Source: Gemmatimonadales bacterium
GTDB taxonomy: Bacteria; Gemmatimonadota; Gemmatimonadetes; Gemmatimonadales; GWC2-71-9
Direction of reading: 5' to 3'
Assembly: GCA_036499125.1 (NCBI GenBank)
Contig: DASYEH010000014.1
Coordinates: 53,156-117,155 of the forward strand
Length of the DNA: 64,000 nt
Shown here: piece by piece, positions 1 to 64,000 of the stretch
How positions within the stretch are numbered: position 1 is the first letter of the stretch
Layout of the letters: each line of letters opens with the position of its first letter
Notes under the pieces: generated by a model
What the model was told of the DNA's origin: nothing
The model's input: the letters and a program-made list of their open reading frames with translations, nothing else
Database searches by the model: none
Made by a program: the position numbers and the translations under genes

Positions 1-894
1 TCCCTCTGCTACAAACCGATGTTTGCGAGCGGCGCCTCCACAGTCTCACCAATCTTTCGTATCATCGACTCGTTCCGGGGCACCCTGGTCATTGACGAGG
101 GCGATTTTCGCTTTTCCGATGAACGGGCGGAGCTCATCAAGATCCTGAACAACGGTAACACCGCCGGATTTCCCGTCCTGCGGAGCGATGTGACGCCGAG
201 CAAGGAGTTCAATCCGCGGGCGTTCAACGTCTTCGGCCCGAAGATCATCGCGACCAGGCGCCTCTTCGACGACCGGGCACTTGAGAGCCGGTGCATAACC
301 GAGACCATGACAGGCCTGCCGCCCCGAGCTGGCATCCCATTCAGTCTGCCAGTGGCGTTCCATAGTGAAGCACTGACCCTTCGCAATCAGCTGCTGATGT
401 ACCGCTTTCGGACTTTCCGGACTCCGAGGTCAATGGATCGGGCAACTTCGCCAGAGATCGAGCCAAGAATATCTCAGGTCTACGCCCCGCTGCTCGCGGT
501 CATCAAGGATGAATCAGCCCAAGCTAGGGTGGTCGATCTTGCCAAGGCAGCGAGCCGAGCGATTCGGGCGGAGCGGGGAACGAGCATCGAAGCTGAGCTG
601 GTGGAAGCTCTCTACGAACTCCGGCAGGAAGGGGCGGCACTTTCGGTCAAGGCGATTGCCGAACGCTTTGCAGGGCGGTTTGGGGATGATTACCGACGTC
701 CCATCACTGCCCGCTGGGTTGGAAGTCAGCTCCGCAATCGGCTTTCGCTCCTTCCAGTCAAGACGCATGGGGCGTACGTCATCCCACCCACCGAAGAACG
801 GCGGCTGCAAGGATTGTTCGACCGGTACCGGCCGGGAGACCGGGGGACATTGGGGACAACGTGGTTGGACGACGAGAAGGGAAGCGTAGAGTAA
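1..894 (+). CDS. Mobile-element ATPase, C-terminal part (SF3/P4-type primase-helicase-like); 5' end lies outside the window
   Basis: Frame is open back to base 1. Walker-B-like TLVIDEGDF, then LIKILNNGN...FGPKIIATRRLFDDRALESRCI, resembling the motif C / arginine region of P4/D5-type helicases. GC is lower than in the core. Family call is by eye only. Confidence 0.4.
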   Translation, partial: SLCYKPMFASGASTVSPIFRIIDSFRGTLVIDEGDFRFSDERAELIKILNNGNTAGFPVLRSDVTPSKEFNPRAFNVFGPKIIATRRLFDDRALESRCITETMTGLPPRAGIPFSLPVAFHSEALTLRNQLLMYRFRTFRTPRSMDRATSPEIEPRISQVYAPLLAVIKDESAQARVVDLAKAASRAIRAERGTSIEAELVEALYELRQEGAALSVKAIAERFAGRFGDDYRRPITARWVGSQLRNRLSLLPVKTHGAYVIPPTEERRLQGLFDRYRPGDRGTLGTTWLDDEKGSVE

Positions 895-970
895 TCATAG
901 GAAATGGGCTGAGGGACGGGCGTCCGGATACCCTCCGGCGAACGTCCCCACATCCACCCGGGCGCAGGTG

Positions 971-1011
971 TTTGCCGTATCCGGCAAATCAGGTGACCTC
1001 GTGACGAGGTC
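971..1011. promoter_or_regulatory. Two palindromes immediately upstream of the XRE gene (candidate operators)
   Basis: TTTGCC-gtatcc-GGCAAA at 971-988. Perfect GACCTCG-TGA-CGAGGTC at 995-1011, 6-27 nt before the possible start codons at 1017/1023/1038. Confidence 0.3.
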
Positions 1012-1016
1012 GCGGG

Positions 1017-1406
1017 TTGGATATGCTCTGGATTGAAATGTCACACGATCTTCTCAAGACATATCTCCGCATGTACCGACGACGATCGGGACTAACCCAG
1101 GCCGATGTGGCATACCTGCTCGGCCGAGTCTCAGGGACCACACCGTCACGCCACGAAATGGCAACGCGGATCCCGACGCTTGAAATCCTGCTTGCGTATC
1201 AGGTAATGCTCGGAGTGTCGATTGGGGAGATCTACGAGGGCGAGCTTGCTCGGATTGATCGAGAGGTACGGGCGCGGGCGCGCGGATTGCGGCGGTATCT
1301 GGAGCACCGGCCTGCAACTGCTGACCTGCGCAGGCGGATCGTATATGTCCAGGGCCTCGAAGATTCTGCCGGCTTACCAGCGCACCCGCCCAAATCCCAT
1401 GCGTAA
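1017..1406 (+). CDS. XRE-family helix-turn-helix transcriptional regulator
   Basis: LRMYRRRSGLTQADVAYLLGRVSGTTPSRHE is a classic XRE HTH. The true start may be the ATG at 1023 or 1038. The stop (1404-1406) overlaps the next gene's ATG at 1399. Confidence 0.7.
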   Translation: MDMLWIEMSHDLLKTYLRMYRRRSGLTQADVAYLLGRVSGTTPSRHEMATRIPTLEILLAYQVMLGVSIGEIYEGELARIDREVRARARGLRRYLEHRPATADLRRRIVYVQGLEDSAGLPAHPPKSHA

Positions 1407-1932
1407 ACCATCGCCCAACCATTATCGCCTGTTGTCGATCGATCCGTCCCCTGCGGGATTTGGTTTTGCCATCATCGAAGGAGGATATCGCCTAGTCGAG
1501 TGGGGCGTGGCGCGCGTCTGGTCGACCAATGATCAAGAGTTTCTCGCAAGGGTGGAAAGCAGGATCGACCGATTTCGCCCCTCCGCCGTCGTGCTCCTCG
1601 ATCGCTCAGCCGACCGGCGTGAGAGCGGGGTGCTCAATCGCTGGCGTCTCCTGCAGCCGTATTGCACAAGCCGGTACCTTCCGGTCTTTTTGGTCAGTGG
1701 CTCACTGATCAAAGAGGTGTTTCGGTCAACCGGATCTACCAAAAGTCAAATCGCTTCTGCCATTGCCGAAGAGTTTCCTGAACTTGAGGGCCGGCTGCCC
1801 GCAACCCGGAAGGCCTGGATGTCGGAAGGCGAGCAGATGAATGTATTTGATGCCGTGTCGTTCATCGTCGCGCTGCGACACAAGTCGCCGCAATCTAAAG
1901 GGAGCAACAACGCTTCGTTAGGCAGGCCCTAG
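1399..1932 (+). CDS. RuvC-like / RNase H-fold nuclease-like protein
   Basis: ATG at 1399 chosen over the long upstream ORF. LLSIDPSPAGFGFAIIEG resembles the RuvC N-terminal (L/I)GIDPG strand. FRPSAVVLLD, YLPVFLVSGSLIKEV and NVFDAVSFIVAL follow the RuvC order of acidic-residue strands and helices. There is an 8-nt overlap with the XRE gene. Confidence 0.5.
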   Translation: MRKPSPNHYRLLSIDPSPAGFGFAIIEGGYRLVEWGVARVWSTNDQEFLARVESRIDRFRPSAVVLLDRSADRRESGVLNRWRLLQPYCTSRYLPVFLVSGSLIKEVFRSTGSTKSQIASAIAEEFPELEGRLPATRKAWMSEGEQMNVFDAVSFIVALRHKSPQSKGSNNASLGRP

Positions 1933-2417
1933 AACCCAAAGCCGTCGGGGCGCTGGCCATCTGTGGGCGGTACGCCGTACACGGTTGTCGCGAATGATCC
2001 GTGCACGATGTATCCGCTAGGCCCATTCGTCACGCTCGTCAGTGTTAGGGTGAAGGCATTATTGACGAGATTAAAGGTGCCCGGATCCACGTTTGCCCAC
2101 TGCGACGCCTCACCGGCGGCATTCTTGAATTGGCCGAGCACGATTTCGGCGCTCGCGACTCCGTTGCGTTCAGTGTATGTCCCGATCGCCGGTTGTCCGG
2201 TAAAGACCACTTGAGCGGTGTAGGTGGAATACAGATTGTTCGCCAGGATTGTCACGGTGGTCTCGTTCGAGGCGGCATTGTACGTAGCCGTGACACTCGG
2301 GCAGTCAGGGTTCGTGCCGGTGATGCAGGGTGGGCTTGATATGGCGTCAGAACTATCGCTGCATCCGGCCAGCTGGGCCCCGAGAACCAACGAGAGGAGC
2401 GGGACGAATCGTCGCAT
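1929..2417 (-). CDS. Lipoprotein, unknown function
   Basis: Start chosen at 2417 (MRRFVPLLSLVLGAQLAGCSD = signal peptide plus lipobox). GAGGA sits upstream. The longer 239-aa ORF has an implausible Arg/Cys-rich N-terminus. Confidence 0.6.
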   Translation of the reverse strand: MRRFVPLLSLVLGAQLAGCSDSSDAISSPPCITGTNPDCPSVTATYNAASNETTVTILANNLYSTYTAQVVFTGQPAIGTYTERNGVASAEIVLGQFKNAAGEASQWANVDPGTFNLVNNAFTLTLTSVTNGPSGYIVHGSFATTVYGVPPTDGQRPDGFGF

Positions 2418-2617
2418 TGGACTGTCCTCAGAAAGACGGTGAGTGTGGCGGCCGGCGCTATTTCCGCCCAGCGTTTTCCGGCTAGGGCGGCTGACCCGCC
2501 ATCTGGATTGGTGCCAGGCCTTCACGTTTAGGGGGACCGGGCGTATGATCCAGCGTGTACTAAAACAAATCGCACAAGATTTCGCACAGACGTTACTACG
2601 GCGCCAGGGCCCTGTCA

Positions 2618-2995
2618 ATGACCGGGGAGCCGCGGCGTACCCTTTCAACGCTTCGCGACGCGGTGCGGGGCAGGGTGGAGGCCACCTCGCTTCGCGTCGT
2701 GGCCGACGAGATCGGCATGAGCTTTAGCGGATTGCGGACGTTCCTTCAGGGCGCGAGACCGAATGAGGCTACCCGGTCGAAGGTCGTAGCATGGTATGTG
2801 TCATCACAGCAAGGATCGAAGGGGTCAATAACGGGCGACACCGATGTGGCCACCGCACTTGTCGCGGCTTTCGTTGCGAGGGCTTCCGGGAAGGCGAAAA
2901 CGCGGCGCGCAGTGGACGCTATGCGCCGCGTGTTGGAGGAATTGTCAGTGTCGGAACGGAGGGCCGTCCTCGAGGCCCTCGGGCGCGGTGATTAG
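2618..2995 (+). CDS. Hypothetical protein with HTH-like segment
   Basis: SLRVVADEIGMSFSGLRTFLQG looks like a helix-turn-helix. No further family signal. Confidence 0.4.
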   Translation: MTGEPRRTLSTLRDAVRGRVEATSLRVVADEIGMSFSGLRTFLQGARPNEATRSKVVAWYVSSQQGSKGSITGDTDVATALVAAFVARASGKAKTRRAVDAMRRVLEELSVSERRAVLEALGRGD

Positions 2996-3094
2996 TCGAG
3001 CGACTCTACCGTCATGCGGGAGTGATCATTCCCGCCAGGCAGACAAGAAGCCTTCGCTGGGTCACGCACACTATTGCCTTATCGCACCAGACGA

Positions 3095-3526
3095 TCATGG
3101 CAAATACTTCGGGCTTGCGATCCGTTGCACGTTAGCCCATGTCCATTCAAGTATGGTAGTTAGGCCAGCAACGGTCGACAAATCCTTGGAGCGGTTCGAT
3201 CGCAGCCCGATCACTGGAAAGTCCTTTGCCTGCAGACGCATCACCAGGTCGGCAACGCTGTCGGGCATCGATTTGCCTCCTTCAATCAGGACAACTGCGA
3301 AGTTGCAATCGGTCCAACGCTGATCACGGTCGACCTCAGCAAACGAGACGGTACTACAGAGTCTGCTAATGTGGAACAGGCCATTCTTACTCGCAGCTTG
3401 GGCTTCGAGCAGGTCGGCGAAACGCGCGTGTTCTGGGCTATAAATGACGAGCAGCCGTTTCACGTCTGATTCCTTATCATCGAGGGTTAGAATGGTGCAG
3501 GAGACCTCTGCCTTGACAATAACCAT
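3095..3526 (-). CDS. Hypothetical protein, possibly a degenerate receiver-like domain
   Basis: KRLLVIY...FAVVLIEGGKSMPDSVADLVMRLQAKDFPVIGLRSN resembles a CheY-like receiver but has Glu where the phospho-Asp would sit. The locus is low-GC. The N-terminal extension to 3691 is antisense to the transposase relic and was discarded. Confidence 0.3.
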   Translation of the reverse strand: MVIVKAEVSCTILTLDDKESDVKRLLVIYSPEHARFADLLEAQAASKNGLFHISRLCSTVSFAEVDRDQRWTDCNFAVVLIEGGKSMPDSVADLVMRLQAKDFPVIGLRSNRSKDLSTVAGLTTILEWTWANVQRIASPKYLP

Positions 3527-3596
3527 GGTTGCCTGGTTCGGCAGCCGACGCCGAAATGCCCAAACGTCAGCTGAAGTAGGGACGTATCTGCTCCGG

Positions 3597-4060
3597 ATTG
3601 ATCGCTCTCGGTTCGCAGGAGCGATGGACGATGGACTTTGTGTAGATCCGATGGCCGATGGTCGGCCGTTTCGGATGCTCACCGTGGTCAATCAGCGCAG
3701 TCGCTCCGGTCCGATCCTGGAGGCTGCCTTTTCGATCCGCGAACAGGACGTGGCGGCGGCGCTCGATCAGACGATCGCGATGCACGGCGCTCCGCGATCG
3801 ATCACCGTCGATCACGGCGCAGAGTGAGTGGGGCGTGCTGGGACTCTACAAGGCGCGGCGACCTCACGGATACCAGCCACATTGAGGTTATAATTGTCGG
3901 TTGTCCGGGATAGGTGCCTCAACGTCCACCAGTTCATGTCACCGACCGATGCGCGGGCGAAGGCGGGGGATTGTTGATGTGATTCTAATCAGGTCCGGCC
4001 ATACAGCTCGCTCGGTTACCTGACCCCCGTCAAGTGCGGAAGTCCATCAGGAAAAAGGAA
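3597..4060 (+). pseudogene. IS3-family transposase (OrfB / rve integrase core) relic
   Basis: AMDDGLCVDPMADGRPFRMLTVVNQRSR...GAPRSITVDHGAE matches the WAMDF..DGR.FR.LTVVD.FSR...G.P..I.VDNG.EF pattern. A stop at 3825 and roughly 50 missing codons follow. Then FMSPTDARAKAGDC*CDSNQVRPYSSLGYLTPV with an in-frame TGA at 3975. No intact ends or OrfA were seen. Confidence 0.7.
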
Positions 4061-4349
4061 TCGCGGAAGCGCGATCACTTTACGCCCACCTGCCGATAAA
4101 CGGGTCAAGTCCATTTTCGGTTGCCGTTACCGCCTGCGGCGCTAACTCGGCGGCTCACGCCCCCGGGTAGCCGCACAGTCGGATCGCGTTTTGTCCACGT
4201 CAGGGCTCCGAGGTTGCCGGTAGATCTCATCTGTAGCCGAAACGAGATTGTTATGAAGATTTCTTCACGATTGATGAACCTTGCGGCGAACTCGGTTACC
4301 GCACTAAAATAGCGTCGTCCCGCTCCCTCCCTCGTCTGCGGAGATCCCT

Positions 4350-4661
4350 TTGAAACGACCGAGCCGAATGGTCCCATCAATCGATTTGCTTCCGCCGCAA
4401 ATGCCCCAAGAGCGCAGGTTGCGGCTGATTCAGGCGCATCTTTGCTGCACTCCGGCACAGGCCAGAATCCTGCTGTGCTGCCCGAGCGGTCGGTCGTGTG
4501 CTGAGATAGCGGCGGAATTGAACCTTGCAGAGGGAACGGTTCGTTCTCATATGCATTCATTTTTCGAGCGGTCGCAATGCTTGGGCAGCAACCACGCGTC
4601 AGGCCTTGTAGCCTCCGTGCTTTGGCAAGTTGCCGCTGGACTCCTTAAGGACCCGGCATAG
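4350..4661 (+). CDS. LuxR/GerE-type HTH protein (HTH-only, possibly a remnant)
   Basis: TPAQARILLCCPSGRSCAEIAAELNLAEGTVRSHMHSFFER fits the LuxR C-terminal HTH pattern (LT..E..VL.L...G.S..EIA..L.IS..TV..H). TTG start. No receiver or ligand domain. Confidence 0.45.
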   Translation: MKRPSRMVPSIDLLPPQMPQERRLRLIQAHLCCTPAQARILLCCPSGRSCAEIAAELNLAEGTVRSHMHSFFERSQCLGSNHASGLVASVLWQVAAGLLKDPA

Positions 4662-5238
4662 ACGGTCTACTACGTGCTAACACTGGATTGCCCTAGAATT
4701 CGCGCGCGCAATCGCCCGGCCCCACTCGGATTGAGTCATATAGCTTCGACTGACGTGAGATGCTCGGGCGCGGAACGGTGTCGTGACGGGCCGTACGATT
4801 GTTCGGCAAATCATATGAACTCTTTCCACGTCCCCGTGCGGTTGGGCGAGATCCGCTTGGTGCGATTCACCGTGAGCATCGTGAAGAAGCGCTCGGTCGT
4901 CGCACTATTCAGACAGTCGGCCGAATGACTCATCTTGCAGGGGAACCCAACCTCGACTCGGCGCTGCGTTTCGAATGGCTCGCAACCTGACTGCCACGCT
5001 CTGAGTGTCGCGCGCGCCGACGCATGCAAAGGTCCGTCACTGCGTCAGGCCGGTGTTGTTCGAGTAATAACGGCCGCAAGGACACGCCCAAATGGACGGC
5101 GACGTATCGCCCCTTTGCTCCGTCAGAGTGTACCATGCGGTCTACACCGATAGGTCTATATCGTTCGGTCGTATTTCATAACAAACGGATATGCGGTAAC
5201 GTTCTATTTCATTCAGGAGCAAAACGCTCGGAGGCAAC

Positions 5239-5922
5239 GTGTCGGATCGCCGTTTAGGTGCACTGATTATACCTGTAGTTCAGGCAATCTGCGTTGTAAT
5301 CGTCACAGTAGCGATCGTTCGCCACGAATTTTTTTCTGCAAACACAAGGCAGTCGATTGCGACCACCAAACTGTCGCAAGCGCAGTGGCGAGGTGTACTA
5401 GCGGGTGGACACTGGATGGGATCACCGAAAGCGCTCGTGACAGTGGTTGAGTTTGGCGATTTTCAATGCCCGGCTTGTCGCGTGTTCAGCACGGTTAGTC
5501 TTCGTGGAGTACGGGCAAAGTACGGAGACAGTGTTGGCGTATTGTTTCGCCATTGGCCACTTGCCTATCATGAACACGCCTATGCGGCTGCCCGGGCGAG
5601 CGAATGCGTTGCAGCGGAAGGCTCATTCGAGCGCTTCTTTGACGCGGTTTACGACAAGCAGGACTCGCTAGGCCTTCGGCCGATCGAGGCGTTTGCACGA
5701 GACGCTGGCGTTCAAGATTCCAGTGCCTTCGCGACGTGCAATGCGAGCAAGCTTCCCGTTGAGGCGATTGAGGTGGATCGCAAAGAGGCGCTCTCTCTCC
5801 ATGGCTCGGGCACTCCAACAATAATCGTTAATGGCGTTCAACTTGGTGGTGTTCCGGACAGCATTGCCTTTGATGAGCTCGTTGGCAAGGCTCTCAAAGC
5901 CGCGATTCGCAACAGCAAGTGA
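5239..5922 (+). CDS. DsbA-family thiol:disulfide oxidoreductase, N-terminally membrane-anchored
   Basis: GTG start with CGGAGG 5-10 nt upstream. TM helix LGALIIPVVQAICVVIVTVAIV. Thioredoxin-fold motif VVEFGDFQCPACRVF (CPAC). C-terminal GSGTPTIIVNG. Confidence 0.8.
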   Translation: MSDRRLGALIIPVVQAICVVIVTVAIVRHEFFSANTRQSIATTKLSQAQWRGVLAGGHWMGSPKALVTVVEFGDFQCPACRVFSTVSLRGVRAKYGDSVGVLFRHWPLAYHEHAYAAARASECVAAEGSFERFFDAVYDKQDSLGLRPIEAFARDAGVQDSSAFATCNASKLPVEAIEVDRKEALSLHGSGTPTIIVNGVQLGGVPDSIAFDELVGKALKAAIRNSK

Positions 5923-5944
5923 CTACCGTCGTGTCTTGTGTCCG

Positions 5945-7108
5945 ATGGAGTCCAACGTGAAACTGCGTGTCGTTATTGGACGCGGTGTTGCGGCCGTCCT
6001 AATCATGGCGTCGTGCAAAGATGACAGCTCTCAATGGAGGCTTGATCTGCCTTCAGGGGTGAGCGAACATGGGCCGCGGGACACAATCGTTGCGCCCCTC
6101 ATGCTAACGGAAGTTCGTCGCATTAGCTTTGACAGCAATGCCTCGCTGTTGACGCCGATGACCGTTAGTGCAAGTGGCGTTGTTGCCGTTTTCGACTACA
6201 CTACGTGCGGATTCTATCTGCTCCAACTCCCCACTGGCGATTCGATCGGTCACGCCGGAAGCTGTGTTCCCGTGAAGCGGTTCGGTCAAGCACGTGGGGC
6301 CTTTTTCCTCGGCGATACTCTTGTCGTCTTCGATGGTCGAACTCACGAGCTCATACGATTCGATCGTATTGGTGATGAGCTTGGCAGAGTCCAAGCGCCG
6401 GGATCGCTAGCCATGACTGGGGCGTTACGAGTAAGCTCGATGAGCGTAGTCGGTGGCGACACCGTTCTCGCCGATCGTGACCTAGCAGCAACGAGTGTCG
6501 ATGGACGGTTGGTCGTATTTACAATGACTAGTGACGGCGCGGTCGCAACGTTTCTCGCCGATGTACCCGGAAGTCGTGCTAATGGAGAGTCTGAGCCGAT
6601 TCTGGGAATCCGTGGCTGCAGCGCGGATTGGAACGGGCGACATCGAATCGTCGCTACGCAGCCGTGGAGTTTTGAAGCGGTTATTTTCGATGAGAAACAC
6701 TCCCCGTTGTGGTCGGTCTATATCCCATTGTCTTGGACGGGCGCCCACCAAGCGCCGGACCATTCACTAGGTGCAGTTTGGCCCAAAGCAACTCTTCGAA
6801 CGCCACTGTGCGGGTCATGGGGAACGCTACTGCGCTTTGGAAGGGTAGACCCTTTCGTGTTTCGGACGTCGACCTATCCGAACGGTGGGCACCTTGAGTT
6901 ATGGGATTCAATCGGGCAACGACGGTTGGCGGTAGACGTTGGCAACGGCCATTCGTATCTATTCGGTGCAGCGGTTACCTGGAAGGATCTCATCGTTTTC
7001 GAGGACGGCGATTCACGGCTTCGCGTTTTTCAGCTCCAACAACTTTCGCAGAGGACTAGCGGGGCGTCCCACAGAGGCAACATTGCCATTCGGGTGCTGC
7101 CCAATTGA
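5945..7108 (+). CDS. Exported beta-propeller lipoprotein (6-bladed-propeller-like family)
   Basis: Start at 5945 gives MESNVKLRVVIGRGVAAVLIMASCKDD (lipobox). Repeated blade-like segments. The C-terminus (LELWDSIGQRRLAVDV...LIVFEDGDSRLRVFQL) parallels the other three propeller paralogues in this window. Confidence 0.6.
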   Translation: MESNVKLRVVIGRGVAAVLIMASCKDDSSQWRLDLPSGVSEHGPRDTIVAPLMLTEVRRISFDSNASLLTPMTVSASGVVAVFDYTTCGFYLLQLPTGDSIGHAGSCVPVKRFGQARGAFFLGDTLVVFDGRTHELIRFDRIGDELGRVQAPGSLAMTGALRVSSMSVVGGDTVLADRDLAATSVDGRLVVFTMTSDGAVATFLADVPGSRANGESEPILGIRGCSADWNGRHRIVATQPWSFEAVIFDEKHSPLWSVYIPLSWTGAHQAPDHSLGAVWPKATLRTPLCGSWGTLLRFGRVDPFVFRTSTYPNGGHLELWDSIGQRRLAVDVGNGHSYLFGAAVTWKDLIVFEDGDSRLRVFQLQQLSQRTSGASHRGNIAIRVLPN

Positions 7109-7248
7109 AACGTCGGAAGCTGCAAAGCTGGGTTTGGCGCGCTGCAGTGGCGCCAATGATGTGGCGGGCAGAGTTTGACGTCCGCTAGCAGGCGCGACCA
7201 ACGGAAATCCGTCCGTTTCGCGAGTCAGACCAAAGCATCGGAGGGGTT

Positions 7249-7500
7249 GTGAAAGCGCTGATTGCGAAGGTTTTGGTGCCCGCGTTTTTTGCGGTTGCAG
7301 TTGTCATGGTGTATTCTCCAACGCAGGCGGTTGCGCGAGAGACTGGCGGGTCGTACTGCGGTGGGGTACCCTCGAACGGCTGTTGCGATTGCGACGGAGG
7401 AGTTGCCGGAAACTCTTGTGAAGCGAACAATGACTCGGGATATTTTGAATGCAGTTCGTCAGGCTGCCCAACCGTGCAGGCGAAATGTAAAGTCAACTGA
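7249..7500 (+). CDS. Small secreted cysteine-rich protein (83 aa precursor, 8 Cys in a ~54-aa mature part)
   Basis: GTG at 7249 preceded by GGAGGGG (7240-7246). Signal peptide MKALIAKVLVPAFFAVAVVMVYSPTQAVA. Mature ETGGSYCGGVPSNGCCDCDGGVAGNSCEANNDSGYFECSSSGCPTVQAKCKVN. Followed by a perfect terminator. Confidence 0.6.
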   Translation: MKALIAKVLVPAFFAVAVVMVYSPTQAVARETGGSYCGGVPSNGCCDCDGGVAGNSCEANNDSGYFECSSSGCPTVQAKCKVN

Positions 7501-7507
7501 CTGCTGT

Positions 7508-7543
7508 GAGACACGGCCGGACTAAATTGGCCGGCCGTGTCTC
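7508..7543 (+). terminator. Intrinsic terminator hairpin after the Cys-rich peptide gene
   Basis: Perfect 13-bp stem GAGACACGGCCGG / CCGGCCGTGTCTC with a 10-nt loop, followed by the T-rich AAGTATTTGTT. It begins 8 nt after the stop codon. Confidence 0.75.
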
Positions 7544-7600
7544 AAGTATTTGTTCGAAACGACCGATATACTTCAGACCATCCGCAATATCCCTATATGC

Positions 7601-8833
7601 ATGGAGTCATACGTGATGTTGATCTCATGGCCTGATCGGTTCCGGCAATTGATCGCTGTTTCAGTATTACTGCTCACTGTCTTCCGCGGCGGCAGCGCAC
7701 AGTCACGCGGTCGCCAAACGAGGGTGATTCGCGGGGACACCATCGTGGCACATTTGCCGAACGTTGGCCGGTGGGGGCCGCCACGGGTTGCAACTCCGCT
7801 TCCGCAAAGCGCTCAACAGCTTGCGCAGGAATTCGGCAATGTGACCGGTTTGGCAGCATTGCCAAATGGCGGTGTGCTGGCTTTCGACGCAGGTGGTCAG
7901 TCGGGGCCCTCACTCCTAGAGTTTGATTCCGCCGGGAGATTTGTAAAGACGATTGGGCGGGAAGGGGCTGGTCCGGGCGAATACACTCATCGCGCAGGTG
8001 ATATCGCGGTTGCTGGAAATGGGCAGATATTTCTCCGCGATGGCGTCCATGGGAGGATCAATCATTACGATCGTGATGGGAGGCTACTAGGTACAATCAC
8101 TTCATCGGCAATTCTGCCGATTTTCAAGGGCATGTCACCCCAGGAAGACGGCTCTGTGTTTGTCCTTTCTCCCGGCCTTGGGACTGGTGAAGATGCACCA
8201 ACGATGAGTCATTTCTCGCCCAGCGGAGCCCTAATCGAGGTGCGATCCCCGCCAGTCCAACCATATTCCACGGTGATCTATGGTGGACCGTTTCTACCTT
8301 TTTCGGCATGGACAATCCTACAAAATGGACGGACGGTCTCAGTTAGGTCAGACCGAGCTGGAATACTTCTGAGTCCTGCTCATGGGAGCCACACGTTTAG
8401 GTTGACAGAGATTGAAAGTCAGGCTGAACGTTTTTTCCCGGCTGAGCGCGCTGAAATGCAAGCGCAAATCGATTGGTACGTCAAATATGACCCTCGTGAT
8501 ATGCCGATCAGGACGGTCGTACCTTCAGTCAAACAGTTCATTATATCTCTGGCGGTTGATGTGAACAACAGGATCTGGGTTCGCCGGACTGGTGTATCAA
8601 TCAAGAGTGCTGAAGGCATTCCTTTGCCCAAGCCGAACGAACCACCGCTTGTTACATACAAGGAGCCATGGATATTCGATGGATTCACAGCCGAGGGTGA
8701 TTTTTTGGGAGAGGTCCGTTTTCCCTCAAATATAGTTCGAGTTTCAATTGCCAACGATATTGCGTGGGCTATCGTTACGAATGTCAATGACGAGCAATCG
8801 CTAGTAAGATTCCGACTGCCAGCCGGACAATAA
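7601..8833 (+). CDS. Exported beta-propeller protein (GAGPGE-motif 6-bladed-propeller-like family)
   Basis: Start taken at ATG 7601 (7616 is also possible; TTG 7550 abuts the terminator). Signal peptide LIAVSVLLLTVFRGGSAQ. IGREGAGPGEYTHRAGDIAVAGNGQIFLRD and repeated blade motifs. C-terminal IWVRR...VRFPSN...LVRFRL is shared with the paralogues. Confidence 0.65.
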   Translation: MESYVMLISWPDRFRQLIAVSVLLLTVFRGGSAQSRGRQTRVIRGDTIVAHLPNVGRWGPPRVATPLPQSAQQLAQEFGNVTGLAALPNGGVLAFDAGGQSGPSLLEFDSAGRFVKTIGREGAGPGEYTHRAGDIAVAGNGQIFLRDGVHGRINHYDRDGRLLGTITSSAILPIFKGMSPQEDGSVFVLSPGLGTGEDAPTMSHFSPSGALIEVRSPPVQPYSTVIYGGPFLPFSAWTILQNGRTVSVRSDRAGILLSPAHGSHTFRLTEIESQAERFFPAERAEMQAQIDWYVKYDPRDMPIRTVVPSVKQFIISLAVDVNNRIWVRRTGVSIKSAEGIPLPKPNEPPLVTYKEPWIFDGFTAEGDFLGEVRFPSNIVRVSIANDIAWAIVTNVNDEQSLVRFRLPAGQ

Positions 8834-8842
8834 CGATATTGG

Positions 8843-9064
8843 TCACCCTGACCACATCCACTCAATGATCGTAGACATGAACTGCGCTTCTGGTCGATTG
8901 TGGCCCGTCTCCCAGTTATTGACGGTGTCCTTCGTTACTCCGAAAATCGTGGCGACGTCCCTCTGGAGCAGCCCGATTTCAATCCGGTGCGCGCGAATCT
9001 GATCACCTAAGTGCTTGACTTGTTTGGGGTAACCAGGCTTCGGGCGGACCGTTCTAAGCCTCAC
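8843..9064 (-). CDS. XRE-family HTH regulator (short PGYPK...LG..IR..R type)
   Basis: PGYPKQVKHLGDQIRAHRIEIGLLQRDVATIFGVTKDTVNNWETGHNRPE. GTG start at 9064, only 13 nt from the comM fragment. Confidence 0.7.
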   Translation of the reverse strand: MRLRTVRPKPGYPKQVKHLGDQIRAHRIEIGLLQRDVATIFGVTKDTVNNWETGHNRPEAQFMSTIIEWMWSG

Positions 9065-9077
9065 CGGTATTTGCGCA

Positions 9078-9563
9078 ATGAATCCCTGCCCATGCGGCTT
9101 CCTGGGTGATCCTTCGCGCGCGTGCAGCTGTGCGCCAGCCGCAGTGCAGCGCTATCACGCCCGGATCTCAGGGCCGCTGCTCGATCGCATCGACATGCAC
9201 TTGCAGGTGCCCCCGGTGGCATACGCCGACCTCGCGTCACGCGCGGCGGGCGAATCGAGTGCGACGGTGCGGAGCAGGGTCGAGGCGGCGCGCGACCGTC
9301 AGCTGCAGCGCTTTCGGCATTGCCCGGGGATCTACGCCAACGCGCACATGGGGCCGCGAGAGTTGTCGCGGTTCGTGAGCATCGATGGCCCGACCGAACA
9401 GGTGCTGAAGAGCGCGATTGCGAAGTTCGGGTTGTCCGCGCGCGCATATCACCGGGTACTCAAGCTGGCGCGGACGCTGGCGGACCTGGCGGGCGTCGAC
9501 GAAATCGCGCCGGTACATGTGACCGAGGCGATTCAGTACCGGGTGCTTGATCGGGGGGAGTGA
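9078..9563 (+). pseudogene. comM: comM/yifB (Mg-chelatase-like AAA+ competence protein), 3' fragment only
   Basis: Begins at the conserved (A)MNPCPCG motif and continues LLDRIDMHLQV...SARAYHRVLKLARTLADLAG...HVTEAIQYR, which is the ComM C-terminus. In-frame stops lie at 9000 and 9030 upstream. About 340 N-terminal codons (the AAA+ core) are absent. Confidence 0.8.
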
Positions 9564-9704
9564 CCTGAGCGGCTAACCGCGCCTGCGGCCGGCGCCCAAA
9601 AACCGCCGCGCCGCCGCCGGCGTTAACCAGACATCACACGCTCGCCGGACCGACACTGGCGTAACTTGTGAATGATGGTTCCCCGCGACCGACGCTGAGG
9701 CAAC

Positions 9705-11030
9705 ATGAGGGAAGTGACGCTGCTGGTCCTCGCGTTCCTGGGCGGGGTGCTGACGATCCTGAGCCCCTGCATCCTGCCGGTCATTCCGCTGGTCTTCGCG
9801 CGGGTCAATCGCGACTTCCGCCGCGAGATCATTCCGATGCTCGGCGGGCTGGCGCTGGCCTTTACCTGTGCCGCGCTGATCGCCACCGCCACCGCCCGCT
9901 GGCTCCTCGCCGCCAATGAAATCGGTCGCGACCTGGCGCTGGCGCTGCTCGCCGTTGTTGGCGTGACGCTGCTGCTTCCCGCCAGCGCCACGCTGCTCGC
10001 CCGTCCGTTGGGCCGGATCGCTGGTCGGGTCCTTTCCCCCCGCCCAGGCTCGGTCGCCACACCGGCCCGCAATGTCGTCATCGGCGCAGCGATTGGCCTC
10101 CTCTGGGCGCCATGCGCCGGGCCGATCCTCGGACTCCTGATCGCCGCAGCCGCCACCAGCAGCTGGTCCCACGCGGCCCTCCTCTACCTGAGCTTTGCTC
10201 TCGGTGCCATCATGTCGCTCGCGATCGTGACCTCCGCCGGTCGTCGCCTCATCGCCGCGCTCCGTCACGTTGGCACGCCCGATCTTGTCGTACGCCGCGT
10301 GCTCGGCGTCGCAACACTCGTGACCGTCCTCGCCATCGTCTTTGGCTGGGATCAGGCGATCTTCGGGAAGGCTGGGCTGGTACAGACCGCCAGTGCGGAG
10401 GAAGTCCTCGTGTCGCGGCTGGCGCCACAGCACGTGCGCTCCGACAATGCGGGATTGTCCCTCGACCAGTTCGCCGCCCAACAGTCTGCTCACCGCGCCG
10501 CGCTGGCGGCACTGCCCGCATCGGACGGCGTGATGCCCGGATTCGACGGCGCCACCGAGTGGATCAACTCGCCACCGCTGACAGCCAAGTCGCTGCGCGG
10601 CAAGGTCGTGCTGGTGGAGTTCTGGACCTTCGCGTGCTACAACTGCCTCAACGCCCTGCCGCACATCAAGGCGCTCTACGCCAAGTACAAGGATCGTGGC
10701 TTCGTGGTGATCGGCGTGCACACGCCCGAGCTGGCGCGCGAGCGGGTGCCCGAGAATGTCCGCCGAGAGGTGAAGCGTCTCGGCATCGAGTTCCCGGTCG
10801 TGATCGACAACGACAACCGGATCTGGAATGCCTATCACAATGAGTACTGGCCGGCGATGTTTTACGTCGACGCGAGCGGACAGATGCGCTTCCACATGTT
10901 CGGTGAAGGGCGCTATGGTGAGCAGGACAATGGTGTGGCTGCGCTGCTGGACGAACGGGATGCCATGATGCATTACGACCCGGGCACGGCGAAGATCGGC
11001 GCGATGGGCGGCGGCGGGATGTCGCGGTAA
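9705..11030 (+). CDS. dipZ: DipZ-like fusion: CcdA/DsbD-type thiol-disulfide transporter plus thioredoxin-like (redoxin) domain
   Basis: TM-domain motifs LSPCILPVIP and LWAPCAGP. Periplasmic GKVVLVEFWTFACYNCLNALPHI (CxxC) and GVHTPE. Confidence 0.85.
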   Translation: MREVTLLVLAFLGGVLTILSPCILPVIPLVFARVNRDFRREIIPMLGGLALAFTCAALIATATARWLLAANEIGRDLALALLAVVGVTLLLPASATLLARPLGRIAGRVLSPRPGSVATPARNVVIGAAIGLLWAPCAGPILGLLIAAAATSSWSHAALLYLSFALGAIMSLAIVTSAGRRLIAALRHVGTPDLVVRRVLGVATLVTVLAIVFGWDQAIFGKAGLVQTASAEEVLVSRLAPQHVRSDNAGLSLDQFAAQQSAHRAALAALPASDGVMPGFDGATEWINSPPLTAKSLRGKVVLVEFWTFACYNCLNALPHIKALYAKYKDRGFVVIGVHTPELARERVPENVRREVKRLGIEFPVVIDNDNRIWNAYHNEYWPAMFYVDASGQMRFHMFGEGRYGEQDNGVAALLDERDAMMHYDPGTAKIGAMGGGGMSR

Positions 11031-11032
11031 CC

Positions 11033-11653
11033 ATGACGCCTGCTGGCGATTCGCACCCCCGGCCGAAGCTCGCGGTTGCAACTGCAGTACAGGCCGGGCT
11101 GCGCGAGCGGCTTCTGGCGCGGGACGAGACGGCCTTGGCCGAGCTGGTCGACCTGGCGTCACCATGGCTCCTGGGCGTGACCGAATCGATCCTGCGCGAT
11201 CGCAGCGAAGCGGAAGAGGTCGTCTTCGATGTCTTCGATACTGCGTGGCAGAAAATCGGTGAAGTGGAACCCGAGCGCGGCGGGCTGATGCCGTGGCTCC
11301 TCAGGGTCGCCCGGAACCGGGCGATCGACCGCCTCCGCCGGCGCAACCGTCGGCTCCGCACCATAGACAGCGCCCGCGCGAGTGGCGTGCTCGGCGACGA
11401 CATCACGGCGCCACCGGATGTGAATGAAGCCGGAACACCTGGCTGGCACGTGCATGCGCAAGTGCACGCCGCCCTGGCCGCGTTACCCGACGAGCAACGT
11501 GCCCCGGTGCGGTTGGCATACTTCCATGGCCTGACCCATTCGGAGATTGCCCGCGAGCTCTCGATTCCAATGGGGACAGTCAAGACGCGACTCAGGCTGG
11601 CGTTTGATCGGCTCCGGCCGGCGCTGGCGTCACTGAAGGATTGGGTGCAATGA
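11033..11653 (+). CDS. ECF-type RNA polymerase sigma-70 family factor
   Basis: Region 2 WLLRVARNRAIDRLRRR. Region 4 ALPDEQRAPVRLAYFHGLTHSEIARELSIPMGTVKTRLRLA. Starts 2 nt after the dipZ stop. Confidence 0.9.
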   Translation: MTPAGDSHPRPKLAVATAVQAGLRERLLARDETALAELVDLASPWLLGVTESILRDRSEAEEVVFDVFDTAWQKIGEVEPERGGLMPWLLRVARNRAIDRLRRRNRRLRTIDSARASGVLGDDITAPPDVNEAGTPGWHVHAQVHAALAALPDEQRAPVRLAYFHGLTHSEIARELSIPMGTVKTRLRLAFDRLRPALASLKDWVQ

Positions 11654-12375
11654 CCTCACATGACTGGTTCATCGAACATCGTACCGCGTGGATCGCGCGC
11701 GCGCTCGACGCCGAAGAGGAAACGAGCTACCGCGATCACCTCGCCCGCTGTGCCGAGTGTCGCGACGCGGTGGCCGAACTGCAGCGCGAGTTCGGCTGGC
11801 TCTCAATGGGGGTTGAACCGGTGGCGCCGCGTCCCGGATTTCGCCGCGAAGCGCTCGATCGGATTGTCGGTGCGCGTCGTCGCCGTCGCAGCTGGATCCT
11901 CCCGACGGCGCTCGCGGCGTCACTACTCCTCTCCCTCGGCGTCAATGGCTATCAACGTGCCAGGATCGTGGCGCTTGATGCCAGTACGGCCGTAACACAG
12001 ACCTCGGTCGTGGCCCTGCGCGACACACTCTCGGTGCAGCGCGATGCCGGACAGGTGATGCACGCCGATTTCGCGGCGAGCGGCGCGCCGTGCAGCATCA
12101 CCATCATTGCCGATGGTCACACTCATCGCTGGGACGTCGTTGTGCACGGCCTTCCACCAGCGCAGCCCGGGCAGAAGTACCAGTTCTGGTTCATCACCGA
12201 CGACGGCATGCGGCAGGGTGTCTCGATCGACGCGGTACCGGGGAGAGTGTCCACCTTCCTGACCGGGATGCCTCCCGGCCATGCTCGCGTCATGGGGGCG
12301 GCGCTCAGCATCGAACCGCGGGAGAACGACGGCACCGAGATGCAGGGGGCCGAGCTCGCCAAGATCATGATGTGA
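11650..12375 (+). CDS. Anti-sigma factor, zf-HC2 N-terminus plus RskA-like C-terminal domain
   Basis: ATGA overlap with the sigma gene. HLARCAECRDAV (H-x3-C-x2-C). One TM helix (WILPTALAASLLLSLGV). C-terminal GLPPAQPGQKYQFWFITDDG...GAALSIEPRENDG fits the RskA pattern. Confidence 0.8.
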   Translation: MTSHDWFIEHRTAWIARALDAEEETSYRDHLARCAECRDAVAELQREFGWLSMGVEPVAPRPGFRREALDRIVGARRRRRSWILPTALAASLLLSLGVNGYQRARIVALDASTAVTQTSVVALRDTLSVQRDAGQVMHADFAASGAPCSITIIADGHTHRWDVVVHGLPPAQPGQKYQFWFITDDGMRQGVSIDAVPGRVSTFLTGMPPGHARVMGAALSIEPRENDGTEMQGAELAKIMM

Positions 12376-12384
12376 TGGCGGCGC

Positions 12385-12735
12385 CTACGGCAGGATCACG
12401 ATCCTGCCGGCATTCGCCTGGACGGGGCAGGAGACTTCCTCAAGCCCGATCGGGTAGGCGTCCACGGTCTGGCCCACGGCGAGTTGCCCCGACGAACTGG
12501 CGTGTGACCCCTTCAGGACCTGGGTCGCTTGACCCACGTTGAACCAGCCGCTCAAGCTGCACGCTCCGGGAGTCTTCAAGCCATTGCTTCCGTCGACGAA
12601 GATCCTGGTGCTATCGATTGACGCAATGAGGCCGTGGACTGCGGGACCGAGGTCGTTGGACGGCGGCGGGCCCATCTGGTCGGAACAGGCGGCCAGGGCG
12701 GCAGCGAGAATCAGGATTGCAGCAGTGGGTCGCAT
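12385..12735 (-). CDS. Small lipoprotein, unknown function
   Basis: MRPTAAILILAAALAACSD lipobox. Convergent with the anti-sigma gene. A 9-bp palindrome GGCAGGATC/GATCCTGCC lies at its 3' end. Confidence 0.6.
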   Translation of the reverse strand: MRPTAAILILAAALAACSDQMGPPPSNDLGPAVHGLIASIDSTRIFVDGSNGLKTPGACSLSGWFNVGQATQVLKGSHASSSGQLAVGQTVDAYPIGLEEVSCPVQANAGRIVILP

Positions 12736-12911
12736 GACGAATCTCCCGGGCGCGAGATCTGAACAGGCCTGCCCGCGAAGTATGCTGCCGGGTCAGCGGA
12801 CCGCAAGAGTGCGACCCGCGCCATGAAGGCCACGATTTACGTGGCCCTTGTGGCATTGCGATGGCCGCGTCCTTGAGCGATTGTCCGTGATACCCCTGCG
12901 CCAAGGCATTC

Positions 12912-15218
12912 ATGCGCCCCTTTCTGTCCAGCCTGTTGTTCACCGCCTCCGTCATGGCGACACCCGGTCCCGGTGGCCCTGGGCGACCCTTCTACGATCG
13001 GCTCCTCGACCGACTCGACTCAACACGCACCTTGGGCGCGTTGCCGCGCCAGGAGTGCCAGCCGCTTGATGCGGCCAATCAGCGTCTCTGCACCGCCTTC
13101 ATTGCCGAGCGGCAGTTGGTTCTCTCTGGCGACCGGACCATTGGCCGCCAGGCGGAGGCGGGCTTTGAGCGCGCGGTGCTTGAGCTCCCCAAGTCAGCAG
13201 TTGCCTGGTACGGTCTCGGGATAGTTCGCATGCAGCTCGCGCAGGACACCGCCTTCTCCCGTGGCGGCGCGGAGATGGGGGTCGGTGTCAGCTATCTCAC
13301 GGGGGCGGTCAACGCCTTCGCCGCAGCGGTTGATCTCGACCCGACATTCGGCAGAGCCGTCGAGGCGCTCGCCCTCTGTCCCATCGGTCGTGATGAAGGA
13401 CGGACGATTGCCAGACGTGTCGCGTTGCTCAGGAAGGTGCGCGCGGCGATTCCCGCGCGCGCAGCGCTTGCCGTCGCAACGGTCGAGCGGAATGGCGGAT
13501 CGATCGACTCGGCACTCGCGCTCGAGCGGCGCGCTCTCCATGCGGCTGTGGTCGATTCGGGCACGGCCTCGCTGGCGCTGGCCCGCGACCTGTACGCTAC
13601 CGGTCGCTCGCAGGAGGGTCGGGATGTCCTGTTGCGTGGAGCAGGCACGCCGACGCCGTTGGCGGCGTCGGCGTATCGCGCCGAGCTGGGATTTGTCGCG
13701 TCGCCGGGCGAATTGACGCAATGGGATAGTCTGCCGCCCGCCCGCCGACCGGCATGGCTCGCCGATTTCTGGCAGAAGCGTGATATCTCCGAAGGGCGAA
13801 ACGATGGTGCTCGACTGGTCGAGCACTATCAGCGGGTGGAGTATGCGCTGAAGCACTTTGCGCTGGTCCTACCGCAAACTGGTCGGCAGCGGATGTTGTC
13901 GTATCTGCCCTCCGGAATGGACATGACGGCCACGGTGCTTGATCGAGCCATGAGCGATCCGAGCTGTGGCAGCGGCGTTGCCCAATACGCACTCCTCGAT
14001 CGCGACCTCGGCTCACATGTCCCATGGCGCGACTACAAGCCGACGCAGGACGAAGTGGATGATCGTGGTGTCATCTGGATCCGTCACGGGCCACCCACCC
14101 GCCGTGCCATCAGCAACGCCACCGAAGCGGCTGAGGTCTGGCAGTATGACCGTGCACCGCACCCGCTCGTGCTCCAGTTTCACGAAGTGCTCTTCAACGG
14201 TATTGGTGCGAGTACGCTGGTGTCGACCCTGGTGACGATGCCGGCGGCCACGCGCTTGCAACTGTGCGGCGTGGAGTACACGCTCTGCATTCCGGGAGAT
14301 GATGTTGCTGCCCTCGCCATGCGAAAGCAGGTCACGTCTCGCAATGTTTGCTCACTCGCAGCAGCCGTTGTCCCTGTGGCCGCCGAGGAGATTCGCCGCG
14401 ATCATGACGCCGGCCTGGTGGCGCTGCATGCGGCAACCACGACGGACTCATACACGCGTGACTTTGCCAAGGCGCTGCGCCCGGGCGTGCAGATGCTCGG
14501 CTTGGCACGCACGGAGGCGGGGCAGCAGCCCGAGCTGGTGGTCGCGTATGCGCTGCCCGGCGAACAGCTTGCGGCGACTCGATCGGGAGGCCGGACGACG
14601 TACAAGGTGCAGCTCCACCTCCTGGCGTCGCGGTTCGACGGGTCGCGCGTCGATCTCGATACGGCGGTCACCTTTCAGGTGGACTCCGCGCTCGGCCGTG
14701 GGCAGTATCTCAACGGACTCCTGCCGATGGCACTTCCGCGCGGAGCGTATCACGTCAGTCTCGTCATCACGCAGCCGGATGGCCGTGGCGCCATTGCTCA
14801 TATGGACAATGTGATCCTGCCGGACTGGGCGGGCGGACCGCTGAGCGCCAGCGACGTGGCCTTGGGGGTGCTGAACCACGGTGTGCACTGGAACTCAGGT
14901 CGCAGCAACGTCTGGCTCAACCCGGCGGACACCTTTCAAGAAAACCAACCGGTCGAAGCCTATTTCCAGGTCCACGGGCTGCAGAGCGGTCAGCAGTATG
15001 CGGTGCGCGTCGAGTTGTACAAGGGTGATCCGGTCGCGGGAGCACCGCTGGTCCTGTCGATCGGGACGACGATCCTGGCGACCGGCACGTCGATGGAGAT
15101 CGCCCGGACCCTCGATGTGTCGCGACTCGGCCCCGGCCGCTATCGGATGCAGGCAGTGGTCTCGGCGGGCAGCCAGGTCGTCACGACGGGATCGTGGTTG
15201 ACGGTGGTGCGGCGGTGA
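12912..15218 (+). CDS. GWxTD-domain-like secreted protein (TPR-like N-terminus)
   Basis: WLADFWQKRDISEGRNDGARLVEHYQRVEYALKHFA, then DDRGVIWIRHGPPTRR, follows the GWxTD-domain layout (FW..RD...EY..R..YA..F....(GW.T)DRG..yi.yGPP). The literal GWxTD motif is degenerate. Confidence 0.55.
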   Translation: MRPFLSSLLFTASVMATPGPGGPGRPFYDRLLDRLDSTRTLGALPRQECQPLDAANQRLCTAFIAERQLVLSGDRTIGRQAEAGFERAVLELPKSAVAWYGLGIVRMQLAQDTAFSRGGAEMGVGVSYLTGAVNAFAAAVDLDPTFGRAVEALALCPIGRDEGRTIARRVALLRKVRAAIPARAALAVATVERNGGSIDSALALERRALHAAVVDSGTASLALARDLYATGRSQEGRDVLLRGAGTPTPLAASAYRAELGFVASPGELTQWDSLPPARRPAWLADFWQKRDISEGRNDGARLVEHYQRVEYALKHFALVLPQTGRQRMLSYLPSGMDMTATVLDRAMSDPSCGSGVAQYALLDRDLGSHVPWRDYKPTQDEVDDRGVIWIRHGPPTRRAISNATEAAEVWQYDRAPHPLVLQFHEVLFNGIGASTLVSTLVTMPAATRLQLCGVEYTLCIPGDDVAALAMRKQVTSRNVCSLAAAVVPVAAEEIRRDHDAGLVALHAATTTDSYTRDFAKALRPGVQMLGLARTEAGQQPELVVAYALPGEQLAATRSGGRTTYKVQLHLLASRFDGSRVDLDTAVTFQVDSALGRGQYLNGLLPMALPRGAYHVSLVITQPDGRGAIAHMDNVILPDWAGGPLSASDVALGVLNHGVHWNSGRSNVWLNPADTFQENQPVEAYFQVHGLQSGQQYAVRVELYKGDPVAGAPLVLSIGTTILATGTSMEIARTLDVSRLGPGRYRMQAVVSAGSQVVTTGSWLTVVRR

Positions 15219-15259
15219 CGGCGCGTTGCGGCGCGTGGCAACATTGACACCGCGTTGTC

Positions 15260-16360
15260 CTACAGCCGGCAACTCAGCAGCGTCTGGAAGCCGTCTGCCT
15301 GCTCGGCGGCAACATAGAGGCGGTCGTCGTACACCGCGCTGAGCGAAGTCTTGGCGGGCAGCATCAACGAACGGACTGGCACACCCCGCGCCGACAACAG
15401 CGTCCAGACCTGACGGGGTTCGCCGAAGGTCGACCGGAGGATCCAGAAGCGGCCCTGGTTGTCCATCCGGGCGCTGAAGGCTGCCGCGAAGGCGGCCGGC
15501 TTTGGTGTCTCCGCTCGAACCTTGGCGGCCTGCTGCGGATCGAGTCCCCGCACCATCGATGCAAGGACAGCTTCATAGTCAGCCGTGGTCACGGCACGCG
15601 GCCCCAGCATCGTCGTGGTGTCCAGCAGTCGCGCTCCGGCTTGACCAAGGCACTGCAGGTGAATGTCCGACACCGTGCCCGACGTGACGGCACACCATTC
15701 CGAGCCATCCGGAGTCCATGCTGGGAGAACCAGCCGCATCGTAAAGGGTGTCGGGCCGCTCGCGCCGCCGGTACGGAGGTTTTCTGGTGCGGGGAAGGCG
15801 CCGAGTGTGTCGAGCGGCTGGCCTGGAGTGTAGGCGAGGAAGACGACATTCGGATTGGCGGCAGCCATCTGCCCGATCCCCACCGAGCGCCCGCCGGCTG
15901 CGCGGACCCAGTAGCCCGGCATCGGCGGGGTCAGCGTGGTCAGGTATTTCCCATTGACGGTATACGCGACCGACCGCCCTTGGCGATAGTCGCTGACCCA
16001 GAGCGTATCAGCGACCCACCACGATGGGCCGATCGAATAGAACTCACCCGGTCCGGCCCCGCTTCGACCGAGCAGGGTGTCGCGTCCATTGGCGTGCAGG
16101 TGAATTGCGGTCGCCCGGCTTCCGGCGCTCCAGGCCAGCGCACCGTTCGGACCCGGTGCGACGGTGGAGATCGTGCCGACATCGGACTGCGCCGACGAGA
16201 CGGCGGTGTCGCAATGGGAGATGTCAAAGCTCGGAAACGCCGCTGAATCGGTCGTCTCGCCGCGGTGGCAGGCAAGGCACAGGAATGGAATGAGGATCAG
16301 GCCGCTGCGGCGAAGCAACGCAACGCCGGAAGGTGTGCCGATCAGCCGGGCTGGCTGCAT
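15260..16360 (-). CDS. Beta-propeller lipoprotein (GAGPGE-motif family paralogue)
   Basis: Start at 16360 gives MQPARLIGTPSGVALLRRSGLILIPFLCLACHRG (lipobox). LLGRSGAGPGEFYSIG. C-terminal GRFWILRS...LMLPAKT...LYVAAE parallels 7601-8833. Confidence 0.6.
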   Translation of the reverse strand: MQPARLIGTPSGVALLRRSGLILIPFLCLACHRGETTDSAAFPSFDISHCDTAVSSAQSDVGTISTVAPGPNGALAWSAGSRATAIHLHANGRDTLLGRSGAGPGEFYSIGPSWWVADTLWVSDYRQGRSVAYTVNGKYLTTLTPPMPGYWVRAAGGRSVGIGQMAAANPNVVFLAYTPGQPLDTLGAFPAPENLRTGGASGPTPFTMRLVLPAWTPDGSEWCAVTSGTVSDIHLQCLGQAGARLLDTTTMLGPRAVTTADYEAVLASMVRGLDPQQAAKVRAETPKPAAFAAAFSARMDNQGRFWILRSTFGEPRQVWTLLSARGVPVRSLMLPAKTSLSAVYDDRLYVAAEQADGFQTLLSCRL

Positions 16361-16588
16361 GATGGCCTCTTGTTGCTGGGGGAAGGAGAGCAGCGCGAGG
16401 GGCGCGATGGGGCTCCACCTCGACGATAACCCCGGATCAGCTTTTTGGCGCGCAAACGCCGGCGCCCGTGCATCCCCACTGCCACCCCGCGTCTCCCAAC
16501 CGGTGCCGTTACTGGCAGCCCGGCAGGATGGTCGCGCTGGATCTCCCGGCCCGGACCGCTCCGCCAACCTCATTCCACGGAGTCTCTC

Positions 16589-17056
16589 ATGTCACTTCGT
16601 CTTGCTGGCCTGGCCGCCGGCGTCGTTCTCCTCGCCGGCTGGACCGCCCAGAGCGCCGCCCGGTCGGTCAACTATGTCGCCCGGATGAACGGCGCCCAGG
16701 AAACCCCCGCAAACAACACCAAGGCGACCGGCTCGGCGACGCTGTCGCTTGACGGCACCAAGCTGCACTATTCGGTCGAAGTCCATGACCTGAGCGGGCC
16801 GGCTACTGCCGCGCACATTCACGTTGGCGCGACGGGCGTGGCGGGGCCGCCGGTCTTCACCTTCCCGATCAAGGCCGGTGTCGGGATGAGCGGAAATGTC
16901 TCCGAAGGGACGATCGACCTGACGAGGGACGCCAGCACCGGCGTGTCGGGCGACTCGCTCAAGATCCTGCTCAACAATGGCCACGCCTACATCAACGTCC
17001 ACACCAAGAACTTCCCGGGCGGCGAAATCCGCGGGCAGGTGATGATGAAGCAGTAG
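16589..17056 (+). CDS. CHRD domain-containing secreted protein
   Basis: Signal peptide MSLRLAGLAAGVVLLAGWTAQSAA. MNGAQETPANNTKATGSATL...AAHIHVGATGVAGPPVF...YINVHTKNFPGGEIRGQV is the CHRD signature. Confidence 0.8.
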   Translation: MSLRLAGLAAGVVLLAGWTAQSAARSVNYVARMNGAQETPANNTKATGSATLSLDGTKLHYSVEVHDLSGPATAAHIHVGATGVAGPPVFTFPIKAGVGMSGNVSEGTIDLTRDASTGVSGDSLKILLNNGHAYINVHTKNFPGGEIRGQVMMKQ

Positions 17057-17116
17057 GCGGGCAGGCCGTTTGTATACTGCCAGTACACAAATGTCAGTAA
17101 TTGGTCAGCCGGAAAA

Positions 17117-17141
17117 ACGGGGCGCCTCATTGACGCCCCGT
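17117..17141 (+). terminator. Hairpin downstream of the CHRD gene
   Basis: ACGGGGCG-cctcattga-CGCCCCGT, an 8-bp GC stem 60 nt after the stop. No U-tract, and it abuts the first 21-bp repeat. Confidence 0.45.
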
Positions 17142-17432
17142 GTCGCGGGCCGAACGAGGTGTGTCGCGAGCCGAACGAGGTGTGTCGCGAGGTGAACGAG
17201 GCGCGGTGCGAGCCGAACGCAGCGCGGTGCGAGACGAACGAGGCGCGGTGCGAGACGAACGAGTCGCGAATCGAGTTGAAAAATCCGGAAACGTGTTGAA
17301 CGGGGCGGGGCGCGAGGCGAACGAGGTGTAGCGCGACGTGAACGAGGCGTGGCGCGAGGTGAACGAGGCGTGGCGAGCTCCGAACCAGGTGTAGCGTGAG
17401 GTGAACGACGTGTAGCGCGAGGCGAACGCCGC
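17140..17432. repeat. Two blocks of six head-to-tail 21-bp repeats (consensus about GTGKCGCGAGNYGAACGAGGY)
   Basis: Block 1 at 17140-17265 and block 2 at 17307-17432, each 6 x 21 bp with exact phase, counted base by base. The blocks are separated by the 42-bp AT-core motif. Confidence 0.9.
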
Positions 17433-17626
17433 CGGGATCGAGTTGAAAAATCGGGAAACGAGTTTAAAAGAGCGGGGCGCGACGTGAACGGGCCGAGGCG
17501 CGAGCCTGGCGTCGCCGGGTGCGACGTCAGCGCCGCCGGGCGACTCCCGGTGTCCACTCATCCTGACACAAATTTTCCGGGGAACGAGTTGAAAAATCCG
17601 GAAACGAGTTCAACAGGGCGGGGCGC
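17272..17626. repeat. Dispersed 42-bp motif x3 (CGAGTTGAAAAATCCGGAAACGAGTTCAACAGGGCGGGGCGC)
   Basis: Copies at 17272-17313, 17439-17480 and 17585-17626. The AT-rich core is embedded in GC-rich DNA. Copy 3 carries the inverted repeat GTTGAA...TTCAAC. Confidence 0.85.
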
Positions 17627-17645
17627 AAGTTCAATCGATGCGGGC

Positions 17646-17905
17646 AGTTCGTCCAGTGTCCAGCAGGTCCCTCGCTTCGCTCGGGACGAGGGGTGGGGTC
17701 AGTTCGTCCAGTGTCCAGCGTCCAGCGTCCAGTGTCCGGTGTCCAGCAGGTCCCTCGCTTCGCTCGGGACGAGGGGTGGGGTCGGTTCGTCCAGTGACCA
17801 GCGTCCAGCGTGCGGTGTCTAGCAGGTCCCTCGCTTCGCTCGGGACGAGGGGTGGGGTCGGTTCGTCCAGTGTCCAATGTCCAGTGTCCAACGTCCAACG
17901 CCCCA
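17646..17905. repeat. 3.5 tandem composite units: GTTCGTCCAGTGTCCAGC + (GTCCAGY)n + hairpin AGGTCCCTCGCTTCGCTCGGGACGAGGGGTGGGGTC
   Basis: Units at 17646-17700 (55 bp), 17701-17783 (83 bp) and 17784-17859 (76 bp), plus a partial unit at 17860-17905. Length differences are 28 and 21 bp, i.e. whole heptamers. Each unit contains the stem CCCTCG/CGAGGG. Confidence 0.9.
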
Positions 17906-17912
17906 CGCCCCA

Positions 17913-18836
17913 TCAGCCTCCCCCCGCACGCCTCGGACTCGGCAGCGTGACGGTGTCCGGTCCGCTCCGCAGCAGCCTCAGCCGTCCATGCGCCTGATCG
18001 AGCGACACGACGAAGTTGTCGAGCACCTGGGTGCCGATGTTGGGCTGGTTGGGATAGTCGGGTGGTAACGGCGTGACCGTCAGGAATGGCGTGGGGATGG
18101 TGTACTTGCCGATCACGACATTGCCGCTGAGCTGTCCACCCTGCACATCAATGGTGCCAAACGCCCCGCGCGCCTTGCCGACCGCCCGCAGTCCGCCGTC
18201 AAAGGTCAGTTGGCCCGCCACCGACACGGGAATCCCGATCGAGCCGGAGTTCTGTGTGTCGAGCACACCCACAAAGGCCTTGCCACCGATGTTGATCGGG
18301 ATCCCCCAGAAATCTGCGACCCGACTGAGCGCGAGAATGTCGCGTCCGTTTGCCGCTGGCAACGTGTCGCGCTCCAGGCGGACCTTGTGTCCCGGGTAAT
18401 CCACCGTCAACAGGAGGCCCTGATAGAACGGCAACCCGAGAACACCGTCGATCCCGGGAAAATCAAATGGCAACGCCTCGGCGGGCATGTCATGAAAGGC
18501 GCCGCCGCCGAGCGTGATGGAATCGATGTGGAACTCGCGATCAGTGTCCGGTCCGCCGATTCGGGGGAGCCGCAGCGAATCGGCGAGGCGGCCCGCGATG
18601 CCAATCACCCGCGCGCCGGTCTCGACCAGGAAGTGATACGGCCCGTGGCCGTTGACCATCACGTCGACCATTGCAGTGGCGTTGCGACCGGGTTGCCCGA
18701 CCAGCGGCACCTCGATCACACTCGGCATGACAATCCGACGCGGAGGCGACGAATCGGGTACGTACCGCGGTGCGGTTTGCGCACCCAGGGCAACAGCGGT
18801 GGTGCAGCATGTGAATGCCAACAGAAGAGTGCGCAT
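17913..18836 (-). CDS. Secreted tandem retropepsin-like (clan AA aspartic-protease-fold) protein
   Basis: Start at 18836 gives the signal peptide MRTLLLAFTCCTTAVALGAQ. Lobe 1: MVNGHGPYHFLVETGARV...IDGVLGLPFYQGLLLTVDY. Lobe 2: INIGGKAFVGVLDTQNSGSI...IGTQVLDNFVVSLDQ. Confidence 0.6.
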   Translation of the reverse strand: MRTLLLAFTCCTTAVALGAQTAPRYVPDSSPPRRIVMPSVIEVPLVGQPGRNATAMVDVMVNGHGPYHFLVETGARVIGIAGRLADSLRLPRIGGPDTDREFHIDSITLGGGAFHDMPAEALPFDFPGIDGVLGLPFYQGLLLTVDYPGHKVRLERDTLPAANGRDILALSRVADFWGIPINIGGKAFVGVLDTQNSGSIGIPVSVAGQLTFDGGLRAVGKARGAFGTIDVQGGQLSGNVVIGKYTIPTPFLTVTPLPPDYPNQPNIGTQVLDNFVVSLDQAHGRLRLLRSGPDTVTLPSPRRAGGG

Positions 18837-18838
18837 CG

Positions 18839-20413
18839 CTAGAACCGATCGGCGCGCGCCGTGCGCCACGCCTGGCCCAGCGAGCCGCCCACCGAATCGG
18901 TCAGCAGCGCTCCGGGCTCTGTCTCTGGATAGATCTCGTGGTAGCTCCGGACCTCGCCTGAACCAACTCGCTTCATCACATACCACGGCTTGAGTTCGCT
19001 GGTCGTCGACAGCCCTGCCGCTCCAAGGACCTCGAGATAACTCTTCACCGTCTCGCGGTGGAAGCGCATCACGCGCACCGATTTGTCGGTGACATCAAGT
19101 CCGCGCACCAGTTCGGGATCCTGCGTGGCAACGCCGGTGGGGCAGCGATTGGTGTTGCAGCGCAGCGCCTGGATGCAGCCGATGGCAAACATCATCGCTC
19201 GCGCGGCGTTGCACATGTCGGCGCCAAGCGCCACCTTGGTCGCGATCTGGAAGCCGGTGTTGACCTTGCCTGACGCGATGATGCGGATCCGGTCGCGAAG
19301 CCCCGCGCCAACCAGCGCGTAGTGGATAAACGACAACCCTTCATTGAGGGGTGTGCCAACCGAATCGGAAAACTCCATTGGCGCGGCCCCGGTGCCACCT
19401 TCGCCACCATCAACCGTGATGAAATCGGGCATGATTCCGGTTTCGAGCATCGCCTTGACGATCCCCAGGAACTCATGCCGCTTGCCGACGCAGAGCTTGA
19501 AGCCGACCGGCTTGCCGCCCGAGGCTCGACGCAAGTCGGCGACGAATTGGATCAGGCCCAATGGTGTGCTGAACGCCGAGTGGGCTGGCGGCGAGATCAC
19601 GTCGACGCCAGGTGTCACACCGCGAATGGCGACGATCTCCGGCGTCAGCTTGGCTGCGGGGAGGATGCCGCCATGCCCCGGCTTGGCGCCCTGCGACAGC
19701 TTGATCTCGACCATGCGCACGTTGGGCAGCACGGCGCGCTTGGTGAACTCATCGAGAGAAAAGTGCCCGTCAGGCGTGCGGCAACTGAAGTAGCCGGTGC
19801 CGATCTGCCAGATGATGTCGCCGCCGGGCTCGAGATGATACGGCGAGAGGCCGCCTTCACCGGTGTTGTGTGCGAAGCCGCCAAGCTGCGCGCCGCGATT
19901 GAGGGCGAGCACGGCGTTCTTGCTGAGCGAACCGTAGCTCATCGCCGACACGTTGAACACCGACGCCGAGTACGGTTGGGTGCAATCCTTGCCACCGACC
20001 ATCACGCGCGAGTTACCCGGGTCGGGGTGCACCGGCGCGAGAGAGTGGTTGATCCACTCGTACCCGGTGGCGTAGACATCGCGCTGGGTGCCGAAGGGGA
20101 GGGTGTCGAGTTCACCCTTGGCGCGCTGGTAGACGACTGAGCGATCGTTGCGCGAGAACGGCTTGCCGTCGCTGTTCGATTCAACAAAGTACTGATTGAT
20201 CTCGGGGCGAATGCTCTCGAACAGGTAGCGCGCGTGGCCAACCACCGGAAAGTTGCGGCGCACCGCCTGGCGGCGCTGCAGCATGTCGACTACGCCGAGA
20301 ATGATCACCGGCCCGACCACCACCAGTGCCCAGAAGGCGTTGGGCCAGAACCAGCCGGCGGCGGCGATCAGGCCGAGGGCAAAGGCGGACACGATCAGAA
20401 AGACATTGCGCAT
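18839..20413 (-). CDS. FMN-binding glutamate synthase family protein (GltB domain-2-like), N-terminal TM segments
   Basis: RRNFPVVGHARYLFESIRPEINQYF, LSQGAKPGHGGILP, VDGGEGGTGAAP. Ends 2 nt before the start of the retropepsin-like gene. Confidence 0.85.
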   Translation of the reverse strand: MRNVFLIVSAFALGLIAAAGWFWPNAFWALVVVGPVIILGVVDMLQRRQAVRRNFPVVGHARYLFESIRPEINQYFVESNSDGKPFSRNDRSVVYQRAKGELDTLPFGTQRDVYATGYEWINHSLAPVHPDPGNSRVMVGGKDCTQPYSASVFNVSAMSYGSLSKNAVLALNRGAQLGGFAHNTGEGGLSPYHLEPGGDIIWQIGTGYFSCRTPDGHFSLDEFTKRAVLPNVRMVEIKLSQGAKPGHGGILPAAKLTPEIVAIRGVTPGVDVISPPAHSAFSTPLGLIQFVADLRRASGGKPVGFKLCVGKRHEFLGIVKAMLETGIMPDFITVDGGEGGTGAAPMEFSDSVGTPLNEGLSFIHYALVGAGLRDRIRIIASGKVNTGFQIATKVALGADMCNAARAMMFAIGCIQALRCNTNRCPTGVATQDPELVRGLDVTDKSVRVMRFHRETVKSYLEVLGAAGLSTTSELKPWYVMKRVGSGEVRSYHEIYPETEPGALLTDSVGGSLGQAWRTARADRF

Positions 20414-20461
20414 TCAGGAATGCTCCGGCCGGTGGTTGGCGATCGGTTGGGGGCCCGACTG

Positions 20462-21208
20462 CTAGCGTGGTTCGATGATCTTCTGCAGCGTGAGCGTATA
20501 GCCGCCCGACTTGACCTTGGCCGGCAGGCGGCGCCCGTCGTCCGTGAGCCAGATCAGGGCCTCATTGTCCTTCATGAAAAGGCCGTGCGGCGGATCCTCA
20601 ACGACCGGGTGCAGCACGAGGCACTGGGCGCGAACGTTATCTGGCAGGTCACACAGCTCATGCCGCAGAACGGTGACGGTGACCGGATTGCGATCCGCCT
20701 TGAAGTAGTTGGTGTACTGATAGGTCTTGCCGACTTCGAGCGGGACCGAAGGCAGCCGCAGGAAGTAGAAGAAGGCCACGTCGTCAATTGGCTTCTCCGG
20801 AGTCCGCTGCGTCTGGTTGTCGCGCATGTTCCGGTAGAACCCCGAGTCGGGATAGATACGGAAGTCGTCGTGTCGCGACCAGCCGGTCTGGTCGGCGTTG
20901 TGCACATACCGGTGCGAGACGAAGTCGCTCACCCGCGTCCAGGAGGTCTGGGTGCTGTGGTCGTGGTAGAGCGGCACGGAGATCGTCGTGTTGAGCGTAA
21001 AGCGCCAATAGGGGGTACCGTCGATCGTGTCGATCGCGGCCACCGTGAACGTGAACGCGTGGTTCGCACGGATCGATATGAGGAGCCGCTTGGATCCGCT
21101 GAACTCCAGCGTTTCGCCGACGGCAAACGGTGGGTGCAACTGGGGCGCCGGGAGGTGACTTGCGCTGAGTGCGAGAGCGGCAATGACCTGCGGAACCAGA
21201 GAGACCAT
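20462..21208 (-). CDS. Secreted protein, DUF3108-like
   Basis: Signal-like N-terminus. FAVGETLEFSG... and the C-terminal ALIWLTDDGRRLPAKVKSGGYTLTLQKI resemble the DUF3108 pattern. By-eye call only. Confidence 0.45.
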   Translation of the reverse strand: MVSLVPQVIAALALSASHLPAPQLHPPFAVGETLEFSGSKRLLISIRANHAFTFTVAAIDTIDGTPYWRFTLNTTISVPLYHDHSTQTSWTRVSDFVSHRYVHNADQTGWSRHDDFRIYPDSGFYRNMRDNQTQRTPEKPIDDVAFFYFLRLPSVPLEVGKTYQYTNYFKADRNPVTVTVLRHELCDLPDNVRAQCLVLHPVVEDPPHGLFMKDNEALIWLTDDGRRLPAKVKSGGYTLTLQKIIEPR

Positions 21209-21257
21209 CCTTGAAGTGTAGTCGAATCCGCCGGGGTACCGGCTCGCGGTTCTGCCG

Positions 21258-24200
21258 TCAGCTGCGCCGGCGGAGCCCCATCAGCATCGGCGGCAGGATG
21301 AACATGACGCCGAGGGTGCCGGCAATGGTCCCGCCGGCGGTCGCCAGGGCGATGGCGCCGAACATGGTATCCGAGCCAGTGCCCGCGGCCATTGGCGTCA
21401 GCGACGCGAGCGTCGTCAGCGTGACCAGCACGATCATTGTCACCCGGTCGGTGGCTGAGTCACGCGCATCGTCGAGTGACAGATGATTGTCATGGGCTCG
21501 GCGTCGCTGCAGCGCCGCGTCGATCAGCAGGATGGCGTGGTTCACGGCCAGGCCGACCACCAGGATGACGCCGACCGCTGCCTCGCGGGTGAACGCGGTC
21601 TTGGTGATCCAGAACGCGGCCACGACCCCGCCCATCGCCATCGGCAGCGAGACGAAGACCATCGCGGCGGCCCAGACCGAATCGAATACCAGCGCCACGG
21701 CGAGGAGCACGAGCACGGTCCCGAGCAGGAAGACCTGCACCAGGCCCTTGCTCGAGTCGTCGTTGTTGTAGTTGTACTGGTCGTCGGCGACGGTGTACCC
21801 GGCGGGCGTCGTGATCGACGTCATGAACGCCTTGTGGGTCCGTGTTGCCATCTTGTCGGGGCCGCGAAAGTCGTAACTGAGGATCCGGATGTACTGCTGA
21901 TTTTCGCGCTCGATCGATGACAGTCCCTGGACCTCGCCGACCTGGCTGACGTCGCCGATCCGGGCCGGGACGCCGAGCGAGTTGGCGACCGCCCCTTCAT
22001 CCAGCTGGGCAATGTCCCGCTCCTGCGCGCCGGCAGCACGCAACGTCACGTTGAGCTGTTGATTGTCGATGTCGAGCTGCGCGGTGGACCCGCCGCCGCT
22101 GATCTGGTGTTGCACGCTCTGGGAATACTGCGCGGCCGAGGCACCAATGCGGGCGAGCGCGAGGCGGTCGGGGATGAGCGACACGCTCACGGCCGAGCCG
22201 CCGCCGCGGTACCCCGATCCTGCGTTGATGTTGACGTCGCGCACCCGCGGAATCTGTTCGAGCCGGCGCTTCAGGTCGAGCGCCAGTTGCAGCACGCCGC
22301 TGTAGGAATAGCCAGTAATCTTGATCGAGCGCGACCCGCCGCCGCCGCCCCCTGAGCCGTTGGAAAAGCCATTCCCCTGCGGTCGCGTCACGTAGATGTT
22401 GTCGACGCCGCCGATCAGTACGGCACGCTCGGTCAGCTTGTCGGATATGACCCATGGCGCATCACTCACCGATCCGGCTGCCGTGAAGTCGACCTGCACA
22501 TTACCGCTGAGCGTGTTGCCCTGCGACCGCACCAGCGCCACGCCCGGTTGTCCCACCGCAGCGGATTCCAGTTCGGAAATCATCTGGTTGACGGTCTCCG
22601 GATCGGAGCCGCGCGGAAAGGAAACGCTCGCAGTGACGGTCTGGCGGGTTTCGCCAAAGCCGCGTCCCCAGTCGACCTTCGGCACCTTGACGATGAAGCC
22701 CCAGGTGAGCACGGCCAGCACGGCCACCGTGCAGAGGATCGCCGTGCGGCGCCACCGCAGCGTCCCGCCAACCATCCGCGCATACAGCCGCGCCAGTCTC
22801 GGCCATCCCTTGACCTGTCCGTCGTAACCACGGCCCACCGCGGGCACGAAGACCAGTGCGGTGCCGACCGACCAGAAGAGCGCCAACGCAAACGCCGCGG
22901 CAAACGGGGCGAAGAGTGCCCGCGCGTTGCCTTGCAGGTAGAGGAAGGGGAGCAGGACCACGGTGGTCGTCAACGTCGAGCCAAGCACCGCTGGCGCGAT
23001 CCGGCGCGCGGCGTCGGCGCGTGAGGTTGCGGTGTTGGCTGCTGCGCGCAGCCGCTCGACCACCACCAATCCGTTCTGCACCAGGATACCGACACCCATG
23101 CCGAGCCCGGCGAGGGTAAGCAGGTTGGCGGGAATGTGCAGCAGGTAGAGCGACAAGGCGGCGCCGGCAATCGCGATGCCGGCGCTACCAATCACCAGTG
23201 CGGCGCCGGAACGGCTTCGCAGCGTGATCAACAGCACCAGGAAGACGGCGACGAACGCGATCCCGCCGCGAATGAACAGGTCCCGAAGCTGACCGGCGAG
23301 GTCTTCGCTCTGGTCGCTGCTGATCTGGAGCTGCACGCCTGGCGGCAGGGTCGGTTGCAGCTGCCTCACCATTGCTCGGCCCAGTGCGGCGGTCTTGATG
23401 GCATCAGCCGCCGCCTGCCGGTAGAGCGAGATCGACACCGCGGTCTGGCCGTTGAGTCGATAGAATCGCCCGCGGGCATCCTCCTCGGGCACGATTGTGG
23501 CAACGTCGTGCAGGGCGAAGACCTGCTTGTTGCTTGCCGTGACCGGGAGCGCACCGAGTTGCTCGATGCTGGTTGGTGCATCGTCGATGGTGACGGGCAG
23601 CGCTCGCAGGTTGTCGCGCATCAGGCCGAGGGATCGGTGTTGCGTGGCGTCGTTGAGCGCGACGGTCAGCGCACTGGGGTCGATCCCCAGCTGGCGCAGC
23701 AGGGAGGGGTCGTAGATGACGGCCAGCCCATTGATGGCGCCGCCGTTGAGGGAGACCGATGAAATGCCCGGCAGGTTGGTCAGCGCCGGCATCACCGTTT
23801 CGCGAACCATCTGCGCCAGGGTGCCCGGGGTGTAGGGGCCGACGACATTGATTTCCAGCAGCGGCTGGGTGGCGAGGTCCGGCGGTATGTAGTTGGTGAC
23901 CGTGATCATGGCACCTGGCGGCAGCAGGCTCTTGATCGCCTCCTTGCGTTCCAGCACGGCGAGGCGAGCCAGGGTGACGTCAGTTTTCGGATCGAGGTTG
24001 ATGGTGATGGTGCCGGCGCCCTGACTGGCGGTCGAGCTGGTGCCGCGCACGCCACGCACGCCCTGGATCTCGCCTTCGAGCGGCGAGATGATATACGTCT
24101 CCATCAGCTCTGGTGCGGCGTCACCCCAGGTGGCCTGCACGGAGAGGGTCGGGAACTCCACCGTGCTGCGGGTGGCCAGCGGCAGCCGGGAGAAGGCCAC

Positions 24201-24272
24201 GGCGCCGGAGATCACGATGCCACCCGCCAGCGCCCAGATAACCGCCGGCCGGTGTGCGCCCCAGCGGATCAT
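21258..24272 (-). CDS. RND efflux transporter permease (AcrB/MdtC-like), second of two
   Basis: 1004 aa. Typical N-terminus (AFSRLPLATRSTVEFPTLSVQATW) and 12-TM architecture. ATGA overlap with the upstream RND gene. Confidence 0.9.
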   Translation of the reverse strand: MIRWGAHRPAVIWALAGGIVISGAVAFSRLPLATRSTVEFPTLSVQATWGDAAPELMETYIISPLEGEIQGVRGVRGTSSTASQGAGTITINLDPKTDVTLARLAVLERKEAIKSLLPPGAMITVTNYIPPDLATQPLLEINVVGPYTPGTLAQMVRETVMPALTNLPGISSVSLNGGAINGLAVIYDPSLLRQLGIDPSALTVALNDATQHRSLGLMRDNLRALPVTIDDAPTSIEQLGALPVTASNKQVFALHDVATIVPEEDARGRFYRLNGQTAVSISLYRQAAADAIKTAALGRAMVRQLQPTLPPGVQLQISSDQSEDLAGQLRDLFIRGGIAFVAVFLVLLITLRSRSGAALVIGSAGIAIAGAALSLYLLHIPANLLTLAGLGMGVGILVQNGLVVVERLRAAANTATSRADAARRIAPAVLGSTLTTTVVLLPFLYLQGNARALFAPFAAAFALALFWSVGTALVFVPAVGRGYDGQVKGWPRLARLYARMVGGTLRWRRTAILCTVAVLAVLTWGFIVKVPKVDWGRGFGETRQTVTASVSFPRGSDPETVNQMISELESAAVGQPGVALVRSQGNTLSGNVQVDFTAAGSVSDAPWVISDKLTERAVLIGGVDNIYVTRPQGNGFSNGSGGGGGGSRSIKITGYSYSGVLQLALDLKRRLEQIPRVRDVNINAGSGYRGGGSAVSVSLIPDRLALARIGASAAQYSQSVQHQISGGGSTAQLDIDNQQLNVTLRAAGAQERDIAQLDEGAVANSLGVPARIGDVSQVGEVQGLSSIERENQQYIRILSYDFRGPDKMATRTHKAFMTSITTPAGYTVADDQYNYNNDDSSKGLVQVFLLGTVLVLLAVALVFDSVWAAAMVFVSLPMAMGGVVAAFWITKTAFTREAAVGVILVVGLAVNHAILLIDAALQRRRAHDNHLSLDDARDSATDRVTMIVLVTLTTLASLTPMAAGTGSDTMFGAIALATAGGTIAGTLGVMFILPPMLMGLRRRS

Positions 24273-27200
24273 GCCGGGAGGGCGCGGGCTGCCCGGGCGA
24301 GTGCCCGGCGCTCCTTGCGCCGTTCGATCACTGCGTAGAGGGCCGGCATCAGGAAGAAGGTGACACCGAGCTGACTGATCGACCCGCCGATCACGCCGGC
24401 CGCGAGCGGTTGATAGAGCGCGCCACCCTGGCCGAGGTTCAGCACCAGCGGAATCACGCCGGCGATCGCGGTAAAGGTCGTCATGGTGATGGCGCGGAGC
24501 CGTTTGTGCCCGCCGCGCATCACGGCTTCATCGATCGGATAGCCGAGGTCGCGATAGCGATGAATGGCGTCGAGCTTGACGACGGCCTCATTGTCGGCCA
24601 TGCCGATCATCACGACGATGCCGATCAGCGATACCGCATTGAGCGACTGGCCGGTGGCCCAGAGCAGGAAGACGCTGCCAGCGCCAGCGATTGGTACTGT
24701 CGTCATCACGATCAGCGGCGACGTGAACGACGAGAACTCGCCGGCGAGCACCAGGAACATCAGCGCTGCCGCCAGGATCGCCACCAGGCCGAGCTGCTTG
24801 GTGGTGCGGCGCTGTTCGGTATCGGCACCGGTGACCTGCCACGATACGCCGGGCGCCAGGGTAAGCCCGGCCATTGTGGCCTCGACGGCGCGCGATGCCC
24901 GCGAGGTGCCGCCGTGTTCCACCACCCCTTGCACGATGGTGACCGGACGCTGGTCAACGCGGACCACTTCCATTGGCGCACGCCGCTCGGCGACGGTGAC
25001 CAGTTCGCCGATCGGGACATCCTGCACCGTCGCTTCCAACGCGGTGGTGATGTTCTCGTTGGCGTTGCCGGCGTAGCGCACCCGGATAGGGGTGTGCTGG
25101 TCGGTCTCGCGAAGATCGTCGGCTGACACGCCGCCGAGCGCGCCCTGCAGGGCGCTGAGCACGGCGTCGATCGTCAGCCCGCGGCGCGCAATCCGGTCGC
25201 GCAGCAACGAGACTTCGATGACCGGCTCGGTGCCGCTGAAGGCATCCTGGACATCGGCGAGGTTGGAGTCGCGGGCAATCGCATTGCGGACCACCACCGC
25301 TGCGGCCTGGGAGTCTTCCTCGCGCGGCGCGGAGATTTCCACCCGGACGCTGCGCCCTTCGCGACCGATCAGCGACCCGAACTCCGATTGGCCCGCCAGG
25401 TCGAGCGACAGCGCGCCGTTGGTCAGGTCGGGGACCGCGGCGCGCAAGCGATCGCCAAAGGCGGCCGCCTTCATCCCTTGCGGCACCGGAAAGACAAACA
25501 TGGCGGTGGCGGACGAGCCGGGCTCGGAGCCGCTGAGCACTTCTTCGTCGCTGGCCACGCCAACCCGTGCGTAGGTCCCCTGACTGCCGAGTCCCGCGGC
25601 CGCCGCTTGCAGTCGGTCCGCCTGATGGAGCGTCTCTTCGATGGCGGTACCCGGGGCGAGCCGTAGCTGCGCGGTGACGGTTCCCTCGTCCACTTGCGGC
25701 AGAATTTCGCGCGGCAGGTGTACCAGCAGGAAGATGGTCGCGATCACGCACACGACGCCGATCGCAAGGACCCGCACCGGGTGGCGCAGTGACCAGGTCA
25801 GGCCAATCTCATAGACCCGCGTCATGTGATAGCCGGCCTTGTCGAGAATCCCGGGGTTCTCGGGCATCTCCGCCATGTGCGGTTCGAGCGCCATCTCGGG
25901 CGACCAGCGCCGGTCCGCTGGGTGATGCACGGGGCCGTGGCCCGCTTCGGCCACCCGGCGATCACGCTTCTTGTGGCCCCAGAGTGTGAGGACCGGCATC
26001 AGCGTCAGGGCGAGGACCAGTGATGCCATCAGCGTGACGACGACGGAGATGGAGAGATCGCGGAAGAGCGCCGCTGACAATCCCTGCACAAAGACGATCG
26101 GGCCGAAGACGAGTGCGGTGGTGAGGGTGCCGGCGATCAGCGGCGCGCTGACTTCGTCGGCGGCGACGCGCGCCGCTTCCTGGTCTGCTTCACCGACGTC
26201 GCGACCACGCTCGGTTGCTTCCGCCACGACGATTGCGTTGTCGACGAGCATGCCGACTGCCAGCGCCAGGCCACCCAGCGACAGGATGTTGATCGTGACA
26301 TGAAAGAGTTGCATCAGCGTCAGTGATACGAATACGGACAGCGGTACCATCACGCCGATCGCCAGCGACATTCGCAAGTCGCGCAGGAAGAGCAGGATGA
26401 TCAGTACGGACAGGATGCCACCAACGACAATCTCCTGCCAGAGATTGCTGAGCGCGGCGCTGACGAAGGCTGCCTGGGCTGCGACGACGCGGACGTGGAC
26501 ATCGGGAAACTGGTGTGCCAGCAGGGCCAGCGCCCGGTCGATGCCAGCGGTGACCTTGACGGTATTGGCGCCGGCGTCCTTGTAGACCACCAGGCCCACC
26601 GCGGACTTGCCATCGAGGCGGACGATGGTGCGCGGATCGGCGCTCGCCGGCGTGATCGTCGCGACATCGGCGAGCCGGATGCCGTGCGCGGCGGGCCCCA
26701 CCGGCACGTCGCGCAGTTGCGCCGGGTCCTGCAGCTCCGTCAGGGTGCGCACCGAGAAACGGAACTGACCACGCCGCACCGTGCCACCCTGGTCAATGAC
26801 GTTGGCGGCCTTGATCGCGGTAGCGACGTCGTCGGGGCTGATTCCCATCGCGCGCGATCGATCGGGGTCCATGTCGACGCGCACCTCGTCCGATGGATCA
26901 CCGACGACGCCGACGCTGGCAACGCCGTCGAGCTGCTCCAGCTGGCGGGCATGGACTTCCCGCGCGGTCCGCGCGATGGCGCGCAGGTCGCCCGGGCCAG
27001 TGAGGGCCAGGATGGCGATGGGCCGTTCGCCGGGATCAGATGTCAGCAGGGTCGGACGTTCCGGCAAGTTGCCTGCCGCGTTGTCCAGCTTCTCGCGCAC
27101 CTGCAACACGGTCCGCGCCATGTCGGTGCCCCACGCAAACGAGAGCGTGGTGTTGTCCTCACCGTTGCGGCTGACCGATCGCATGCTGACCAGGCCCGCC

Positions 27201-27421
27201 GTCGAGCCGAGCGCATTCTCGATCGGCTCGGCGACGAAGCGCGACACTTCCTCTGCGGCAGCGCCCTTGTCGACGGTGCGGATCGTCAGGACGGGCAAGG
27301 CCACGTCAGGAAGGAGGGAGACCGGCATCTGCGAAATCGACACCACGCCCAGCAACACCATGGTGAGCGTGGCGGCGATCGTCGTGACGGGGCGCTTGAG
27401 CGCCGCCGAACTCAGCGACAT
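24269..27421 (-). CDS. RND efflux transporter permease (AcrB/MdtB-like), first of two
   Basis: Start at 27421 (MSLSSAALKRPVTTIAATLTMVLLGVVSISQMPVSLLPDV). LGGLALAVGMLVDNAIVV is the conserved RND TM4 region. Confidence 0.9.
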   Translation of the reverse strand: MSLSSAALKRPVTTIAATLTMVLLGVVSISQMPVSLLPDVALPVLTIRTVDKGAAAEEVSRFVAEPIENALGSTAGLVSMRSVSRNGEDNTTLSFAWGTDMARTVLQVREKLDNAAGNLPERPTLLTSDPGERPIAILALTGPGDLRAIARTAREVHARQLEQLDGVASVGVVGDPSDEVRVDMDPDRSRAMGISPDDVATAIKAANVIDQGGTVRRGQFRFSVRTLTELQDPAQLRDVPVGPAAHGIRLADVATITPASADPRTIVRLDGKSAVGLVVYKDAGANTVKVTAGIDRALALLAHQFPDVHVRVVAAQAAFVSAALSNLWQEIVVGGILSVLIILLFLRDLRMSLAIGVMVPLSVFVSLTLMQLFHVTINILSLGGLALAVGMLVDNAIVVAEATERGRDVGEADQEAARVAADEVSAPLIAGTLTTALVFGPIVFVQGLSAALFRDLSISVVVTLMASLVLALTLMPVLTLWGHKKRDRRVAEAGHGPVHHPADRRWSPEMALEPHMAEMPENPGILDKAGYHMTRVYEIGLTWSLRHPVRVLAIGVVCVIATIFLLVHLPREILPQVDEGTVTAQLRLAPGTAIEETLHQADRLQAAAAGLGSQGTYARVGVASDEEVLSGSEPGSSATAMFVFPVPQGMKAAAFGDRLRAAVPDLTNGALSLDLAGQSEFGSLIGREGRSVRVEISAPREEDSQAAAVVVRNAIARDSNLADVQDAFSGTEPVIEVSLLRDRIARRGLTIDAVLSALQGALGGVSADDLRETDQHTPIRVRYAGNANENITTALEATVQDVPIGELVTVAERRAPMEVVRVDQRPVTIVQGVVEHGGTSRASRAVEATMAGLTLAPGVSWQVTGADTEQRRTTKQLGLVAILAAALMFLVLAGEFSSFTSPLIVMTTVPIAGAGSVFLLWATGQSLNAVSLIGIVVMIGMADNEAVVKLDAIHRYRDLGYPIDEAVMRGGHKRLRAITMTTFTAIAGVIPLVLNLGQGGALYQPLAAGVIGGSISQLGVTFFLMPALYAVIERRKERRALARAARALPA

Positions 27422-27434
27422 GCGGGCTGTTCCG

Positions 27435-28559
27435 TCAGTGCGCGGCCACGTCGCGACGTGGCGTGAGGTGAATCGGAGCCTGATGGGTGAGGGTGCGCTG
27501 GCCTTCGGTGAGGACCATGTCACCGGGGTGCAGCGGAATCACGCCGGTCGAACTGTCGGGCAGGACTTCTGTTTCGCGTCCGTTGCTCCGCCCGGTGAGC
27601 ACATAGACCCACTCGGCGCGGCCATCCTTGGCGACGAAGACCAGCGGACGCCCGTCGCGCTCGACCAGTGCCTGCGTCGGAATCAGGATGCGATCGGCCA
27701 GGCGATTGGTCTCGAGCCGCACATCGGCGTACATGCCGGGTCGGAGGGTACCGTCGCCGGTGATCCGGATGATCGCGCGCCCGGCGCGGGTGACGCTGTC
27801 CACCAGCGGCAGCACCGCAGCAATGACCCCCCGCACCGGGCGATCGGGGATTGCCGCAACGGTCACGACTGCCTCGCCGCCAACCCGGAGCAGGGGAAGG
27901 TCATGCTCCAGGACCTGCGCCTCGACCCGCAGGTGCTTCATGTCGACGACGGTGGCGATGTCTGCACCGACGGAGATGCGGTCGCCCACGGCCACGGCGA
28001 CGCTTTCAATCGTGCCATCAAACGGCGCGGTGATGGTGGCGTGGTCGCGCGCCATCTTGGCCTTCTGCAGACTCACCTCGAGCCCGTCGATGTTGTGGCT
28101 GGCCCGAGCGAATGACCGCCGGGCCTCGCGGACCTTGCCTTCGGTGACTGAATCGGCGTAGACATCGGAGTTGTAGCCAAAGAGCCCTGCGTCGAGCGCG
28201 GCCTGCGCGGATTGCACGTCGAGGTCCAGCGGCTTGGGATCGATCGTGACCAACGCCTGGCCGGCAGTGACCCGGTCGCCTGGGCGTACCGTCACGGCGA
28301 TGACCGTGCCCTGGGCTTCCGATTTCAGCATTGATGTCGCGTCGGTGCGGACCTGCCCGGTGGCGTTGACCGTGAGGATCAGGTCGCCCTTGCGAACCGG
28401 CTCCCCGACCACAGGGAGGGCCAGTGTGCTGGCTCCCTTGCTCGAATCGGTCGCCGCCGTGAGTGGCCCGTCGGCGCCGTCTGTCGGCGTTTTCTTGCCG
28501 CAACCGACCAGCGGGAGCAGGGCAATCAGGACGAGGGATCGGGACAGGATGTGGCGCAT
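27435..28559 (-). CDS. Efflux RND periplasmic adaptor (membrane fusion protein), lipoprotein
   Basis: MRHILSRSLVLIALLPLVGCGKK lipobox. Coiled-coil/lipoyl/beta-barrel order typical of the HlyD/MFP family (ITAPFDGTI, VRLET). Confidence 0.9.
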   Translation of the reverse strand: MRHILSRSLVLIALLPLVGCGKKTPTDGADGPLTAATDSSKGASTLALPVVGEPVRKGDLILTVNATGQVRTDATSMLKSEAQGTVIAVTVRPGDRVTAGQALVTIDPKPLDLDVQSAQAALDAGLFGYNSDVYADSVTEGKVREARRSFARASHNIDGLEVSLQKAKMARDHATITAPFDGTIESVAVAVGDRISVGADIATVVDMKHLRVEAQVLEHDLPLLRVGGEAVVTVAAIPDRPVRGVIAAVLPLVDSVTRAGRAIIRITGDGTLRPGMYADVRLETNRLADRILIPTQALVERDGRPLVFVAKDGRAEWVYVLTGRSNGRETEVLPDSSTGVIPLHPGDMVLTEGQRTLTHQAPIHLTPRRDVAAH

Positions 28560-28805
28560 CAGAACCTCGCGGCGGCCGACCAGGGGATCGACTGCGGAAT
28601 GAGGCGCGGCGCGGAGCGGACACTTTTCCGGCCGAACTGGCTCGTCGCGGACGGTTCCGCGATGTCAATATGTGTCATGATAGATCGGTCAGCACGTCAG
28701 GTTCCGCAAGGGGGCCCGGGGTCAGCGCACCCGGCAGCCGCGAAACCGTGGCGCTCCCTCCCGCGTTAGTTTGAGTCGTGCTTTCTCTCGCTCAGGATCG
28801 TCAAG

Positions 28806-30368
28806 TTGACTCGTAAGACTGTGCTTCGTCGCTGGATTCCCCTTGGCGTGCTCGCGCTCGCCATTCCTCTGGTCTTTGGCGCCGCTCGTCGCCGCGCCGC
28901 GCCGGGCAACGGCGCCAACGTGCTGGGTCAGGTGTTCCAGATTGTTTCGCAGCGATTCATCGATTCGTTGCCTGAGGATTCGGTCTACATCCGGGCCGCC
29001 CGCGGTCTCGTCAACTCACTCGACGATCCGTACGCGTCGTTGTACAACCAGAAGGAAATCAATGACTTCATGCGCAACACCATCGGCAACTCGTATGGTG
29101 GGCTTGGCATGGGGATCAATCAGCAGGATTCCACTGTCGTCGTCGCAGATGTCTTTCCGGGGTCGCCGGCAGAGCGTGGCGGGGTCGAGCGCGGTGACCT
29201 GATTCTCAAGGTCGACAGCGATCGCGCCGTGGGTTGGACGACGGACAAGGTATCGCAGCACTTGACCGGCCCGATTGGCACGCCGGTGCAGGTGACCTTT
29301 GGCCGGGTCGGCATGACGTCGCCGATCGTGACCAGGTTTACCCGTGCCCAGGTCCACGCGGCGGCGGTGCCGTACACGCTGATGCTCGACGATCATATCG
29401 GCTACATCCCGCTGCAGCGGTTCAACGTGACCGCGGGGCCCGAACTGGCGGCTGCGGTGCGTGACCTCGAACATCGGGGTGCGACGCGCTATGTCGTCGA
29501 CTTGCGCGCCAATGGTGGTGGCGACGTCGAGGGAGCGATCCAGGTCAGTAATGTCTTCCTGCCACGCGGCGCCGAAATCGCCACCCAGCGGGAACGCAAC
29601 GTGGCGCCCAAGATTCACACGGCCACCGCCGAACCGGTCACGACGACGGCTCCGCTCGCGGTCCTCGTGGATGGCGGTACCGCCTCGGCGTCGGAAATCG
29701 TGACCGGCGCATTGCAGGACCACGACCGCGCGCTGGTGCTCGGCACCCAGACCTTCGGCAAGGGACTGGTGCAGGCGGTCTACAATCTCGATGGCGGGTT
29801 CGCGCTGAAGATCACCACCGGCAAGTGGTACACGCCGAGCGGCCGATCGATTCATCGCGACCGCAAGCTCGTCGATGGGCGACTGGTGCTGAGTGATTCT
29901 GGTGGTGATACCGCCAAGGCGGTGATCACCCATTCCGATGGCGGCCGTCCGTTGGTCGCGCGGGGCGGAATTTCGCCGGACGTCACGGTGAACCCTGACA
30001 CGCTCAACAGCGCCGAACAGAGCTTCATCCGGGTGGTGATTCCGAAGGCGGCGCAGTTCCGTTCGGCCATCTTTGACGAGGCGCGCGAGCAGCACGGCCA
30101 TGTCACCGAAGGCTTTGTGGTCACGCCAGCACTCCGTCAGGAACTGCGCGACCGCCTGGCACGGGGCGGCATCACGTTCGATGACACGACCTTCAACGGC
30201 GGTGCCAACTACCTCGACCAGTTGCTCGCCCAGCAGACGCTGCGGCTCGCGTTTGGTGATTCGGCGGCAGTGCGGCGAAGCATTTCAGTGGACGCCCCGC
30301 TATTGCGTGCCATCACCATGCTGAAGAAGGCGAATACCCAGGCGGAGTTGATCAAAGAGGCGACCTGA
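28806..30368 (+). CDS. S41-family C-terminal processing peptidase
   Basis: YGGLGMGINQQDSTVVVADVFPGSPAERGGVERGDLILKVD (PDZ domain). VVDLRANGGGDV. ASASEIVTGALQDHDRALVLGTQTFGKGLVQ. TTG start. Confidence 0.9.
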   Translation: MTRKTVLRRWIPLGVLALAIPLVFGAARRRAAPGNGANVLGQVFQIVSQRFIDSLPEDSVYIRAARGLVNSLDDPYASLYNQKEINDFMRNTIGNSYGGLGMGINQQDSTVVVADVFPGSPAERGGVERGDLILKVDSDRAVGWTTDKVSQHLTGPIGTPVQVTFGRVGMTSPIVTRFTRAQVHAAAVPYTLMLDDHIGYIPLQRFNVTAGPELAAAVRDLEHRGATRYVVDLRANGGGDVEGAIQVSNVFLPRGAEIATQRERNVAPKIHTATAEPVTTTAPLAVLVDGGTASASEIVTGALQDHDRALVLGTQTFGKGLVQAVYNLDGGFALKITTGKWYTPSGRSIHRDRKLVDGRLVLSDSGGDTAKAVITHSDGGRPLVARGGISPDVTVNPDTLNSAEQSFIRVVIPKAAQFRSAIFDEAREQHGHVTEGFVVTPALRQELRDRLARGGITFDDTTFNGGANYLDQLLAQQTLRLAFGDSAAVRRSISVDAPLLRAITMLKKANTQAELIKEAT

Positions 30369-30390
30369 AGTCCGGTCGCCCTGAGGGCAA

Positions 30391-30424
30391 CGAAGGATCG
30401 GTGAGGGTCCCAGGCCGATCCTTC
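30391..30424 (+). terminator. Hairpin downstream of the S41 peptidase gene
   Basis: 11-bp stem CGAAGGATCGG / CCGATCCTTCG with a 12-nt loop, 23 nt after the stop. No clear U-tract. Confidence 0.5.
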
Positions 30425-30553
30425 GCTGCGCTGAGGGTGCCACGATCCGCGACACTCTCTACCCCGGGACGGGCATCACGTCCCGGGTTTCTGCTATTAT
30501 TCCACCGCAGCATGTTACTCCCGCGTTTCCTACTGACACATGATGGAGGCAGG

Positions 30554-33500
30554 ATGTCCCGAATGATCGGGTCGATGCGCGCGCTTGCGCTGGCCGCAGC
30601 GGCCGTTGGCATGGTGCATGTTCCGGCGCTGGTGGCACAGCAGGCTCATCCGGCTGCCGCGCGGGCCACTGTGGCGCGCAAGGCGGCGCCGCAGAAGAAC
30701 GACTCCGCCTATACGGCAAAGATCAAGGAATACCTGTCGGATCCACGGATCTCGACCGAACTGGTCGACCACCTGCCGGCGTCGGCGACGGTGCCGACGC
30801 CGCTCAAATATCTCGGCCGGATCATCGGCACGCCGGAGGAGTTGACCCACGTGGCCGATATTCACGGCTACATGCGGGCGATTGCCAAGGCGTCGCCGCG
30901 TGCCAAGGTCTGGAGCATTGGCAAGACGGAAGAGGGCCGCGAGATGATCATCATGGCCATTGCCGATGAACAGACGATCGCCACGATCGACAAATACAAG
31001 GGGTATCTCAAGGAACTGACCGACCCGCGCAAGACCAGCGAAGCGCGTGCGCAGCAACTGCTGCACACTGCCAAGCCGATCTACTGGATCACCAGCGGCA
31101 TGCACTCGCCGGAAACCGGTGGCCCGGAGATGCTGATGGAGCTGGCCTACCGGTTGACGGTGGAGGAAACGCCGCTGATCCAGAATATTCGCAACAACAT
31201 CATCACGATCATCACGCCGGTCGTCGAACCTGATGGCCGCGACAAGGTCGTCGATGCGTTCTACTACAACAAGAAGAACGCCGCGACCACCGGCCGGATG
31301 GGAATCCCGTACTGGGGCAAGTATGTCGAGCACGACGACAATCGTGACGGCATGGGGCAGATGCTCGACCTGACCAAGAACATCACTCGCGCCTTCCTCG
31401 ACTGGACGCCGCAGGTGATGCACGATCTGCACGAGTCGGTCACCTACCTCTATGTCTCGACCGGTACTGGCCCGTACAACGAGGAGCTTGATCCGATCAC
31501 GGTCAACGAGTGGTGGACCATGGCGGAGAACGACATCCTTGAAATGACCAAGCGCGGCGTGCCGGGTGTATGGACCTATAACTATTACGATGGCTGGGTG
31601 CCGAACTACATGTTCTTCATCGCCCACGAGCACAACGCCATCGGCCGCTTCTACGAAGTGCAGAGTTACGGGTCGGACACGACCTGGGTGCGCCCCGGTG
31701 CCACCACCACGAGCCGCGAGTGGTATCGTCCGAATCCGCCGCTCGAAGCGATCAAGTGGAGCCCGCGCGCCAACACCAACATCCAGGAATCGGCGCTGCT
31801 CTTCGCCCTCAACGGCTTTGCCAACAATCGGCACATGTATCTCGAGGATTACTGGATCAAGAACAAGAATGCGGTCAACAAGGGGAAGCACGGACCGATC
31901 TTCGGTTGGGTGATTCCGGCCGGCCAGCACGCCGCCGAGAACGCGGCCGAAGCCGTCAACGACCTGCGGGCGCAGGGGCTGGAGTTCCATCGCGCCAGCC
32001 GCGCGTTCAAGGCCGGTAATGTGTCGGTGGCGGCAGGCGACTACATCGTGCGCGGCGATCAGCCGTACCGGACGCTGGCGGCGATGTATTTCTCGCTCCA
32101 GAACTTTGCGCCGGACAACCCGTCGCCGTATGACGACACCGGCTGGACCTTCCCGTTGATGCGGAACCTCACCGTCACCGCGCTCACCGATTCATCGGCG
32201 CTTGCTGAGCCGATGACGCCGATTACCGCCGATGTCCGGGCCCCGGGTGGCATCACCGGCACCGGCAACGTGGTGATCGTGGCCAACAATCAGGACAACA
32301 CCCTGGTCACCTTCCGCTTCAAGTTCCCCGGCGTGAAGATGCAAGCCGCCGAACAGGGCTTCGATGTGGCGGGCCATCATCTGGAAGCGGGATCGCTGAT
32401 CGTGCCGAATGCCTCTGCGGCGCAGCTTGATCCCGAGCTGCGGACGCTCGGCCTTACGGCATACGCCATGGCGAGCGCGCCGAGTGTCAAGACGCATGAC
32501 CTGACGATTCCGCGGATCGGTTATGTCCACAGCTGGACCAGCACGCAGGACGAGGGTTGGGTCCGCGGTGCGCTCGATCACTACGGCGTGCCGTACACCT
32601 ACTTCGGCGAGCCGATGCTGAAGGGGCAGAACCTGCGTGCCAAGTACGACGTGATCATCTATCCGTCCGGTGGCACCGGGGTGAGTGCTGGCCGCGGTGG
32701 CTTTGGTGGCGCAGCGGGTGCTGCGGCGAACACCGCACCGATCCCCTACAAGAAGTCTGCCGAATACCCGAGCTTCGGTACGCCTGACTCGACTGACAAC
32801 CTGCGCGACACCGGCGGGCCCGAGGCGATGAAGGCGCTGTACGAGTTCGTGCAGCAGGGCGGCACGCTGATTACCGAAGGCGGCACGGCGTCGATCTTCC
32901 CGAGCCTCGACCTGACGCCCGGCCTGCACGTCGAACCGTCGAACGGATCGGGGCTCTTTGCTCGCGGCACCATTCTCCGTGGCATGATCACCGACAAGAG
33001 CAGCCCGCTGGTGTATGGCTATCAGCATGACGAGGTCCCGGTCTACTTCAGCAGCGGGCCGATCCTGACGACGACGCCGTCAGCCGCCGTTGCTGCGGCG
33101 CCGGCGGCTGGCCGCGGTGGTAACGGCCGGTCGAGCACCACTGGCCAGTACACCACGCCCATGGCCGCGCCGAACCGGGTCGAGTTGTCGCCGTGGGACC
33201 CGGACAAGACCGGCACGCCGTACGGTGTGCGCGCCGACTCGGCTGCTGAAGTGGCCGCCCTGGCACAGTCGGGTGGTCGCGGCGGCCGAGGTGGTCGTGG
33301 TGGCGGGGCGGGCGGGGCGGGCGGGGCGGGCGGTGGCGGATTCGGACGCGGTGGTGGAGCTGCGGCGGCGGCGCCGACCCTGCCGGGCGTGACTGCGGAT
33401 CCCGGCTCACGGGCGCGCGTGGTGATGTCGTTCCCGGTCAAGACCAGCGACATGCTGCTCTCGGGCACCCTGGCCGACGCAGACATTCTGTCGTCGAAGG

Positions 33501-33646
33501 CGCAGTTGATTGATGAGTCGGTCGGCAAGGGACACCTGGTGATGTTTGCCTTCCGGCCCTACTGGCGCTGGCAGACGCAGGGTACCTTCGCGATGGGCTT
33601 CAACGCCATCATGAACTGGGACCATCTCGACGCGGGGAGCAAGTAG
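30554..33646 (+). CDS. Large secreted M14-family zinc carboxypeptidase-like protein with C-terminal Gly/Arg-rich insert
   Basis: ATG at 30554 with GGAGG 5 nt upstream. Signal peptide MRALALAAAAVGMVHVPALVAQQ. HxxE zinc motif in WITSGMHSPETGGPEMLMELAYRL. Low-complexity GGRGGRGGRGGGAGGAGGAGGGGFGRGGG. Confidence 0.8.
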   Translation: MSRMIGSMRALALAAAAVGMVHVPALVAQQAHPAAARATVARKAAPQKNDSAYTAKIKEYLSDPRISTELVDHLPASATVPTPLKYLGRIIGTPEELTHVADIHGYMRAIAKASPRAKVWSIGKTEEGREMIIMAIADEQTIATIDKYKGYLKELTDPRKTSEARAQQLLHTAKPIYWITSGMHSPETGGPEMLMELAYRLTVEETPLIQNIRNNIITIITPVVEPDGRDKVVDAFYYNKKNAATTGRMGIPYWGKYVEHDDNRDGMGQMLDLTKNITRAFLDWTPQVMHDLHESVTYLYVSTGTGPYNEELDPITVNEWWTMAENDILEMTKRGVPGVWTYNYYDGWVPNYMFFIAHEHNAIGRFYEVQSYGSDTTWVRPGATTTSREWYRPNPPLEAIKWSPRANTNIQESALLFALNGFANNRHMYLEDYWIKNKNAVNKGKHGPIFGWVIPAGQHAAENAAEAVNDLRAQGLEFHRASRAFKAGNVSVAAGDYIVRGDQPYRTLAAMYFSLQNFAPDNPSPYDDTGWTFPLMRNLTVTALTDSSALAEPMTPITADVRAPGGITGTGNVVIVANNQDNTLVTFRFKFPGVKMQAAEQGFDVAGHHLEAGSLIVPNASAAQLDPELRTLGLTAYAMASAPSVKTHDLTIPRIGYVHSWTSTQDEGWVRGALDHYGVPYTYFGEPMLKGQNLRAKYDVIIYPSGGTGVSAGRGGFGGAAGAAANTAPIPYKKSAEYPSFGTPDSTDNLRDTGGPEAMKALYEFVQQGGTLITEGGTASIFPSLDLTPGLHVEPSNGSGLFARGTILRGMITDKSSPLVYGYQHDEVPVYFSSGPILTTTPSAAVAAAPAAGRGGNGRSSTTGQYTTPMAAPNRVELSPWDPDKTGTPYGVRADSAAEVAALAQSGGRGGRGGRGGGAGGAGGAGGGGFGRGGGAAAAAPTLPGVTADPGSRARVVMSFPVKTSDMLLSGTLADADILSSKAQLIDESVGKGHLVMFAFRPYWRWQTQGTFAMGFNAIMNWDHLDAGSK

Positions 33647-33688
33647 GCTCGACCGGTCGTGTGGTGATGCAGGTGAGACGCCGTCCGG

Positions 33689-34108
33689 TCAGGTACCGGG
33701 CGGCGTCATCATCATCCAGAGGTGTATGCCGCTGCCGGTTTCTCCCGGGCTGCGGTCGTTGCAGATCCCCTCGAAGGTCATGCCGTCGCGGCGGCTGAGC
33801 CGGCAGTAGAGGAACGACGCCGGGCCGGTGTTCCAATCGAACGTCAGTACATCGTTCTTGACCTTGGCGCCGGCCATGTCGTAGGTCACGCCGCTGCGGC
33901 CCGTGAGCGTGATCACGATGTGCTTGCCGACGTGCTGGACGTCGTAGCTGACGCGGATGCTGTCCTGATCGGGCTGTTGCAACCAGCCGCGCCAGCGGCC
34001 GTCCATCATGTCCTGCGCGGCATTCTTGACCGCCTTTGGCGCGGCCTGCGCCGTGAGCGGTGCGGCCAGTGCGCCCGCCATCACCACGATCCACCCAGCT
34101 CGCATCAT
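33689..34108 (-). CDS. Secreted hypothetical protein
   Basis: MMRAGWIVVMAGALAAPLTAQAAP signal peptide. Its start overlaps the arfB stop (ATGATG/TGA). Confidence 0.55.
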   Translation of the reverse strand: MMRAGWIVVMAGALAAPLTAQAAPKAVKNAAQDMMDGRWRGWLQQPDQDSIRVSYDVQHVGKHIVITLTGRSGVTYDMAGAKVKNDVLTFDWNTGPASFLYCRLSRRDGMTFEGICNDRSPGETGSGIHLWMMMTPPGT

Positions 34109-34536
34109 TCCTCCGTGGGACGCTGACGCTCGCGCTTCTGCGCGCCCCGTTTGCGTTTGGTATCGAGCCTGGCGCGCTTGGCAGCGCGTGACGGGCGGGT
34201 CCGCTTGCGAGCCTTCGGAATCACCAATGCTGCGGAGACGATCGCGGCGAATCGCTCCAGCACTGCCTGCCGGTTGCGGAGCTGGCTTCGCTCTTCCTGG
34301 GCAACCAGGCGCAGCTTGCCGGTCGAATCGAGGCGGGAGGCAAGCCGCGTCAGCAACCGGGTGCGGGTGGCGTCATCGAGCGACGGCGACGCCGCAAGAT
34401 CCCACACCAGTTCGATGCGGCTGGAAGAGGTGTTGACATGCTGCCCGCCGGGGCCGCTGCTGCGCGACGCCCGGAGGATCAGTTCCTCGCGCGGGATGGC
34501 GAGGATGTCGGAGACTGCAATCGGCTCGCCGGGCAT
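34105..34536 (-). CDS. arfB: Alternative ribosome-rescue factor ArfB (peptidyl-tRNA hydrolase, GGQ)
   Basis: RASRSSGPGGQHVNTSSSRIEL plus a basic C-terminal tail KARKRTRPSRAAKRARLDTKRKRGAQKR. Collinear with E. coli YaeJ. Confidence 0.85.
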   Translation of the reverse strand: MPGEPIAVSDILAIPREELILRASRSSGPGGQHVNTSSSRIELVWDLAASPSLDDATRTRLLTRLASRLDSTGKLRLVAQEERSQLRNRQAVLERFAAIVSAALVIPKARKRTRPSRAAKRARLDTKRKRGAQKRERQRPTEE

Positions 34537-34613
34537 GCCACGACGCTAATCGCGCGCCGCGCCAAGCGACAGGCCGTCACCGGGAATCGGTGCGATGGTG
34601 ACTAGTTTTCGGG

Positions 34614-35246
34614 ATGCGCTGCCTTGGCCGACTTCTCTCCCTGATGATCCTGGCATTGCTGGTCGCCGGGGCGTGGGTCTACCGGGACAATGTGCGACGG
34701 CTGGTCCACCAGACGCTGGGTACGGCGCCGGCGGTGAGCCCGGTCGGCCGGCCGACCCCGGCGGCGCTGGCGTCCGCCCATCACAAGCTCGACTCCCTGC
34801 GGGACTTTCACCGCGATTCGGTGCGACTCACCCCCAACGAGACGGCCGCCCTGCTGGCGGCGGGGTCGAGCGTCCTCCCGGGTTCGAGCTTTGATTCGAT
34901 CAGCATCGAACTGGGTGATCGGACCCTCAGGGTGCGGACCCTGGTCGACAGCGCCCGGATCGCGTCGCGGATCAGGGCGTTCATACCGGGGACGCCGTCG
35001 CGATATGAAGAGGTGATTGTCCGCGGCACGTTGACGCCCGTGCACGCGGGCCTCGCCGAGTTCGATGTCGAGCACGTCTCGCTGCACGGCATTCCGCTGC
35101 CGGTGGACGTGGTCACGCGCATCGTACAGGCGAGCACCGGTCGCACGCAAGGAACGACGCTCAACGTGGTGCTTCCCCAGGTGATCGGCGGCTTCCGGGT
35201 GCATCCCGATGGTGTGACGGTCTATCGCGACGGAGGACGGCCATGA
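34614..35246 (+). CDS. Membrane-anchored hypothetical protein
   Basis: N-terminal TM helix LLSLMILALLVAGAWVY. ATGA overlap with the downstream sigma-54 activator gene. Confidence 0.55.
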   Translation: MRCLGRLLSLMILALLVAGAWVYRDNVRRLVHQTLGTAPAVSPVGRPTPAALASAHHKLDSLRDFHRDSVRLTPNETAALLAAGSSVLPGSSFDSISIELGDRTLRVRTLVDSARIASRIRAFIPGTPSRYEEVIVRGTLTPVHAGLAEFDVEHVSLHGIPLPVDVVTRIVQASTGRTQGTTLNVVLPQVIGGFRVHPDGVTVYRDGGRP

Positions 35247-36628
35247 AGGGACGCATCCTCGTGGTCGATGATGAGCGGTCGATCCGCGACATCCTCGCTC
35301 AGGTACTCGGGTACGAAGGATACAGTGTCGCCAAGGCGTCGTCGGGTGGCGAGGCGCTGGCAACCTACCGCGCTCATCCGTTCGACCTGGTACTGCTCGA
35401 CGTCAAGATGCAGGGCATCGATGGGATCGACACCCTGCAGCAACTGCGCGAGCAGAATGCCGAGGCGCGGGTCGTGATGATCTCGGGTCACGGTTCGATC
35501 GCGACGGCCATGCAAGCGGTCAAGAGCGGTGCCTTTGACTTCCTGGAAAAGCCGCTCGATTCTGATCGCCTGCTGGTGACTGTCGCCCGCGCACTCGAGC
35601 ATGTGCGCCTGGTCGACGAAAACGCCCGGCTGCGTGACGGTCTCGCGCTCGCGACCGATGCCCGGTTCGCCATGGTTGGCACCAGTCCGGGCCTGGAAAA
35701 GATCCGCGAGCTGGTGGCGCGCGTGGCGCCGACCAACGCGCGAGTGATGATCACCGGCGAGAATGGCAGCGGCAAGGAACTGGTCGCGCGGTCGATCCAC
35801 GACGGATCGGCGCGGGCCAGCGGACCGTTCATCGAAGTCAACTGCGCTGCGATTCCTGCCGATCTGGTCGAGAGTGAACTCTTTGGCCACCTGAAGGGGT
35901 CGTTCACCGGCGCTGTCGCCGATCACCGTGGCAAGTTCGAGGCGGCTGACGGCGGGACACTCTTTCTCGACGAGATCGGTGACCTCGCGCTGAGCGCGCA
36001 GGGGAAGATTCTTCGCGCGCTGCAGGAGGGCGTCATCGTGCCGGTCGGCGGATCGCGAACCACGCCGGTCGACGTCCGCGTGATCGCGGCGACCAATCGC
36101 GACCTGACCGACGAGATCACCGCGGGGCGCTTTCGCGAGGACTTGTACTTCCGGCTCAACGTGATGCCGATTCACGTCCTGCCGTTGCGTCAGCGACTCG
36201 AGGATATTCCGGCGCTGGTCGCGCACTTCGTTGCGGTCCTCGGCGCCGGCCCTGGCATGGCGACCCGGGCATTCACCGCAGGCGCGCTGCGACGGCTGCA
36301 GCAGCGGCACTGGCCCGGCAATGTGCGCGAACTGCGCAACGCGGTCGAACGACTGCTGATCCTGGCGAGCGGCCCCGAGGTGACGGAGGACGACGTGGCG
36401 ACGGTGCTGCCGCCCGAGAGCAAGGCGCCCGATCCGGTGACCTTTGCTGCGGCGGCAACGGTCAAGTCGCTGGCCGAGTTTCGTGACGACGCGGAGAAGG
36501 TGTACATCGTGGCACGGTTGAAGGATCATCATTGGAGCGTGACCGACACGGCGCGCGCGTTGGGCATGAAGCGCTCCAACCTGTATCACAAGATCGTGAA
36601 ATACGGTATTGAACGGGAGCCGGTATGA
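35243..36628 (+). CDS. Sigma-54-dependent response regulator (NtrC family: receiver + AAA+ + Fis-type HTH)
   Basis: [15 protein letters not shown]...[57 protein letters not shown]-terminal [21 protein letters not shown]. Confidence 0.9.
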
Positions 36629-37077
36629 CCGAACCGCGCAACTGGGACAAGGAACTCGCGGACATTGATCGGGTGATCGCGGCCGACAAGGTGGTTCCCG
36701 CCGGCATGCCTGCCCGCGCTGGCGCCCCGGCGCCGCCGCCGAGTGGTCGCGGCGGGCCGCCATCGGGGTCCGCGCCGCGCAAGCGCGACCTGGCATGGGT
36801 CTGGCTGCGCGTCGTGGTTGGCATCGCCGCTGCGGTGGCGCTGCCGTTCTGGCCGCGAAGTCACACCTGCGGCCTGGACCTCTACCTCTATCTTGCGGCG
36901 ACGGCGGTCGTCACGCTCTGGGGCGTGTGGATCATGCACGGCGCCTGGAAGCATCGCCGTGCCGTTGCTCATGTAAGTGGCTTGCTGGTGTTCCTGGCGG
37001 GCCTGGTATTTATCGCCATACCGATCGCGCAGCGCACCAGCTTTGCTGCGGCGCGGCTGACCTGGACCTGTCCCTGA
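36625..37077 (+). CDS. Membrane protein, unknown function (Pro/Gly-rich linker plus 3-4 TM helices)
   Basis: ATGA overlap with the activator gene. TM segments WLRVVVGIAAAVALPFW, LYLYLAATAVVTLWGVWIM and GLLVFLAGLVFIAIPIA. Confidence 0.5.
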   Translation: MTEPRNWDKELADIDRVIAADKVVPAGMPARAGAPAPPPSGRGGPPSGSAPRKRDLAWVWLRVVVGIAAAVALPFWPRSHTCGLDLYLYLAATAVVTLWGVWIMHGAWKHRRAVAHVSGLLVFLAGLVFIAIPIAQRTSFAAARLTWTCP

Positions 37078-37092
37078 CCTGAGTATCTCCAG

Positions 37093-38583
37093 ATGACCAA
37101 GACATTCAAGAACTTCATTGGCGGCGCGTGGGTGGCTCCTTCCACCGGCCGCTATTTCCAGAACCGGAACCCGGCCGACACCAACGACCTGATCGGTCGC
37201 TTTCCTGATTCGGGTCCGGCCGACATCGCTGCCGCCGTCAAATCGGCGCAGGCGGGGTTTGAACAGTGGTCGCGCACGCCCGCGCCGTTGCGGGGCGAAG
37301 TGCTGCGGCGCGTGGGCGACCTCCTGTCGGTCCGCAAGGACGAAATCGCCGACGCCATGACCCGCGAAATGGGGAAGGTGCTCGCCGAGACGCGCGGTGA
37401 TGTGCAGGAAGGAATCGACACGGCGTACTATGCCGCGACGGAAGGGCGTCGCCTCTTTGGCCGCACGGTTCCGTCTGAGCTGCGTCGCAAGTGGGCGATG
37501 ACGATGCGCCGGCCGCTGGGCGTCTGCGGGTTGATCACGCCGTTCAACTTTCCAATGGCAATCCCGACCTGGAAGAGCTTCCCGGCGCTGCTGTGCGGCA
37601 ACGCCATTGTGCTCAAGCCATCGGAAGATGTGCCGCATACAGCCCACCTGCTGGTCGAGGTGCTGCTCGAAGCGGGGCTGCCGCCGCAGGTGATCCAGCT
37701 GGTGCACGGTGGCGAAGCGGCCGGGCGTGCGCTGGTCGACCACCCGGGCGTGCCAGCGATATCGTTTACCGGTTCGACTGCCACCGGTTCAGCGATTGGC
37801 CAGAGCTGTGGCCGGATGCACAAGCGGTTGTCGCTCGAGATGGGTGGCAAGAACGCGATGATCGTGATGGACGATGCCGATCTCGACCTGGCGCTCGAAG
37901 GGATCCTCTGGGGCGCCTTTGGCACTACCGGCCAGCGCTGCACCGCCACGTCGCGGCTGATCCTGCACCGGCGCATTCACGACAAGTTCGTCAATCGCCT
38001 GGTCGATGCCGCGGAAGCGTTGATCCTTGGCGACGGGCGCGATGGACGTTCGCAGGTCGGGCCATTGATTCATGAGGCCGCTCGCCAGAAGGTCGAGAGC
38101 TATCTCGACCCGGCCGTCGTCGGTGATGCCGAGGTGCTCTGTGGTGGTGCGCGCCCGAAAGGGAAGCGGACCAGCAGCGGGTACTTCTACAAGCCGACGG
38201 TGATCGCCGGTGTGAAGCCGGGGACGCGCCTCGCGATGGAAGAGATCTTCGGTCCAGTGCTCAGCGTCATCAAGGTCGGGTCATACGAACAGGCCGCCCG
38301 GGTCAACAACGAAGTGAAGTACGGGCTGTCGAGTTCGATCTATACCAATGACGTGAACCTCGCCTTCCGGGCGATGGATGACCTGCAGAACGGCATCACC
38401 TACGTCAACGCGCCGACGATCGGAGCGGAAGCGCACTTGCCGTTTGGCGGCGTCAAGCAGACCGGCAACGGGCATCGCGAAGGCGGCTGGGAAGTGTTTG
38501 ACTTCTATTCCGAGACCAAGGTCGGTTACATCGACTACTCCGGCACGCTGCAGCGGGCGCAGCTCGACACCTACGACATCTGA
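37093..38583 (+). CDS. NAD(P)-dependent aldehyde dehydrogenase family protein
   Basis: FNFPMAIPTWKSFPALLCGNAIVLKPSE, LEMGGKNAMIV, GQRCTATSR, EEIFGPVL. Confidence 0.9.
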   Translation: MTKTFKNFIGGAWVAPSTGRYFQNRNPADTNDLIGRFPDSGPADIAAAVKSAQAGFEQWSRTPAPLRGEVLRRVGDLLSVRKDEIADAMTREMGKVLAETRGDVQEGIDTAYYAATEGRRLFGRTVPSELRRKWAMTMRRPLGVCGLITPFNFPMAIPTWKSFPALLCGNAIVLKPSEDVPHTAHLLVEVLLEAGLPPQVIQLVHGGEAAGRALVDHPGVPAISFTGSTATGSAIGQSCGRMHKRLSLEMGGKNAMIVMDDADLDLALEGILWGAFGTTGQRCTATSRLILHRRIHDKFVNRLVDAAEALILGDGRDGRSQVGPLIHEAARQKVESYLDPAVVGDAEVLCGGARPKGKRTSSGYFYKPTVIAGVKPGTRLAMEEIFGPVLSVIKVGSYEQAARVNNEVKYGLSSSIYTNDVNLAFRAMDDLQNGITYVNAPTIGAEAHLPFGGVKQTGNGHREGGWEVFDFYSETKVGYIDYSGTLQRAQLDTYDI

Positions 38584-39083
38584 TGCCGTCCTCTTCGTTT
38601 GACGTATCCACGGGTGCCGACCTGCAGGAGGTCGACAACGCCGTCAACCAGGCGATCAAGGAGATCGTCGGTCGGTACGATTTCAAGGGGACGCACTGCA
38701 CCATCGAGTTCGATCGCACGGCAGCCACGATCGCGCTCCTGGCCGACAACGAGTTCCTGATGGAGGCGCTGCAGGATGTGGTGCAGGCGCGGCTGATCAA
38801 GCGCGGCGTGCCGACCAAGAATCTCAAGGTTGGCGATCCGATCTTCGGGTCGGCCGGGTCGGTCCGGAAGGTGATCACGCTGACGCAAGGGATTCCGACC
38901 GATACTGCCAAGAAGATCCAGCGGGCCATCAAGGACGGCGGCTTCAAGAAGGTGACGGCCGCCATTCAGGGAGAGGAGTTGCGGGTGACATCGCCATCGC
39001 GCGACGAGTTGCAGGCGGTGATTGCCTTCCTGCGGGGTGAAGACTTCGATGTCGAGCTCAAGTTCGGCAACTATCGCGGGTGA
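38583..39083 (+). CDS. yajQ: YajQ-family nucleotide/c-di-GMP-binding protein (UPF0234)
   Basis: MPSSSFDVSTGADLQEVDNAVNQAIKEIVGRYDFKG...IQGEELRVTSPSRDELQAVIAFLRG is collinear with E. coli YajQ. Confidence 0.85.
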   Translation: MPSSSFDVSTGADLQEVDNAVNQAIKEIVGRYDFKGTHCTIEFDRTAATIALLADNEFLMEALQDVVQARLIKRGVPTKNLKVGDPIFGSAGSVRKVITLTQGIPTDTAKKIQRAIKDGGFKKVTAAIQGEELRVTSPSRDELQAVIAFLRGEDFDVELKFGNYRG

Positions 39084-40330
39084 GGAGCATGTCCCGGCGC
39101 CGGTGGCGATCGGTGATCGCCGGTGCGGTACTGATGCTCGCCTGTGCCCAACCCGATGTCGCGCCGGCGCCCGCCGCCGTGCCGGTGGCGAAGGCCCCGG
39201 AGATCCGGATCGGATTGCTGGTCAACGTGCGCCACGCCACCATCGGTGGCGGCGGCGCATTTCGCGTCAGCGACCCCGATGAGGGAGAGCTCACCGCGTA
39301 CCTCCCCGGCACGCAGCTCGATGTGGGTGCGTCGCGTGGCGATGTGGTGCTGACCGGCGACGTCCGGCCGCTGGAGCGCGCGGTCTTCCTGGTCGAGGCA
39401 GTCGATTCCGACGCGGTGATGCGGGTCAACGGCCACGACTATCAAGGATCGATCGAGCTGCGCGCCTCGGACAGTGGCCTGGTGGTAATCAATCACGTCT
39501 CGCTGGAGGATTACCTGGTCGGTGTCGTTGGCGCCGAACTCGGGCGTCGCGCCCCAGGCGACGAAGAGGCACTCAAGGCGCAGGCGGTGGTCTCCCGCAC
39601 CTATGCGCTGCGTAACCAGGGGCGCTACAAGGACCGTGGCTTCGACCTGATGAGCAGCGTGAACGATCAGGTGTACGCGGGGCAGCTCACTGACAACGCA
39701 ATGGCCGCGGCCGCAGTGCGCGCGACGCGCGGTGAAATTGTCGCCGTCAACGGCCAGCCGATCGACGCGTTCTTTTCGTCGACGTGCGGCGGGCGCACCG
39801 AAGACGGGACGGCGGCCTTCGCCGGAGCTTCGCGTCCCTACCTCCAGTCGGTGGACGACCTTGACCCATCGGGGATCCCGTGGTGCGCGATCTCGCCGCG
39901 TTTCCGCTGGACGGCGACCTGGAGTGGCGCAGAGTTGGCGAATACGCTACGTCGCACCCTGGCGGCGGAGCACCTTCCGGGAGGTGCGGCAACCGGGTTG
40001 TCGGCGGTGCAGATTGGCGGGCGCACCGCGACTGGCCGAGTGGCGACCATCACGCTGGTGGGGCGCGGCGGCCGGACTGTCGTCTCGGGCCAGGCGATTC
40101 GGCGGGTGCTGTCGCCGCTGGAAGGCGGCCTGCTCAGGAGCACGGATTTCACGTTGCGCCTGACACGGTCAGGAAGTCAGCTCGAACGGGTCGATATCGA
40201 CGGGCGCGGCAATGGTCACGGTGTCGGGATGTGCCAGTGGGGGGCGATTGGCCGATCGCGTGCCGGGCAGGATTACCGGACGATCCTGGGCAGCTACTTT
40301 CCGGGCACGGATGTTCAACAAGCGTACTGA
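39080..40330 (+). CDS. SpoIID/LytB domain-containing protein
   Basis: SLEDYLVGVVGAELG...EALKAQAVVSRTYAL, DQVYAG, FFSSTCGGRTED, HGVGMCQWGA. Start is ambiguous (GTG 39080 or ATG 39089). Confidence 0.85.
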   Translation: MRSMSRRRWRSVIAGAVLMLACAQPDVAPAPAAVPVAKAPEIRIGLLVNVRHATIGGGGAFRVSDPDEGELTAYLPGTQLDVGASRGDVVLTGDVRPLERAVFLVEAVDSDAVMRVNGHDYQGSIELRASDSGLVVINHVSLEDYLVGVVGAELGRRAPGDEEALKAQAVVSRTYALRNQGRYKDRGFDLMSSVNDQVYAGQLTDNAMAAAAVRATRGEIVAVNGQPIDAFFSSTCGGRTEDGTAAFAGASRPYLQSVDDLDPSGIPWCAISPRFRWTATWSGAELANTLRRTLAAEHLPGGAATGLSAVQIGGRTATGRVATITLVGRGGRTVVSGQAIRRVLSPLEGGLLRSTDFTLRLTRSGSQLERVDIDGRGNGHGVGMCQWGAIGRSRAGQDYRTILGSYFPGTDVQQAY

Positions 40331-40345
40331 AGAGCGAGGCGCTAC

Positions 40346-41359
40346 ATGGCGGAGCGGTTGCGGCTGGGAATCGTCGGCGCGGGGGCAGTCACCCAGGTCG
40401 GGCATTTGCCGGCGCTCAAGCGGATGCGCGACATCGAAGTGGTTGGCATCTGCGACACCGACCTGCCCAAGGCGCGCGCCCTCGCCGACCGCTTCGGCGT
40501 TCCCGATGCGTTCACCGATATCGAAGAGTTGCTCGAATACGAAGAGGCGCTCGACGCGCTGCTGATCTGCACGCCGAGTCACCTGCACGAATCACATATC
40601 CAGGCAGCGCTGGCCGCTGGTGTTCATGTACTGGTTGAGCGGCCGATGGCGTTGACGCCGGCGGGTGCTGCCAAGCTGATCAAGCTCGCGCAACGCCGGG
40701 AGCGAGTGCTGATGGTGGGTGCCAATCACCGCTATCGTCCTGACATCCAGCAGATTCGCTCGTTCGTGCAGAGTGGCGAGCTCGGCGATCTCGAATCGAT
40801 TCGTGCGTCGTGGTTCATGGCGCGCGCGGGTCGCACTGGTCTTGGCTGGCGGCAGAAGCGCGAGCTCGCCGGCGGCGGTGCGATGCTCGACCTCGGCCTG
40901 TCGCTGCTCGACCTGTCGCTCTGGCTCACCGGCTACCGTCCCGTCGAGCGCGTCGTCGCCGCGTTCCCGCCTCGCGGCCGCGAGCAGGCGATCGAGCCGT
41001 CAGGCACCGCGATGCTGGTGCTTGAAGGCGGGGTGTCGGTGCAACTCGATGTGTCCTGGCGCTATGTCGGGCCCGGAGAGCGGCTGGCCTTTGAAGTGCG
41101 GGCCTCTCGCGGGTCGGCCGGCATCAATCCGCTGGCGATCTGGAAGGACTTCCACGGTGTGGCCCAGGATGTGGTGTCGTCGGGAGCGCACTCGCGCGAG
41201 ACACCGTTCACGCTGGGGTTGCGGGCGCAGTGGGCGCACTTCGTGGCGGCCGTCCGGCAGGAGTCGCCAGCGCCGTCGCTGCAGGAACAGGTCACGCTGC
41301 TCAAGGTGATGGACGCGATCTATGCCTCGGCGGAGCAGGGAAAGGCCGTCACTCCTTGA
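40346..41359 (+). CDS. Gfo/Idh/MocA-family oxidoreductase
   Basis: LRLGIVGAGAVTQVGHLPALKRMRDIEVVGICDTDLPKARALADRFG Rossmann N-terminus, plus VLVERPMA. Confidence 0.85.
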   Translation: MAERLRLGIVGAGAVTQVGHLPALKRMRDIEVVGICDTDLPKARALADRFGVPDAFTDIEELLEYEEALDALLICTPSHLHESHIQAALAAGVHVLVERPMALTPAGAAKLIKLAQRRERVLMVGANHRYRPDIQQIRSFVQSGELGDLESIRASWFMARAGRTGLGWRQKRELAGGGAMLDLGLSLLDLSLWLTGYRPVERVVAAFPPRGREQAIEPSGTAMLVLEGGVSVQLDVSWRYVGPGERLAFEVRASRGSAGINPLAIWKDFHGVAQDVVSSGAHSRETPFTLGLRAQWAHFVAAVRQESPAPSLQEQVTLLKVMDAIYASAEQGKAVTP

Positions 41360-42597
41360 GGCGGTGGCTGCTGGCGTTGCTGCTGGTACTCGCGCCTGCT
41401 GGGGCCCGGGCGCAGGCCGAACCGGGCGCCAACCTGCGGATCTACCTGCTGACCGCCGGTCCTGGCGACGCGATCTACGAACGCTTCGGCCACAACGCGA
41501 TTCTGGTCCGCGACACGGCGACTCGCCAGGATTCCGTCTACAACTTCGGCACCTTCGAGATCCCCGAGGGACTTGGAGGTCTGCTGAGCTTTGCCTGGCA
41601 GTTTGCGCGGGGCACGCCGCACTACTGGCTCGGTGAAGACGACATGCAGGAGACGATGGCGACCTTTACCGAGCGCCATCGCAACCTCACCGCCCAGGAA
41701 CTGAATCTCACGCCGGCGCAGCGCATCGACCTTGCGACCCGCCTGGCAGTGAACCTGCGCCCCGAGAATCGCACCTACGTTTACGACTACTTCCGCGACA
41801 ACTGCTCGACCCGGGTGCGTGACGTGCTCGATGCTGTGCTCGGCGGGACGCTCAGGCGTGCGACGCGCGATCACCTGACCGCGCACGGCTATCGCTATCA
41901 CACGCTGCGCTCGCTCGACAACACGCGGCTGATCATGGTGGGAATCGACGCGTCGTTCGGCGCACCGGCCGATCAACCGATCGATCAGTGGCAGGAGATG
42001 TTCCTGCCGCAGAAGCTGCATGACCGTATTGCCGAGCTGCGGGTACCAGGAGCAGACAGCGGCACGTCATTGCCGCTGGTCAAGGCAGAGTTGCCGTTAC
42101 TGACGTTCAGCGAGTACCGCGTCGAGTCCGCGCCTCCGCATTGGCTGCGGTGGTTGCCGGGCGGCGGTGTGCTGTTGGCGTTGCTCATCGTGCTCGGCCT
42201 GCGACGGGACGGGTTCGGTAGCGCGGGACGCGTCGTTGCCAGCATCTGGCTGCTCGTGGCAGGGTTTGCTGGCCTGACCTTGGCGTTTTTCTGGCTGGGC
42301 ACCAACCAGGTCTTCACGTATCACAACGTCAATCTGTTTTTTCTCAACCCGATTGACCTGTTGCTGATTCCGGTCGTGTGGATGGCCCGACCGCTGGCGC
42401 CGAGCCGCTGGCGCGATGGCCTTATCGGCCTGGTCATGGTGGGGACCGTGGTGGGCGGCGGGCTCCTCGCGCTGAGCCTTCCCGGCCATCAGGACGCGGT
42501 CGTCGGGCTCACGGCGATGCTGCCGACCCTGGCGGCTGCGGTGGTGGCAGGGCGGGGTCGGGAGGCGGTTGTGATGCCGGTGTCGTCGGGGTTCTGA
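41356..42597 (+). CDS. DUF4105 (Lnb N-terminal-like) domain membrane protein
   Basis: TTG at 41356 overlaps the previous stop (TTGA). Signal peptide LRRWLLALLLVLAPAGARAQ. IYLLTAGPGDAIYERFGHNAILVRD is the DUF4105 hallmark. C-terminal TM helices. Confidence 0.7.
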   Translation: MRRWLLALLLVLAPAGARAQAEPGANLRIYLLTAGPGDAIYERFGHNAILVRDTATRQDSVYNFGTFEIPEGLGGLLSFAWQFARGTPHYWLGEDDMQETMATFTERHRNLTAQELNLTPAQRIDLATRLAVNLRPENRTYVYDYFRDNCSTRVRDVLDAVLGGTLRRATRDHLTAHGYRYHTLRSLDNTRLIMVGIDASFGAPADQPIDQWQEMFLPQKLHDRIAELRVPGADSGTSLPLVKAELPLLTFSEYRVESAPPHWLRWLPGGGVLLALLIVLGLRRDGFGSAGRVVASIWLLVAGFAGLTLAFFWLGTNQVFTYHNVNLFFLNPIDLLLIPVVWMARPLAPSRWRDGLIGLVMVGTVVGGGLLALSLPGHQDAVVGLTAMLPTLAAAVVAGRGREAVVMPVSSGF

Positions 42598-42605
42598 GGT
42601 CGGCG

Positions 42606-42676
42606 ATGGACATTGGACGCTGGACAATGGACGCTGGACAATGGACGATGGACGATGGACGATGGACGATGGATGG
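42606..42676. repeat. Heptanucleotide tandem array, about 10 units of (A/C)TGGAC(A/G)
   Basis: atggaca ttggacg ctggaca atggacg ctggaca atggacg x4 atggatg. Starts 9 nt after the DUF4105 stop, in the 183-bp spacer before rpmE. Confidence 0.9.
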
Positions 42677-42780
42677 CGGAACCGGCGGCGGCTGGATTCC
42701 GTTCCTGATTGGACCAGATTAGCTTGTCGGTTCTCATGGCGCCGCTGTGGCCCATGGCTCTCCAAACTGTGAGATATCCA

Positions 42781-43011
42781 GTGAAGCCGAACGTGCATCC
42801 CCTCTACGACACCATCACGGCCCATTGCCAGTGTGGCAATACCTTCGAGACCCGCAGCACCGCCGGCAAGGGGATCAGCGTCGAAGTGTGCGCCCAGTGT
42901 CACCCGTATTTCACCGGCAAGCAGCGCCTCGTCGACACGGCTGGCCGCGTCGATCGCTTCCGTCGCAAGTATGCGACTGGTGCGCCGGCGGAAACGCCCG
43001 CCAAGAGCTGA
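42781..43011 (+). CDS. rpmE: 50S ribosomal protein L31 (Zn-ribbon type)
   Basis: VKPNVHPLYDTITAHCQCGNTFETRST...VEVCAQCHPYFTGKQRLVDTAGRVDRFRRKY. GTG at 42781 was chosen because L31 normally starts about MK..IHP; ATG at 42754 is possible. Confidence 0.85.
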   Translation: MKPNVHPLYDTITAHCQCGNTFETRSTAGKGISVEVCAQCHPYFTGKQRLVDTAGRVDRFRRKYATGAPAETPAKS

Positions 43012-43014
43012 GCC

Positions 43015-44073
43015 ATGGACGTCCGACTCCGCCAGGCGTTGGCCCGGGCGGAGGAGGTCGCTCGGCAGCTTTCTGAGCCCGCCACTGCGGCGGATTCGGA
43101 TAAACTGAAGTTGCTCGGCCGCGAACATGCTCGGCTCACGCCGATCGTGCGCGCGGCCGAGTCGCTTGCGCGCCTGGAAGCCGAACGCGATGGCGCGCTG
43201 GAGATGTTGCAGTCGGGTGATCCTGAGATGGTCGCCATGGCCGAGGACGAGTTGCCGCGACTGCACGCGGCGATCGCCCCGCTCGAGTCTGCCATCGCCG
43301 AGTTGCTCGTGCCGCCCGATCCGCATGACGACCGCGACGTGATTGTCGAAATCCGGGCCGGCACCGGCGGTGATGAAGCCGGTCTCTTTGCCGCGGACCT
43401 GCTGCGGATGTACACGCGTTTCGCTGAGCGGCGTGGCTTGCGCGTCGAGCCGATTGACGTGCAGTCGGGGACGCTGGGCGGCGTGCGCGAGGCGATCGTC
43501 GCGATCCGCGGCCCGGGAGCGTTCGGGCTGTTGCGGCGTGAATCGGGGGTGCATCGCGTGCAGCGCGTGCCCGCGACCGAAACGCAGGGGCGGATTCACA
43601 CCTCGGCGGCGACGGTCGCGGCACTCCCTGAAGCTGAAGAGGTTGACGTCAAGATCGATCCACAGGATTTGCGGATCGATGTCTTCCGCTCATCGGGGCC
43701 GGGCGGGCAGAGTGTCAACACGACCGATTCGGCGGTGCGGATCACTCACTTGCCAACCGGCCTTGTGGTGTCGCAGCAGGACCAGAAGTCGCAGTTGCAG
43801 AACAAGCTGAAGGGGATGGAAGTGTTGCGGGCGCGGCTGCTCGATCGAATGATCGCGGAGCAGGAAGCGTCGCGGTCGGCGGAGCGGCGGGCGCAGGTTG
43901 GTACCGGCGATCGATCGGCCAAGATCCGCACCTACAACTATCCCCAGAGTCGGGTCACCGATCATCGGATCAACATGTCGGTCCACAACCTTGCGGATGT
44001 GGTCGATGGCAAGCTTGACGAGCTCGTCGATGCCTTACGCCTGGCCGCCCGTGAGGAGGGCCAGCGTGGTTGA
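43015..44073 (+). CDS. prfA: Peptide chain release factor 1
   Basis: RVPATETQGRIHTS (PxT tripeptide, RF1-type) and RSSGPGGQSVNTTDSAVRITHLPTG. Confidence 0.95.
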   Translation: MDVRLRQALARAEEVARQLSEPATAADSDKLKLLGREHARLTPIVRAAESLARLEAERDGALEMLQSGDPEMVAMAEDELPRLHAAIAPLESAIAELLVPPDPHDDRDVIVEIRAGTGGDEAGLFAADLLRMYTRFAERRGLRVEPIDVQSGTLGGVREAIVAIRGPGAFGLLRRESGVHRVQRVPATETQGRIHTSAATVAALPEAEEVDVKIDPQDLRIDVFRSSGPGGQSVNTTDSAVRITHLPTGLVVSQQDQKSQLQNKLKGMEVLRARLLDRMIAEQEASRSAERRAQVGTGDRSAKIRTYNYPQSRVTDHRINMSVHNLADVVDGKLDELVDALRLAAREEGQRG

Positions 44074-44911
44074 TGCGCCGCTGCGGCGCGATGACCTGAT
44101 CGAAGCGGCTGGGCGCCGGCTCCGCGAGGCGGGCGCCAGCGAGCCGCGGCGTGAGGCCCGGCGGATCTGGACCGATCTGCGGCCGGCCAGCCACGATCCG
44201 GTCGTGTCGACAACGGTCGCGCCAGACGTCGCCGCCAGGTATGACGCGGCCGTTGAGCGCCGGGCCGCCGGAGAACCACTGGCTTACGTGACGGGCTGGA
44301 CCGGGTTCCGGCACCTCACGCTGGCTTCGGATGGTCGGGCGTTGATCCCGCGTCCCGAGACGGAAGGACTGGTTGAGGCGGCCCTGGCCCGCGCGCGTTG
44401 CGGCGTGGCGGCGGATGTGGGGACCGGGACCGGGGCGATCGCCCTGTCGCTGGCTCATGAGGGGAGCTTTATCCGGGTGATCGGTACCGATCTCTCGGCA
44501 GACGCGCTGGCGCTGGCCCGCTCAAATGGCGAGGCGACCGGGCTGGCAGTGGATTGGCGGTTGGGTGACTTGCTCGCGCCCCTGGCAGGGGAACGACTCG
44601 ACCTGTTGGTGTCGAATCCACCGTACCTGACCGCAGACGAGTATGCCGGTCTCGACGCTTCGGTGCGAGATTACGAGCCCGCGCTGGCGCTCGCGTCGGG
44701 AGTGGATGGCCTGGACGCGACTCGGCGCCTGCTGGATGGCGCGCCCGCGCTGATGGCCAACGACGGCTGGCTGGCGATGGAGATTGATAGTCGTCGCGGG
44801 GCGGCATCGGCGGCCTGTGCCGCCGCTGCTGGCTGGAGCGACGTGATAGTGCAGGATGACCTGTTCGGCCGGGCGCGCTACCTGCTCGCACGGCATCGGA
44901 GACCGGAATGA
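44066..44911 (+). CDS. prmC: Release-factor glutamine N5-methyltransferase
   Basis: GTG at 44066 (8-nt overlap with prfA). DVGTGTGAIALSLA and LLVSNPPYL motifs. Confidence 0.85.
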   Translation: MVDAPLRRDDLIEAAGRRLREAGASEPRREARRIWTDLRPASHDPVVSTTVAPDVAARYDAAVERRAAGEPLAYVTGWTGFRHLTLASDGRALIPRPETEGLVEAALARARCGVAADVGTGTGAIALSLAHEGSFIRVIGTDLSADALALARSNGEATGLAVDWRLGDLLAPLAGERLDLLVSNPPYLTADEYAGLDASVRDYEPALALASGVDGLDATRRLLDGAPALMANDGWLAMEIDSRRGAASAACAAAAGWSDVIVQDDLFGRARYLLARHRRPE

Positions 44912-45258
44912 TTGATGACAAGGCGCAGGAGCTTGGCCGGTTGATTGGCCAGGCCCCTGAATACCAGGCCCTTCGCCGCGCAGAGCAGGCGCTGCGCGAT
45001 GACCCCGAAGCGCAGAAGCGGCTGGAAGTCATTTCCCGCCTCACGCGTGAGTTCGACCAGATGATCGCCCAGGGGCAATCGCCGGAGGAGGCGAAGGCAC
45101 AGGAGTATGAGTCGACCTTGCACGACTTCGAGGCGTCGCCGATCGGGCAGGCCTATCTGGTCACGCGTGCGAACGTCGACAAGCTGATGACGCGCGTCAA
45201 CCAGATGATCGGTGAGGGGATGGAGCGCGGAGCCACGAGCGGGATCATCACGCTCTGA
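44908..45258 (+). CDS. YlbF/YmcA-like (UPF0342) protein
   Basis: All-helical 116 aa. AQELGRLIGQAPEYQALRRAEQALRDDPEAQKRL resembles the YlbF family. ATGA overlap with prmC. Confidence 0.5.
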   Translation: MIDDKAQELGRLIGQAPEYQALRRAEQALRDDPEAQKRLEVISRLTREFDQMIAQGQSPEEAKAQEYESTLHDFEASPIGQAYLVTRANVDKLMTRVNQMIGEGMERGATSGIITL

Positions 45259-45899
45259 TGTCGGCCGGCTTCTTCCTGGTGCTCGAAGGACCTGAGGCGG
45301 CGGGAAAGTCGACGCTGGCCAGGGCCCTGGTGCAGCGATTCGAAGCCCAGGGCGAGCCGCCGTTGCTGGTACGTGAGCCTGGCGGGACGCCGGTCGCGGA
45401 GGCACTGCGCAAGGAGCTGCTCGACGCGGAGCGCAACTTCGCGCCCGAGATGGAACTGCTCTACATGACGACTGCGCGCGCCGATCTGGTGGCTCGTGTG
45501 ATTCGCCCGGCGCTGGCGGCGGGGCGGGTCGTCATTTCCGATCGGTACGACCTGTCGACCCTCGCCTATCAGGGTGCCGGTCGCGGGCTGCCGCCGGAAC
45601 AGGTGCGCTGGGTGAATCGTGCTGCCACTGGTGGCCTGTTGCCCGACCTGACCCTGGTGCTGGACGTCGATCCCGCGCTCGCCCGTGCGCGGCAGGTCAG
45701 CGCGGGGAAAGGGCTGGACCGGATGGAGCGCGAGCCCGCCGATTTTCATGCCCGCGTTGCTGCGGCATATCGCCAGGCGTCAGGTCCGGGGATTCATCAT
45801 ATTGCGGCGGACAGTTCGATGGATCAGGTCCTGGACGCGGCCTGGCCGGTGGTGGTCAAGGCGCGAGCCGCGACCGTTACATCTTCGGGGGTTCGATGA
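45258..45899 (+). CDS. tmk: dTMP (thymidylate) kinase
   Basis: FFLVLEGPEAAGKSTL (P-loop), VREPGGTP, ISDRYDLSTLAYQG. Confidence 0.9.
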   Translation: MSAGFFLVLEGPEAAGKSTLARALVQRFEAQGEPPLLVREPGGTPVAEALRKELLDAERNFAPEMELLYMTTARADLVARVIRPALAAGRVVISDRYDLSTLAYQGAGRGLPPEQVRWVNRAATGGLLPDLTLVLDVDPALARARQVSAGKGLDRMEREPADFHARVAAAYRQASGPGIHHIAADSSMDQVLDAAWPVVVKARAATVTSSGVR

Positions 45900-47497
45900 A
45901 GCAGCGCTGGGGTCTGATCGTACTGGTAGCCATCGTGTCCTTCCTGAGCGGAGGCTACCTGCTCCGGAGCGCGCGTAACCGCCCCGCACTCCAGGGCTCT
46001 GACCTGATGCAGACTGTGCTGCAGTACATGAGCAAGTACTACGTCGATTCGTTGCCGCCTGACAGCATTTATGACATTGCCGCCGCCGGTGCAGTCAAGG
46101 GACTCAACGACCCGTATTCGTCGCTGGAAGTGGACGAGGACTACCGTGCGCTGAGCGAAGTGACCAGCGGTAACTACGGCGGTCTCGGGATGCAGATCGA
46201 CGTGCGTGATGGCTGGATCACCGTGGTTGCGCCGCTGCCGCAAACACCGGCAGAACGGGCTGGCGTGCAGGCTGGCGACCAGATCATCGACGTCAACGGC
46301 AAGTCGACCCAGGGGCTATCGCAGGAAAAGGCGGTATCGACGCTGCGAGGCGACGTCGGCACCAAGGCAGAGCTGCAGATCCGCCGACCGGGTGCGCCCG
46401 CGCTGCTGCATTTTTCGCTCACCCGCGAAACGATTCACAACCGTTCCACCCAGCCCGGAGCGATGCTGCCGGGCAGCATCGGCTACGTGGCGCTTTCGAC
46501 GGTCAGCGACAGTTCGGCCAGCGAAATCCGCAGCGAAGTCGATACGCTCCTGAAGCACGGCATGAAGGGGCTGATTCTCGACTTGCGCGAGAATCCCGGC
46601 GGGTTGCTGACGCAGGGTGTGTCGGTGTCCGATCTCTTCCTTGATCCGGCGCGCAAGATCGTGCAGACCAAGGGTCGCATGGCCGACATGAATCACGAGT
46701 TTGTCGACGGTGCGCCGCAGGCCTGGCCGCAGCTGCCGGTGATCGTGCTCGTCAACGAATACACGGCCAGCGCTGCCGAAATCATTGCTGGCGCGCTGCA
46801 GGACAACGATCGCGCTGTGATCGTCGGCACGCCGACGTTCGGCAAGGGCCTGGTGCAGACGCTCTGGTCGTTTGGCGACGGTCGCGGGCTCAAGCTGACG
46901 ACCGGCCGCTGGTACACGCCGAGCGGGCGGACCATCCAGCGTACTGCCAAGGGATATGTCGAGCAACAGAAGCTGGCGAATGCGGAGGCGAGCCGGACCG
47001 ATCGCCATTGGCTCGATTCGTTGCCATCGTTCAAGTCGGTGAGCGGGCGCACGGTCAAGGGCGGCGGCGGAATCGTGCCGGACCTGATCGTCCGGATCGA
47101 TACACTGAGTGGCGCGGCGCACGACTTCGCCATGGGGATTGGCGCAAATGTGTCGGCCTTCCGCGACGCCCTGGTGGCCGAAGCGCTCGACGTCAAGGAG
47201 AAGAAGCTGGTCACGTCGCCGGACTTCCTGGTAACACCGGCGATGCGACAGAGCGTCCTCGATCGGCTGAAGGCGAAGAGCGTGACGCTGACCCCCGAGC
47301 AGGTTGCTGGTGGCACGCTGGTACTCGACCAGCAGTTGTCATACGAAATCGAGCGTTACGTCTTTGGCCGCTCGGCTGAGCTTGAGCGCCGGACCAGTAA
47401 CGATGCGCAGGTGCAGGCCGCGCTAGGGTTGTTCGCCAAGGGCACGACGCAGGCAGCGCTGCTGGCACAGGTCGCCGGGGGGCCGTCGCTGCAGTGA
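45896..47497 (+). CDS. S41-family C-terminal processing peptidase (second paralogue)
   Basis: NYGGLGMQIDVRDGWITVVAPLPQTPAERAGVQAGDQIIDVNG. ILDLRENPGGLL. SAAEIIAGALQDNDRAVIVGTPTFGKGLVQ. Confidence 0.9.
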   Translation: MKQRWGLIVLVAIVSFLSGGYLLRSARNRPALQGSDLMQTVLQYMSKYYVDSLPPDSIYDIAAAGAVKGLNDPYSSLEVDEDYRALSEVTSGNYGGLGMQIDVRDGWITVVAPLPQTPAERAGVQAGDQIIDVNGKSTQGLSQEKAVSTLRGDVGTKAELQIRRPGAPALLHFSLTRETIHNRSTQPGAMLPGSIGYVALSTVSDSSASEIRSEVDTLLKHGMKGLILDLRENPGGLLTQGVSVSDLFLDPARKIVQTKGRMADMNHEFVDGAPQAWPQLPVIVLVNEYTASAAEIIAGALQDNDRAVIVGTPTFGKGLVQTLWSFGDGRGLKLTTGRWYTPSGRTIQRTAKGYVEQQKLANAEASRTDRHWLDSLPSFKSVSGRTVKGGGGIVPDLIVRIDTLSGAAHDFAMGIGANVSAFRDALVAEALDVKEKKLVTSPDFLVTPAMRQSVLDRLKAKSVTLTPEQVAGGTLVLDQQLSYEIERYVFGRSAELERRTSNDAQVQAALGLFAKGTTQAALLAQVAGGPSLQ

Positions 47498-48300
47498 CCC
47501 AGCGCCGAGTGGCGGTCATCGGGCGGGGGCGCGTGGGACGATCGTTCGCACGCGCCCTCGCGCGCGTCGAGGCTGACGTGACGCTGTGGCCCGGGCGCGG
47601 TCCCTGGCTTGCGGGTGCTGGCATGGTCGGGTTGATGATCATCGCCGTGCCGGACGATGCAATAGCTGGCGTCGCGGCGGCGCTGGCTGGGAGTGGCGCC
47701 GTCACCCCCGACACGGTCGTGCTGCACACCTCCGGCCTGCGGGATCGCTCTGCGCTGCGGGGACTGGATGCCACCGGTGCCGCGCTCGGTTCCTTCCATC
47801 CATTGCAAACCTTCGCCGACGCTGACGGTGATCCCGACGCACTCTGTGCAGCACCCGCTGTCATCGAAGGGGACGCGCGCGCACTGGTTGCGGCTCGCGA
47901 ACTGGCGGTCGTGCTTGGCATGGATCGGGTCGTGGAGATCGCGGGTGATCGCAAGCCGCTCTATCATGCCGGGGCCGTGTTCGCGTCCAATTACCTGGTG
48001 GGCCTGGCAGATATTGCCGTTCGGCTGATGCACGAGGCCGGGATTGCCAACGCCGACGTGGAGCTCATCCTGCCACTGATGCGACAGACCCTCGACAACC
48101 TGCGCGACGGTCCGGCGGCTGCGCTGACCGGCCCGGTCCGGCGCGGCGATGCCGGGACCGTCACCGCGCACCTGGCGATGCTCGGCGAACCGGAGCGCAC
48201 GTTGTACCGGATGCTTGCGTTGCAGTCGTTGTATGTCGCGACAGCCGCCGGTGTACCAGCGGATCAGGTCCGTGCGATGGCCGACCTGCTCGACTACTGA
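47494..48300 (+). CDS. Rossmann-fold / DUF2520 domain protein
   Basis: VAVIGRGRVGRSFARAL, GSFHPLQTF, PLYHAGAVFASNYLVGL, LTGPVRRGD. Confidence 0.7.
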   Translation: MTQRRVAVIGRGRVGRSFARALARVEADVTLWPGRGPWLAGAGMVGLMIIAVPDDAIAGVAAALAGSGAVTPDTVVLHTSGLRDRSALRGLDATGAALGSFHPLQTFADADGDPDALCAAPAVIEGDARALVAARELAVVLGMDRVVEIAGDRKPLYHAGAVFASNYLVGLADIAVRLMHEAGIANADVELILPLMRQTLDNLRDGPAAALTGPVRRGDAGTVTAHLAMLGEPERTLYRMLALQSLYVATAAGVPADQVRAMADLLDY

Positions 48301-48959
48301 AGGACGACGGTCGTTCCCTTGGGCGGACTGCAGATGAAGGTCTGCGGCGGAAGTGACAAGTTGATCTGGATATTCTTGAGTTGCAGGATGCGCCGGTGAT
48401 CGCGCTGTTCCTCGATATCCAGTTTGCGGGGCAGGTTGCTCTCGCGGTCAAACCAGATGGTGGCGCTGCGGAAGGGCATATCGCTCGCTGTCGGTACCAT
48501 CGTCACGGCATCAGTCATGTGGCCGTCGATGGGCTCGGCGCGAACGTAGCTGATCCGGTACCGATCCGCAGCGTTGTCCAGGAACTCGCCGAGCAGGTTG
48601 GTCGCATAGGTCGGGTGATTCTGCAACGGATAGCCGATCACCTTGCCCGGTGCGGAACTCGGCAGGTACATCCAGAGTCGCGTGCCGTCGACGACAATGG
48701 CATCGCCCTTGGGATCGGTGAAGCGCATCGCGAAGTGATTCTTTCCCTCCTGATACAGCGTGCCATGACTCTCGGGAAGGTCGAGCATCCGGTCGTCGAA
48801 GTGCTGGGTAAAGTCCGCACGAAAGCTGCTGAGCACCTGGTAGGCGCCACTCGCGCGCTTCACCACTTGCACGCCAGGATCGACGGTCTGCGCCGAGAGG
48901 CCACCGACGCCGACGACGCCGCCGATCACCAGTAGCCAGCCAGCGTGCATCCGGATCAC
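48294..48959 (-). CDS. LolA-like outer-membrane lipoprotein carrier protein
   Basis: Signal peptide. [15 protein letters not shown]...[16 protein letters not shown]...GTRLWMYLP fits the LolA pattern. ATGA overlap with aroF. Confidence 0.7.
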
Positions 48960-49993
48960 GCCGTCATCCCGGCGGTCGCGACTGACCGACCGATTACCTC
49001 GGCGATGGCGGAGACTTCACGCATCACCCGCTCGAATTGCTCGGGAAAGAGACTCTGCGCGCCGTCCGACATGGCGCGTTCGGGGTTCGGATGTACCTCG
49101 ATCAGCAAGCCGTCCGCGCCGGCGGCCACGGCCGCGCGCGCCATTGGTGGCACCATGTCGCGATGCCCGGTGCCGTGACTCGGGTCAGCCACGATCGGCA
49201 GGTGCGAGAGCCCGTGGACGACCGCGATCGCTGCCAGATCGAAGAGATTGCGGGTCGTGGTATCGAAGGAGCGAATACCCCGTTCACAGAGGATGACGTT
49301 GGGGTTGCCCTCGGCCAGGATGTATTCGGCCGACAGCAGGAGCTCGGTAATTGTCGCCGCGAGACCGCGCTTGAGAAGGATCGGCTTGCGCAGCCGACCG
49401 CACTCCTTGAGCAGCGGATAGTTCTGCATGCTGCGCGCGCCCAGCTGGATGATGTCGGCCGTCTCGGCGACCATTGCGAGGCCTTCGGTGTCCATTGCCT
49501 CCGTAACAATCAGGAGGCCGGTTTCCTGACGCGCCATGGCGAGCAGCTCAAGGCCGCGCTGGCCCAGCCCCTGAAAGGAGTAGGGCGACGACCGCGGCTT
49601 GAACGCACCGGCGCGCAACACCGTCGCACCGGCCGCCTTGACGGCGCGCGCGGACGCGAGGATCTGTTCCTCGCTCTCGACCGAACAGGGGCCGGCCATG
49701 ACAATGATTTCCTGGCCACCGACGAAGGTGCCATCGGGAAGCGGCACCCGCGTGGGTTCGTTCTTCCACTCGCGCGACACCTGCTTGTAGGGCTTGGAAA
49801 CGTGGATGACCTCGGCGACGCCGGCCATCCCCTCGATGGTCGATGCGTCGACGCGCCCGTCGTTGCCAACCAGTCCAACCGTGGTGCGCTGGCGGCCGGG
49901 CATCGGCCGGGCTTCGTAGCCCATCGCGGCAATGGTGGCGACGACGCTGGCGATGTCGCCGTCGGTCGCGTCCTGCTTCATGACGATCAGCAT
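48956..49993 (-). CDS. aroF: 3-deoxy-7-phosphoheptulonate (DAHP) synthase, type I-beta with N-terminal regulatory domain
   Basis: [47 protein letters not shown]. The N-terminal ~70 aa is ACT/FL-like. Confidence 0.9.
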
Positions 49994-50038
49994 GGGGGCA
50001 ATTTAGCTGGGCGAGCGAGGGAGGGATACTGGATGCGG

Positions 50039-50094
50039 GACATTGGACACTGGACACTGGATGCTGGACACTGGACGACGGACACCGGGGGCCC
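50039..50094. repeat. Heptanucleotide tandem array, about 8 units of CTGGAC(A/G)-type
   Basis: ctggatg cgggaca ttggaca ctggaca ctggatg ctggaca ctggacg acggaca. Lies in the 120-bp spacer between the smc stop (50114) and the aroF start (49993). Confidence 0.9.
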
Positions 50095-50113
50095 GGCGTC
50101 CGCCTGTGGCTTC

Positions 50114-53100
50114 CTAGTTGTGCTGCTCGGCGTGGTCGGCGATACGCACGCCGACGATGGTCGATACCCCGAGCTCCTGCATCGTCACGCCGTAGACGCT
50201 ATCGGCGGCCTGCATGGTGCGCGGGTTGTGGGTGATGACCAGGAACTGGGTCTGGTGCTTGAACTCCTCAAGCAGGAGGAGGAAGCGGCCGACGTTCGCG
50301 TCATCGAGTGGTGCGTCGACTTCGTCCATGAGACAGAACGGGCTTGGCTTGGTCAGGTAGATCGAGAAGAGCAGTGACACCGCGACCAGTGTGCGCTCAC
50401 CCGACGAGAGCAGGTGAATGCGTTGCGTCTTCTTGCCGCGCGGTGCTGCCTGGATCTCGATTTCGGATTCGAGCGGATCGTCGGGGTTGGCCAGGCGCAA
50501 CTCGCACTCGCCGCCGCCGAAGAGGGTCTGAAAGACCTTGACGAAGTTGGCGCTGACCGCATCGAAGGTGGTGAGGAAGAGTTCGCGGGCGGTGCCGTCG
50601 ATCTCCTTGATCGCCTGCAGCAATGACTGGCGAGCGGCGACGAGATCATCGCGTTGGGCCTGGAGAAATGCCAGCCGCTTGCTCTCCTCGGCGTGTTCCT
50701 CGACGGCGAGCGCATTGACCGGTCCGATCGATTCCAGCGCGTCAGCAATCCGCAGTGCTTCGGCTTCGAGCGTGTCGAGATCGAGGTCGAGCATCACCGC
50801 CACTTCGAGCAGCGCGTCAAAGGGACGCTTCCATTCTGCCTCGACGCGCTCGACGATGCGGCGACGCTGGGCAGTGGTCTCGGCGACATCAAGCTCGAGA
50901 CGGTGATGCTCTTCGCTCATTGCGTCCGTTACGCGCCGGCACTCGGTCAGCTCGGCCTCGTGGCTGGCGAGCGCCACTTCGGCTTCGGCCAGCGCGGTAT
51001 CGGCCGCGAGCGATGCCGCTTCGAGGGCACCGGCCTGTTGGCGGTGTTCGTCGAGTGTCGCCTGCCACTGCTGCCGTTGCTGTTCGATCAGCGCCGTGTC
51101 GGTGTCGAGCTGGGCAATCTCCTCGGCGCGTGCCCGGCCTGCGGCTGTCGCATCGCGAATGACCTGTTCGCTCCGGTCGATCGCCGTACGCGCGGCGCGA
51201 AGGCGGGCGCTGATATGTGCTTCCTGTACCTGCCACTGGGAACGTGCGTCGCGAGCCTGCTCCTGCTCGAGGTCGAGTGCAGTCAGCGCACCGCGCGCGT
51301 CGCCCAATGCCCGGTCGAGCTCACCCCGCTCGATTCCGCCGGCGGCGACGGATGCCTCCAGTTCAGCGTGACGGACCTCGGCGCGGCCGAGCCGCTCGTT
51401 GAGCCGCTCAAGCTGCGTCCCGGATTCGGCAAGTTCGCGGTCGAAGTTGGCGACCTGGCGGGCAGCATCTTCGCGGGCCGCAACGGCCTGGCGCTCGATT
51501 TCGCGGGCGTGATCCGCGTGCTGCTGGGCCTCGGTCGCTGCCGCTTCGCAGGCGGCGAGTTCGGTCGCCGTCTCACCACGTCGTTGCTGGGCGGTCGCGA
51601 GCGAGGCGTTGGCCTGCTCGATCCGGGTGGCGAGCGACTTGATCTCAGCCCGGCGACGAATCGGACCGGCGGAGGTTGATGGACCAGTGAGATAGACGGC
51701 GCCGTTGGCATGGCGAAGCGCGTGACCGCTCTGCTCAAGCACTTCCGAACCACCGACCAGCGCGCTGAGCCAATCTGCGGCCACCGGATCAATCCGGAGG
51801 CGGCCATCAACGGCACCGGCGCGCGCGGCAGGGCCGGGATCGAGCGGCAACAAGATCAGTGCGCCCGGCTGCTCGGTCTCGTGCCACCGTTGGACTGCGG
51901 CGACGGTGGCAGCGTCGCGCACCAGGACGGCGTGCACGTATTCGCCAAGAATCTGCTCGGCAAGCTCGGCCTGTTCGCCGTCGCTCGAGACGAAATCGCT
52001 GAGCGGACCGAGGACCTTGCCGCCGAACTGGTCACGGTGAGCGAGCAGCGCTGCCGCAGCTGGCGCCAAGCCGACCCGGTCGCGTTCGAGCCCCTCGAGC
52101 GCGGTACTGCGCGCGGTGAGGACGGCGACGTCCTGCTCACGGGCGCGCTGGTCGGCAACTTCGCCAGCCTCTCGTTCACGGGTGACGCGTAACCGGTGCC
52201 GTGCAGCCTCGGCGTCGTCGCCACGGGCACGGGTATCGGTACCCAACTGTTGAGCCACGGCGGCAAACTCGGTCAGCCGTTCACCAGCACCCCGTCGCTC
52301 ATCACCAAGTTCAGTGCGATGGACGGTGGCTTCGCCGATCCGCTCGCGCAGCGAGGAAATCTCGCCGGCCAGCGCGTTGCGTTCGCCTTCCCAGGTGCGC
52401 AACTGCTCGGCGGCGCGTTGCAGCTCATGCTCGAGGCGGCGGACATCATCGCGTCCCGCGACGAGGCGGCCGCGCACCAGTTCTTCAGCCTCGGCCCGGG
52501 CCGACAGCTCGGCCTGCACGCCGATGTGCTCGGCCTCGGCGACGCGGAACTCTTCGCGGCTGCTGTCGAGCTCACTGCCAGCGTGCTGGAGGCGGATCTC
52601 GAGATCGCCGCGCTCTTCGGTGGCGCGCCGACGCCGTTCACCAGCGTTGGCCAGTCGTTCAGCTGCGACCGCGAGGTCGCCTTCGAGCCGTCCAACTGTC
52701 ACGCGGAGGCGGCCGAGTTCGTCCGCCACCGTCGCACGATGCCGCTCGGCGGCGTTGCGCTGGTGCACGGCTTCTTCGCGGGTAGCCTCGATGCCGACCA
52801 GCCGCTCGCGATGCTGCGGGAGTAGCGCCGTGAGTTCTCCGTGGCGCTGCTCAAAGGTCTCAGCATCCTGGGCGAGTTGCTCCAGGCGGCGCTTGGCCAG
52901 CGTCAGCGTGACGGCAAACTTCTCTTCGCTGAGAGCGCCATGCCGTTCGGTCTTGCCCTTCTGCCGGGCGAGCGAGCGAATCTGCGAGGCCACTTCCGCA
53001 ATCAGGTCTTCGAGACGCTGCAGGTCGGCGGCGGTCTCTTCCAGGCGGCGCGTCGTGGTGTGGCGACGATCACGATAGAGACCGACGCCCGCTGCTTCCT

Positions 53101-53584
53101 CGAAGAGCGAGCGACGTTCGTCGGCGCGATCGGAAAGCAGCAGGTCGATCATCTTCGCTTCGATCACGACGCCGGCATCGCCACCGAGACCAGTGCCACG
53201 CAGCAGGTCCTGCACGTCGCGGAGCCGGGCAGGCGCATTGTTGAGCAGGTAGTCGCTCTGCCCGGAGCGCGAGAGGCGCCGGGTGATCACGACTTCGGTG
53301 TAGGGCGTGGGAAGCTGACCGTCGCTGTTGTCGAGAAAGAGCGAGACCTCGGTGACGTTGACGGGCCGACGGCTGGCGGCGCCCTGGAAGATGACGTCTT
53401 CCATCTTGCCGCCGCGGAGCAGGCGCGCCGACTGCTCGCCGAGGACCCAGCGCACGGCATCGGACACGTTGGACTTGCCGCAGCCGTTGGGCCCGACGAT
53501 AGCGGTGACACCCTCTTCGAAGGTCAGGGTGACGGTGTCTGCAAACGACTTGAAGCCGGAAAGTTCCAGCCGGGTGAGCTTCAT
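50114..53584 (-). CDS. smc: Chromosome segregation protein SMC
   Basis: MKLTRLELSGFKSFADTVTLTFEEGVTAIVGPNGCGKSNVSDAVRWVLGEQS. Long coiled coils. C-terminal LSSGERTLVAVSLLFSI...FCLMDEVDAPLD. Confidence 0.95.
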   Translation of the reverse strand: MKLTRLELSGFKSFADTVTLTFEEGVTAIVGPNGCGKSNVSDAVRWVLGEQSARLLRGGKMEDVIFQGAASRRPVNVTEVSLFLDNSDGQLPTPYTEVVITRRLSRSGQSDYLLNNAPARLRDVQDLLRGTGLGGDAGVVIEAKMIDLLLSDRADERRSLFEEAAGVGLYRDRRHTTTRRLEETAADLQRLEDLIAEVASQIRSLARQKGKTERHGALSEEKFAVTLTLAKRRLEQLAQDAETFEQRHGELTALLPQHRERLVGIEATREEAVHQRNAAERHRATVADELGRLRVTVGRLEGDLAVAAERLANAGERRRRATEERGDLEIRLQHAGSELDSSREEFRVAEAEHIGVQAELSARAEAEELVRGRLVAGRDDVRRLEHELQRAAEQLRTWEGERNALAGEISSLRERIGEATVHRTELGDERRGAGERLTEFAAVAQQLGTDTRARGDDAEAARHRLRVTREREAGEVADQRAREQDVAVLTARSTALEGLERDRVGLAPAAAALLAHRDQFGGKVLGPLSDFVSSDGEQAELAEQILGEYVHAVLVRDAATVAAVQRWHETEQPGALILLPLDPGPAARAGAVDGRLRIDPVAADWLSALVGGSEVLEQSGHALRHANGAVYLTGPSTSAGPIRRRAEIKSLATRIEQANASLATAQQRRGETATELAACEAAATEAQQHADHAREIERQAVAAREDAARQVANFDRELAESGTQLERLNERLGRAEVRHAELEASVAAGGIERGELDRALGDARGALTALDLEQEQARDARSQWQVQEAHISARLRAARTAIDRSEQVIRDATAAGRARAEEIAQLDTDTALIEQQRQQWQATLDEHRQQAGALEAASLAADTALAEAEVALASHEAELTECRRVTDAMSEEHHRLELDVAETTAQRRRIVERVEAEWKRPFDALLEVAVMLDLDLDTLEAEALRIADALESIGPVNALAVEEHAEESKRLAFLQAQRDDLVAARQSLLQAIKEIDGTARELFLTTFDAVSANFVKVFQTLFGGGECELRLANPDDPLESEIEIQAAPRGKKTQRIHLLSSGERTLVAVSLLFSIYLTKPSPFCLMDEVDAPLDDANVGRFLLLLEEFKHQTQFLVITHNPRTMQAADSVYGVTMQELGVSTIVGVRIADHAEQHN

Positions 53585-53665
53585 GATTTGGCGGGTAAGG
53601 GGTTCTCTGACCGACCGCGCGCGACGTCACGCGGCCGTTGCAAGGCGCAAAGATAGCAGGGCCGA

Positions 53666-55168
53666 TCAGGTGTCGCCGGACCCCGGGGTAATGATGAAAT
53701 AGGAGCGTCCCAGGCGCTTGCCAACGGCGTCGGCTTCTTCGCGGGTCCGATAGGGCCCAATGACCACCCGGTAGCCCTCGTCAGCGCTCTTGGGGTCCAT
53801 GACCCGGGCCGGAAAGCCGCCATCCTTCAGTTGCCGGGCAAAGGCCTGGGCCCAGTCGTTGTTCTGGGAGGAGGAGACCTGCACATAGATCTTCGCTGCG
53901 GTATCGCTGGCGGCGCCCTTCCCAGCGGCAGTCGTTGGGGCTGGGGCCGCCGCTGGCTCGGCTGCCCGGGCGGCGGCGGCCGGGGGCACGGAAGAGTCGG
54001 TTGTTGCGGCCGGCGGCGGTGCGGTGGCGACCGTCTGGACCGGCTGCCCGGCGACGCGTGGGGCCCACGGAAGCATGATGTAGAGATCGGCAGCGCCGCC
54101 GGCGAGCGTCGCTCGGACAGTGGGTGGCGTGGCGCTGAGGTCGACCGCCTGGAGGTCGGCCTTATGGCGGAAAACGATGGTCTTGCCGTCGACGACCTGC
54201 GGGAGGTCGGCATCCCACGGCGCGTGCTCGACGGCGGTCACGGCCGGGGCGGTCAGGTCGACGACCCGGACCGAATCGCCCACCGGCACATGTTCGAGCA
54301 GCCAGCGACCGGTCCGGTCGACCCGCAGGGCATCGGCGTTGCCGGGAACCTTCAGTTCGTGGACCTGGGATCGCCGGTTCCGGTCGACCATCACGAGGAA
54401 CCGGTCGACGATAACGAGGCCGCCGGTCTTGCGCGCGACGTAGAGGCGGTGCCCGGATGGCGAGAATGCCGATACCGTGGGCGTCCCGCTGATCCGGACA
54501 AACCGGCTGGGCGACTTGCCGAGCGGGTCAACGAATGTCACACCACTGTCGGTCGTGATCGTGACGAGGTCACCGCTCCAGGTCGTTGCCAGGTGCCCAT
54601 GCGGAATTGCGGCGTGATGTGACTCGCTGGTGGCCGTAAACGCCTGCAGGGTGCCGGGGCGATTGTTGGCGACTACCACTTGCTCACCTGGTCCGCGCAG
54701 GACGGTGGCGTCATGGTCGACCGCGGCGTGATAGGTGATCAGCCGGCGAATCGTGATGCGAACCGGGTGATGGGCGGAATCGATGCCGAAGATCGCGCCA
54801 TCGGGCGCGGCAAAGAGCTGGCGTGCCGAGGTTGCGATGACCCGGGCGCGGCGGGCCGCGAGGTCAATCGCCACTGGGCGGCCGTTGTTGTCGGCGGCGT
54901 ATACGGTCTGGTCGTCAGCGCCGCTGAGGCCAAGAATCCTGGAGATCGGGGGAATGCCGCCCTGGACCAGCCATTGGCGGGGTGTCAGCGTCGAGGCGTT
55001 GAGGAGCTGGGCGCTGCCGACCGTCCGCGAGATGCGCACCAGCCCCGGTGAGGCTGGTGGAGTGGCGACGTCAGGCGGCAGTCGCTTGGCTGAGGCTGGC
55101 GCGCGGTCGCCGCCGCATCCACTCAGGGCGGCGACCAGCACCAGGCCGATCGTGCGGCGGCGTGTCAT
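53666..55168 (-). CDS. SPOR-domain lipoprotein with central beta-rich region
   Basis: Start at 55168 gives MTRRRTIGLVLVAALSGCGGD. C-terminal IYVQVSSSQNNDWAQAFARQLKDGGFPARVMDP...YRVVIGPYRTREEADAV is a SPOR domain. Confidence 0.75.
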   Translation of the reverse strand: MTRRRTIGLVLVAALSGCGGDRAPASAKRLPPDVATPPASPGLVRISRTVGSAQLLNASTLTPRQWLVQGGIPPISRILGLSGADDQTVYAADNNGRPVAIDLAARRARVIATSARQLFAAPDGAIFGIDSAHHPVRITIRRLITYHAAVDHDATVLRGPGEQVVVANNRPGTLQAFTATSESHHAAIPHGHLATTWSGDLVTITTDSGVTFVDPLGKSPSRFVRISGTPTVSAFSPSGHRLYVARKTGGLVIVDRFLVMVDRNRRSQVHELKVPGNADALRVDRTGRWLLEHVPVGDSVRVVDLTAPAVTAVEHAPWDADLPQVVDGKTIVFRHKADLQAVDLSATPPTVRATLAGGAADLYIMLPWAPRVAGQPVQTVATAPPPAATTDSSVPPAAAARAAEPAAAPAPTTAAGKGAASDTAAKIYVQVSSSQNNDWAQAFARQLKDGGFPARVMDPKSADEGYRVVIGPYRTREEADAVGKRLGRSYFIITPGSGDT

Positions 55169-55172
55169 CCGC

Positions 55173-58100
55173 TCAATATGACGGCCCGAACGAGATCGTC
55201 CAATATGGCGAGACACCCGGACGACCAAGCGGCTTGGCGTAATCGAAGCGCAACACCACAAAACCGAGCGCGTTGATCTTGATCGACAGGCCGACCGAGC
55301 GCAGCGGGACCCGCACATCGGACGGCGATTGATCGGCAGTCCGGCTGAATGCCAGCGAGCTGTGGTCGTCCCACGCGACGCCGGCATCATAGAACAGCGC
55401 GCCTTCGATCGGCGGGAAGAGTTGCGGCAGCCAGTGCATGTATTGCTGACTGAGAATCGGGAATCGCAGCTCGGCGTTGAAGACGCCAATCTGGGTGCCG
55501 ATCAGCTGATCGAGCGAGGAACAGCCCGTCTGCGAGTTCGGGTCGGCGACAGTGAGGGTGGCGCACTCGTTGCGATCGAACGAGCCCGACGTCCAGCCGC
55601 GAATCAGGTCCGGGTAACCGAGGTACTGCTGGAACTTGTCGGCATCCCGCCCGGAGCGCCCGAAGTAGAGCAGGCGGGTTGCCAGCGTGAACGGCCCGAC
55701 CAGGTGATCGTACCGTCGGAAGTCTGCGGTCGACTGGATATAGCGCCAGCCGCCAATCGTTGGCGCGATCTCGACGCGCGAACGCCGGCCCAGGAACGGC
55801 CCGGTGTAGCCGGCGATCGAGTTGTCATAGACCCATGCGATCGACGGCTGCACAAAGCCGGTCTCCTGCAGGATAGTCTTCTGGCTGTAGGCGTCTTCAG
55901 TAGCGACGCCGGTCGACGGATCGAAGGGCTGGTAGTAGTCGAGCACCGCATTCTCGACATTGGTGAGATGGGTACCAAGCTCGAAGCGCTGGAAGCGTGA
56001 GACGGGATAGCTGCCGGTGATGAACGCCGATCGCAGCACGATGCGCTGTACCTCGGTGACGTACGTCTGTTCGAACTCGCTCGGGCCGGGGATGTAGCCT
56101 GACCCGTTGTAGTAGAAGTAGGGGTCCTGCGAAATGCCGGTGGCCCAGTTGATCCGGCGCGTGAGGTTGACATAGGCTGCAAGCACTTGTGCTTCATCGA
56201 TGCGGCCGTTGACGTAGCCGCTGAAGAGCATCTCGTGGTCGCCGAGCATATCGGACAGTTGAATCGCCGTGCCGCCGAAGAACCCGCTGCCGAAGTTGTC
56301 GCGCGTGTAGCCGACACTCGGTCGGGCGACGTAATCCGGGGTGAACTTGACGCGGTAGCGCCGTTCGGAAAAAGTGCTGGTATCGGGCAGCGGGATCTTG
56401 TTGGAATCGATCAGCCGGGCGATGGACACCTCGGCCGGGGAGCGGAGTGAATCGGGGAGCACTGACTGTACGTCGACTGGCCGCAGCCCCGTTGGCGAGC
56501 GATAGAGTGAGGTTCCGCCGACAGTCGCCGCACGGACGGTATCGCGGGGCGTGCTGTCGGGGTGTGCTGGCGGTGGATTGGTGGCCAGGACTTCGGCGGC
56601 GCGGTACGGTGCCTTCTTCAGGTGTTCCGGATCGGAGATCATGTAGACGTCGTAGTCGCCCTTGGAGTAATACACGAAGGCGAGCTTGTTGGCCTGACGG
56701 GCCCACGACAGGTCGGGCGACAGCGGCGTGATGCCCTGGGCGCCGGTAAAGAGATTCGTGATCTGATACGACTCGCCGGTCGGCGTGTCATAGAGGTAGA
56801 TGTTGCTGACGCCGGTGCGGTCGGAGATGTAGGCAATCGTCTTGCCATCGGGCGACCACTGCGGGTCGACATTCTTGCCGTCGTCCATCCCCTTGAGCAA
56901 CTCGATGCTGCCGTCGCCGAGATGATACAGGGCAATGCGATAGTTGCCAAAATGCAGCGTCTGGAAATTGGTGTTGGGGCCGCGGTCCGTAGTGAACGCG
57001 ATCGTCTTGCCATCGGGTGACCACGCCGGGTGGAGATCGGCGTACTTGTCGTTGGTCAACCGGCGCATGTTGGTACCGTCGCGGTTGATCACGAAGAGGT
57101 CGGAGAGCCCGCCGTCGTACCCGGTGAACACCAGCTGGCTGCCGTCCGGACTCCAGGCTGGCGTCGTCACGCCGCTCAGCGGGATATGCATCGTGCGAAC
57201 GGTCCGGTTGGTCGCGACATCGATGATCAGGATATCGTCGTGCGCGCCATTCTTGCCTGCAAATGCGAAGAGCTTGCCGTCCGGCGACCAGCTGCCCGAG
57301 GAATTGATGAAACGGAGCGACTCGTAGTTCGAAGAGAACGTCGACTTGAACACGCGGCGCTGCGCCTTGCCATCGGCAACGTTGGCAAGCCACAGGTCGA
57401 TGAAGTAGAAGTCCTTTTCGGAGAAATAGATCACCTGCGAGCCATCGGGCGAGAGGGCCGGCGCGAGGTGCAGCGTCCCTTCGCTCCGCTCCTTGTCGAG
57501 CACGACATCGGAAATCGCGGCGACCTTGTCGGCCGTTGGCAGCTGCGGCAGATATTCCTTGAGCACCGCATCGCGCCACTGATCACCGAGCTGGCGGTAG
57601 TTCAGGCCGATGACTCGGCGAAAGGCGCCCTCGAGCGAGCCCGAACGTGAGGCCGAGAGAATTGCTCCGATTGCTTCGTCGCCCCAGCGCTGACCGACAT
57701 AGGCGAGCAGCGCCTGACCAAAGCGATAGGGGAAGAGTCGCGGGTCGGTCTCGAGTTCGTGAATGGTCGGGACCTTCCCCAGCTGGGCGGCGTCACGCAT
57801 CCACATGGCGGTGTTCGGATCGACCCCGCCAAGTGACATGTACTCGGCCATCCCCTCGACAAACCAGAGCGGCGGATTGAGGCCGATGAGGGTTTGCACG
57901 CCAGCGCCGGCGCGGCCGCCGGACCAGACGTCATACTGGAACTGGTGGGTCATTTCGTGCTGCAGGACGTGCTGCATGTCGGCATAGGAGCCGGTCAGCG
58001 GCACGACGATCCGGTGCTTGATGAAATCCGTGAAACCGCCGACGCCTTCCTGCACTTCATCGGGCGACGTGTTGGTCTGCTGGAAGTCGGAGAGCGAGGC

Positions 58101-58361
58101 ATAGAGGATGATCGGCTTGCGTTCACGGAACTGATGGCGCAGGACGGTCGACAGTTCGGTGTACGAACGTTCGGCCATCCTGGCGACGTCAAGCGCGGCA
58201 GGGCGCTCGACATCGTAGTAGTACAGGTCAAAGTGTTCGGTCGCGATGACCTTGAAATGAAAGCGGGAGTAGAGAACCTTGTTCTGCCCGAAGTACTGCG
58301 CCCTGAGCGGGGAGGCCAGCAGGGGCCCAGCAACGAGAAGCAACCACGCGAGGCGGCGCAT
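55173..58361 (-). CDS. Outer-membrane fusion protein: HExxH (MA-clan-like) domain + TolB/PD40 beta-propeller + Omp85-type beta-barrel
   Basis: Start at 58361 (MRRLAWLLLVAGPLLASPLRAQ). VLQHEMTHQFQYDVW. At least four SPDG(K/S) PD40 blades (SWSPDGKLFAF, PAWSPDGSQLVF, PAWSPDGKTIAF, PQWSPDGKTIAY). C-terminal FNAELRFPIL...GALFYDAGVAWDD...VLRFDYAKPL...WTISFGPSY ends in an aromatic residue. Confidence 0.75.
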   Translation of the reverse strand: MRRLAWLLLVAGPLLASPLRAQYFGQNKVLYSRFHFKVIATEHFDLYYYDVERPAALDVARMAERSYTELSTVLRHQFRERKPIILYASLSDFQQTNTSPDEVQEGVGGFTDFIKHRIVVPLTGSYADMQHVLQHEMTHQFQYDVWSGGRAGAGVQTLIGLNPPLWFVEGMAEYMSLGGVDPNTAMWMRDAAQLGKVPTIHELETDPRLFPYRFGQALLAYVGQRWGDEAIGAILSASRSGSLEGAFRRVIGLNYRQLGDQWRDAVLKEYLPQLPTADKVAAISDVVLDKERSEGTLHLAPALSPDGSQVIYFSEKDFYFIDLWLANVADGKAQRRVFKSTFSSNYESLRFINSSGSWSPDGKLFAFAGKNGAHDDILIIDVATNRTVRTMHIPLSGVTTPAWSPDGSQLVFTGYDGGLSDLFVINRDGTNMRRLTNDKYADLHPAWSPDGKTIAFTTDRGPNTNFQTLHFGNYRIALYHLGDGSIELLKGMDDGKNVDPQWSPDGKTIAYISDRTGVSNIYLYDTPTGESYQITNLFTGAQGITPLSPDLSWARQANKLAFVYYSKGDYDVYMISDPEHLKKAPYRAAEVLATNPPPAHPDSTPRDTVRAATVGGTSLYRSPTGLRPVDVQSVLPDSLRSPAEVSIARLIDSNKIPLPDTSTFSERRYRVKFTPDYVARPSVGYTRDNFGSGFFGGTAIQLSDMLGDHEMLFSGYVNGRIDEAQVLAAYVNLTRRINWATGISQDPYFYYNGSGYIPGPSEFEQTYVTEVQRIVLRSAFITGSYPVSRFQRFELGTHLTNVENAVLDYYQPFDPSTGVATEDAYSQKTILQETGFVQPSIAWVYDNSIAGYTGPFLGRRSRVEIAPTIGGWRYIQSTADFRRYDHLVGPFTLATRLLYFGRSGRDADKFQQYLGYPDLIRGWTSGSFDRNECATLTVADPNSQTGCSSLDQLIGTQIGVFNAELRFPILSQQYMHWLPQLFPPIEGALFYDAGVAWDDHSSLAFSRTADQSPSDVRVPLRSVGLSIKINALGFVVLRFDYAKPLGRPGVSPYWTISFGPSY

Positions 58362-58390
58362 CGTCGAACCCTTTCGTCCAGCAGGGACCA

Positions 58391-58753
58391 TCATAAATCG
58401 GAAAGCAGCGTTGGCGCGTCCTGCCACAATCGTTCGAGCTGATAAAACGCCCGGGTCTCCGGATGGAACAGATGGACGACCAGGTCCACAAAATCGAGGA
58501 GGACCCAGCGTCCCCCCTGAACGCCTTCGACATGGTGCGCCGGAAGACCGGCCGCATCCATGGCCCTGACTACACCGTCGGCAATCCCGCGGACATGTGC
58601 ATCAGACGTGCCGGACGCGATGACGAAGTAGTCAGCGGCATCGCTCAGGCCGCGAAGGTCGATCACCTGGAGCTTGATCCCCTTGCGGTCGTCAATGGCG
58701 TCAACCGCCAGTCGCAGCGCGGCCGGGAGCCGATTTGCGCGGTGATCAGCCAC
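58391..58753 (-). CDS. rsfS: Ribosome silencing factor RsfS
   Basis: AIDDRKGIKLQVIDLRGLSDAADYFVIASGTSDAHVRGIAD...WVLLDFVDLVVHLFHPETRAFYQLERLW. Confidence 0.85.
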   Translation of the reverse strand: MADHRANRLPAALRLAVDAIDDRKGIKLQVIDLRGLSDAADYFVIASGTSDAHVRGIADGVVRAMDAAGLPAHHVEGVQGGRWVLLDFVDLVVHLFHPETRAFYQLERLWQDAPTLLSDL

Positions 58754-58914
58754 GGTCGAAACCGGCCGTGAAATGGCTACTGCGGGGTGCCATTTCCGCT
58801 GCCAGAAAGATAGGCCTGAGGCTCCCGGAACGGCGATCCAGACCGTTCCGAAATGACCCGATTGTACCCATTCCTGACAAAGTGTCCTGATTCGTGGACA
58901 GTGTCCCGGTGCTC

Positions 58915-59364
58915 CTAGGCTGTTGCCGTGATGGTAATCCGAAGTTCTGCGGTGACGTCGTGATGCAGCCGAACCGACACGCTGTGAAAACCGAGCTGCT
59001 TGAGCGGATGTTCCAGCTCGATCTTGCGCTTGTCGATCTGGACGCCGCGGGCCTCGAGTTCATGCGCGATGTCGCTGGACGTGATCGATCCGAAGAGCCG
59101 TCCGTCTTCGCCAGCCTTGGCGTGGAACGACAACTCAAGCGCGCCGAGACGGGTGGCCAGCTCCTGCGCCGCAGTGCGGTCGCTATTCGCCTTGGCGGTC
59201 CGGGCACGGGTCTCGGCCTCGATCCGTTTCTTGTTGCCCTCGGTGGCTTCGAACGCCAAGCCGCGGGGCAGCAAGAAATTGCGCGCATAGCCAGGCTTGA
59301 CCCGCACCAGCTGGCCCGCCTTGCCAATGGAAGGGACGTCTTCGCGCAGGATCAGGTCAATCAT
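58915..59364 (-). CDS. rplI: 50S ribosomal protein L9
   Basis: MIDLILREDVPSIGKAGQLVRVKPGYARNFLLPRGLA. Confidence 0.9.
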   Translation of the reverse strand: MIDLILREDVPSIGKAGQLVRVKPGYARNFLLPRGLAFEATEGNKKRIEAETRARTAKANSDRTAAQELATRLGALELSFHAKAGEDGRLFGSITSSDIAHELEARGVQIDKRKIELEHPLKQLGFHSVSVRLHHDVTAELRITITATA

Positions 59365-60296
59365 CGAGGTGCTCCTGTAAGGGGCGGCCGGCGCCGCCGG
59401 AAATCGATCCAGGTATCGGCGACGCCAATGGCGGCGAGGCCGATCAGGACCAGATAGAAGACGAGCAATATCATCAGGGCCATCAGGGCAACCAGCAGCG
59501 GTGGCATCTGGCGGAGCGTTGCACTGGACACCGCGCCGCCGCGAGCGATGTAGAGCGCGACGACAACGACCAGGGCGTTTTCGCCAACCAGCTTGATACC
59601 GGGGTTGGTCACGAAGAGGACCACCGTTGCGACCACGACCAGTACCCAGATCAGGTGATCGTTGAAACGGAATTGACTGAAGGGCGGCGCCGCATCAGCA
59701 AGTGGATGCAGCGCGATCCGCTGGTACCATCCCCATGCCAACCAGGTACCGAGCAACGCCGTGAGCGCGATCGCGGCTGGGTAGAGGGGAACCAGACGGG
59801 TCAGCGCCGAGGCCAGGATGGGTCCGATGTCGGCCGTGGCAGTCGTGCTGAGGGTCGCGCCGTCGTCGACGGGGTATACCGGGGTCGGCGGCAGGTGCCA
59901 GCCAGGCTGCAGGGTGCGGAAGCCGTTCCACGACTCGGTGACCAGCGTGTTGATGAACTGGCTGAACTGGAGGTGGTAGAGCAGGTACCAGGTCGCCACG
60001 ACCAGCGCGCTGACAATCACGGAGAGTGTTGCGCGGATAAAAAGTGATCGGATTCTCGCCAGGGTCAGCAGCACGAAGCACCCGATGTAGGCTGCGGCGG
60101 ACGCTTGAATGGTGCGCTGGGGGAGGGTCTCCGGAATCATCGTCCACCACCAGACGATCAGCGCGCAGAGGGCGATCCAGAACCACTCGCGGCCGGTGGT
60201 GGGGCGGGAAATAAGCAGCAGGACCCCGAGCAGCCCCAGAAAAAAGACCGGACTGAGCTGAATCGCGCCGATCAGGAATGCTGCGGCCAGCACCAA
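59361..60296 (-). CDS. Polytopic membrane protein, DUF2232 (YybS)-like
   Basis: About 8 predicted TM helices. Sits between rpsR and rplI, as yybS does in Bacillus. ATGA overlap with rplI. Family call rests mainly on synteny. Confidence 0.5.
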   Translation of the reverse strand: MVLAAAFLIGAIQLSPVFFLGLLGVLLLISRPTTGREWFWIALCALIVWWWTMIPETLPQRTIQASAAAYIGCFVLLTLARIRSLFIRATLSVIVSALVVATWYLLYHLQFSQFINTLVTESWNGFRTLQPGWHLPPTPVYPVDDGATLSTTATADIGPILASALTRLVPLYPAAIALTALLGTWLAWGWYQRIALHPLADAAPPFSQFRFNDHLIWVLVVVATVVLFVTNPGIKLVGENALVVVVALYIARGGAVSSATLRQMPPLLVALMALMILLVFYLVLIGLAAIGVADTWIDFRRRRPPLTGAPR

Positions 60297-60349
60297 CTGC
60301 GCGATGGGCCAACGCCGCCCGCCAGGGGCGGGCGACGTCGTAGCGGTGG

Positions 60350-60571
60350 TCAGCCGGCGAATCCCTTGATGTATGGCAGGAGCGCCACTTCGCGCGCCCG
60401 CTTGATGGCGGTGCTGAGCTGGCGCTGATGGCGGGCGCAGGTGCCCGACAGCCGGCTCGGCAAGATCTTGCCACGCTCGGTGAGGAAACGGGTGAGCAGG
60501 CGCTCATCCTTGAAGTCAACGACGCGGACGCCGGATTCGCAGATCGCGCAGGTCTTCTGTGGGCGGGCCAT
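60350..60571 (-). CDS. rpsR: 30S ribosomal protein S18
   Basis: [50 protein letters not shown]. Confidence 0.9.
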
Positions 60572-60915
60572 TATTCCTCCTCCTCCCCGTCCTTGGCGCT
60601 CGGCGTGGGGGCCATCTTGGCGCCCTCATCCAGAATCACCAGGTGACGCAGCAAGCCTTCGTCGAGGCGCATGGCGCGCTCGAACTCGGGCAGCGAGGCG
60701 GCCGCGGCTTCGAACTTCGCCACGACGTAATAGCCAGCTTCCTTACCAGCAATCGGGTAGGCGAGCGTGCGCTTGCCCCAATGGCTGACTTCCATCTCGA
60801 CACCCTCACTCTGCGGAATCAGGGCGTGGAAACGATCGACTTTTTCGGTAACGGCGGCTTCTTCGAGGGCGGAATCGAAGATATACACCGCCTCATAACG
60901 ACGAGGCACAAGCAC
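60571..60915 (-). CDS. rpsF: 30S ribosomal protein S6 (acidic C-terminal tail)
   Basis: [15 protein letters not shown]...[29 protein letters not shown] start with GGAAGG upstream. 1-nt overlap with the rpsR start. Confidence 0.9.
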
Positions 60916-61021
60916 CTTCCTTCGGTCTGGAGACGCCCCGGCGCGGTGCGGCGCCGAGGAGGATTGATTGGCAAACCTGAGGGCTAAGCTAGCCGGGCCG
61001 GGCCGTGAACGCCACGGTGGA

Positions 61022-63142
61022 TCAGGGCCTGACGTGAAGGAGGCCGGCTCGGCTGATGATCGTGCCGGTGGCCGGGTCAGTGACGCGGACCAGGACTTCG
61101 TAGTCGTCCGGCGTCAGGCCGGCCAGGGTCAGTTCCCGCTGGAACGACATCCGGGTGCCACTTGCCTGGCTCGGAAAGGCGATCGAAGTGGTGAGCGAGT
61201 CCGGGTGACTGGTGCGGCGCAGCTCGACTGTCGTCTGATAGGTCGCGCCAGGCTTGAGCCCGTCGACGGTGTAGCTGATGGTCGCAACGTCGCCTCGGCG
61301 CCACCGATCGCGCGGGTTGAGGGGAATTGGCTCGCCGCCGTGAAACCAGCTCAGGTCGCCGTCGGGTGCGCCCAGGATCAAGTCGCTGAGCTGAAAGCTC
61401 TGGTCGAATGGCTTGGTGGACACGGCCAGCACCTGGCGTCCGGTGCCAGCATGGCGCAGCGGGTCACTGATCACGCCGTTCACAGTCCAGGTTCCGGGCG
61501 GAGTGGGAACAAGCAGATAGCCGGTGAGCTGGGTGTCATCGTTGACCGGTGACTTGAGTGTCCACTGGCGCACCGTGTCGATCACCGACGCGAACGCTCC
61601 GGTCAGTGGATCACCGATGACGATCCGGATGCGCGCGGCAAACGCCGAGACGGCCTTGGGGTCGAGTCGGCGAGCTGGCACGGCGAAGACGACCAGGGCA
61701 CCCTCACCCGGAATGCCGAACGCTTGCACGCTGGCATAGAGGGGCCGTGGAAAGGATTCGCGGTTGTCGTCGGTGTGCTCGGCCGTGACCCGCATGGCGG
61801 TGTATTCGGTGAGGAGCCTGTCGGCCATGACGACCGCTGCGGCTGACGCGCCGGACTCGACCAGACCTGCAAGGATGCAGAGCCGCGGGTCGAGCGCGCA
61901 GTTCGACATCAGGTCGCCGGGAGGATAGTTGCGGGCAAACATCCCGAAACGTTCTGAGGCGGGAGCATCGGGAAAGGACGCGCGGGAAAAGCCGACGACC
62001 AACCGCCCGTCGGGAGTGTCCCACGCCAGCACCTGTTCGAGCAGGTTGGTTCCGCCAGGCAGGTTCGACACGAGGGTCGGATCGCCATGTCGCAGGATCA
62101 GGCCGCCGCGATCATCGATCACGACGGTGAGCGGGCGCTGACGGTTGCGGTACACCAGCGGGGAGATGGCTGGATCGCGAGGAAAGGCTTCATCGCCGGG
62201 CAGGTATTCCGCGCCGTCCTCGGCCGGAACTGGCACACCGCGCGCTGTGGTTGCGTCATAGATCCAGCGATAGTCGCGCAGCACGATGCGCCAGCGGCGG
62301 AACTGCTCGGGGAGTCGCGACCCTGGCAGGCGGCCGTCTTCGATGTCGCGGCGATTCCAGAAGGTCTCGAGCCATGCTTCGCGCGCGGATGGCAGCAACG
62401 CATTCCAGTGATCGAGTTCTGCCGGTTGAGCGATCCAGGCAAGGTCGCGGCTGTACCACGCCGCATCAGTGCTATCCCGGATGGCGGCGGCACCATCGTA
62501 GTATGCGGCAGCGCCAGCGGAATCGTGACCGAGCGCGAAGGCGACCTCGGCGCCGAGATGGCCGCGAGCGGCGTCGGTCAGGGTAGCCGGAGTGATCTGT
62601 GCGAATGCGGCCGCTGCACTGTCGGCGCTACCGACTTCCAGTTCGATCCGAACGGTCAGCGCGCGGAGGGCCGGGGAAAGATCTGGATGACGCGCCGCCA
62701 AGGCGCGGAGGACGCGCAGCTCTTGTTCCGGTGCCGCCCAGATATACGGATAGGGCACCAGCCGTTGCAGCTGTTCGGCGCTCCAGAGGTCACCGGGATC
62801 GCCGGTCAACGCATCGTTGAGGGCCTGGATCGTGGCGCTGCGCCAGACCCGATCGCGTGCTTCCGTCGGCTCTTCGAGCGAATGCCACGGCGCGGCCATC
62901 TCGATCCCGATGCGGGCCAGGTCGCGAGAGTGCGCCGGGTCAAGGCGGCCAGTGGTTGCGGTCGTCTTGACGAGCAGCCAGCCATCCGCTTCGAGGCTGC
63001 GGTGCGCGGCGGCGTCGCCGCGTTCGCTCCGTGCGACCAGCGCGGTCAGCCGGGCGCTGTCTGAACGGGCGCGCTGCGCGGATGCAATCTGTGGCGGGGC
63101 GCACAGGAAGACTCCAACCACGAGCAGCAGCGACGGGCGCAT
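61022..63142 (-). CDS. GWxTD-domain-like secreted protein (paralogue of 12912-15218)
   Basis: Signal peptide MRPSLLLVVGVFLCAPPQIASAQ. WLETFWNRRDIEDGRLPGSRLPEQFRRWRIVLRDY, then IDDRGGLILRHGDPT. The C-terminal Ig-like region parallels the other copy. Confidence 0.55.
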   Translation of the reverse strand: MRPSLLLVVGVFLCAPPQIASAQRARSDSARLTALVARSERGDAAAHRSLEADGWLLVKTTATTGRLDPAHSRDLARIGIEMAAPWHSLEEPTEARDRVWRSATIQALNDALTGDPGDLWSAEQLQRLVPYPYIWAAPEQELRVLRALAARHPDLSPALRALTVRIELEVGSADSAAAAFAQITPATLTDAARGHLGAEVAFALGHDSAGAAAYYDGAAAIRDSTDAAWYSRDLAWIAQPAELDHWNALLPSAREAWLETFWNRRDIEDGRLPGSRLPEQFRRWRIVLRDYRWIYDATTARGVPVPAEDGAEYLPGDEAFPRDPAISPLVYRNRQRPLTVVIDDRGGLILRHGDPTLVSNLPGGTNLLEQVLAWDTPDGRLVVGFSRASFPDAPASERFGMFARNYPPGDLMSNCALDPRLCILAGLVESGASAAAVVMADRLLTEYTAMRVTAEHTDDNRESFPRPLYASVQAFGIPGEGALVVFAVPARRLDPKAVSAFAARIRIVIGDPLTGAFASVIDTVRQWTLKSPVNDDTQLTGYLLVPTPPGTWTVNGVISDPLRHAGTGRQVLAVSTKPFDQSFQLSDLILGAPDGDLSWFHGGEPIPLNPRDRWRRGDVATISYTVDGLKPGATYQTTVELRRTSHPDSLTTSIAFPSQASGTRMSFQRELTLAGLTPDDYEVLVRVTDPATGTIISRAGLLHVRP

Positions 63143-63220
63143 TGGAGCTCCGGGGTCTGGGGGGCCGGACCGTGAGACGCGACTGCAGCCGGGCGCCGCA
63201 GGCGCGGCGTGACCTAGAAG

Positions 63221-64000
63221 CTACGGCTTTTTGGCGAAGCGAAGCCAGCGGAGTTCGAGTGCGGCGTTGGCGCCGACGCGCTGGACCAGGATCGAGTCGC
63301 CGCCAAAGAGCAACGGACGGGTCTGGCGCGGCAACGCCATGCGGCCCACCGGTGCGCCGGTACGGTCGAGGACGTATAGCGCGACCGAATCCCCAGCGCC
63401 CGCCGGCGCGCCAACCAGCAGGACGCGATTGTCCGGGGCGACATACAACGCGGCGACAGCGGGGTAGTTCCCCGGCGTGCGCGCGACGCTCGAATCAAAT
63501 GCGGCCATGGCGCCGGGTTGATCGCCCGGCACCCGCGTGCGCAGTGCTGCGATGTCGGCTGGCATGATGGCAGCACCGGTGGCGGGGCTGGTGAGTGTCC
63601 AGCGCACCTGGCCGTGCGCCGAGACGCGCTGCACGTCACGGATATTGCCCGGACTCCAGACGACGTCACTGTCGGCAGCGATGGCGAAAGACGGCAAGGT
63701 GGGGAAGAGCGGCAGCGCATGCGCCGGCCGACCGTTGCGAATGATCAACCACGGCAGCGGCACCTTGAGCACGCTGACGCCGATGGTATCGCCCGGCGAG
63801 TCGATTTCGCGAACCTCGAACACTGCCGCAGAATCGGTCGGGATCTCATGCACCGATTGGAGCAAGGGAACACTTCCCGAGAAGCCAGTGGCAAAGGTGG
63901 GGCGGATGGTCGGAATCGGGTGGTTGGATTGGTAGTTGCCCTTCTTGTCGAACAGCAACGCGCGGGTGCCGAATGAGCCGACGTCGAGTACGGTAAAGCC
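63221..64000 (-). CDS. Beta-propeller protein (GAGPGE-family paralogue), 5' end outside the window
   Basis: Frame stays open from the TTG at 63958 to base 64000 (GFTVLDVGSFGTRALLFDKKGNYQ). C-terminal VALYVLDRTGAPVGRMALP...ILVQRVG...LRWLRF parallels the other three paralogues. Confidence 0.55.
   Translation of the reverse strand, partial: GFTVLDVGSFGTRALLFDKKGNYQSNHPIPTIRPTFATGFSGSVPLLQSVHEIPTDSAAVFEVREIDSPGDTIGVSVLKVPLPWLIIRNGRPAHALPLFPTLPSFAIAADSDVVWSPGNIRDVQRVSAHGQVRWTLTSPATGAAIMPADIAALRTRVPGDQPGAMAAFDSSVARTPGNYPAVAALYVAPDNRVLLVGAPAGAGDSVALYVLDRTGAPVGRMALPRQTRPLLFGGDSILVQRVGANAALELRWLRFAKKP

Follow-up and report, generated by a model that had tools for sequence, protein, structure and literature searches.

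An apparent island-borne cassette of a DsbA-type oxidase, a cysteine-rich exported mini-protein and a beta-propeller in a Gemmatimonadales bacterium

In the sublancin 168 operon (sunA-sunT-bdbA-sunS-bdbB) and in the locus of the enterococcal bacteriocin F4-9, a secreted disulfide-containing peptide is encoded beside a dedicated oxidoreductase, and bacteriocin loci with their own oxidoreductase often lie on a mobile element, e.g. the SPbeta prophage (PMC6606811). An extra DsbA encoded beside a specific exported substrate on accessory DNA has also been described for DsbL/DsbI with the arylsulfate sulfotransferase AssT of uropathogenic E. coli, and for SrgA, the DsbA encoded on the Salmonella virulence plasmid (PMC6067686). 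[quoted passage not shown]

The locus consists of four ORFs, all on the plus strand, within a low-GC stretch of the window, i.e. the whole 64-kb piece of DNA that was analyzed (Table 1). The GC content of the four genes is 0.53-0.56, and their GC3 is 0.50-0.56 compared with 0.75-0.83 in the flanking core genes. The surrounding low-GC element extends over at least 17.9 kb and encodes two large serine recombinases; as part of our best explanation, it is a mobile island that was acquired horizontally. A sequence-only reading had already placed four co-directional genes in a lower-GC island, namely a membrane-anchored CPAC thioredoxin-fold oxidase, a propeller lipoprotein (5945-7108), an 83-aa precursor with a signal peptide and eight cysteines, and a second propeller (7601-8833). 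The layout, the oxidase and the precursor were borne out by the present analysis. The starts of the other two genes were revised according to the Shine-Dalgarno positions, to GTG 5957 in gene 2 and ATG 7616 in gene 4, and independent gene calls concur. An upstream LuxR/GerE-type ORF is a possible regulator of the cassette. On the minus strand, the Logan annotation places an alternative call that overlaps this ORF.

Table 1. Features of the cassette region, and gene order in four metagenomic relatives.
Feature	Position	Strand	Description or basis
LuxR/GerE-type HTH ORF	4350..4661	+	Pfam GerE 1.7e-6, above cut-off; 580 bp upstream
Gene 1, membrane-anchored DsbA/BdbD/MdbA-type thiol-disulfide oxidase	5239..5922	+	Pfam, PDB, alignment with four relatives
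Gene 2, orphan exported protein, probable lipoprotein	5957..7108	+	Signal ending in IMAS before C
Shine-Dalgarno GGAGGGG of gene 3	7240..7246	+	Read from sequence
Gene 3, exported 8-Cys peptide precursor	7249..7500	+	83 aa; Sec signal and 54-aa mature part
GC-rich hairpin, then U-rich stretch (UAUUUGUU)	7502..7548	+	Folding energy against shuffles
Gene 4, NHL-type six-bladed beta-propeller, GAGPGE / DUF5128 family	7616..8833	+	Pfam and family profile
L093			DsbA, 86-aa signal-peptide ORF with 7 Cys, propeller (profile E 8.7e-22)
L092			DsbA, 90-aa signal-peptide ORF with 8 Cys
L091			DsbA, same peptide as L092, cut by contig end
L090			C-terminus of 7-Cys ORF, DsbA, propeller (E 2.7e-31)

Gene 1 encodes 227 aa from a GTG start, with GGAGG 4 nt upstream. 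Its product matches Thioredoxin_4 (6.6e-22) and DSBA (7.6e-11) in Pfam, both over the cut-off, and DsbA 4pwp (1.5e-13) and BdbD 3eu3 (4e-9) in the PDB; the NCBI label is "thioredoxin domain-containing protein" (HEY4321953.1). A single hydrophobic anchor at the N-terminus, the catalytic C77-P-A-C80, a GTPT cis-Pro loop and a second, conserved cysteine pair (C123/C167) were identified, and the motif FRHWPLAYH is invariant in the alignment of gene 1 with its four relatives. The identity of gene 1 as a DsbA and its predicted topology are thereby established at the level of sequence.

The gene 3 start has the same 4-nt spacing from GGAGG as that of gene 1. The precursor has a textbook Sec signal of 29 aa (MKALIAK followed by a hydrophobic core, with predicted cleavage between AVA and RE). 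The mature peptide contains exactly eight cysteines, spaced 7, 0, 1, 8, 10, 4 and 6, has a net charge of -3, contains no His or Trp, and consists of small residues to 54%. When six-frame ORFs from about 790 kb were screened for a signal peptide with at least six cysteines, only gene 3 and one other locus (L076) passed. No homologue of the peptide was found among 1.8-5.8 billion proteins, and no similarity was found in the PDB, Pfam or NCBIfam; its AlphaFold model, with a pLDDT of 45, is unusable. Neither NCBI nor JGI assigns the gene a protein accession, and it is called only in the Logan assembly. It is overlapped by a 109-codon antisense ORF that has no Shine-Dalgarno sequence and starts inside the hairpin, and codon usage scores +1.3 bits for gene 3 and +0.4 for the antisense ORF in a test that does not separate the two frames. 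The hairpin, which begins 2 nt past the peptide stop codon and 394 nt past the gene 2 stop, has a folding energy of -33.5 kcal/mol (z = -5.8; 0 of 200 shuffles equally stable) and was not flagged by a strict T-run scan. It is a candidate terminator or attenuator that would uncouple the transcript levels of the peptide and gene 4.

The propeller identity of gene 4 (405 aa; NCBI label "6-bladed beta-propeller", HEY4321954.1) was confirmed by Pfam DUF5128 (28.4 bits against a cut-off of 22.9; 1.2e-6), and its family profile matches the solved NHL propellers TRIM71, TRIM2 and Thin at 1e-25 to 1e-31 and PAL 3fvz at 9e-5. Its homologues, almost all from Gemmatimonadota, are at most 33% identical. 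Ser replaces the lipobox Cys, which is present in 81% of the family, and gene 4 is therefore a signal-peptidase-I product (signal ending in RGGSA before QS) and not a lipoprotein. It contains no Cys at all, and the family is Cys-poor (median of one; none in 46 of 138 members). Conservation across the family is confined to Gly, Pro, Asp, Arg, Trp and Glu, and a catalytic cluster of conserved His, Cys or Ser is absent.

Gene 2 (383 aa) is a real coding gene, because the codon model is positive in its own frame (0.139 bits/codon) and negative in the other frames (-0.22 to -0.31). The product is predicted to be all-beta, with four cysteines besides that of the lipobox; its single-sequence AlphaFold model (pLDDT 34) shows strands only and is unusable. 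Among 5.8e9 clusters it matched only itself, and Pfam, NCBIfam, PADLOC, PHROGs and the PDB gave no match. The earlier assignment of gene 2 to the GAGPGE family of gene 4 was not confirmed at normal thresholds: BLASTP between the two gives E = 3.3, hhalign a probability of 3.9-7.9%, under default filters the 138-member family profile does not retrieve gene 2 even at E <= 10, and the GAGPGE motif is absent. With all filters off, the profile reaches 13.5 bits, a score attained by 0 of 257 shuffles, which is a hint only; gene 2 is possibly a very degenerate NHL-like propeller. Of the "propeller lipoprotein", the coding status and the probable lipoprotein signal thus stand, and the propeller is undemonstrated.

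A metagenome scan with gene 1 recovered only four relatives, with 42-49% identity. A Cys-rich ORF (7-8 Cys where complete) directly adjoins the DsbA in all four, a sample of four short contigs (1.3-1.8 kb), two of which are near-orthologues, and a GAGPGE propeller is the next gene in two (L093 and L090). Co-occurrence, the check proposed with the sequence-only reading, thus supports its core idea of a private DsbA functionally tied to a disulfide-dense exported mini-protein, with a propeller as partner. The FRHWPLAYH subfamily so far appears only beside Cys-rich ORFs. Additionally, strong Shine-Dalgarno sites (GAGGAGG, AGGAGG, GGAGGGG) precede the peptides. The L091 and L092 peptides are under purifying selection (omega 0.16; Sd 18.2, Nd 12.8), as is the neighboring DsbA (omega 0.07), and therefore the peptide ORFs are real genes. 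Contrary to the earlier supposition, the peptides do not constitute a sequence family: since gene 3 has no homologue and the similarity of peptides between loci does not exceed that of shuffles, the class rests on context and composition. All five mature peptides are net anionic (-1 to -5), with 12-17% Cys, about 50% small residues and no His. At 79 of 80 genomic loci of the propeller family, both a Cys-rich peptide ORF and a module-type DsbA are missing; of these 79, only L021 has any DsbA, which is of the housekeeping type and lies at a distance of about 3 kb. The propeller link is weaker than the link between DsbA and peptide, because the propellers adjoining DsbA genes form no clade.

All relatives retain the oxidase, unrelated Cys-rich sequences take the place of the peptide, and a GAGPGE propeller is usually found in third position. 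This pattern is that of a polymorphic effector, inhibitor or defence cassette and not of a housekeeping pathway, and the combination of DsbA and Cys-rich peptide looks like a real but undescribed cassette. We hold it slightly more probable than its negation that the island encodes a dedicated oxidase for the folding of a periplasmic mini-protein, which is hypervariable, anionic and rich in disulfides and has the propeller as its partner. The cassette would be Sec-dependent, acting in the envelope, and horizontally acquired. Gene 1, as a type-II membrane-anchored DsbA/BdbD-like oxidase facing the periplasm, would introduce up to four disulfides into the 54-residue mini-protein as it leaves Sec and loses its signal peptide. 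The 8-Cys peptide would be the obvious substrate, since gene 4 has no Cys and its family is Cys-poor; gene 2, with its four cysteines, is a possible second one. Neither a DsbB/VKOR re-oxidant nor an export or outer-membrane secretion gene is encoded within the cassette. Re-oxidation of gene 1 would fall to a DsbB, VKOR or MauE-type enzyme that the host encodes elsewhere. The anionic peptides, in a diderm, are predicted to reach at least the periplasm, and a toxin, bacteriocin or signal role, as suggested earlier, would be conjectural. Of the self-contained secretion module suggested earlier, the tie between DsbA and peptide with the propeller as partner is retained, and the self-sufficiency is not: the cassette relies on the host Sec system and signal peptidases. 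The folded, knotted mini-protein may act with the Cys-free propeller, and perhaps with the gene 2 lipoprotein, as its binding partner, carrier or target-recognition scaffold, and the hairpin would keep the peptide transcript above that of the propeller.

It is rather unlikely that the four are unrelated envelope genes carried as loose cargo on the mobile island, with the DsbA as a generic helper not dedicated to the peptide. DsbA-like genes are common plasmid accessories (128 plasmid records match, often beside VKOR), as SrgA exemplifies; gene 2 and the peptide are both orphans; and paralogous GAGPGE propellers abound (the 64-kb window alone has three), so that adjacency to one is not very improbable. 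However, a Cys-rich ORF adjoins all four nearest DsbA relatives, when such ORFs otherwise occur at two loci per about 790 kb, and the order DsbA-peptide-propeller is seen again in L093.

We give little credence to a heteromeric periplasmic complex like methylamine dehydrogenase, in which the propeller would be the large subunit, the knotted peptide the small subunit and the thioredoxin-fold protein an assembly factor like MauD. The parts correspond (propeller, small Cys-rich subunit, CXXC maturation factor), and MauD/MauE offer a precedent for the disulfides, but searches of Pfam and NCBIfam matched none of MauA, MauB, MauD, MauE and MauG, and a TTQ cofactor is impossible in the gene 3 peptide because it has no Trp. 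Moreover, the peptide varies between loci, unlike a catalytic subunit, the propeller family shows no conserved catalytic cluster, and the signal is of the Sec and not the Tat type.

Equally improbable is a periplasmic thiol-rich buffer or inhibitor, in which the anionic Cys/Gly/Ser-rich peptide would bind a metal such as copper, or inhibit an incoming hydrolase or toxin, with the DsbA-like protein as a redox or repair partner in the manner of Scs proteins. The shared anionic, Cys-rich composition and predicted periplasmic location of the peptides, the weak similarity of gene 1 to the copper-resistance protein ScsC (6nen, E 0.004) and the island context, which fits an accessory stress or defence trait, are consistent with it. 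Against it, the peptide has no His or Met and does not show the CxxC pairs that are typical of Cu(I) sites, genes for copper efflux or sensing are absent from the vicinity of the cassette, and the combination of CP[AV]C and a helical insertion would be typical of an oxidase.

Least probable of all is that gene 3 is no gene but an ORF that arose by chance in the 390 bp separating genes 2 and 4, with the hairpin terminating gene 2: its orphan status, missing accession, codon test and antisense overlap would fit, but its Shine-Dalgarno spacing, canonical signal peptide and eight cysteines (a combination at one other locus in about 790 kb), the hairpin directly past its stop, the selection on analogous ORFs and the features of the antisense ORF argue against it.

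The preferred reading, a dedicated oxidase with its variable substrate, can be compared with known systems. Like the sublancin 168 and F4-9 loci, the cassette encodes a secreted disulfide peptide beside its own oxidoreductase on apparently mobile DNA. Those loci, from Firmicutes, have leader peptides and ABC transporters together with an immunity gene, and the glycocins also a glycosyltransferase, whereas the cassette, in a diderm, uses an ordinary Sec signal, lacks genes for a transporter or immunity, and has anionic peptides with 6-8 Cys and a propeller as conserved neighbor; no sequence relation was found in Pfam, NCBIfam or further family searches. The mau cluster likewise combines a propeller (MauB, the heavy subunit, has a beta-propeller fold), a small disulfide-dense subunit (MauA) and a CXXC thioredoxin-fold factor (MauD). 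The cassette differs in that it shows no homology to Mau proteins and lacks MauG, MauE and the Trp that TTQ requires; its propeller is six-bladed and NHL-type instead of seven-bladed, and its peptides are hypervariable. As with DsbL/DsbI-AssT and SrgA, an additional DsbA copy lies beside its own putative exported substrate on accessory DNA. AssT is itself a propeller, and in that system the propeller enzyme is the substrate and a private DsbB (DsbI) is encoded, whereas the cassette has a Cys-free propeller and no DsbB-like gene. Gene 4 is a member of the DUF5128 / NHL-repeat propellers, which form tandem paralogue arrays of lipoproteins in Gemmatimonadota, and differs from most of them in its missing lipobox Cys and in adjoining a DsbA and a Cys-rich peptide; the Bacteroidetes branch of DUF5128 is often encoded beside small exported "NVEALA" proteins. 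Finally, gene 1 is a member of the DsbA/BdbD/MdbA family (Thioredoxin_4 / DSBA), with the thioredoxin fold and helical insertion, CPxC and cis-Pro loop, and with a membrane anchor as in the actinobacterial and Bacillus enzymes; within this wider family, FRHWPLAYH and the second conserved cysteine pair distinguish the small subfamily that includes gene 1.

The sequence-only reading had proposed that four co-directional genes with exported products form one module. All four do lie on the plus strand, each preceded by a GGAG-type ribosome-binding site in our reading of the sequence, whereas two of the starts originally given, 5945 and 7601, were replaced by 5957 and 7616. In both cases the position of the ribosome-binding site guided the choice: for gene 2 it speaks for GTG 5957 and against ATG 5945, for gene 4 for ATG 7616 and against ATG 7601. 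Gene calls made independently on this DNA match the revised starts. The DNA comes from a MAG of the Gemmatimonadales, and a JGI contig matches the window without a difference for 17.1 kb. The NCBI accessions of the DsbA-like protein (HEY4321953.1) and of the propeller (HEY4321954.1) are consecutive, and we infer that the record lacks protein entries for gene 2 and the peptide.

The four genes of the cassette, with assignments predicted from sequence
Gene	Position	Strand	Basis
Gene 1, DsbA/BdbD-type protein	5239-5922	+	Pfam Thioredoxin_4, DSBA
Gene 2, orphan lipoprotein, putatively all-beta	5957-7108	+	Codon model
Gene 3, Cys-rich peptide precursor	7249-7500	+	Signal and 8 Cys
Gene 4, NHL-type six-bladed propeller	7616-8833	+	Pfam DUF5128

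Gene 1 scored above the cut-offs of two Pfam profiles, Thioredoxin_4 (78.9 bits, 6.6e-22; cut-off 23.2) and DSBA (42.6 bits, 7.6e-11; cut-off 25.6). Its closest solved relatives were DsbA 4pwp (1.5e-13), 7unn and the B. subtilis BdbD 3eu3, and it could be aligned end to end with 4pwp and 3eu3. The protein has a C77-P-A-C80 active site, a GTPT loop and a conserved second Cys pair, C123/C167, and the three elements of the DsbA fold were found: the CxxC, a helical insertion of about 110 residues and the cis-Pro (T-P) loop. The N-terminus consists of RR followed by a single hydrophobic segment, LGALIIPVVQAICVVIVTVAIV, without a cleavage motif, and this layout is kept in two metagenome relatives (L090 and L091). 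From these features gene 1 is predicted to be a DsbA/BdbD-type oxidase, so that the CPAC thioredoxin-fold oxidase of the sequence-only reading was borne out; its membrane anchor is a prediction from the N-terminal segment. No re-oxidant of the DsbB, VKOR or MauE type was found in window 1-16000 by ORF reading and by Pfam searches of selected ORFs.

The decisive result of the analysis is the co-occurrence on the DsbA side. A metagenome scan with the gene 1 DsbA returned only four relatives (L090 to L093), with 42-49% identity and all on short contigs; the collection scans were pattern-based, and relatives may have been missed. The motif FRHWPLAYH, the CP[AV]C and both Cys pairs are common to the window DsbA and the four relatives, and C77PAC80 and G191-T-P193 are invariant in all five. 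A cysteine-rich ORF adjoins the DsbA gene in 4/4 relatives, whereas in the window one gene sits between the DsbA and the peptide. In L093 the DsbA gene is followed by an 86-aa signal-peptide ORF with 7 Cys and then by a propeller of the GAGPGE family (profile E 8.7e-22). In L092 it is followed by a 90-aa signal-peptide ORF with 8 Cys and then by a secreted non-propeller protein, and L091 is a near-orthologue with the same peptide, whose ORF is cut by the contig end. In L090 the last 55 codons of an ORF with 7 Cys precede the DsbA gene, and a propeller (E 2.7e-31) comes next. This DsbA-peptide synteny comprises four short contigs from three lineages. The search for co-occurrence of peptide, DsbA and propeller that the sequence-only reading had suggested gave a Cys-rich ORF at every relative, and a propeller as the next gene in the window and in two of the relatives.

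The peptide genes at the relatives' loci have strong Shine-Dalgarno sites. Comparison of the L091 and L092 peptides gave 18.2 synonymous and 12.8 non-synonymous differences (omega 0.16; 0.07 for the DsbA genes), so that this ORF does encode a protein and is subject to purifying selection. When L091 1186-1350 was compared with L092 571-735, the signal differed at 1/27 positions and the mature part at 10/28, with all Cys kept. Positive selection on the mature peptide was not demonstrated, with omega well below 1, and it is not claimed here because the comparison comprises 28 codons and dS is saturated. The pattern resembles conotoxin-type evolution, in a small sample and with omega below 1. A single peptide family was rejected, as Smith-Waterman scores of mature peptides from different loci against shuffled sequences gave z values of -1.4 to 1.75. 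Across loci the mature peptides have 35-63 residues, 12-17% Cys, about one half small residues, a net charge of -1 to -5 and no His.

The exported precursor with 8 cysteines had been correctly recognized in the window. Its Sec-type signal comprises the n-region MKALIAK, a 15-residue hydrophobic core and a predicted cleavage site between AVA and RE, and the mature peptide of 54 residues contains all 8 Cys, has a net charge of -3 and lacks His and Trp. Only 2 nt separate the stop codon from a hairpin with a folding energy of -33.5 kcal/mol (z = -5.8). The proposal had been made to depend on a conserved peptide, and on this point it failed at the level of sequence: a word-indexed search of 5.8e9 clusters returned the peptide alone, and a full HMMER search of 1.84e9 representatives returned the peptide and four long repetitive proteins, one of them insect peritrophin-like, which were rejected as compositional matches. 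The peptide and its neighbours gave no match to a curated bacteriocin or RiPP precursor in Pfam, NCBIfam, PADLOC and PHROGs, and no match was found in Rfam. The AlphaFold model of the peptide was unusable, and codon usage did not separate the peptide frame from an antisense ORF. This antisense ORF of 109 codons, 7185-7514 (-), covers the whole peptide gene and starts inside the hairpin; it is without a Shine-Dalgarno site and is still allowed by codon statistics.

Gene 2 is plainly coding according to a leave-one-out codon model (0.139 bits per codon, versus -0.22 to -0.31 for the other frames), and it begins with a lipoprotein-like signal ending in LIMAS before the C; the protein has 4 Cys. 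Its assignment to the propeller family of gene 4 did not survive the analysis. The two proteins were compared by BLASTP (E = 3.3), gene 2 was compared with the family by hhalign (probability 3.9% and 7.9%), a 138-member propeller profile did not find gene 2 with default filters, and the GxGPGE motif is missing from it. With filters off, the same profile gave 13.5 bits over residues 109-204, a score reached by 0/257 shuffles. Homology searches returned self matches alone, and no match was found to families (Pfam, NCBIfam), defence genes (PADLOC), phage genes (PHROGs) or PDB structures. An AlphaFold2 model made without an alignment had 18 strands and no helices and was unusable (pLDDT 34, pTM 0.22). 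Because the homology, profile and motif tests failed and the model was unusable, we class gene 2 as an orphan lipoprotein, probably all-beta, which may be a degenerate relative of the propellers, and not as a propeller of the gene 4 family.

The second propeller of the earlier reading, gene 4, was confirmed as a member of the GAGPGE family. It scored 28.4 bits against Pfam DUF5128 (cut-off 22.9) and contains the motif GREGAGPGEY, and the family profile matched TRIM71, TRIM2 and Thin in their NHL domains (1e-25 to 1e-31) and, more weakly, peptidyl-hydroxyglycine lyase (9e-5). Judged by these matches, gene 4 is predicted to be an NHL-type six-bladed propeller. Its signal is cleavable, with a Ser at the site of the lipobox Cys found in 81% of the family, and it contains no cysteine in a family that is cysteine-poor. 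Its relatives are all distant (identity at most 33%). No mention of DUF5128 was found in the literature; in Bacteroidetes, DUF5128 genes often have NVEALA protein neighbours.

A genome scan with gene 4 yielded 80 loci, almost all from Gemmatimonadota, and 2-5 family members occur together at 25 of all 89 loci, the window and duplicates included. On the propeller side the expected co-occurrence was not found: gene 2 and the peptide had homologues at 0/80 genomic loci, and a DsbA was present at 1/80 (L021), where it lies 3 kb off, beside an ECF sigma/anti-sigma pair, and was rejected as a housekeeping type. A family-agnostic screen of about 790 kb, which accepted ORFs 40-130 codons long if they had 6 Cys or more and a signal-like N-terminus, identified the window peptide and one other locus, L076; most propellers are therefore unconnected with such peptides.

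L076 1-7500 is a low-GC stretch (0.52-0.58, beside 0.69) in another Gemmatimonadota MAG. It encodes four GAGPGE propellers and an OmpR-type response regulator, and it has two Cys-rich ORFs with signal peptides, of 65 aa (4996-5193) and about 62 aa (about 5801-5989). A CLSC ORF upstream of these two looked thioredoxin-like (TlpA-like) by eye and was not counted, having no support from Pfam, NCBIfam or PDB. Locus L068 has a propeller array around RND efflux genes and no cassette, and no relevant gene was found upstream in L094. At L002, a decayed third propeller (7323-7782) lies between two intact tandem propeller genes; its remnants, a lipoprotein signal of 44 aa from the N-terminus and 110 aa from the C-terminus, show turnover inside propeller paralogue arrays, and the small ORFs between the propellers were rejected as peptides since they are these remains.

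Two further GAGPGE propellers lie in the high-GC core genome of the window, at 15260-16573 (-; profile E 3e-45) and at 63221-64000 (-; 1.5e-23), the latter cut by the window end, and neither has an adjoining DsbA or Cys-rich ORF. A 768-aa secreted protein without family assignment, 12912-15218 (+), is convergent with a core propeller paralogue. It has a local similarity of 75 residues (E 2e-5) to the gene following the L092 peptide (L092 900-1802), and this sequence match suggests that proteins of this type may be another Gemmatimonadota-specific partner of such loci. The viral contig scan gave no match, plasmid searches gave only generic actinobacterial DsbA proteins (identity at most 34%) and no propeller, and no cassette gene was matched in PADLOC or PHROGs.

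The cassette is cargo of a low-GC integrative element. Window 1 to about 9070 has a GC content of 0.51-0.61, versus 0.62-0.70 for most of the rest, and the lowest GC in the island is that of the four genes (GC 0.53-0.56; GC3 0.50-0.56, versus 0.75-0.83 in the flanking core). In the longer DNA L096 (window coordinate + 8843) the element extends over at least 17.9 kb, window 1-9077 being part of L096 1-17917. In the part visible on the left there are two large serine recombinases side by side on the minus strand (L096 1274-2752 and 2970-4583), a Fic-domain ORF and an NYN-domain ORF, and the element also has several HTH genes. On the right it ends against a 3' fragment of comM/yifB, window 9078-9563 (+), which encodes the C-terminal third of the Mg-chelatase-like ATPase (TIGR00368 positions 345-499) and whose start coincides exactly with a GC jump from 0.51 to 0.67. 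Insertion of the island apparently took place in comM, at the AMNPCPCG motif; within the DNA reached, the junction sequence was found only once.

Within the island, a 27-nt imperfect inverted repeat (3930-3956 / 8858-8884; 74% complementary, with the 11-nt exact core CAGTTCATGTC) brackets a LuxR-type ORF and the four-gene cassette, and either a nested transposable unit or chance could account for it. Just to its left lies an integrase-core (rve) fragment, 3444-3827 (+), with a weak Pfam match (1.2e-3), probably a decayed transposase. The ORF 1222-1932 (+) weakly matches a RuvC-like Holliday-junction resolvase of phages (phrog_159, E 1.1e-3). Just outside the island, 9705-12375 (+) encodes a DsbD-type transmembrane domain fused to an AhpC/TSA-Redoxin thioredoxin-like domain, followed by an ECF sigma factor and a zf-HC2/RskA anti-sigma factor; these genes make up a unit for the reducing pathway and envelope stress next to the oxidising cassette.

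The simplest model runs in four steps. The precursor would be exported via Sec and cut by signal peptidase; the membrane-anchored DsbA would make up to four disulfides in the peptide; the DsbA would be re-oxidised by a DsbB, VKOR or MauE-type enzyme of the host, invoked because the cassette has none; and the folded mini-protein would work together with the propeller, either in the periplasm or, if an unlinked route exports the peptide, outside it. The hairpin may hold peptide transcripts above propeller transcripts. The peptide is the natural candidate for the oxidase substrate because gene 4 has no cysteine and its family is cysteine-poor; gene 2, with its 4 Cys, is a possible second substrate. 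We infer in this way the enzyme-substrate relation of DsbA and peptide, the peptide-propeller contact, and the final location and biological role of the peptide.

As to that role, a polymorphic effector, inhibitor or defence cassette would fit because the oxidase is conserved, the peptide is swapped wholesale and the element is mobile. The absence of an outer-membrane export gene keeps periplasmic roles possible and, together with the negative net charge, disfavours a classical cationic bacteriocin. A broader proposal, which we consider rather unlikely and put forward tentatively, is that Gemmatimonadota possess disulfide-knotted mini-proteins of a class not described before, polymorphic and made by the ribosome, with conotoxin-like evolution (conserved signal, hypervariable mature part, cysteines kept). 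Each would have a dedicated oxidase of the DsbA subfamily and an NHL propeller acting as receptor, immunity factor or carrier, and would be carried on integrative elements for interbacterial antagonism or defence.

If the DsbA-peptide link is true, the DsbA subfamily offers a handle for finding exported disulfide-rich mini-proteins that escape both annotation and sequence searches; the window peptide lacks an NCBI protein accession, and billions of proteins contained no homologue of it. Such peptides could represent new chemistry from a barely cultured phylum, and peptides knotted by disulfides are pharmacologically interesting as stable scaffolds. The cassette would also offer an initial clue to the function of the large GAGPGE/DUF5128 propeller family, and a diderm case of a substrate-dedicated oxidative-folding catalyst on a mobile element.

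We found no literature on the combination seen in the cassette, and none linking NVEALA, Gemmatimonadota, NHL repeats and Cys-rich peptides. Propeller folds occur in MauB and AssT. The defining features of bacteriocin, dedicated-DsbA and mau systems were tested, and the cassette did not match them. Of the marks of a bacteriocin or RiPP precursor, a leader (e.g. double-glycine) was not found in the window peptide, which has a Sec-type signal, and ORF reading of window 1-9600 revealed no modifying enzyme, ABC transporter or immunity gene. The closest parts list is that of methylamine dehydrogenase, whose small subunit needs MauD, a CXXC thioredoxin-fold factor, for its six disulfides (bioRxiv 10.64898/2026.03.05.709764). 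However, no homologues of MauA, MauB, MauD, MauE or MauG were found here with Pfam and NCBIfam, and the two Trp that form TTQ in the mau small subunit have no counterpart in the mature peptide. In Firmicutes, the sublancin operon links the oxidoreductases BdbA/BdbB to a disulfide-containing secreted peptide, and an oxidoreductase gene adjoins that of bacteriocin F4-9 (PMC6606811); DsbL/DsbI and SrgA are dedicated DsbA paralogues (PMC6067686). Dedicated oxidative folding of an accessory exported peptide is thus already known, whereas the phylum, the proposed NHL propeller partner and the hypervariable orphan peptide as candidate substrate would be new in this cassette.

Follow-up and report, generated by a model that had tools for sequence, protein, structure and literature searches.

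The locus described here lies in a 64-kb window (the whole stretch of DNA that was analysed) and consists of a small candidate gene for a cysteine-rich mini-protein, a hairpin at its 3′ side, and neighbouring genes on the same strand (Table 1). The two same-strand genes that flank the mini-protein gene are 507 nt apart, and it alone fills the gap between them. Its reading frame opens at 7189, after a TAG codon (7186-7188), and the first start codon within it is the GTG at 7249. The initial annotation had placed a Shine-Dalgarno sequence just ahead of this GTG, and inspection of the sequence confirmed that GGAGGGG is followed by TT and then by the start codon. This arrangement, GGAGG-N4-GTG, is exactly the one at the start of the DsbA-like gene upstream, and GGAG is common to all four same-strand genes (DsbA-like, lipoprotein, mini-protein, and propeller).

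Table 1. Genes and sequence features at the mini-protein locus (positions refer to the window)
Feature	Coordinates	Strand	Remarks
Small LuxR/GerE-type HTH protein	4350..4661	+	Pfam GerE 1.7e-6
DsbA-like thiol-disulfide oxidoreductase, membrane-anchored, CPAC active site	5239..5922	+	First gene of the proposed cassette
Orphan lipoprotein (MKLRVVIGRGVAAVLIMASC...)	5957..7108	+	Logan gene call; GGAG-N6-GTG
Shine-Dalgarno GGAGGGG	7240..7246	+	GGAGG core 4 nt before the GTG start; read directly
Mini-protein gene	7249..7500	+	83 codons and TGA stop; ORF list
Predicted Sec (type I) signal peptide	7249..7335	+	Residues 1-29, predicted cleavage after A-V-A; sequence regions and heuristic
Mature 54-aa domain (predicted)	7336..7497	+	8 Cys; Gly/Ser/Asn-rich
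Hairpin	7507..7544	+	14-bp perfect stem, 10-nt loop, then AGTATTTGTT
Exported DUF5128-type six-bladed beta-propeller, 405 aa, signal peptide	7616..8833	+	PF17170

We judged the likelihood of export by the usual features of a type I Sec signal: a positively charged n-region, a hydrophobic h-region 10-15 residues long that bears no charge, small side chains at -3 and -1, and neither a lipobox cysteine nor a twin arginine. The N-terminus of the mini-protein reads MKALIAK, VLVPAFFAVAVVMVY, and SPTQAVA, and then continues with RETGG. All of these features are present: the n-region is positively charged, the h-region spans 15 residues, and A-V-A occupies -3 to -1. The n-, h-, and c-regions of the signal peptide ending in AVA, as originally proposed, were thus recognizable in the sequence, and cleavage would be expected at that point. 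The window contains 452 ORFs that are 50 aa or longer, and 14 of them passed a crude signal-peptide test; the mini-protein is among these 14 and is the only one with a Cys-rich mature part (14% Cys, versus at most 2% in the others).

The cysteines are found at residues 37, 45, 46, 48, 57, 68, 73, and 80, which reproduces the spacing reported previously, C-x7-CC-x-C-x8-C-x10-C-x4-C-x6-C. Their number is even, and every one of them is located downstream of the predicted cleavage site. The mature part contains ten Gly, eight Cys, seven Ser, and five Asn residues, carries a net charge of -3, and is devoid of Trp.

Downstream of the gene, the 13-bp arms of the hairpin (7508-7520 and 7531-7543) pair perfectly, as had been noted, and a T7507/A7544 pair extends the stem to 14 bp. 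The structure had been put at 8 nt from the gene; it actually starts 6-7 nt after the stop codon. It folds with an energy of -34.6 kcal/mol (z = -6.1), which none of 200 shuffled sequences matched. It is the longest perfect hairpin of the window, in which there are just five hairpins of at least 10 bp, compared to 0-3 in shuffles. A repeated element was ruled out, as the hairpin is unique in the window, and its sole Rfam match, Chloroflexi-1, scored 26 bits, far below the threshold of 80. The tail that follows, AGTATTTGTT, has five to six T in eight positions and is interrupted, making it an imperfect U-tract. A scan for consensus terminators did not list the hairpin, probably because its loop exceeds the 3-8 nt limit of that scan. 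We consider it likely to be a terminator, an attenuator, or a stabilizer of the 3′ end.

The neighbouring genes were described in the initial annotation as two propeller genes, one on each side. This could be confirmed for the downstream gene only. The 7616-8833 product scored 28.4 bits against PF17170 (cut-off 22.9), in a match covering profile positions 66-129 of 321 only, and its homologues, with 25-31% identity over 96% of its length, include full-length ones that also carry PF17170. The family is almost wholly confined to Gemmatimonadota, and the loci of the close homologues (L002-L007) hold tandem propellers and propeller fragments, with no Cys peptide. The literature that we searched contained no mention of DUF5128-type propellers, and nothing relevant was found on DUF5128, NVEALA, or cysteine-rich secreted proteins of Gemmatimonadota. 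The upstream neighbour, whose real start is the GTG at 5957, 34 nt past the stop codon of the DsbA-like gene, is an orphan lipoprotein that had no family match and no homologue besides itself. Comparison with the propeller-2 family gave an hhalign probability of 0.2%, and comparison with the cassette propellers gave 5.7% (E = 0.0067), which is a faint and non-significant similarity. The AF2 model of the lipoprotein is all-beta, with a pLDDT of 34, and is unusable.

Farther upstream, the DsbA-like gene matched Pfam Thioredoxin_4 (6.6e-22) and DSBA (7.6e-11), and its translation contains an N-terminal hydrophobic anchor and the sequence FQCPACRVF. By inspection of their sequences, all four same-strand neighbour genes encode exported products. 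The small HTH protein may be the regulator of these genes, a weak assignment made from sequence and from a candidate start codon; in L020, too, a GerE regulator lies beside the analogous cassette (see below). The genes are situated on a low-GC, foreign island that abuts a truncated comM.

Relatives of the mini-protein were sought in several collections. When 5.8 billion protein clusters were searched through a word index, the mini-protein itself was the only sequence returned. An exhaustive phmmer search of 1.84 billion representatives found no genuine homologue; we rejected its four matches, Ig-like or peritrophin proteins of 1,486-3,125 aa, as chance matches inflated by repeats (in the peritrophin-A repeat protein, the match was a 17-residue motif repeated nine times). 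Scans of the tblastn type over 185,579 genomes and 241 million metagenome contigs recovered no homologue, and there were zero matches in Pfam-A, NCBIfam, and PHROGs even at E up to 0.1, in PADLOC at E of 0.01, and among PDB sequences at E of 10. The mini-protein is, therefore, a complete orphan in the collections searched. Conservation of the reading frame and the Cys positions in related islands had been suggested as a check. No homologue turned up in any collection, nor did any truly related island, and because of the latter the lack of conservation, although formally adverse, is not decisive. Having found no homologue, we also have no evidence of purifying selection.

The gene was initially regarded as a stand-alone expression unit, isolated from both flanking genes. 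The 140-nt upstream gap (7109-7248) does exist, and on the 3′ side the hairpin agrees with such isolation. Isolation on the 5′ side was not borne out: we found no sigma-70-like promoter in the gap, and no structure above background there that might serve as a terminator for the upstream operon (z = -0.16). Judging from its context, the gene probably belongs to a multi-gene cassette rather than forming an independent unit.

Additional context was provided by other genomes. At four loci from Gemmatimonadota and Rhodothermales (L018, L020, L041, and L079), Cys-rich small ORFs adjoin, on the same strand, propeller lipoproteins that are homologous to the propeller of the window (hhalign probability 98.6%, E = 1e-15). 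Like the mini-protein, the products of these ORFs have a Sec signal, are acidic (net charge -2 to -11), and possess 6-8 Cys in a mature part of 36-90 aa, and the ORFs are preceded by strong Shine-Dalgarno sequences; in L020, GC hairpins or a canonical terminator come after them. The peptides are highly variable in sequence, tandemly duplicated, and close to mobility genes. Those of L018 (four copies) and L020 (three copies) constitute a 6-Cys family of Gemmatimonadales, to which the L041 and L079 peptides are unrelated. Cys peptides occur at only 4 of the 80 propeller loci, and a conserved membrane-anchored accessory protein is encoded at exactly those four (hypergeometric P = 2e-5).

The correspondence with the window has limits. 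The pattern of the 6-Cys family, G-C-x-C-x9-C-x6-C-x6-C-x3-C, is unlike that of the mini-protein, which scored -8.1 bits with the family HMM in hmmsearch. Shuffle z-scores ranged from -0.4 to 1.05, and all that the mini-protein shares with the family is the short motif C-E-x(3,4)-S-G-x-[YFW]-x-C. Scanning metagenomes with the alignment of the 6-Cys family recovered no match. The accessory protein, which is absent from the window, is an uncharacterized TM protein with a single Cys, whereas the window has a CPAC DsbA-like enzyme; no thioredoxin fold could be assigned to the L018/L020 accessory protein, for which Pfam, a PDB profile, and an hhalign comparison with the window's DsbA-like protein were all negative. 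The analogy between the cassettes is therefore one of architecture and not of homology, since the peptides cannot be aligned and the accessory protein is missing here.

These observations bear on the view that the gene is an autonomous, highly expressed unit with its own promoter, encoding a secreted bacteriocin- or toxin-like peptide unlinked to its neighbours. The upstream gap and the strong 3′ hairpin would fit such a unit, and the analogous peptides are variable, duplicated, and near mobility genes, as genes for antagonism often are. The Gly/Ser-rich anionic composition of the mini-protein recalls that of class II microcins. Furthermore, in bacteroidetocin clusters the gene for a Cys-containing peptide is accompanied by genes for a membrane protein and a dedicated thiol oxidoreductase (PMC6671954), and in the window the CPAC DsbA-like gene, on the same strand, would be the counterpart of the oxidoreductase. 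However, bacteroidetocins and class II microcins are made with a 15-aa leader of the double-glycine type (such leaders are hydrophilic, 15-20 aa long, and end in GG or GA) and depend on a C39-peptidase ABC exporter, whereas the mini-protein has a hydrophobic Sec signal, which in a diderm leads no farther than the periplasm. Neither an ABC nor a C39 domain was detected in the island ORFs scanned (window positions 1-9070 and 3.6 kb upstream in L008), and the island contained no other gene for export across the outer membrane; the GG at residues 33-34, after the hydrophobic core, is probably coincidental as a leader. The mini-protein has 8 Cys, as opposed to 2-4 in bacteroidetocins and microcins, and no sequence similarity to them, and it is acidic and not cationic. 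Taken with the lack of a promoter-like site in the gap and of a terminator-like structure past the upstream gene, and with the recurrent adjacency to homologous propellers, which argues for a functional link, this makes an autonomous antagonistic peptide unlikely.

We also considered the possibility that there is no gene at all, and that the ORF arose by chance in the long spacer of a foreign island, with the hairpin serving as the terminator of a dsbA-like/lipoprotein operon or as some other DNA or RNA element. The mini-protein is a total orphan, its AF2 single-sequence model (pLDDT 45) is unusable and yields no fold, and shuffling the 507-nt gap produced a plus-strand ORF of at least 83 aa 15% of the time. 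When GGAG or GAGG 4-14 nt upstream was also required, the figure dropped to 1.6%. Moreover, three long ORFs overlap at the locus, so that the region is poor in stops in several frames; the two others reported previously (7185-7514 on the minus strand and 7262-7525 on the plus strand) do exist, and, in line with the original description, they lack a Shine-Dalgarno sequence, a signal peptide, and any Pfam match, and neither has been predicted by a gene caller. Codon usage does not favour the mini-protein frame overall. With a codon model of the island, which identified the correct frame for 36 of 39 benchmark windows, the signal-peptide segment scored +7.7 bits, the highest of the six frames. 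The whole ORF scored +1.3 bits and the antisense frame +8.0; the penalty from the eight Cys codons by themselves amounts to 10.7 bits in this model. GC by codon position is uninformative because the GC3 of island genes is ~0.5, and scoring of synonymous codons only had no power. The idea that the gap is a degraded propeller copy was rejected.

Gene prediction gave mixed results. The 7249-7500 ORF is the only one at the locus ever called by a gene predictor (Prodigal, in an independent run on the Logan assembly of SRR11833507). The JGI annotation of an identical 673-kb contig skipped it, but also fragmented both neighbours, including the demonstrably real propeller gene. The combination of GGAGG-N4-GTG, an n/h/c signal with an AXA site, and eight Cys restricted to the mature part occurs once in 452 ORFs, analogous peptide genes adjoin homologous propellers in four other genomes, and a terminator of the upstream operon should lie close to 7110 and not 400 nt downstream. 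Each feature is weak when taken singly; their combination is not plausibly due to chance, and we regard a non-coding origin as decidedly unlikely. It is highly improbable that the 109-aa antisense ORF is the real gene and the plus-strand ORF its shadow: its codon-model score is the best at the locus and typical of true genes (6.6 +/- 4.3 bits), and it is the longest ORF there, but its GTG start lies inside a hairpin arm with no Shine-Dalgarno sequence upstream, it has no signal peptide, TM segment, or family match, its Pro/Thr/Ser/Gln-rich sequence is what the complement of Cys and Gly codons gives, its wobble positions are those of the mini-protein frame, apparently the classic register of a shadow ORF, it has never been predicted by any pipeline, and, as a minus-strand gene, it would stand by itself among four plus-strand genes.

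The explanation that we favour, albeit with modest confidence, is that 7249-7500 is a real gene with an exported, disulfide-rich product and that it comes third among the four genes of an envelope cassette. The role that we find most likely for the mini-protein, although we rate this part at somewhat below even odds, is that of a disulfide-knotted binding partner (a ligand, an inhibitor, or a small subunit) of the co-encoded propeller and lipoprotein.

A known system with a similar arrangement is methylamine dehydrogenase (mau). MauB has a beta-propeller fold. As proposed for the window, a small disulfide-rich periplasmic protein (MauA, the light chain) is encoded with a ~40-kDa propeller (MauB, the heavy chain) and a thioredoxin-fold CXXC protein (MauD). 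MauD and MauE are needed to form the six disulfides of MauA (bioRxiv 10.64898/2026.03.05.709764). However, the window has no match to Pfam Me-amine-dh_L or Me-amine-dh_H, no mauE, mauG, or cytochrome genes were found here, and the signal is of the Sec type, in contrast to the Tat type of mau. MauA also needs two Trp residues, which form TTQ; this cofactor is impossible in the mini-protein because its mature part has no Trp. The likeness to mau is thus an analogy of architecture only. Eukaryotic families such as hydrophobins, nsLTPs, hevein domains, and knottins are likewise secreted and of similar size, with eight Cys that include a CC doublet. To our knowledge, the Cys spacing of the mini-protein fits the consensus of none of them, and the mini-protein had no match in Pfam or among PDB sequences.

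Under the favoured explanation, the mini-protein would be exported by Sec and cut by signal peptidase I after Ala29, and the acidic 54-residue mature peptide would then undergo oxidative folding, forming up to four disulfides. The likely catalyst of this folding would be the membrane-anchored product of the DsbA-like gene, which lies 1.3 kb upstream in the same orientation, in a cassette with the proposed order DsbA-like, lipoprotein, mini-protein, and beta-propeller. The hairpin would most likely end or stabilize the transcript, leaving the peptide message in excess over that of the propeller, whose gene could be served by some read-through or by a weak internal promoter. By analogy with the four other loci, it is conceivable, though doubtful, that the locus exemplifies a hitherto undescribed, horizontally mobile envelope cassette of Gemmatimonadota and Rhodothermales, combining variable and often tandemly duplicated Sec-exported acidic, disulfide-knotted mini-proteins, DUF5128-type propeller lipoproteins, and a membrane-anchored thiol-active accessory protein (DsbA-like in the window, the new single-Cys TM protein at the other loci) in a polymorphic system of the ligand-receptor or toxin-immunity type, in which the peptide may evolve too fast for its homology to be detected.

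In diderm bacteria, hardly any work has been devoted to small, exported proteins rich in disulfides, save for a few enzyme subunits and bacteriocins, and the Gemmatimonadota, which are abundant in soil, are very little characterized genetically. The locus represents a plausible gene that was missed by standard metagenome annotation, and as such bears on the question of small secreted proteins that are absent from databases. If the gene is real and its product is a partner of the propeller, it would offer a first functional handle on the DUF5128-type propellers, a large paralogous and often tandem family, and the cassette would be a new one, with a DsbA-like enzyme dedicated to maturing a substrate of its own.

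The first ~9070 nt of the window have a GC content of 56-59%, compared with ~65% in the remaining window, consist for the most part of orphan genes, and end at a comM/YifB gene (9078-9563) whose first ~344 codons are missing. Based on these three properties, we concluded that region 1 to ~9070 is an inserted island; its sequence suggests a mobile element that has inserted into comM, a gene generally recognized as a target of such elements. The literature likewise describes comM as a mobile-element target (PMC10293859). In L008, a JGI metagenome contig, the island continues for 3.6 kb or more ahead of the window start, and an XRE-type HTH gene (8843-9064, minus strand) lies at its junction with comM. 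Directly past the island, host genes at 9705-12375 encode, according to Pfam marks in L008, a DsbD_2/AhpC-TSA fusion, an ECF sigma factor and an RskA-type anti-sigma factor. The DsbA-like gene of the island therefore now neighbors a host module for envelope thiol redox and stress, which may be coincidence.

Within the island, four successive genes on the plus strand all have predicted exported products (see table). The initial annotation had placed the third of these, the mini-gene, between two propeller genes. The downstream gene is indeed a DUF5128-type propeller, but propeller likeness could not be demonstrated for the upstream lipoprotein: BLASTP found no similarity to the downstream propeller, hhalign against the propeller profile gave a probability of 0.2%, a second propeller profile showed a faint resemblance (5.7%), and the AF2 model was all-beta and unreliable (pLDDT 34). 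Elsewhere, part of host ORF 15260-16573 (15929-16183, minus strand) is weakly similar to the NHL-like blade region of the island propeller (E = 5e-5, 32% over 91 aa), so the host has a distant propeller relative of its own.

Features of the mini-gene locus (coordinates of the window) and of analogous loci in other genomes (coordinates of each locus)
Feature	Location	Strand	Remarks
DsbA-like oxidoreductase, membrane-anchored	5239-5922	+	CPAC active site; Thioredoxin_4 6.6e-22
Orphan lipoprotein	5957-7108	+	Lipobox LIMASC; starts 34 nt past DsbA-like stop
Shine-Dalgarno GGAGGGG	7240-7246	+	Then TT, then GTG at 7249; read from sequence
Mini-protein	7249-7500	+	Third gene of string
Hairpin, perfect arms	7508-7520 and 7531-7543	+	Stem reaches 14 bp at 7507-7544
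DUF5128-type propeller with signal peptide	7616-8833	+	Downstream of mini-gene
L018 (Gemmatimonas), four tandem 6-Cys genes, 67-69 aa	1181-2392		Directly upstream of propeller
L020 (Gemmatimonadales), two intact and one degenerate copy	4400-4605, 6563-7043		Around propeller
L041 (Rhodothermales), one Cys-rich peptide			Upstream of propeller lipoprotein, near tyrosine-recombinase-like ORF
L079 (Palauibacter), two different Cys-rich secreted proteins			Between two propeller-like proteins
Single-Cys membrane protein	L018 329-1102; L020 5816-6535; L041 11085-11843; L079 10954-11580

The frame of the mini-gene is open from 7189 (preceded by TAG at 7186-7188), and its GTG is the earliest start codon. 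The predicted 83-aa product reads MKALIAKVLVPAFFAVAVVMVYSPTQAVA up to the predicted cleavage site and RETGGSYCGGVPSNGCCDCDGGVAGNSCEANNDSGYFECSSSGCPTVQAKCKVN thereafter. As initially annotated, the GTG lies two nt after GGAGGGG, and the sequence predicts a signal peptide ending in AVA and a Gly/Ser/Asn-rich mature part (54 aa; G10, C8, S7, N5; net charge -3). All eight cysteines (residues 37, 45, 46, 48, 57, 68, 73, and 80) are C-terminal to the predicted A-V-A site and match the originally described spacing exactly. The start geometry, GGAGG-N4-GTG, is common to the mini-gene and the DsbA-like gene; that of the lipoprotein gene is GGAG-N6-GTG and that of the propeller gene GGAG-N9-ATG. An AF2 model made without an alignment had a pLDDT of 45, too low for comparison of folds. 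Four residues past the predicted signal-peptidase site, a Gly-Gly pair (residues 33-34; 7345-7350) superficially resembles a double-glycine processing motif; it is probably coincidental, since a hydrophobic Sec-type core precedes it.

The mini-gene had also been described as isolated on both flanks. On the 3′ side this is borne out by the hairpin, which has the perfect arms reported, although it starts 6-7 nt past the stop codon rather than 8. Its folding energy is -34.6 kcal/mol (z = -6.1; 0/200 shuffles fold as well), and no perfect hairpin in the 64-kb window is longer; just four others have stems of 10 bp or more. The U-tract in its tail, AGTATTTGTT, is incomplete. Most likely, the hairpin would terminate or stabilize the peptide transcript, such that peptide message would exceed that of the downstream propeller; such an arrangement is known for the peptide-structural genes of bacteriocin operons. 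The 140-nt upstream gap, however, contained no sigma-70-like promoter that we could find, and no structure above background (z = -0.16), so the mini-gene is demarcated on its 3′ side only.

Judged by sequence searches, the mini-protein is a complete orphan, outside every described family. A word-indexed search of 5.8 billion clusters returned solely the query itself (Logan assembly SRR11833507), and an exhaustive phmmer search of 1.84 billion representatives returned the query and four giant repeat proteins, which we rejected as relatives because their scores came from a short motif matched 6-9 times. Nor did tblastn-type scans, a check proposed in the initial annotation, find a relative in 185,579 species genomes or 241 million metagenome records. 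There were zero matches in Pfam, NCBIfam, PHROGs, PADLOC, and PDB sequences, and the eukaryotic eight-cysteine families are not known to share its spacing.

The propeller is less isolated. Its family belongs almost entirely to Gemmatimonadota (Gemmatimonadales, Longimicrobiales, Palauibacter), with a few members in Rhodothermales, Bacteroidota, and Acidobacteriota, and its genes often occur in tandem. The window thus probably comes from a member of Gemmatimonadota. We screened 80 genome loci with propeller homologues for small ORFs encoding a signal peptide and a Cys-rich mature part, and found credible candidates in four (L018, L020, L041, and L079). Two small called genes at 7323-7782 of locus L002 (also in L003-L005) were rejected, as they are a deletion pseudogene between tandem propeller genes, in which a third propeller copy retains its N-terminal lipoprotein signal and its last 110 aa but nothing in between.

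The L018 and L020 genes form a previously unnamed family of acidic, 67-69 aa secreted proteins (signal peptide plus G-C-x-C-x9-C-x6-C-x6-C-x3-C), arrayed in tandem beside DUF5128-type propellers in Gemmatimonadales; a metagenome scan with the family alignment found no additional members. A recent segmental duplication in L018 also took in the 3′ end of the neighboring gene. In L020, the copies adjoin a GerE regulator; both intact genes have a strong SD as well as a GC hairpin, and one of these hairpins is a textbook terminator (GGCCGGCA-gcaa-TGCCGGCC-TTTTT). The downstream propeller-like protein of L079 carries a lipoprotein signal, and hhalign identifies the L079 and L041 cassette propellers as homologues of the window propeller family (probability 98.6%, E = 1e-15). 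In L041, an ORF judged by eye to be tyrosine-recombinase-like (7842-8945) sits between the seeded propeller gene and the Cys-peptide/propeller/TM-protein cassette, a hint that this cassette is also mobile.

All four loci, and no others among the 80, encode a conserved membrane-anchored protein of ~210-260 aa (hypergeometric P = 2e-5). Its one conserved Cys is set in a beta-strand-like context (ITASDCGWS, IGSPDCAWS, IGSSACDF), and it matches nothing in Pfam or PDB. Our guess is a monothiol thioredoxin-like fold, but Pfam, a PDB profile and hhalign against the DsbA-like protein of the window all came out negative. This protein is absent from the window, where the DsbA-like protein takes the corresponding position. 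The peptides of the four loci are all acidic (net charge -2 to -11), and are alignable neither between loci nor with the mini-protein (HMM -8 bits, z ≤1.05). With no single-Cys protein in the window and the peptides unalignable, the likeness is architectural and physico-chemical, and homology is not demonstrable.

We somewhat favor the view that the mini-gene is real, its product exported, and that it forms part of the cassette. Sec would export the mini-protein, with cleavage after Ala29; the DsbA-like enzyme of the cassette would then probably oxidize it, forming up to four disulfides, and it would work with the exported propeller and lipoprotein encoded alongside. Within this cassette, we tentatively suggest that it binds the propeller. 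The proposal of a stand-alone secreted unit is supported in part: the gene for an exported Cys-rich protein is plausible, but it appears to be embedded in a cassette. An autonomous, toxin-like extracellular product appears unlikely. The peptides of the analogous cassettes are highly variable in sequence, duplicated and associated with mobile DNA, as might befit a toxin; however, a Sec signal gets no further than the periplasm in a diderm cell, no exporter gene lies nearby, and the mini-protein is anionic.

That the mini-gene is a chance ORF seems improbable. When the 507-nt gap was shuffled, a plus strand ORF of at least 83 aa arose 15% of the time, and one with an SD-like GGAG or GAGG 1.6% of the time; at least eight cysteines occur in 7/332 short ORFs of the window. 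Among 452 ORFs of at least 50 aa in the window, 14 passed a crude signal-peptide test, nearly all of them long and evidently real genes, and only the mini-protein has a Cys-rich mature part (14% Cys vs. ≤2%). Its features are weak singly, and unique in combination within the window. Island genes have no GC3 bias, making codon-position GC uninformative. A codon model trained on them (right frame in 36/39 benchmark windows) gave the mini-gene frame +1.3 bits; the low score is due to the mature part, in which 10.7 bits are lost to the eight Cys codons alone, and the signal-peptide segment scored +7.7 bits, the best of the frames there. The antisense ORF 7185-7514 scored +8.0 bits, yet we consider it most improbable as a real gene: it shares wobble positions with the mini-gene frame, as persisting shadow ORFs usually do; its start codon falls within the hairpin; and it matches no family, is predicted by no pipeline and, as noted initially, has no SD or signal peptide.

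The window is identical base for base to the 673-kb JGI contig and to a Logan contig, which therefore offer no natural variation for analysis. The JGI annotation (3300036781, Ga0376653_0000026; window 5900-8900 equivalent) omits the mini-gene, reduces the lipoprotein gene to one 231-aa call and splits the propeller gene into two calls (49 aa and 143 aa), whereas Prodigal on the Logan contig (SRR11833507) called all three intact. Gene calling breaks down on this island of foreign composition.

A cassette-borne mini-protein invites comparison with the mau cluster, whose heavy chain is a propeller. The mau light chain is small, with six disulfides that require the dedicated thioredoxin-fold protein MauD (bioRxiv 10.64898/2026.03.05.709764). 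Both systems would combine a small disulfide-rich protein, a propeller, and a dedicated thioredoxin-fold factor; however, the mini-protein has no Trp or Pfam match, and mauE and mauG are absent, so mau membership fails. Bacteroidetocin clusters similarly encode a Cys-containing peptide along with a dedicated thiol oxidoreductase and a TM protein (PMC6671954), but they need a leader of the double-glycine type and a C39-ABC exporter, and the window locus has neither. The literature we searched made no mention of DUF5128 or of such a peptide/propeller cassette. If the mini-gene is real, its product would be of an already-known kind, in which a small disulfide-rich protein is exported and served by an oxidoreductase of its own; what is new, and testable, is a recurring peptide/propeller architecture in an understudied phylum.

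Follow-up and report, generated by a model that had tools for sequence, protein, structure and literature searches.

What is an array of phased 21-bp repeats doing in the space between two convergent bacterial genes? We asked this of a locus from an uncultured Gemmatimonadales bacterium, using a stretch of 64,000 nucleotides (64 kb) that we call the window throughout. A sequence-only reading of the same DNA had placed the repeats in an 856-bp gap, and the coordinates agree: the gap occupies positions 17057-17912, between the stop of a CHRD gene at 17056 and the stop of an aspartyl-protease gene at 17913. The left neighbour (16589-17056, plus strand) encodes a secreted CHRD-domain protein of 155 aa (Pfam CHRD, E 7.5e-30), and the same 155-aa product is called, identical, on two public contigs. 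The right neighbour (17913-18836, minus strand) encodes a retropepsin-like aspartyl protease (Pfam Asp_protease_2, E 5e-12) that is 100% identical to a Gemmatimonadales bacterium MAG protein (P0001); the public call is 271 aa long, with the ORF open to 18986. Besides these two genes, Pfam scans of the neighbours within about 15 kb on either side gave a ComM-like remnant, an ECF sigma/anti-sigma pair, a GltS-like protein, DUF3108, an RND pump and peptidases. The source contig (673,854 bp) carries genes for ribosomal proteins S6, S18, L9 and L25, SMC, Pth and PRPP synthetase, and is a piece of chromosome, not a plasmid or chromid. An island at window positions 1-9000 ends about 7.6 kb off, at a truncated comM-like gene.

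The organism was found in one sample only (SRR11833507 / JGI 3300036781), and the Logan assembly of that run (contig L005) served as an independent check on the contig. A metagenome contig invites the explanation that the tract is an assembly artefact, with repeats collapsed or mis-joined in the MAG, and the Logan contig does break in an 80-bp satellite that adjoins the array, which leaves the copy number of that satellite uncertain. This is its only break, however; the second assembler is identical over the entire 21-bp array and gives positions 17000-17685 base for base, and the units are 72-95% identical, so that short reads can resolve them. We consider an artefact extremely unlikely.

Anatomy of the compound tract

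Tandem Repeats Finder reported a period of 21 at 17151-17268 (5.6 copies, 85% matches, 0 indels) and again at 17310-17428 (5.7 copies, 77% matches, 0 indels), together with a higher-order period of 167 at 17144-17490 (2.1 copies, 76% matches). Set in rows of 21 nt, both blocks resolve into six in-register, head-to-tail units, giving 12 units in total with no indels inside either block. This is the arrangement that the sequence-only reading had described, down to a period of two helical turns. Block 1 (17140-17265; consensus GTGGCGCGAGGCGAACGAGGC) has a lag-21 self-identity of 0.86 and block 2 (17307-17432) one of 0.75, and the two are 72% identical in register. Allowing at most one mismatch, the word GCGAGNNGAACGAGG occurs 8 times in the array, compared with 0.33 occurrences expected for the whole window. 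Three decayed units at 17475-17536 form the beginning of a third higher-order copy, matching the unit consensus at 16/20 (P 0.009), 14/21 (P 0.085) and 12/21 positions (not significant). They are followed at 17537-17584 by non-repeat filler, which holds a small inverted repeat, GTGTC..GACAC, plus AAATTTT, and preserves the 146-bp spacing to the third copy of the motif described below.

The blocks are punctuated by an A-tract motif whose core, CGAGTTGAAAAATCCGGAAACGAGTT, is found at 17272, 17439 and 17585 and nowhere else in the 64 kb (0 expected). The count of three copies given by the earlier reading stands, while its length of 42 bp gives way to 41 bp occupied. Copy 1 (17266-17306; 41 bp in the 21-nt register, core 17272-17311) carries A5 and A3 tracts 10 bp apart, and copy 2 (17433-17474; core 17439-17478) carries A5, A3 and A4 tracts at 10-bp spacing; copy 3 (17585-17626) shares 92.5% of its positions with copy 1 and 90% with copy 2. 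Phased A-tracts of this kind are confined to the motif copies. The motif-to-motif spacings of 167 bp (8x21-1) and 146 bp (7x21-1) show that each block shifts the register by 1 nt. Within the motif is an internal 21-nt repeat (CGAGTTGAA / CGAGTTCAA), and the whole fills two unit lengths. An origin from two diverged 21-bp units is a suggestion only, because its halves match the unit consensus no better than random 21-mers do (P 0.2-0.8). The three motif copies are 85-92% identical, whereas identity between the blocks has fallen to 72% and the third one is decayed. This higher conservation could reflect selection on the motif, on numbers too small for significance.

Similarity among the units is local. 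Units 1 and 2, and likewise units 5 and 6, match at 20/21 positions, and neighbours share a mean of 16.9 positions compared with a between-block mean of 15.1. Only units 3 and 9 correspond unit by unit between the blocks, and positional correspondence is not detectable overall (diagonal mean 15.2 vs 15.1), so that duplication of a block is argued only from the motif and the equal unit count. We also looked for constraint within the unit. Over the 12 units there are 7 invariant positions, compared with 8.1 expected (P 0.83), no invariant run exceeds 4 (P 0.19), and at least 20 substitution events are spread over 21 positions; position-specific constraint is thus not detectable, an argument for neutrality of low power because it reads an absent signal in 12 short units without an orthologous locus. 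A CGAG word stands at unit positions 7-10 and another at 16-19, 9 and 12 bp apart and on one face of the helix. The idea that the 21-mer is three fused heptamers was rejected, as there is no distinct 7-bp sub-period: self-identity at lags 7 and 14 is 0.37-0.43, not above that at lags 5, 9, 12 and 16. A search for inverted repeats across 17000-18000 found none.

The sequence-only reading had ended the satellite at 17626, and here it fell short. A second, different satellite adjoins at 17650-17896, with three copies of 76-83 bp (~80 bp). In each of them a 35-nt core, GGTCCCTCGCTTCGCTCGGGACGAGGGGTGGGGTC, conserved without a single difference, precedes runs of the heptamer GTCCAGY. The hairpin of this core has no more than ordinary stability as DNA (z -0.7 and +0.1), and nearest-neighbour folding does not support an exceptionally stable GCGAAGC mini-hairpin within it. 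Tandem heptamers are frequent in intergenic DNA of the source clade, an abundance that may deserve its own survey.

Coding potential and transcription

The array had been said to be open in all six frames. Across 17140-17432 the minus strand alone is open, in all three of its frames; each plus frame is stopped, by a TGA in block 1, by three TAGs in block 2 or by a stop in the motif. Because of the 1-nt slips, one and the same heptad reading falls into a different minus frame in each block, and the GC3 of the array frames is unlike that of real genes. ORF 17105-17557 had no homologue among 5.8 billion clustered proteins, ORF 17127-17561 gave low-complexity matches only among 1.84 billion representatives, and no Pfam family was found in the repeat-spanning ORFs. 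The suspicion that ORFs such as 17105-17557 are artefactual was therefore well placed: the stops, the frame slip, GC3 and the absent homologues and Pfam families exclude a real heptad-repeat gene, and the satellite is noncoding.

Could the array instead be the remains of such a gene, once encoding a coiled-coil-like protein with heptads that read EPNEVCR / ETNEARC in frame +2? Some frames do have the low GC2 and high GC3 of coding DNA, and ExNE heptads are encoded by words of the form GAG NNG AAC GAG both in dozens of ORFs from metagenomes and in a phage tail-fibre-like ORF (L006, ..RETNEEQREKNE..), the one match to the unit dimer in IMG/VR. Codon usage, not homology, accounts for these pattern matches, however. 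The stops fall in every plus frame, the three TAGs of block 2 among them, the frame slips between the blocks, and we found no flanking non-repeat coding remnants, no Pfam matches and no protein homologues. We regard a decayed gene as very improbable.

We then considered the array as transcribed DNA. A terminator-like hairpin, CGGGGCGTC-AATGA-GGCGCCCCG then TTTTT, lies at 17113-17140 on the minus strand, abutting the first 21-bp unit; a standard terminator scan missed it owing to the way T residues are counted. The 66-nt minus-strand stretch 17095-17160 that includes it folds as RNA at -30.7 kcal/mol (z -3.8, equalled by 0/200 shuffles). It is the only stem of at least 8 with GC of at least 6 and a T4+ run on either strand of the window, where 0.13 were expected. 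The hairpin stands 62 bp beyond the CHRD gene, at the edge of the array, and is oriented for minus-strand transcripts, and the tract probably lies within a minus-strand transcript that ends at the hairpin-T5. The array itself folds less well than its shuffles on both strands (z +1.7 minus, +2.2 plus), and Rfam yielded nothing, either over the window at gathering score or over 16900-18100 at E<=1; together these rule out a structured RNA. Neither strand of the gap gave a sigma-70-like promoter, and by eye an ECF-type -35 GAAC spacing had no -10 partner, which also disposes of promoters in the motif.

An unstructured RNA would be a different matter. Under this alternative, a functional minus-strand RNA would have the array as its body, whether as a long 3′UTR or as an independent noncoding RNA, and would end at hairpin-U5. 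Its roughly 15 unstructured, pyrimidine-rich modules (..CCUCGUUCG..) would capture an RNA-binding protein, or Shine-Dalgarno-like GAGG sequences, in the manner of a multivalent sponge or decoy. Among hairpins of the intrinsic-terminator type in 64 kb, the only strong one sits where the array ends on the minus strand, and the weak folding of the array RNA from that strand would leave the modules single-stranded and accessible. The strong strand asymmetry of the array (67% purine on the plus strand) and its three stop-free, non-coding-like minus frames point the same way. The promoter and Rfam searches do not, however, and the modules carry no detectable constraint. No homologous array was found elsewhere, so that covariation and conservation lend the RNA no evidence, and the terminator may merely shield the CHRD gene from antisense read-through. 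We judge a functional RNA rather unlikely.

Comparison with replicons and dispersed repeats

The sequence-only reading had compared the array with the iterons of plasmid origins and with centromeres such as sopC, and here every replicon feature that we examined was negative. Plasmid iterons (pPS10, F oriS, RK2 oriV) are direct repeats of about 17-22 bp, helically phased and present in 3-7 copies. The array shares their repeat size and helical phasing (12 x 21 bp), and one face of its unit could accommodate two half-sites. It differs in being chromosomal, in lying in a convergent 3′ gap, in having at least 12 copies with higher-order structure and no detected constraint on unit positions, and in having no rep gene, DnaA box or AT-rich element. 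Pfam scans found no Rep, helicase-loader, primase, parA/parB, relaxase or integrase genes within about 15 kb on either side. The DnaA box TTATCCACA, with at most one mismatch, occurs 2 times in 64 kb compared with 4.0 expected, and not in the gap. There is no AT-rich unwinding region, the GC of 200-bp segments over 16900-18100 being about 0.60 or above (lowest 0.595), and no GC-skew switch, the skew being monotonic across the window. Thus, of the features of an iteron origin, the repeat length and phasing are present, while an adjacent Rep gene, DnaA boxes with an unwinding element and a non-chromosomal replicon are all absent.

The centromere comparison gave a similar result. Partition centromeres built from direct repeats include sopC of F, parC of R1 and heptad arrays bound by ribbon-helix-helix proteins, and the 43-bp sopC units each contain an inverted repeat. 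Our locus shares with these centromeres a long array of direct repeats in phase, but it has neither a linked parA/parB operon or ribbon-helix-helix gene nor a conserved binding motif or inverted repeat in each unit; Pfam scans of the neighbours found no ParA/CbiA, ParB or ribbon-helix-helix families. A BLAST search of 72,556 plasmids, and of phage sequence, returned no similarity to the array. The sole plasmid match to its neighbourhood was the adjoining heptamer run, which resembles (GTCCAGT)n in 8 perfect copies upstream of an 'AAA family ATPase' gene on the Phaeobacter plasmid pP75_f. We infer that this ATPase may be ParA-like and that its heptamer array is a possible centromere or operator.

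For the array itself, a role as origin, centromere or DNA-binding site is suggested by geometry alone. Such a cis-acting site might be iteron- or centromere-like, or more generally a docking site for a regulator or a nucleoid protein; the protein would read the two CGAG half-sites of each unit, with the A-tract motifs as intrinsic bends every ~146-167 bp. A 21-bp period kept free of indels in both blocks, CGAG at unit positions 7-10 and 16-19, A5/A3/A4 tracts 10 bp apart and confined to the motif, a motif more conserved than the units and, by analogy only, the ATPase-linked heptamers of pP75_f are all consistent with protein binding. Chance, however, accounts for the invariant positions, and a transcriptional operator would be least expected at a site flanked by two 3′ ends. 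The setting is chromosomal and housekeeping, with no adjacent rep, par or other DNA-binding gene; the absence of DnaA boxes, an AT-rich unwinding element, a skew switch and plasmid or phage similarity also weighs against it. On balance a DNA-binding site seems unlikely.

If the array belonged to a REP-like dispersed family, copies should recur, an outcome that the earlier reading had set as refuting its proposal. We found one locus in the window and 16.5 kb of extra source DNA (~80 kb searched), and there may be a low-copy family elsewhere in the source genome. Across 185,579 species genomes the motif core gave 4 chance matches only, in cyanobacteria and Bacteroidota, and it was absent from IMG/VR. 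The unit-dimer pattern gave 97 loci in a JGI metagenome collection that did not include the source contig, every one of them either a coding ExNE heptad or a satellite, in both cases unrelated. The protease (best homologue 71%) and a 768-aa neighbour (best 54%) have homologues whose gene contexts are unrelated and lack the satellite, the nearest relatives being non-syntenic at 54-71% protein identity. Intergenic satellites are nevertheless present on other GC-rich soil contigs, related and unrelated (L012, 42-bp x10.4, 44-bp and 33-bp; L025, 21/43-bp), which makes such tracts a recurring class.

Stable palindromes define the REP/BIME and BOX families, which number tens to hundreds of dispersed copies. 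Like them, the tract is extragenic at gene 3′ ends, likely transcribed, and modular, joining the 21-bp array and motif to an 80-bp satellite that has a small palindrome at its core. Unlike them, its 21-bp part lacks a palindrome, folds less stably than its shuffles and is single-copy in ~80 kb; neither the many copies nor the stable palindromic unit of a REP/BIME/MITE-like element was found. Cyanobacterial STRR heptanucleotide repeats are mentioned in PMC2670836 and PMC4046671. The GTCCAGY runs, and only these, are like them in being tandem heptamers scattered through intergenic DNA at several loci per genome, but they differ in phylum and in heptamer sequence, and the 21-bp satellite has no clear 7-bp sub-period.

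A closer counterpart is the minisatellite. The MIRUs of mycobacteria are dispersed over about 40 loci per genome, with units of 40-100 bp, and are often translationally coupled to flanking genes. Minisatellites of this type and our array are both intergenic tandem direct repeats of tens of bp in a GC-rich genome, with homogenised neighbours, no protein product and a plausibly co-transcribed location; the array differs in its 21-bp unit, its two levels, its A-tract punctuation and its one locus in about 80 kb. Head-to-tail units of ~10-100 bp, noncoding status and similarity biased towards neighbours are what a minisatellite shows, and all three are seen here.

Origin and meaning of the tract

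We lean towards the view, which we hold to be somewhat probable, that the tract is a locus-specific, noncoding compound minisatellite grown by slippage and unequal exchange, apparently with no dedicated function, and not an origin of replication, a set of plasmid iterons or a centromere for partition. Under this history, replication slippage would have amplified the 21-bp unit, and unequal recombination would then have duplicated an eight-unit block of ~168 bp (six units plus the two-unit-long A-tract motif). Ongoing local slippage would homogenise neighbouring units inside each block, and the third higher-order copy would have decayed. The tract would thereby have come to occupy the space from the protease stop codon to the minus-strand terminator hairpin, and transcription of that strand would produce either an ~800-nt 3′ tail of the protease mRNA or a separate transcript, in both cases running to the hairpin-T5. 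Such a tract may persist because the convergent gap holds no promoter or coding sequence for expansion to damage.

We count several observations against the minisatellite. The motif copies are still 85-92% identical despite the drift of the blocks; phased A-tracts and two same-face CGAG words are what a binding array would show; and only about 80 kb of the source genome was searched. The sole strong terminator, exactly at the array edge, fits better with a dedicated, possibly abundant transcript than with a passive 3′ tail. We speculate that the tract and terminator could together form a dedicated minus-strand noncoding RNA gene, or a DNA scaffold, on which one protein would gather in many copies, drawn by ~15 phased, unstructured 21-nt modules and three bent A-tract motifs. 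We think this quite improbable.

If the tract is a minisatellite, it is ordinary repeat DNA, a further case of satellites accumulating in convergent gaps and a warning that gene callers and origin finders can be misled in GC-rich MAGs; it would also be a potential strain-typing (VNTR) locus. A protein-titrating RNA or DNA scaffold, if real, would matter more. The Gemmatimonadota are an abundant, almost uncultured soil phylum, and we know of no regulatory RNA or nucleoid-organising element in them. The tract would then be a CsrB/CrcZ-style sponge or a chromosomal nucleoprotein array new to the phylum, and the intergenic heptamer arrays of the clade might be a related binding-site system.

Anatomy of the intergenic repeat tract

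An 856-bp gap (17057-17912) separates the CHRD-domain gene (16589-17056, plus strand) from the convergent retropepsin-like aspartyl-protease gene (minus strand, stop at 17913). Along the plus strand, the gap comprises a hairpin (17118-17140), block 1, motif copy 1, block 2, motif copy 2, three decayed units (consensus matches 16/20, 14/21 and 12/21), ~47 bp of non-repeat filler, motif copy 3 and a second satellite (17650-17896) of three 76-83 bp copies, in each of which GTCCAGY heptamers come after a perfectly conserved 35-nt core. Tandem Repeats Finder reported period-21 arrays at 17151-17268 (5.6 copies, 85% matches) and 17310-17428 (5.7 copies, 77% matches), both free of indels, and a higher-order period of 167 across 17144-17490. 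Set out in 21-nt rows starting at 17140 and 17307, the two blocks each resolve into six units in register (consensus GTGGCGCGAGGCGAACGAGGC), and lag-21 self-identity is 0.86 and 0.75 for the two blocks against a background of ~0.3. The motif core CGAGTTGAAAAATCCGGAAACGAGTT, allowing at most one mismatch, occurs at 17272, 17439 and 17585 and at no other site in the window (0 expected), with spacings of 167 (8x21-1) and 146 (7x21-1). These results bear out the two blocks of six phased units, the third motif copy and the 856-bp gap between convergent genes described in the sequence-only reading. That reading also placed a 42-bp motif after each block; three copies were located, but the motif takes up 41 bp of the 21-nt register, and the repeats do not end at 17626 as claimed but go on as a different satellite. 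The structure is real and the description was almost correct. The Logan assembly of the same run (SRR11833507) matches 17000 to 17685 base for base, so the 21-bp array was not created by the assembler, and we consider an assembly artefact exceedingly improbable.

Purines make up 67% of the plus strand across the 21-bp array, where the skew is strong (G>C and A>T). Runs of at least three A/T within 17140-17650 are confined to the three motifs, except for AAATTTT in the filler (17570-17576). The A-tracts in the motifs (A5, A3, plus A4 in copy 2) are 10 bp apart, and A-tracts at this spacing are the classic layout for an intrinsic bend. Every unit carries CGAG at positions 7-10 and 16-19, and the resulting intervals of 9 and 12 bp place the CGAG words on one helix face.

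Replication, partition and repeat-family readings

The iteron origin or sopC-type centromere proposed from the sequence alone was not supported. The source contig (673,854 bp, Gemmatimonadales MAG, JGI 3300036781 Ga0376653_0000026) carries genes for ribosomal proteins S6, S18, L9 and L25, Pth, PRPP synthetase, H+-PPase and SMC, and is therefore chromosomal. Neighbors within ~15 kb are a truncated ComM-like gene, a thiol-disulfide protein, an ECF sigma factor with an RskA-type anti-sigma, two secreted proteins of unknown function, CHRD, the protease, a GltS-like FMN enzyme, DUF3108, an RND efflux pump and peptidases; none is a Rep, ParA/ParB, relaxase or integrase gene. Matches to DnaA boxes were below chance expectation, with none in the gap; GC stays at ~0.60 or above in 200-bp windows with no AT-rich dip, and cumulative GC skew climbs monotonically along the window with no switch. 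BLAST of the gap against 72,556 plasmids matched the heptamer run only, and against 50,697 phages gave no match. Together this confines the analogy to period and phasing; the tract resembles iterons in unit length and phasing only, and it lacks the tested defining features of both iteron origins and partition centromeres.

A dispersed REP-like family had been named as a refutation. Within the window, the 21-mer, motif and 35-nt core are restricted to the gap, and 16.5 kb more source DNA past both window ends held no further copies. Assuming a genome of ~4 Mb, this single locus would argue against a high-copy family, from some 150 copies upward, but a low-copy family is still compatible. In the source DNA searched, the tract also lacks the copy number and palindromes of REP/BIME-type families. 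Across 185,579 species (one genome each) the motif core was absent save for four chance matches in unrelated phyla, and it was absent from IMG/VR. The unit-dimer pattern matched 97 loci in JGI metagenomes and a single viral one; on inspection these were ExNE heptads encoded by GAG-NNG-AAC-GAG codons in unrelated proteins, plus a few unrelated satellites. The lineage is poorly sampled, and no orthologous gap was found for comparison: the closest homologs of the protease (71% identity) and a 768-aa neighbor (54%) lie in other gene contexts with short, repeat-free intergenic regions.

Coding potential, transcription and growth of the tract

All six frames had been called open across the array. 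There are stops in every plus frame, and only minus-strand frames are open; the companion claim that long ORFs such as 17105-17557 are artefactual held up on frames, composition and the lack of homologs. The heptad reading LVRLAPR shifts to different minus frames between blocks through 1-nt slips, and codon-position GC of the long minus ORFs (e.g. 0.72/0.71/0.58) differs from that of real genes here (~0.65/0.49/0.80). ORF 17105-17557 had no homolog in 5.8 billion protein clusters, itself included, which indicates that the public record has no gene call for it. Against 1.84 billion representatives, ORF 17127-17561 matched unrelated low-complexity heptad proteins only (E 2e-9 or worse), and the four repeat-spanning ORFs scanned contained no Pfam family. 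Together the plus-frame stops, frame slips, composition and searches rule out a real heptad-repeat gene, and a decayed one is very unlikely. A structured RNA was also rejected: on either strand the RNA of 17100-17650 is less stably folded than its dinucleotide shuffles (z +1.7 and +2.2), and Rfam gave no match even at E<=1.

The minus-strand hairpin reads CGGGGCGTC-AATGA-GGCGCCCCG, then TTTTT, and the 66 nt around it (17095-17160) fold at -30.7 kcal/mol (z -3.8). In a custom terminator scan (stem of at least 8 pairs, at least 6 of them G-C, then at least 4 T), it was the single site on either strand of the 64-kb window, compared with 0.13 expected in shuffles; generic terminator-like sites in a stock scan were not enriched (6 versus 8.4 expected in 20 kb). 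On the plus strand AAAAA precedes the hairpin and GTGTCGCGGG follows it, making it polar for minus-strand transcripts, and no terminator follows the protease stop codon in the sequence. The simplest inference is that a minus-strand transcript would come from the protease gene or begin at an unrecognised start, cross both satellites and end at 17113-17117. Between the CHRD stop codon and the hairpin lies an AT-rich near-perfect palindrome, TTTGTATAC-TGCCA-GTACACAAA (17066-17092), which looks operator-like and is unusual for this GC-rich genome. A minus-strand RNA that functions through unstructured repeated modules would fit the unique terminator and low structure, but the missing promoter and lack of conservation make it unlikely.

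The 12 core units record at least 20 substitution events across 21 positions, leaving seven unchanged (8.1 expected, P 0.83), and invariant runs reach at most 4 positions (P 0.19); at these chance levels, the "conserved core" is the remainder left by random change. This want of constraint, together with the genomic context, makes a DNA-binding array unlikely despite its geometry and A-tracts. A protein-titrating RNA or nucleoprotein scaffold seems quite improbable. Unit similarity peaks among neighbors (20/21 for units 1-2 and 5-6; neighbor mean 16.9) and is lower between blocks (mean 15.1), with no positional correspondence except units 3 and 9, a pattern we read as the signature of local slippage over an older block duplication. 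Identity among the motif copies is 85-92%, versus 72% between blocks, and copy 3 persists despite its decayed block, which hints at constraint or gene conversion, with counts too small for significance. With moderate confidence, we favor a locus-specific, non-coding compound minisatellite that would have grown through slippage and unequal exchange where two convergent genes leave a promoter-free space, probably inside a minus-strand transcript ending at the hairpin-T5. Bacterial intergenic minisatellites (VNTRs) such as MIRUs are closest in behavior and anatomy, and we assign the tract to the bacterial minisatellites, strain variability being the one further feature that would define a VNTR.

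Other satellites and the source genome

GC falls to 0.57-0.59 over window 1-9563 and 1-7400 of L112, the upstream source DNA, compared with 0.65-0.68 elsewhere. Just past the window start are two large serine recombinase genes; the stretch also encodes XRE-type HTH, NYN-domain and DUF2188 proteins and has a truncated ComM-like Mg-chelatase gene (9078-9563) at its end. It resembles a mobile element that integrated into comM. A Logan assembly of the same run (L113) holds part of it in a different gene order, which suggests strain variants. A pair of paralogous secreted proteins (12912-15218 and 61022-63142), each about 700-770 aa long, match no Pfam family and have motifs such as FWxxRDIxxGR in common; their homologs, where named, seem confined to contigs of Gemmatimonadales type.

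The Gemmatimonadales contigs compared are rich in intergenic arrays of tandem heptamers (4-10 copies), with 13 in about 165-190 kb versus 7 across 494 kb from metagenome loci that are unrelated. They lie at 17651-17900, 42604-42673 and 50024-50085 in the window; at 7155-7182 and 7592-7627 in L110, source DNA ~2 kb past the window end; and, in other compared stretches, at L008 3878-3917, 5567-5635, 5881-5922 and 5959-5989, L108 1722-1754 and 1781-1810, and L007 6984-7014. The arrays occur in convergent, divergent and co-directional gaps, and the heptamer varies among lineages and even inside this genome (TGGACAN/GTCCAGY versus ATGGCTG). The L110 pair (7155-7627), (GGCTGAT)4 and (CAGCCAT)5.1, is the same heptamer inverted, flanking a 113-aa gene of the 23S_rRNA_IVP family (PF05635). 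The arrays recall cyanobacterial STRR repeats, and we know of no description of them in this phylum. An identical heptamer, (GTCCAGT)8, adjoins (GTCGCTT)10 and two 28-bp repeats on Phaeobacter gallaeciensis plasmid pP75_f (NZ_CP010679.1 ~20370-20640; L107 1290-1560), with no annotation beneath, filling the gap between a gene that carries an AAA family ATPase annotation and a ribbon-helix-helix/relaxase pair. These repeats may be a heptad-array centromere or operator, the ATPase being putatively ParA-like, and the shared heptamer may be coincidence.

Two unrelated GC-rich soil and bog contigs carry long intergenic satellites of their own. L012 has intergenic arrays of 42 bp x10.4 (1673-2110), 44 bp x3.3 (3006-3140) and 33 bp x7.9 (13282-13543), and L025 has a 21/43-bp array (~5850-6210) upstream of a gene, with a GGGA..TCCC hairpin in each unit. 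Soil MAGs may carry more intergenic minisatellites whose periods lie close to multiples of 10.5-11 bp than is generally recognized.
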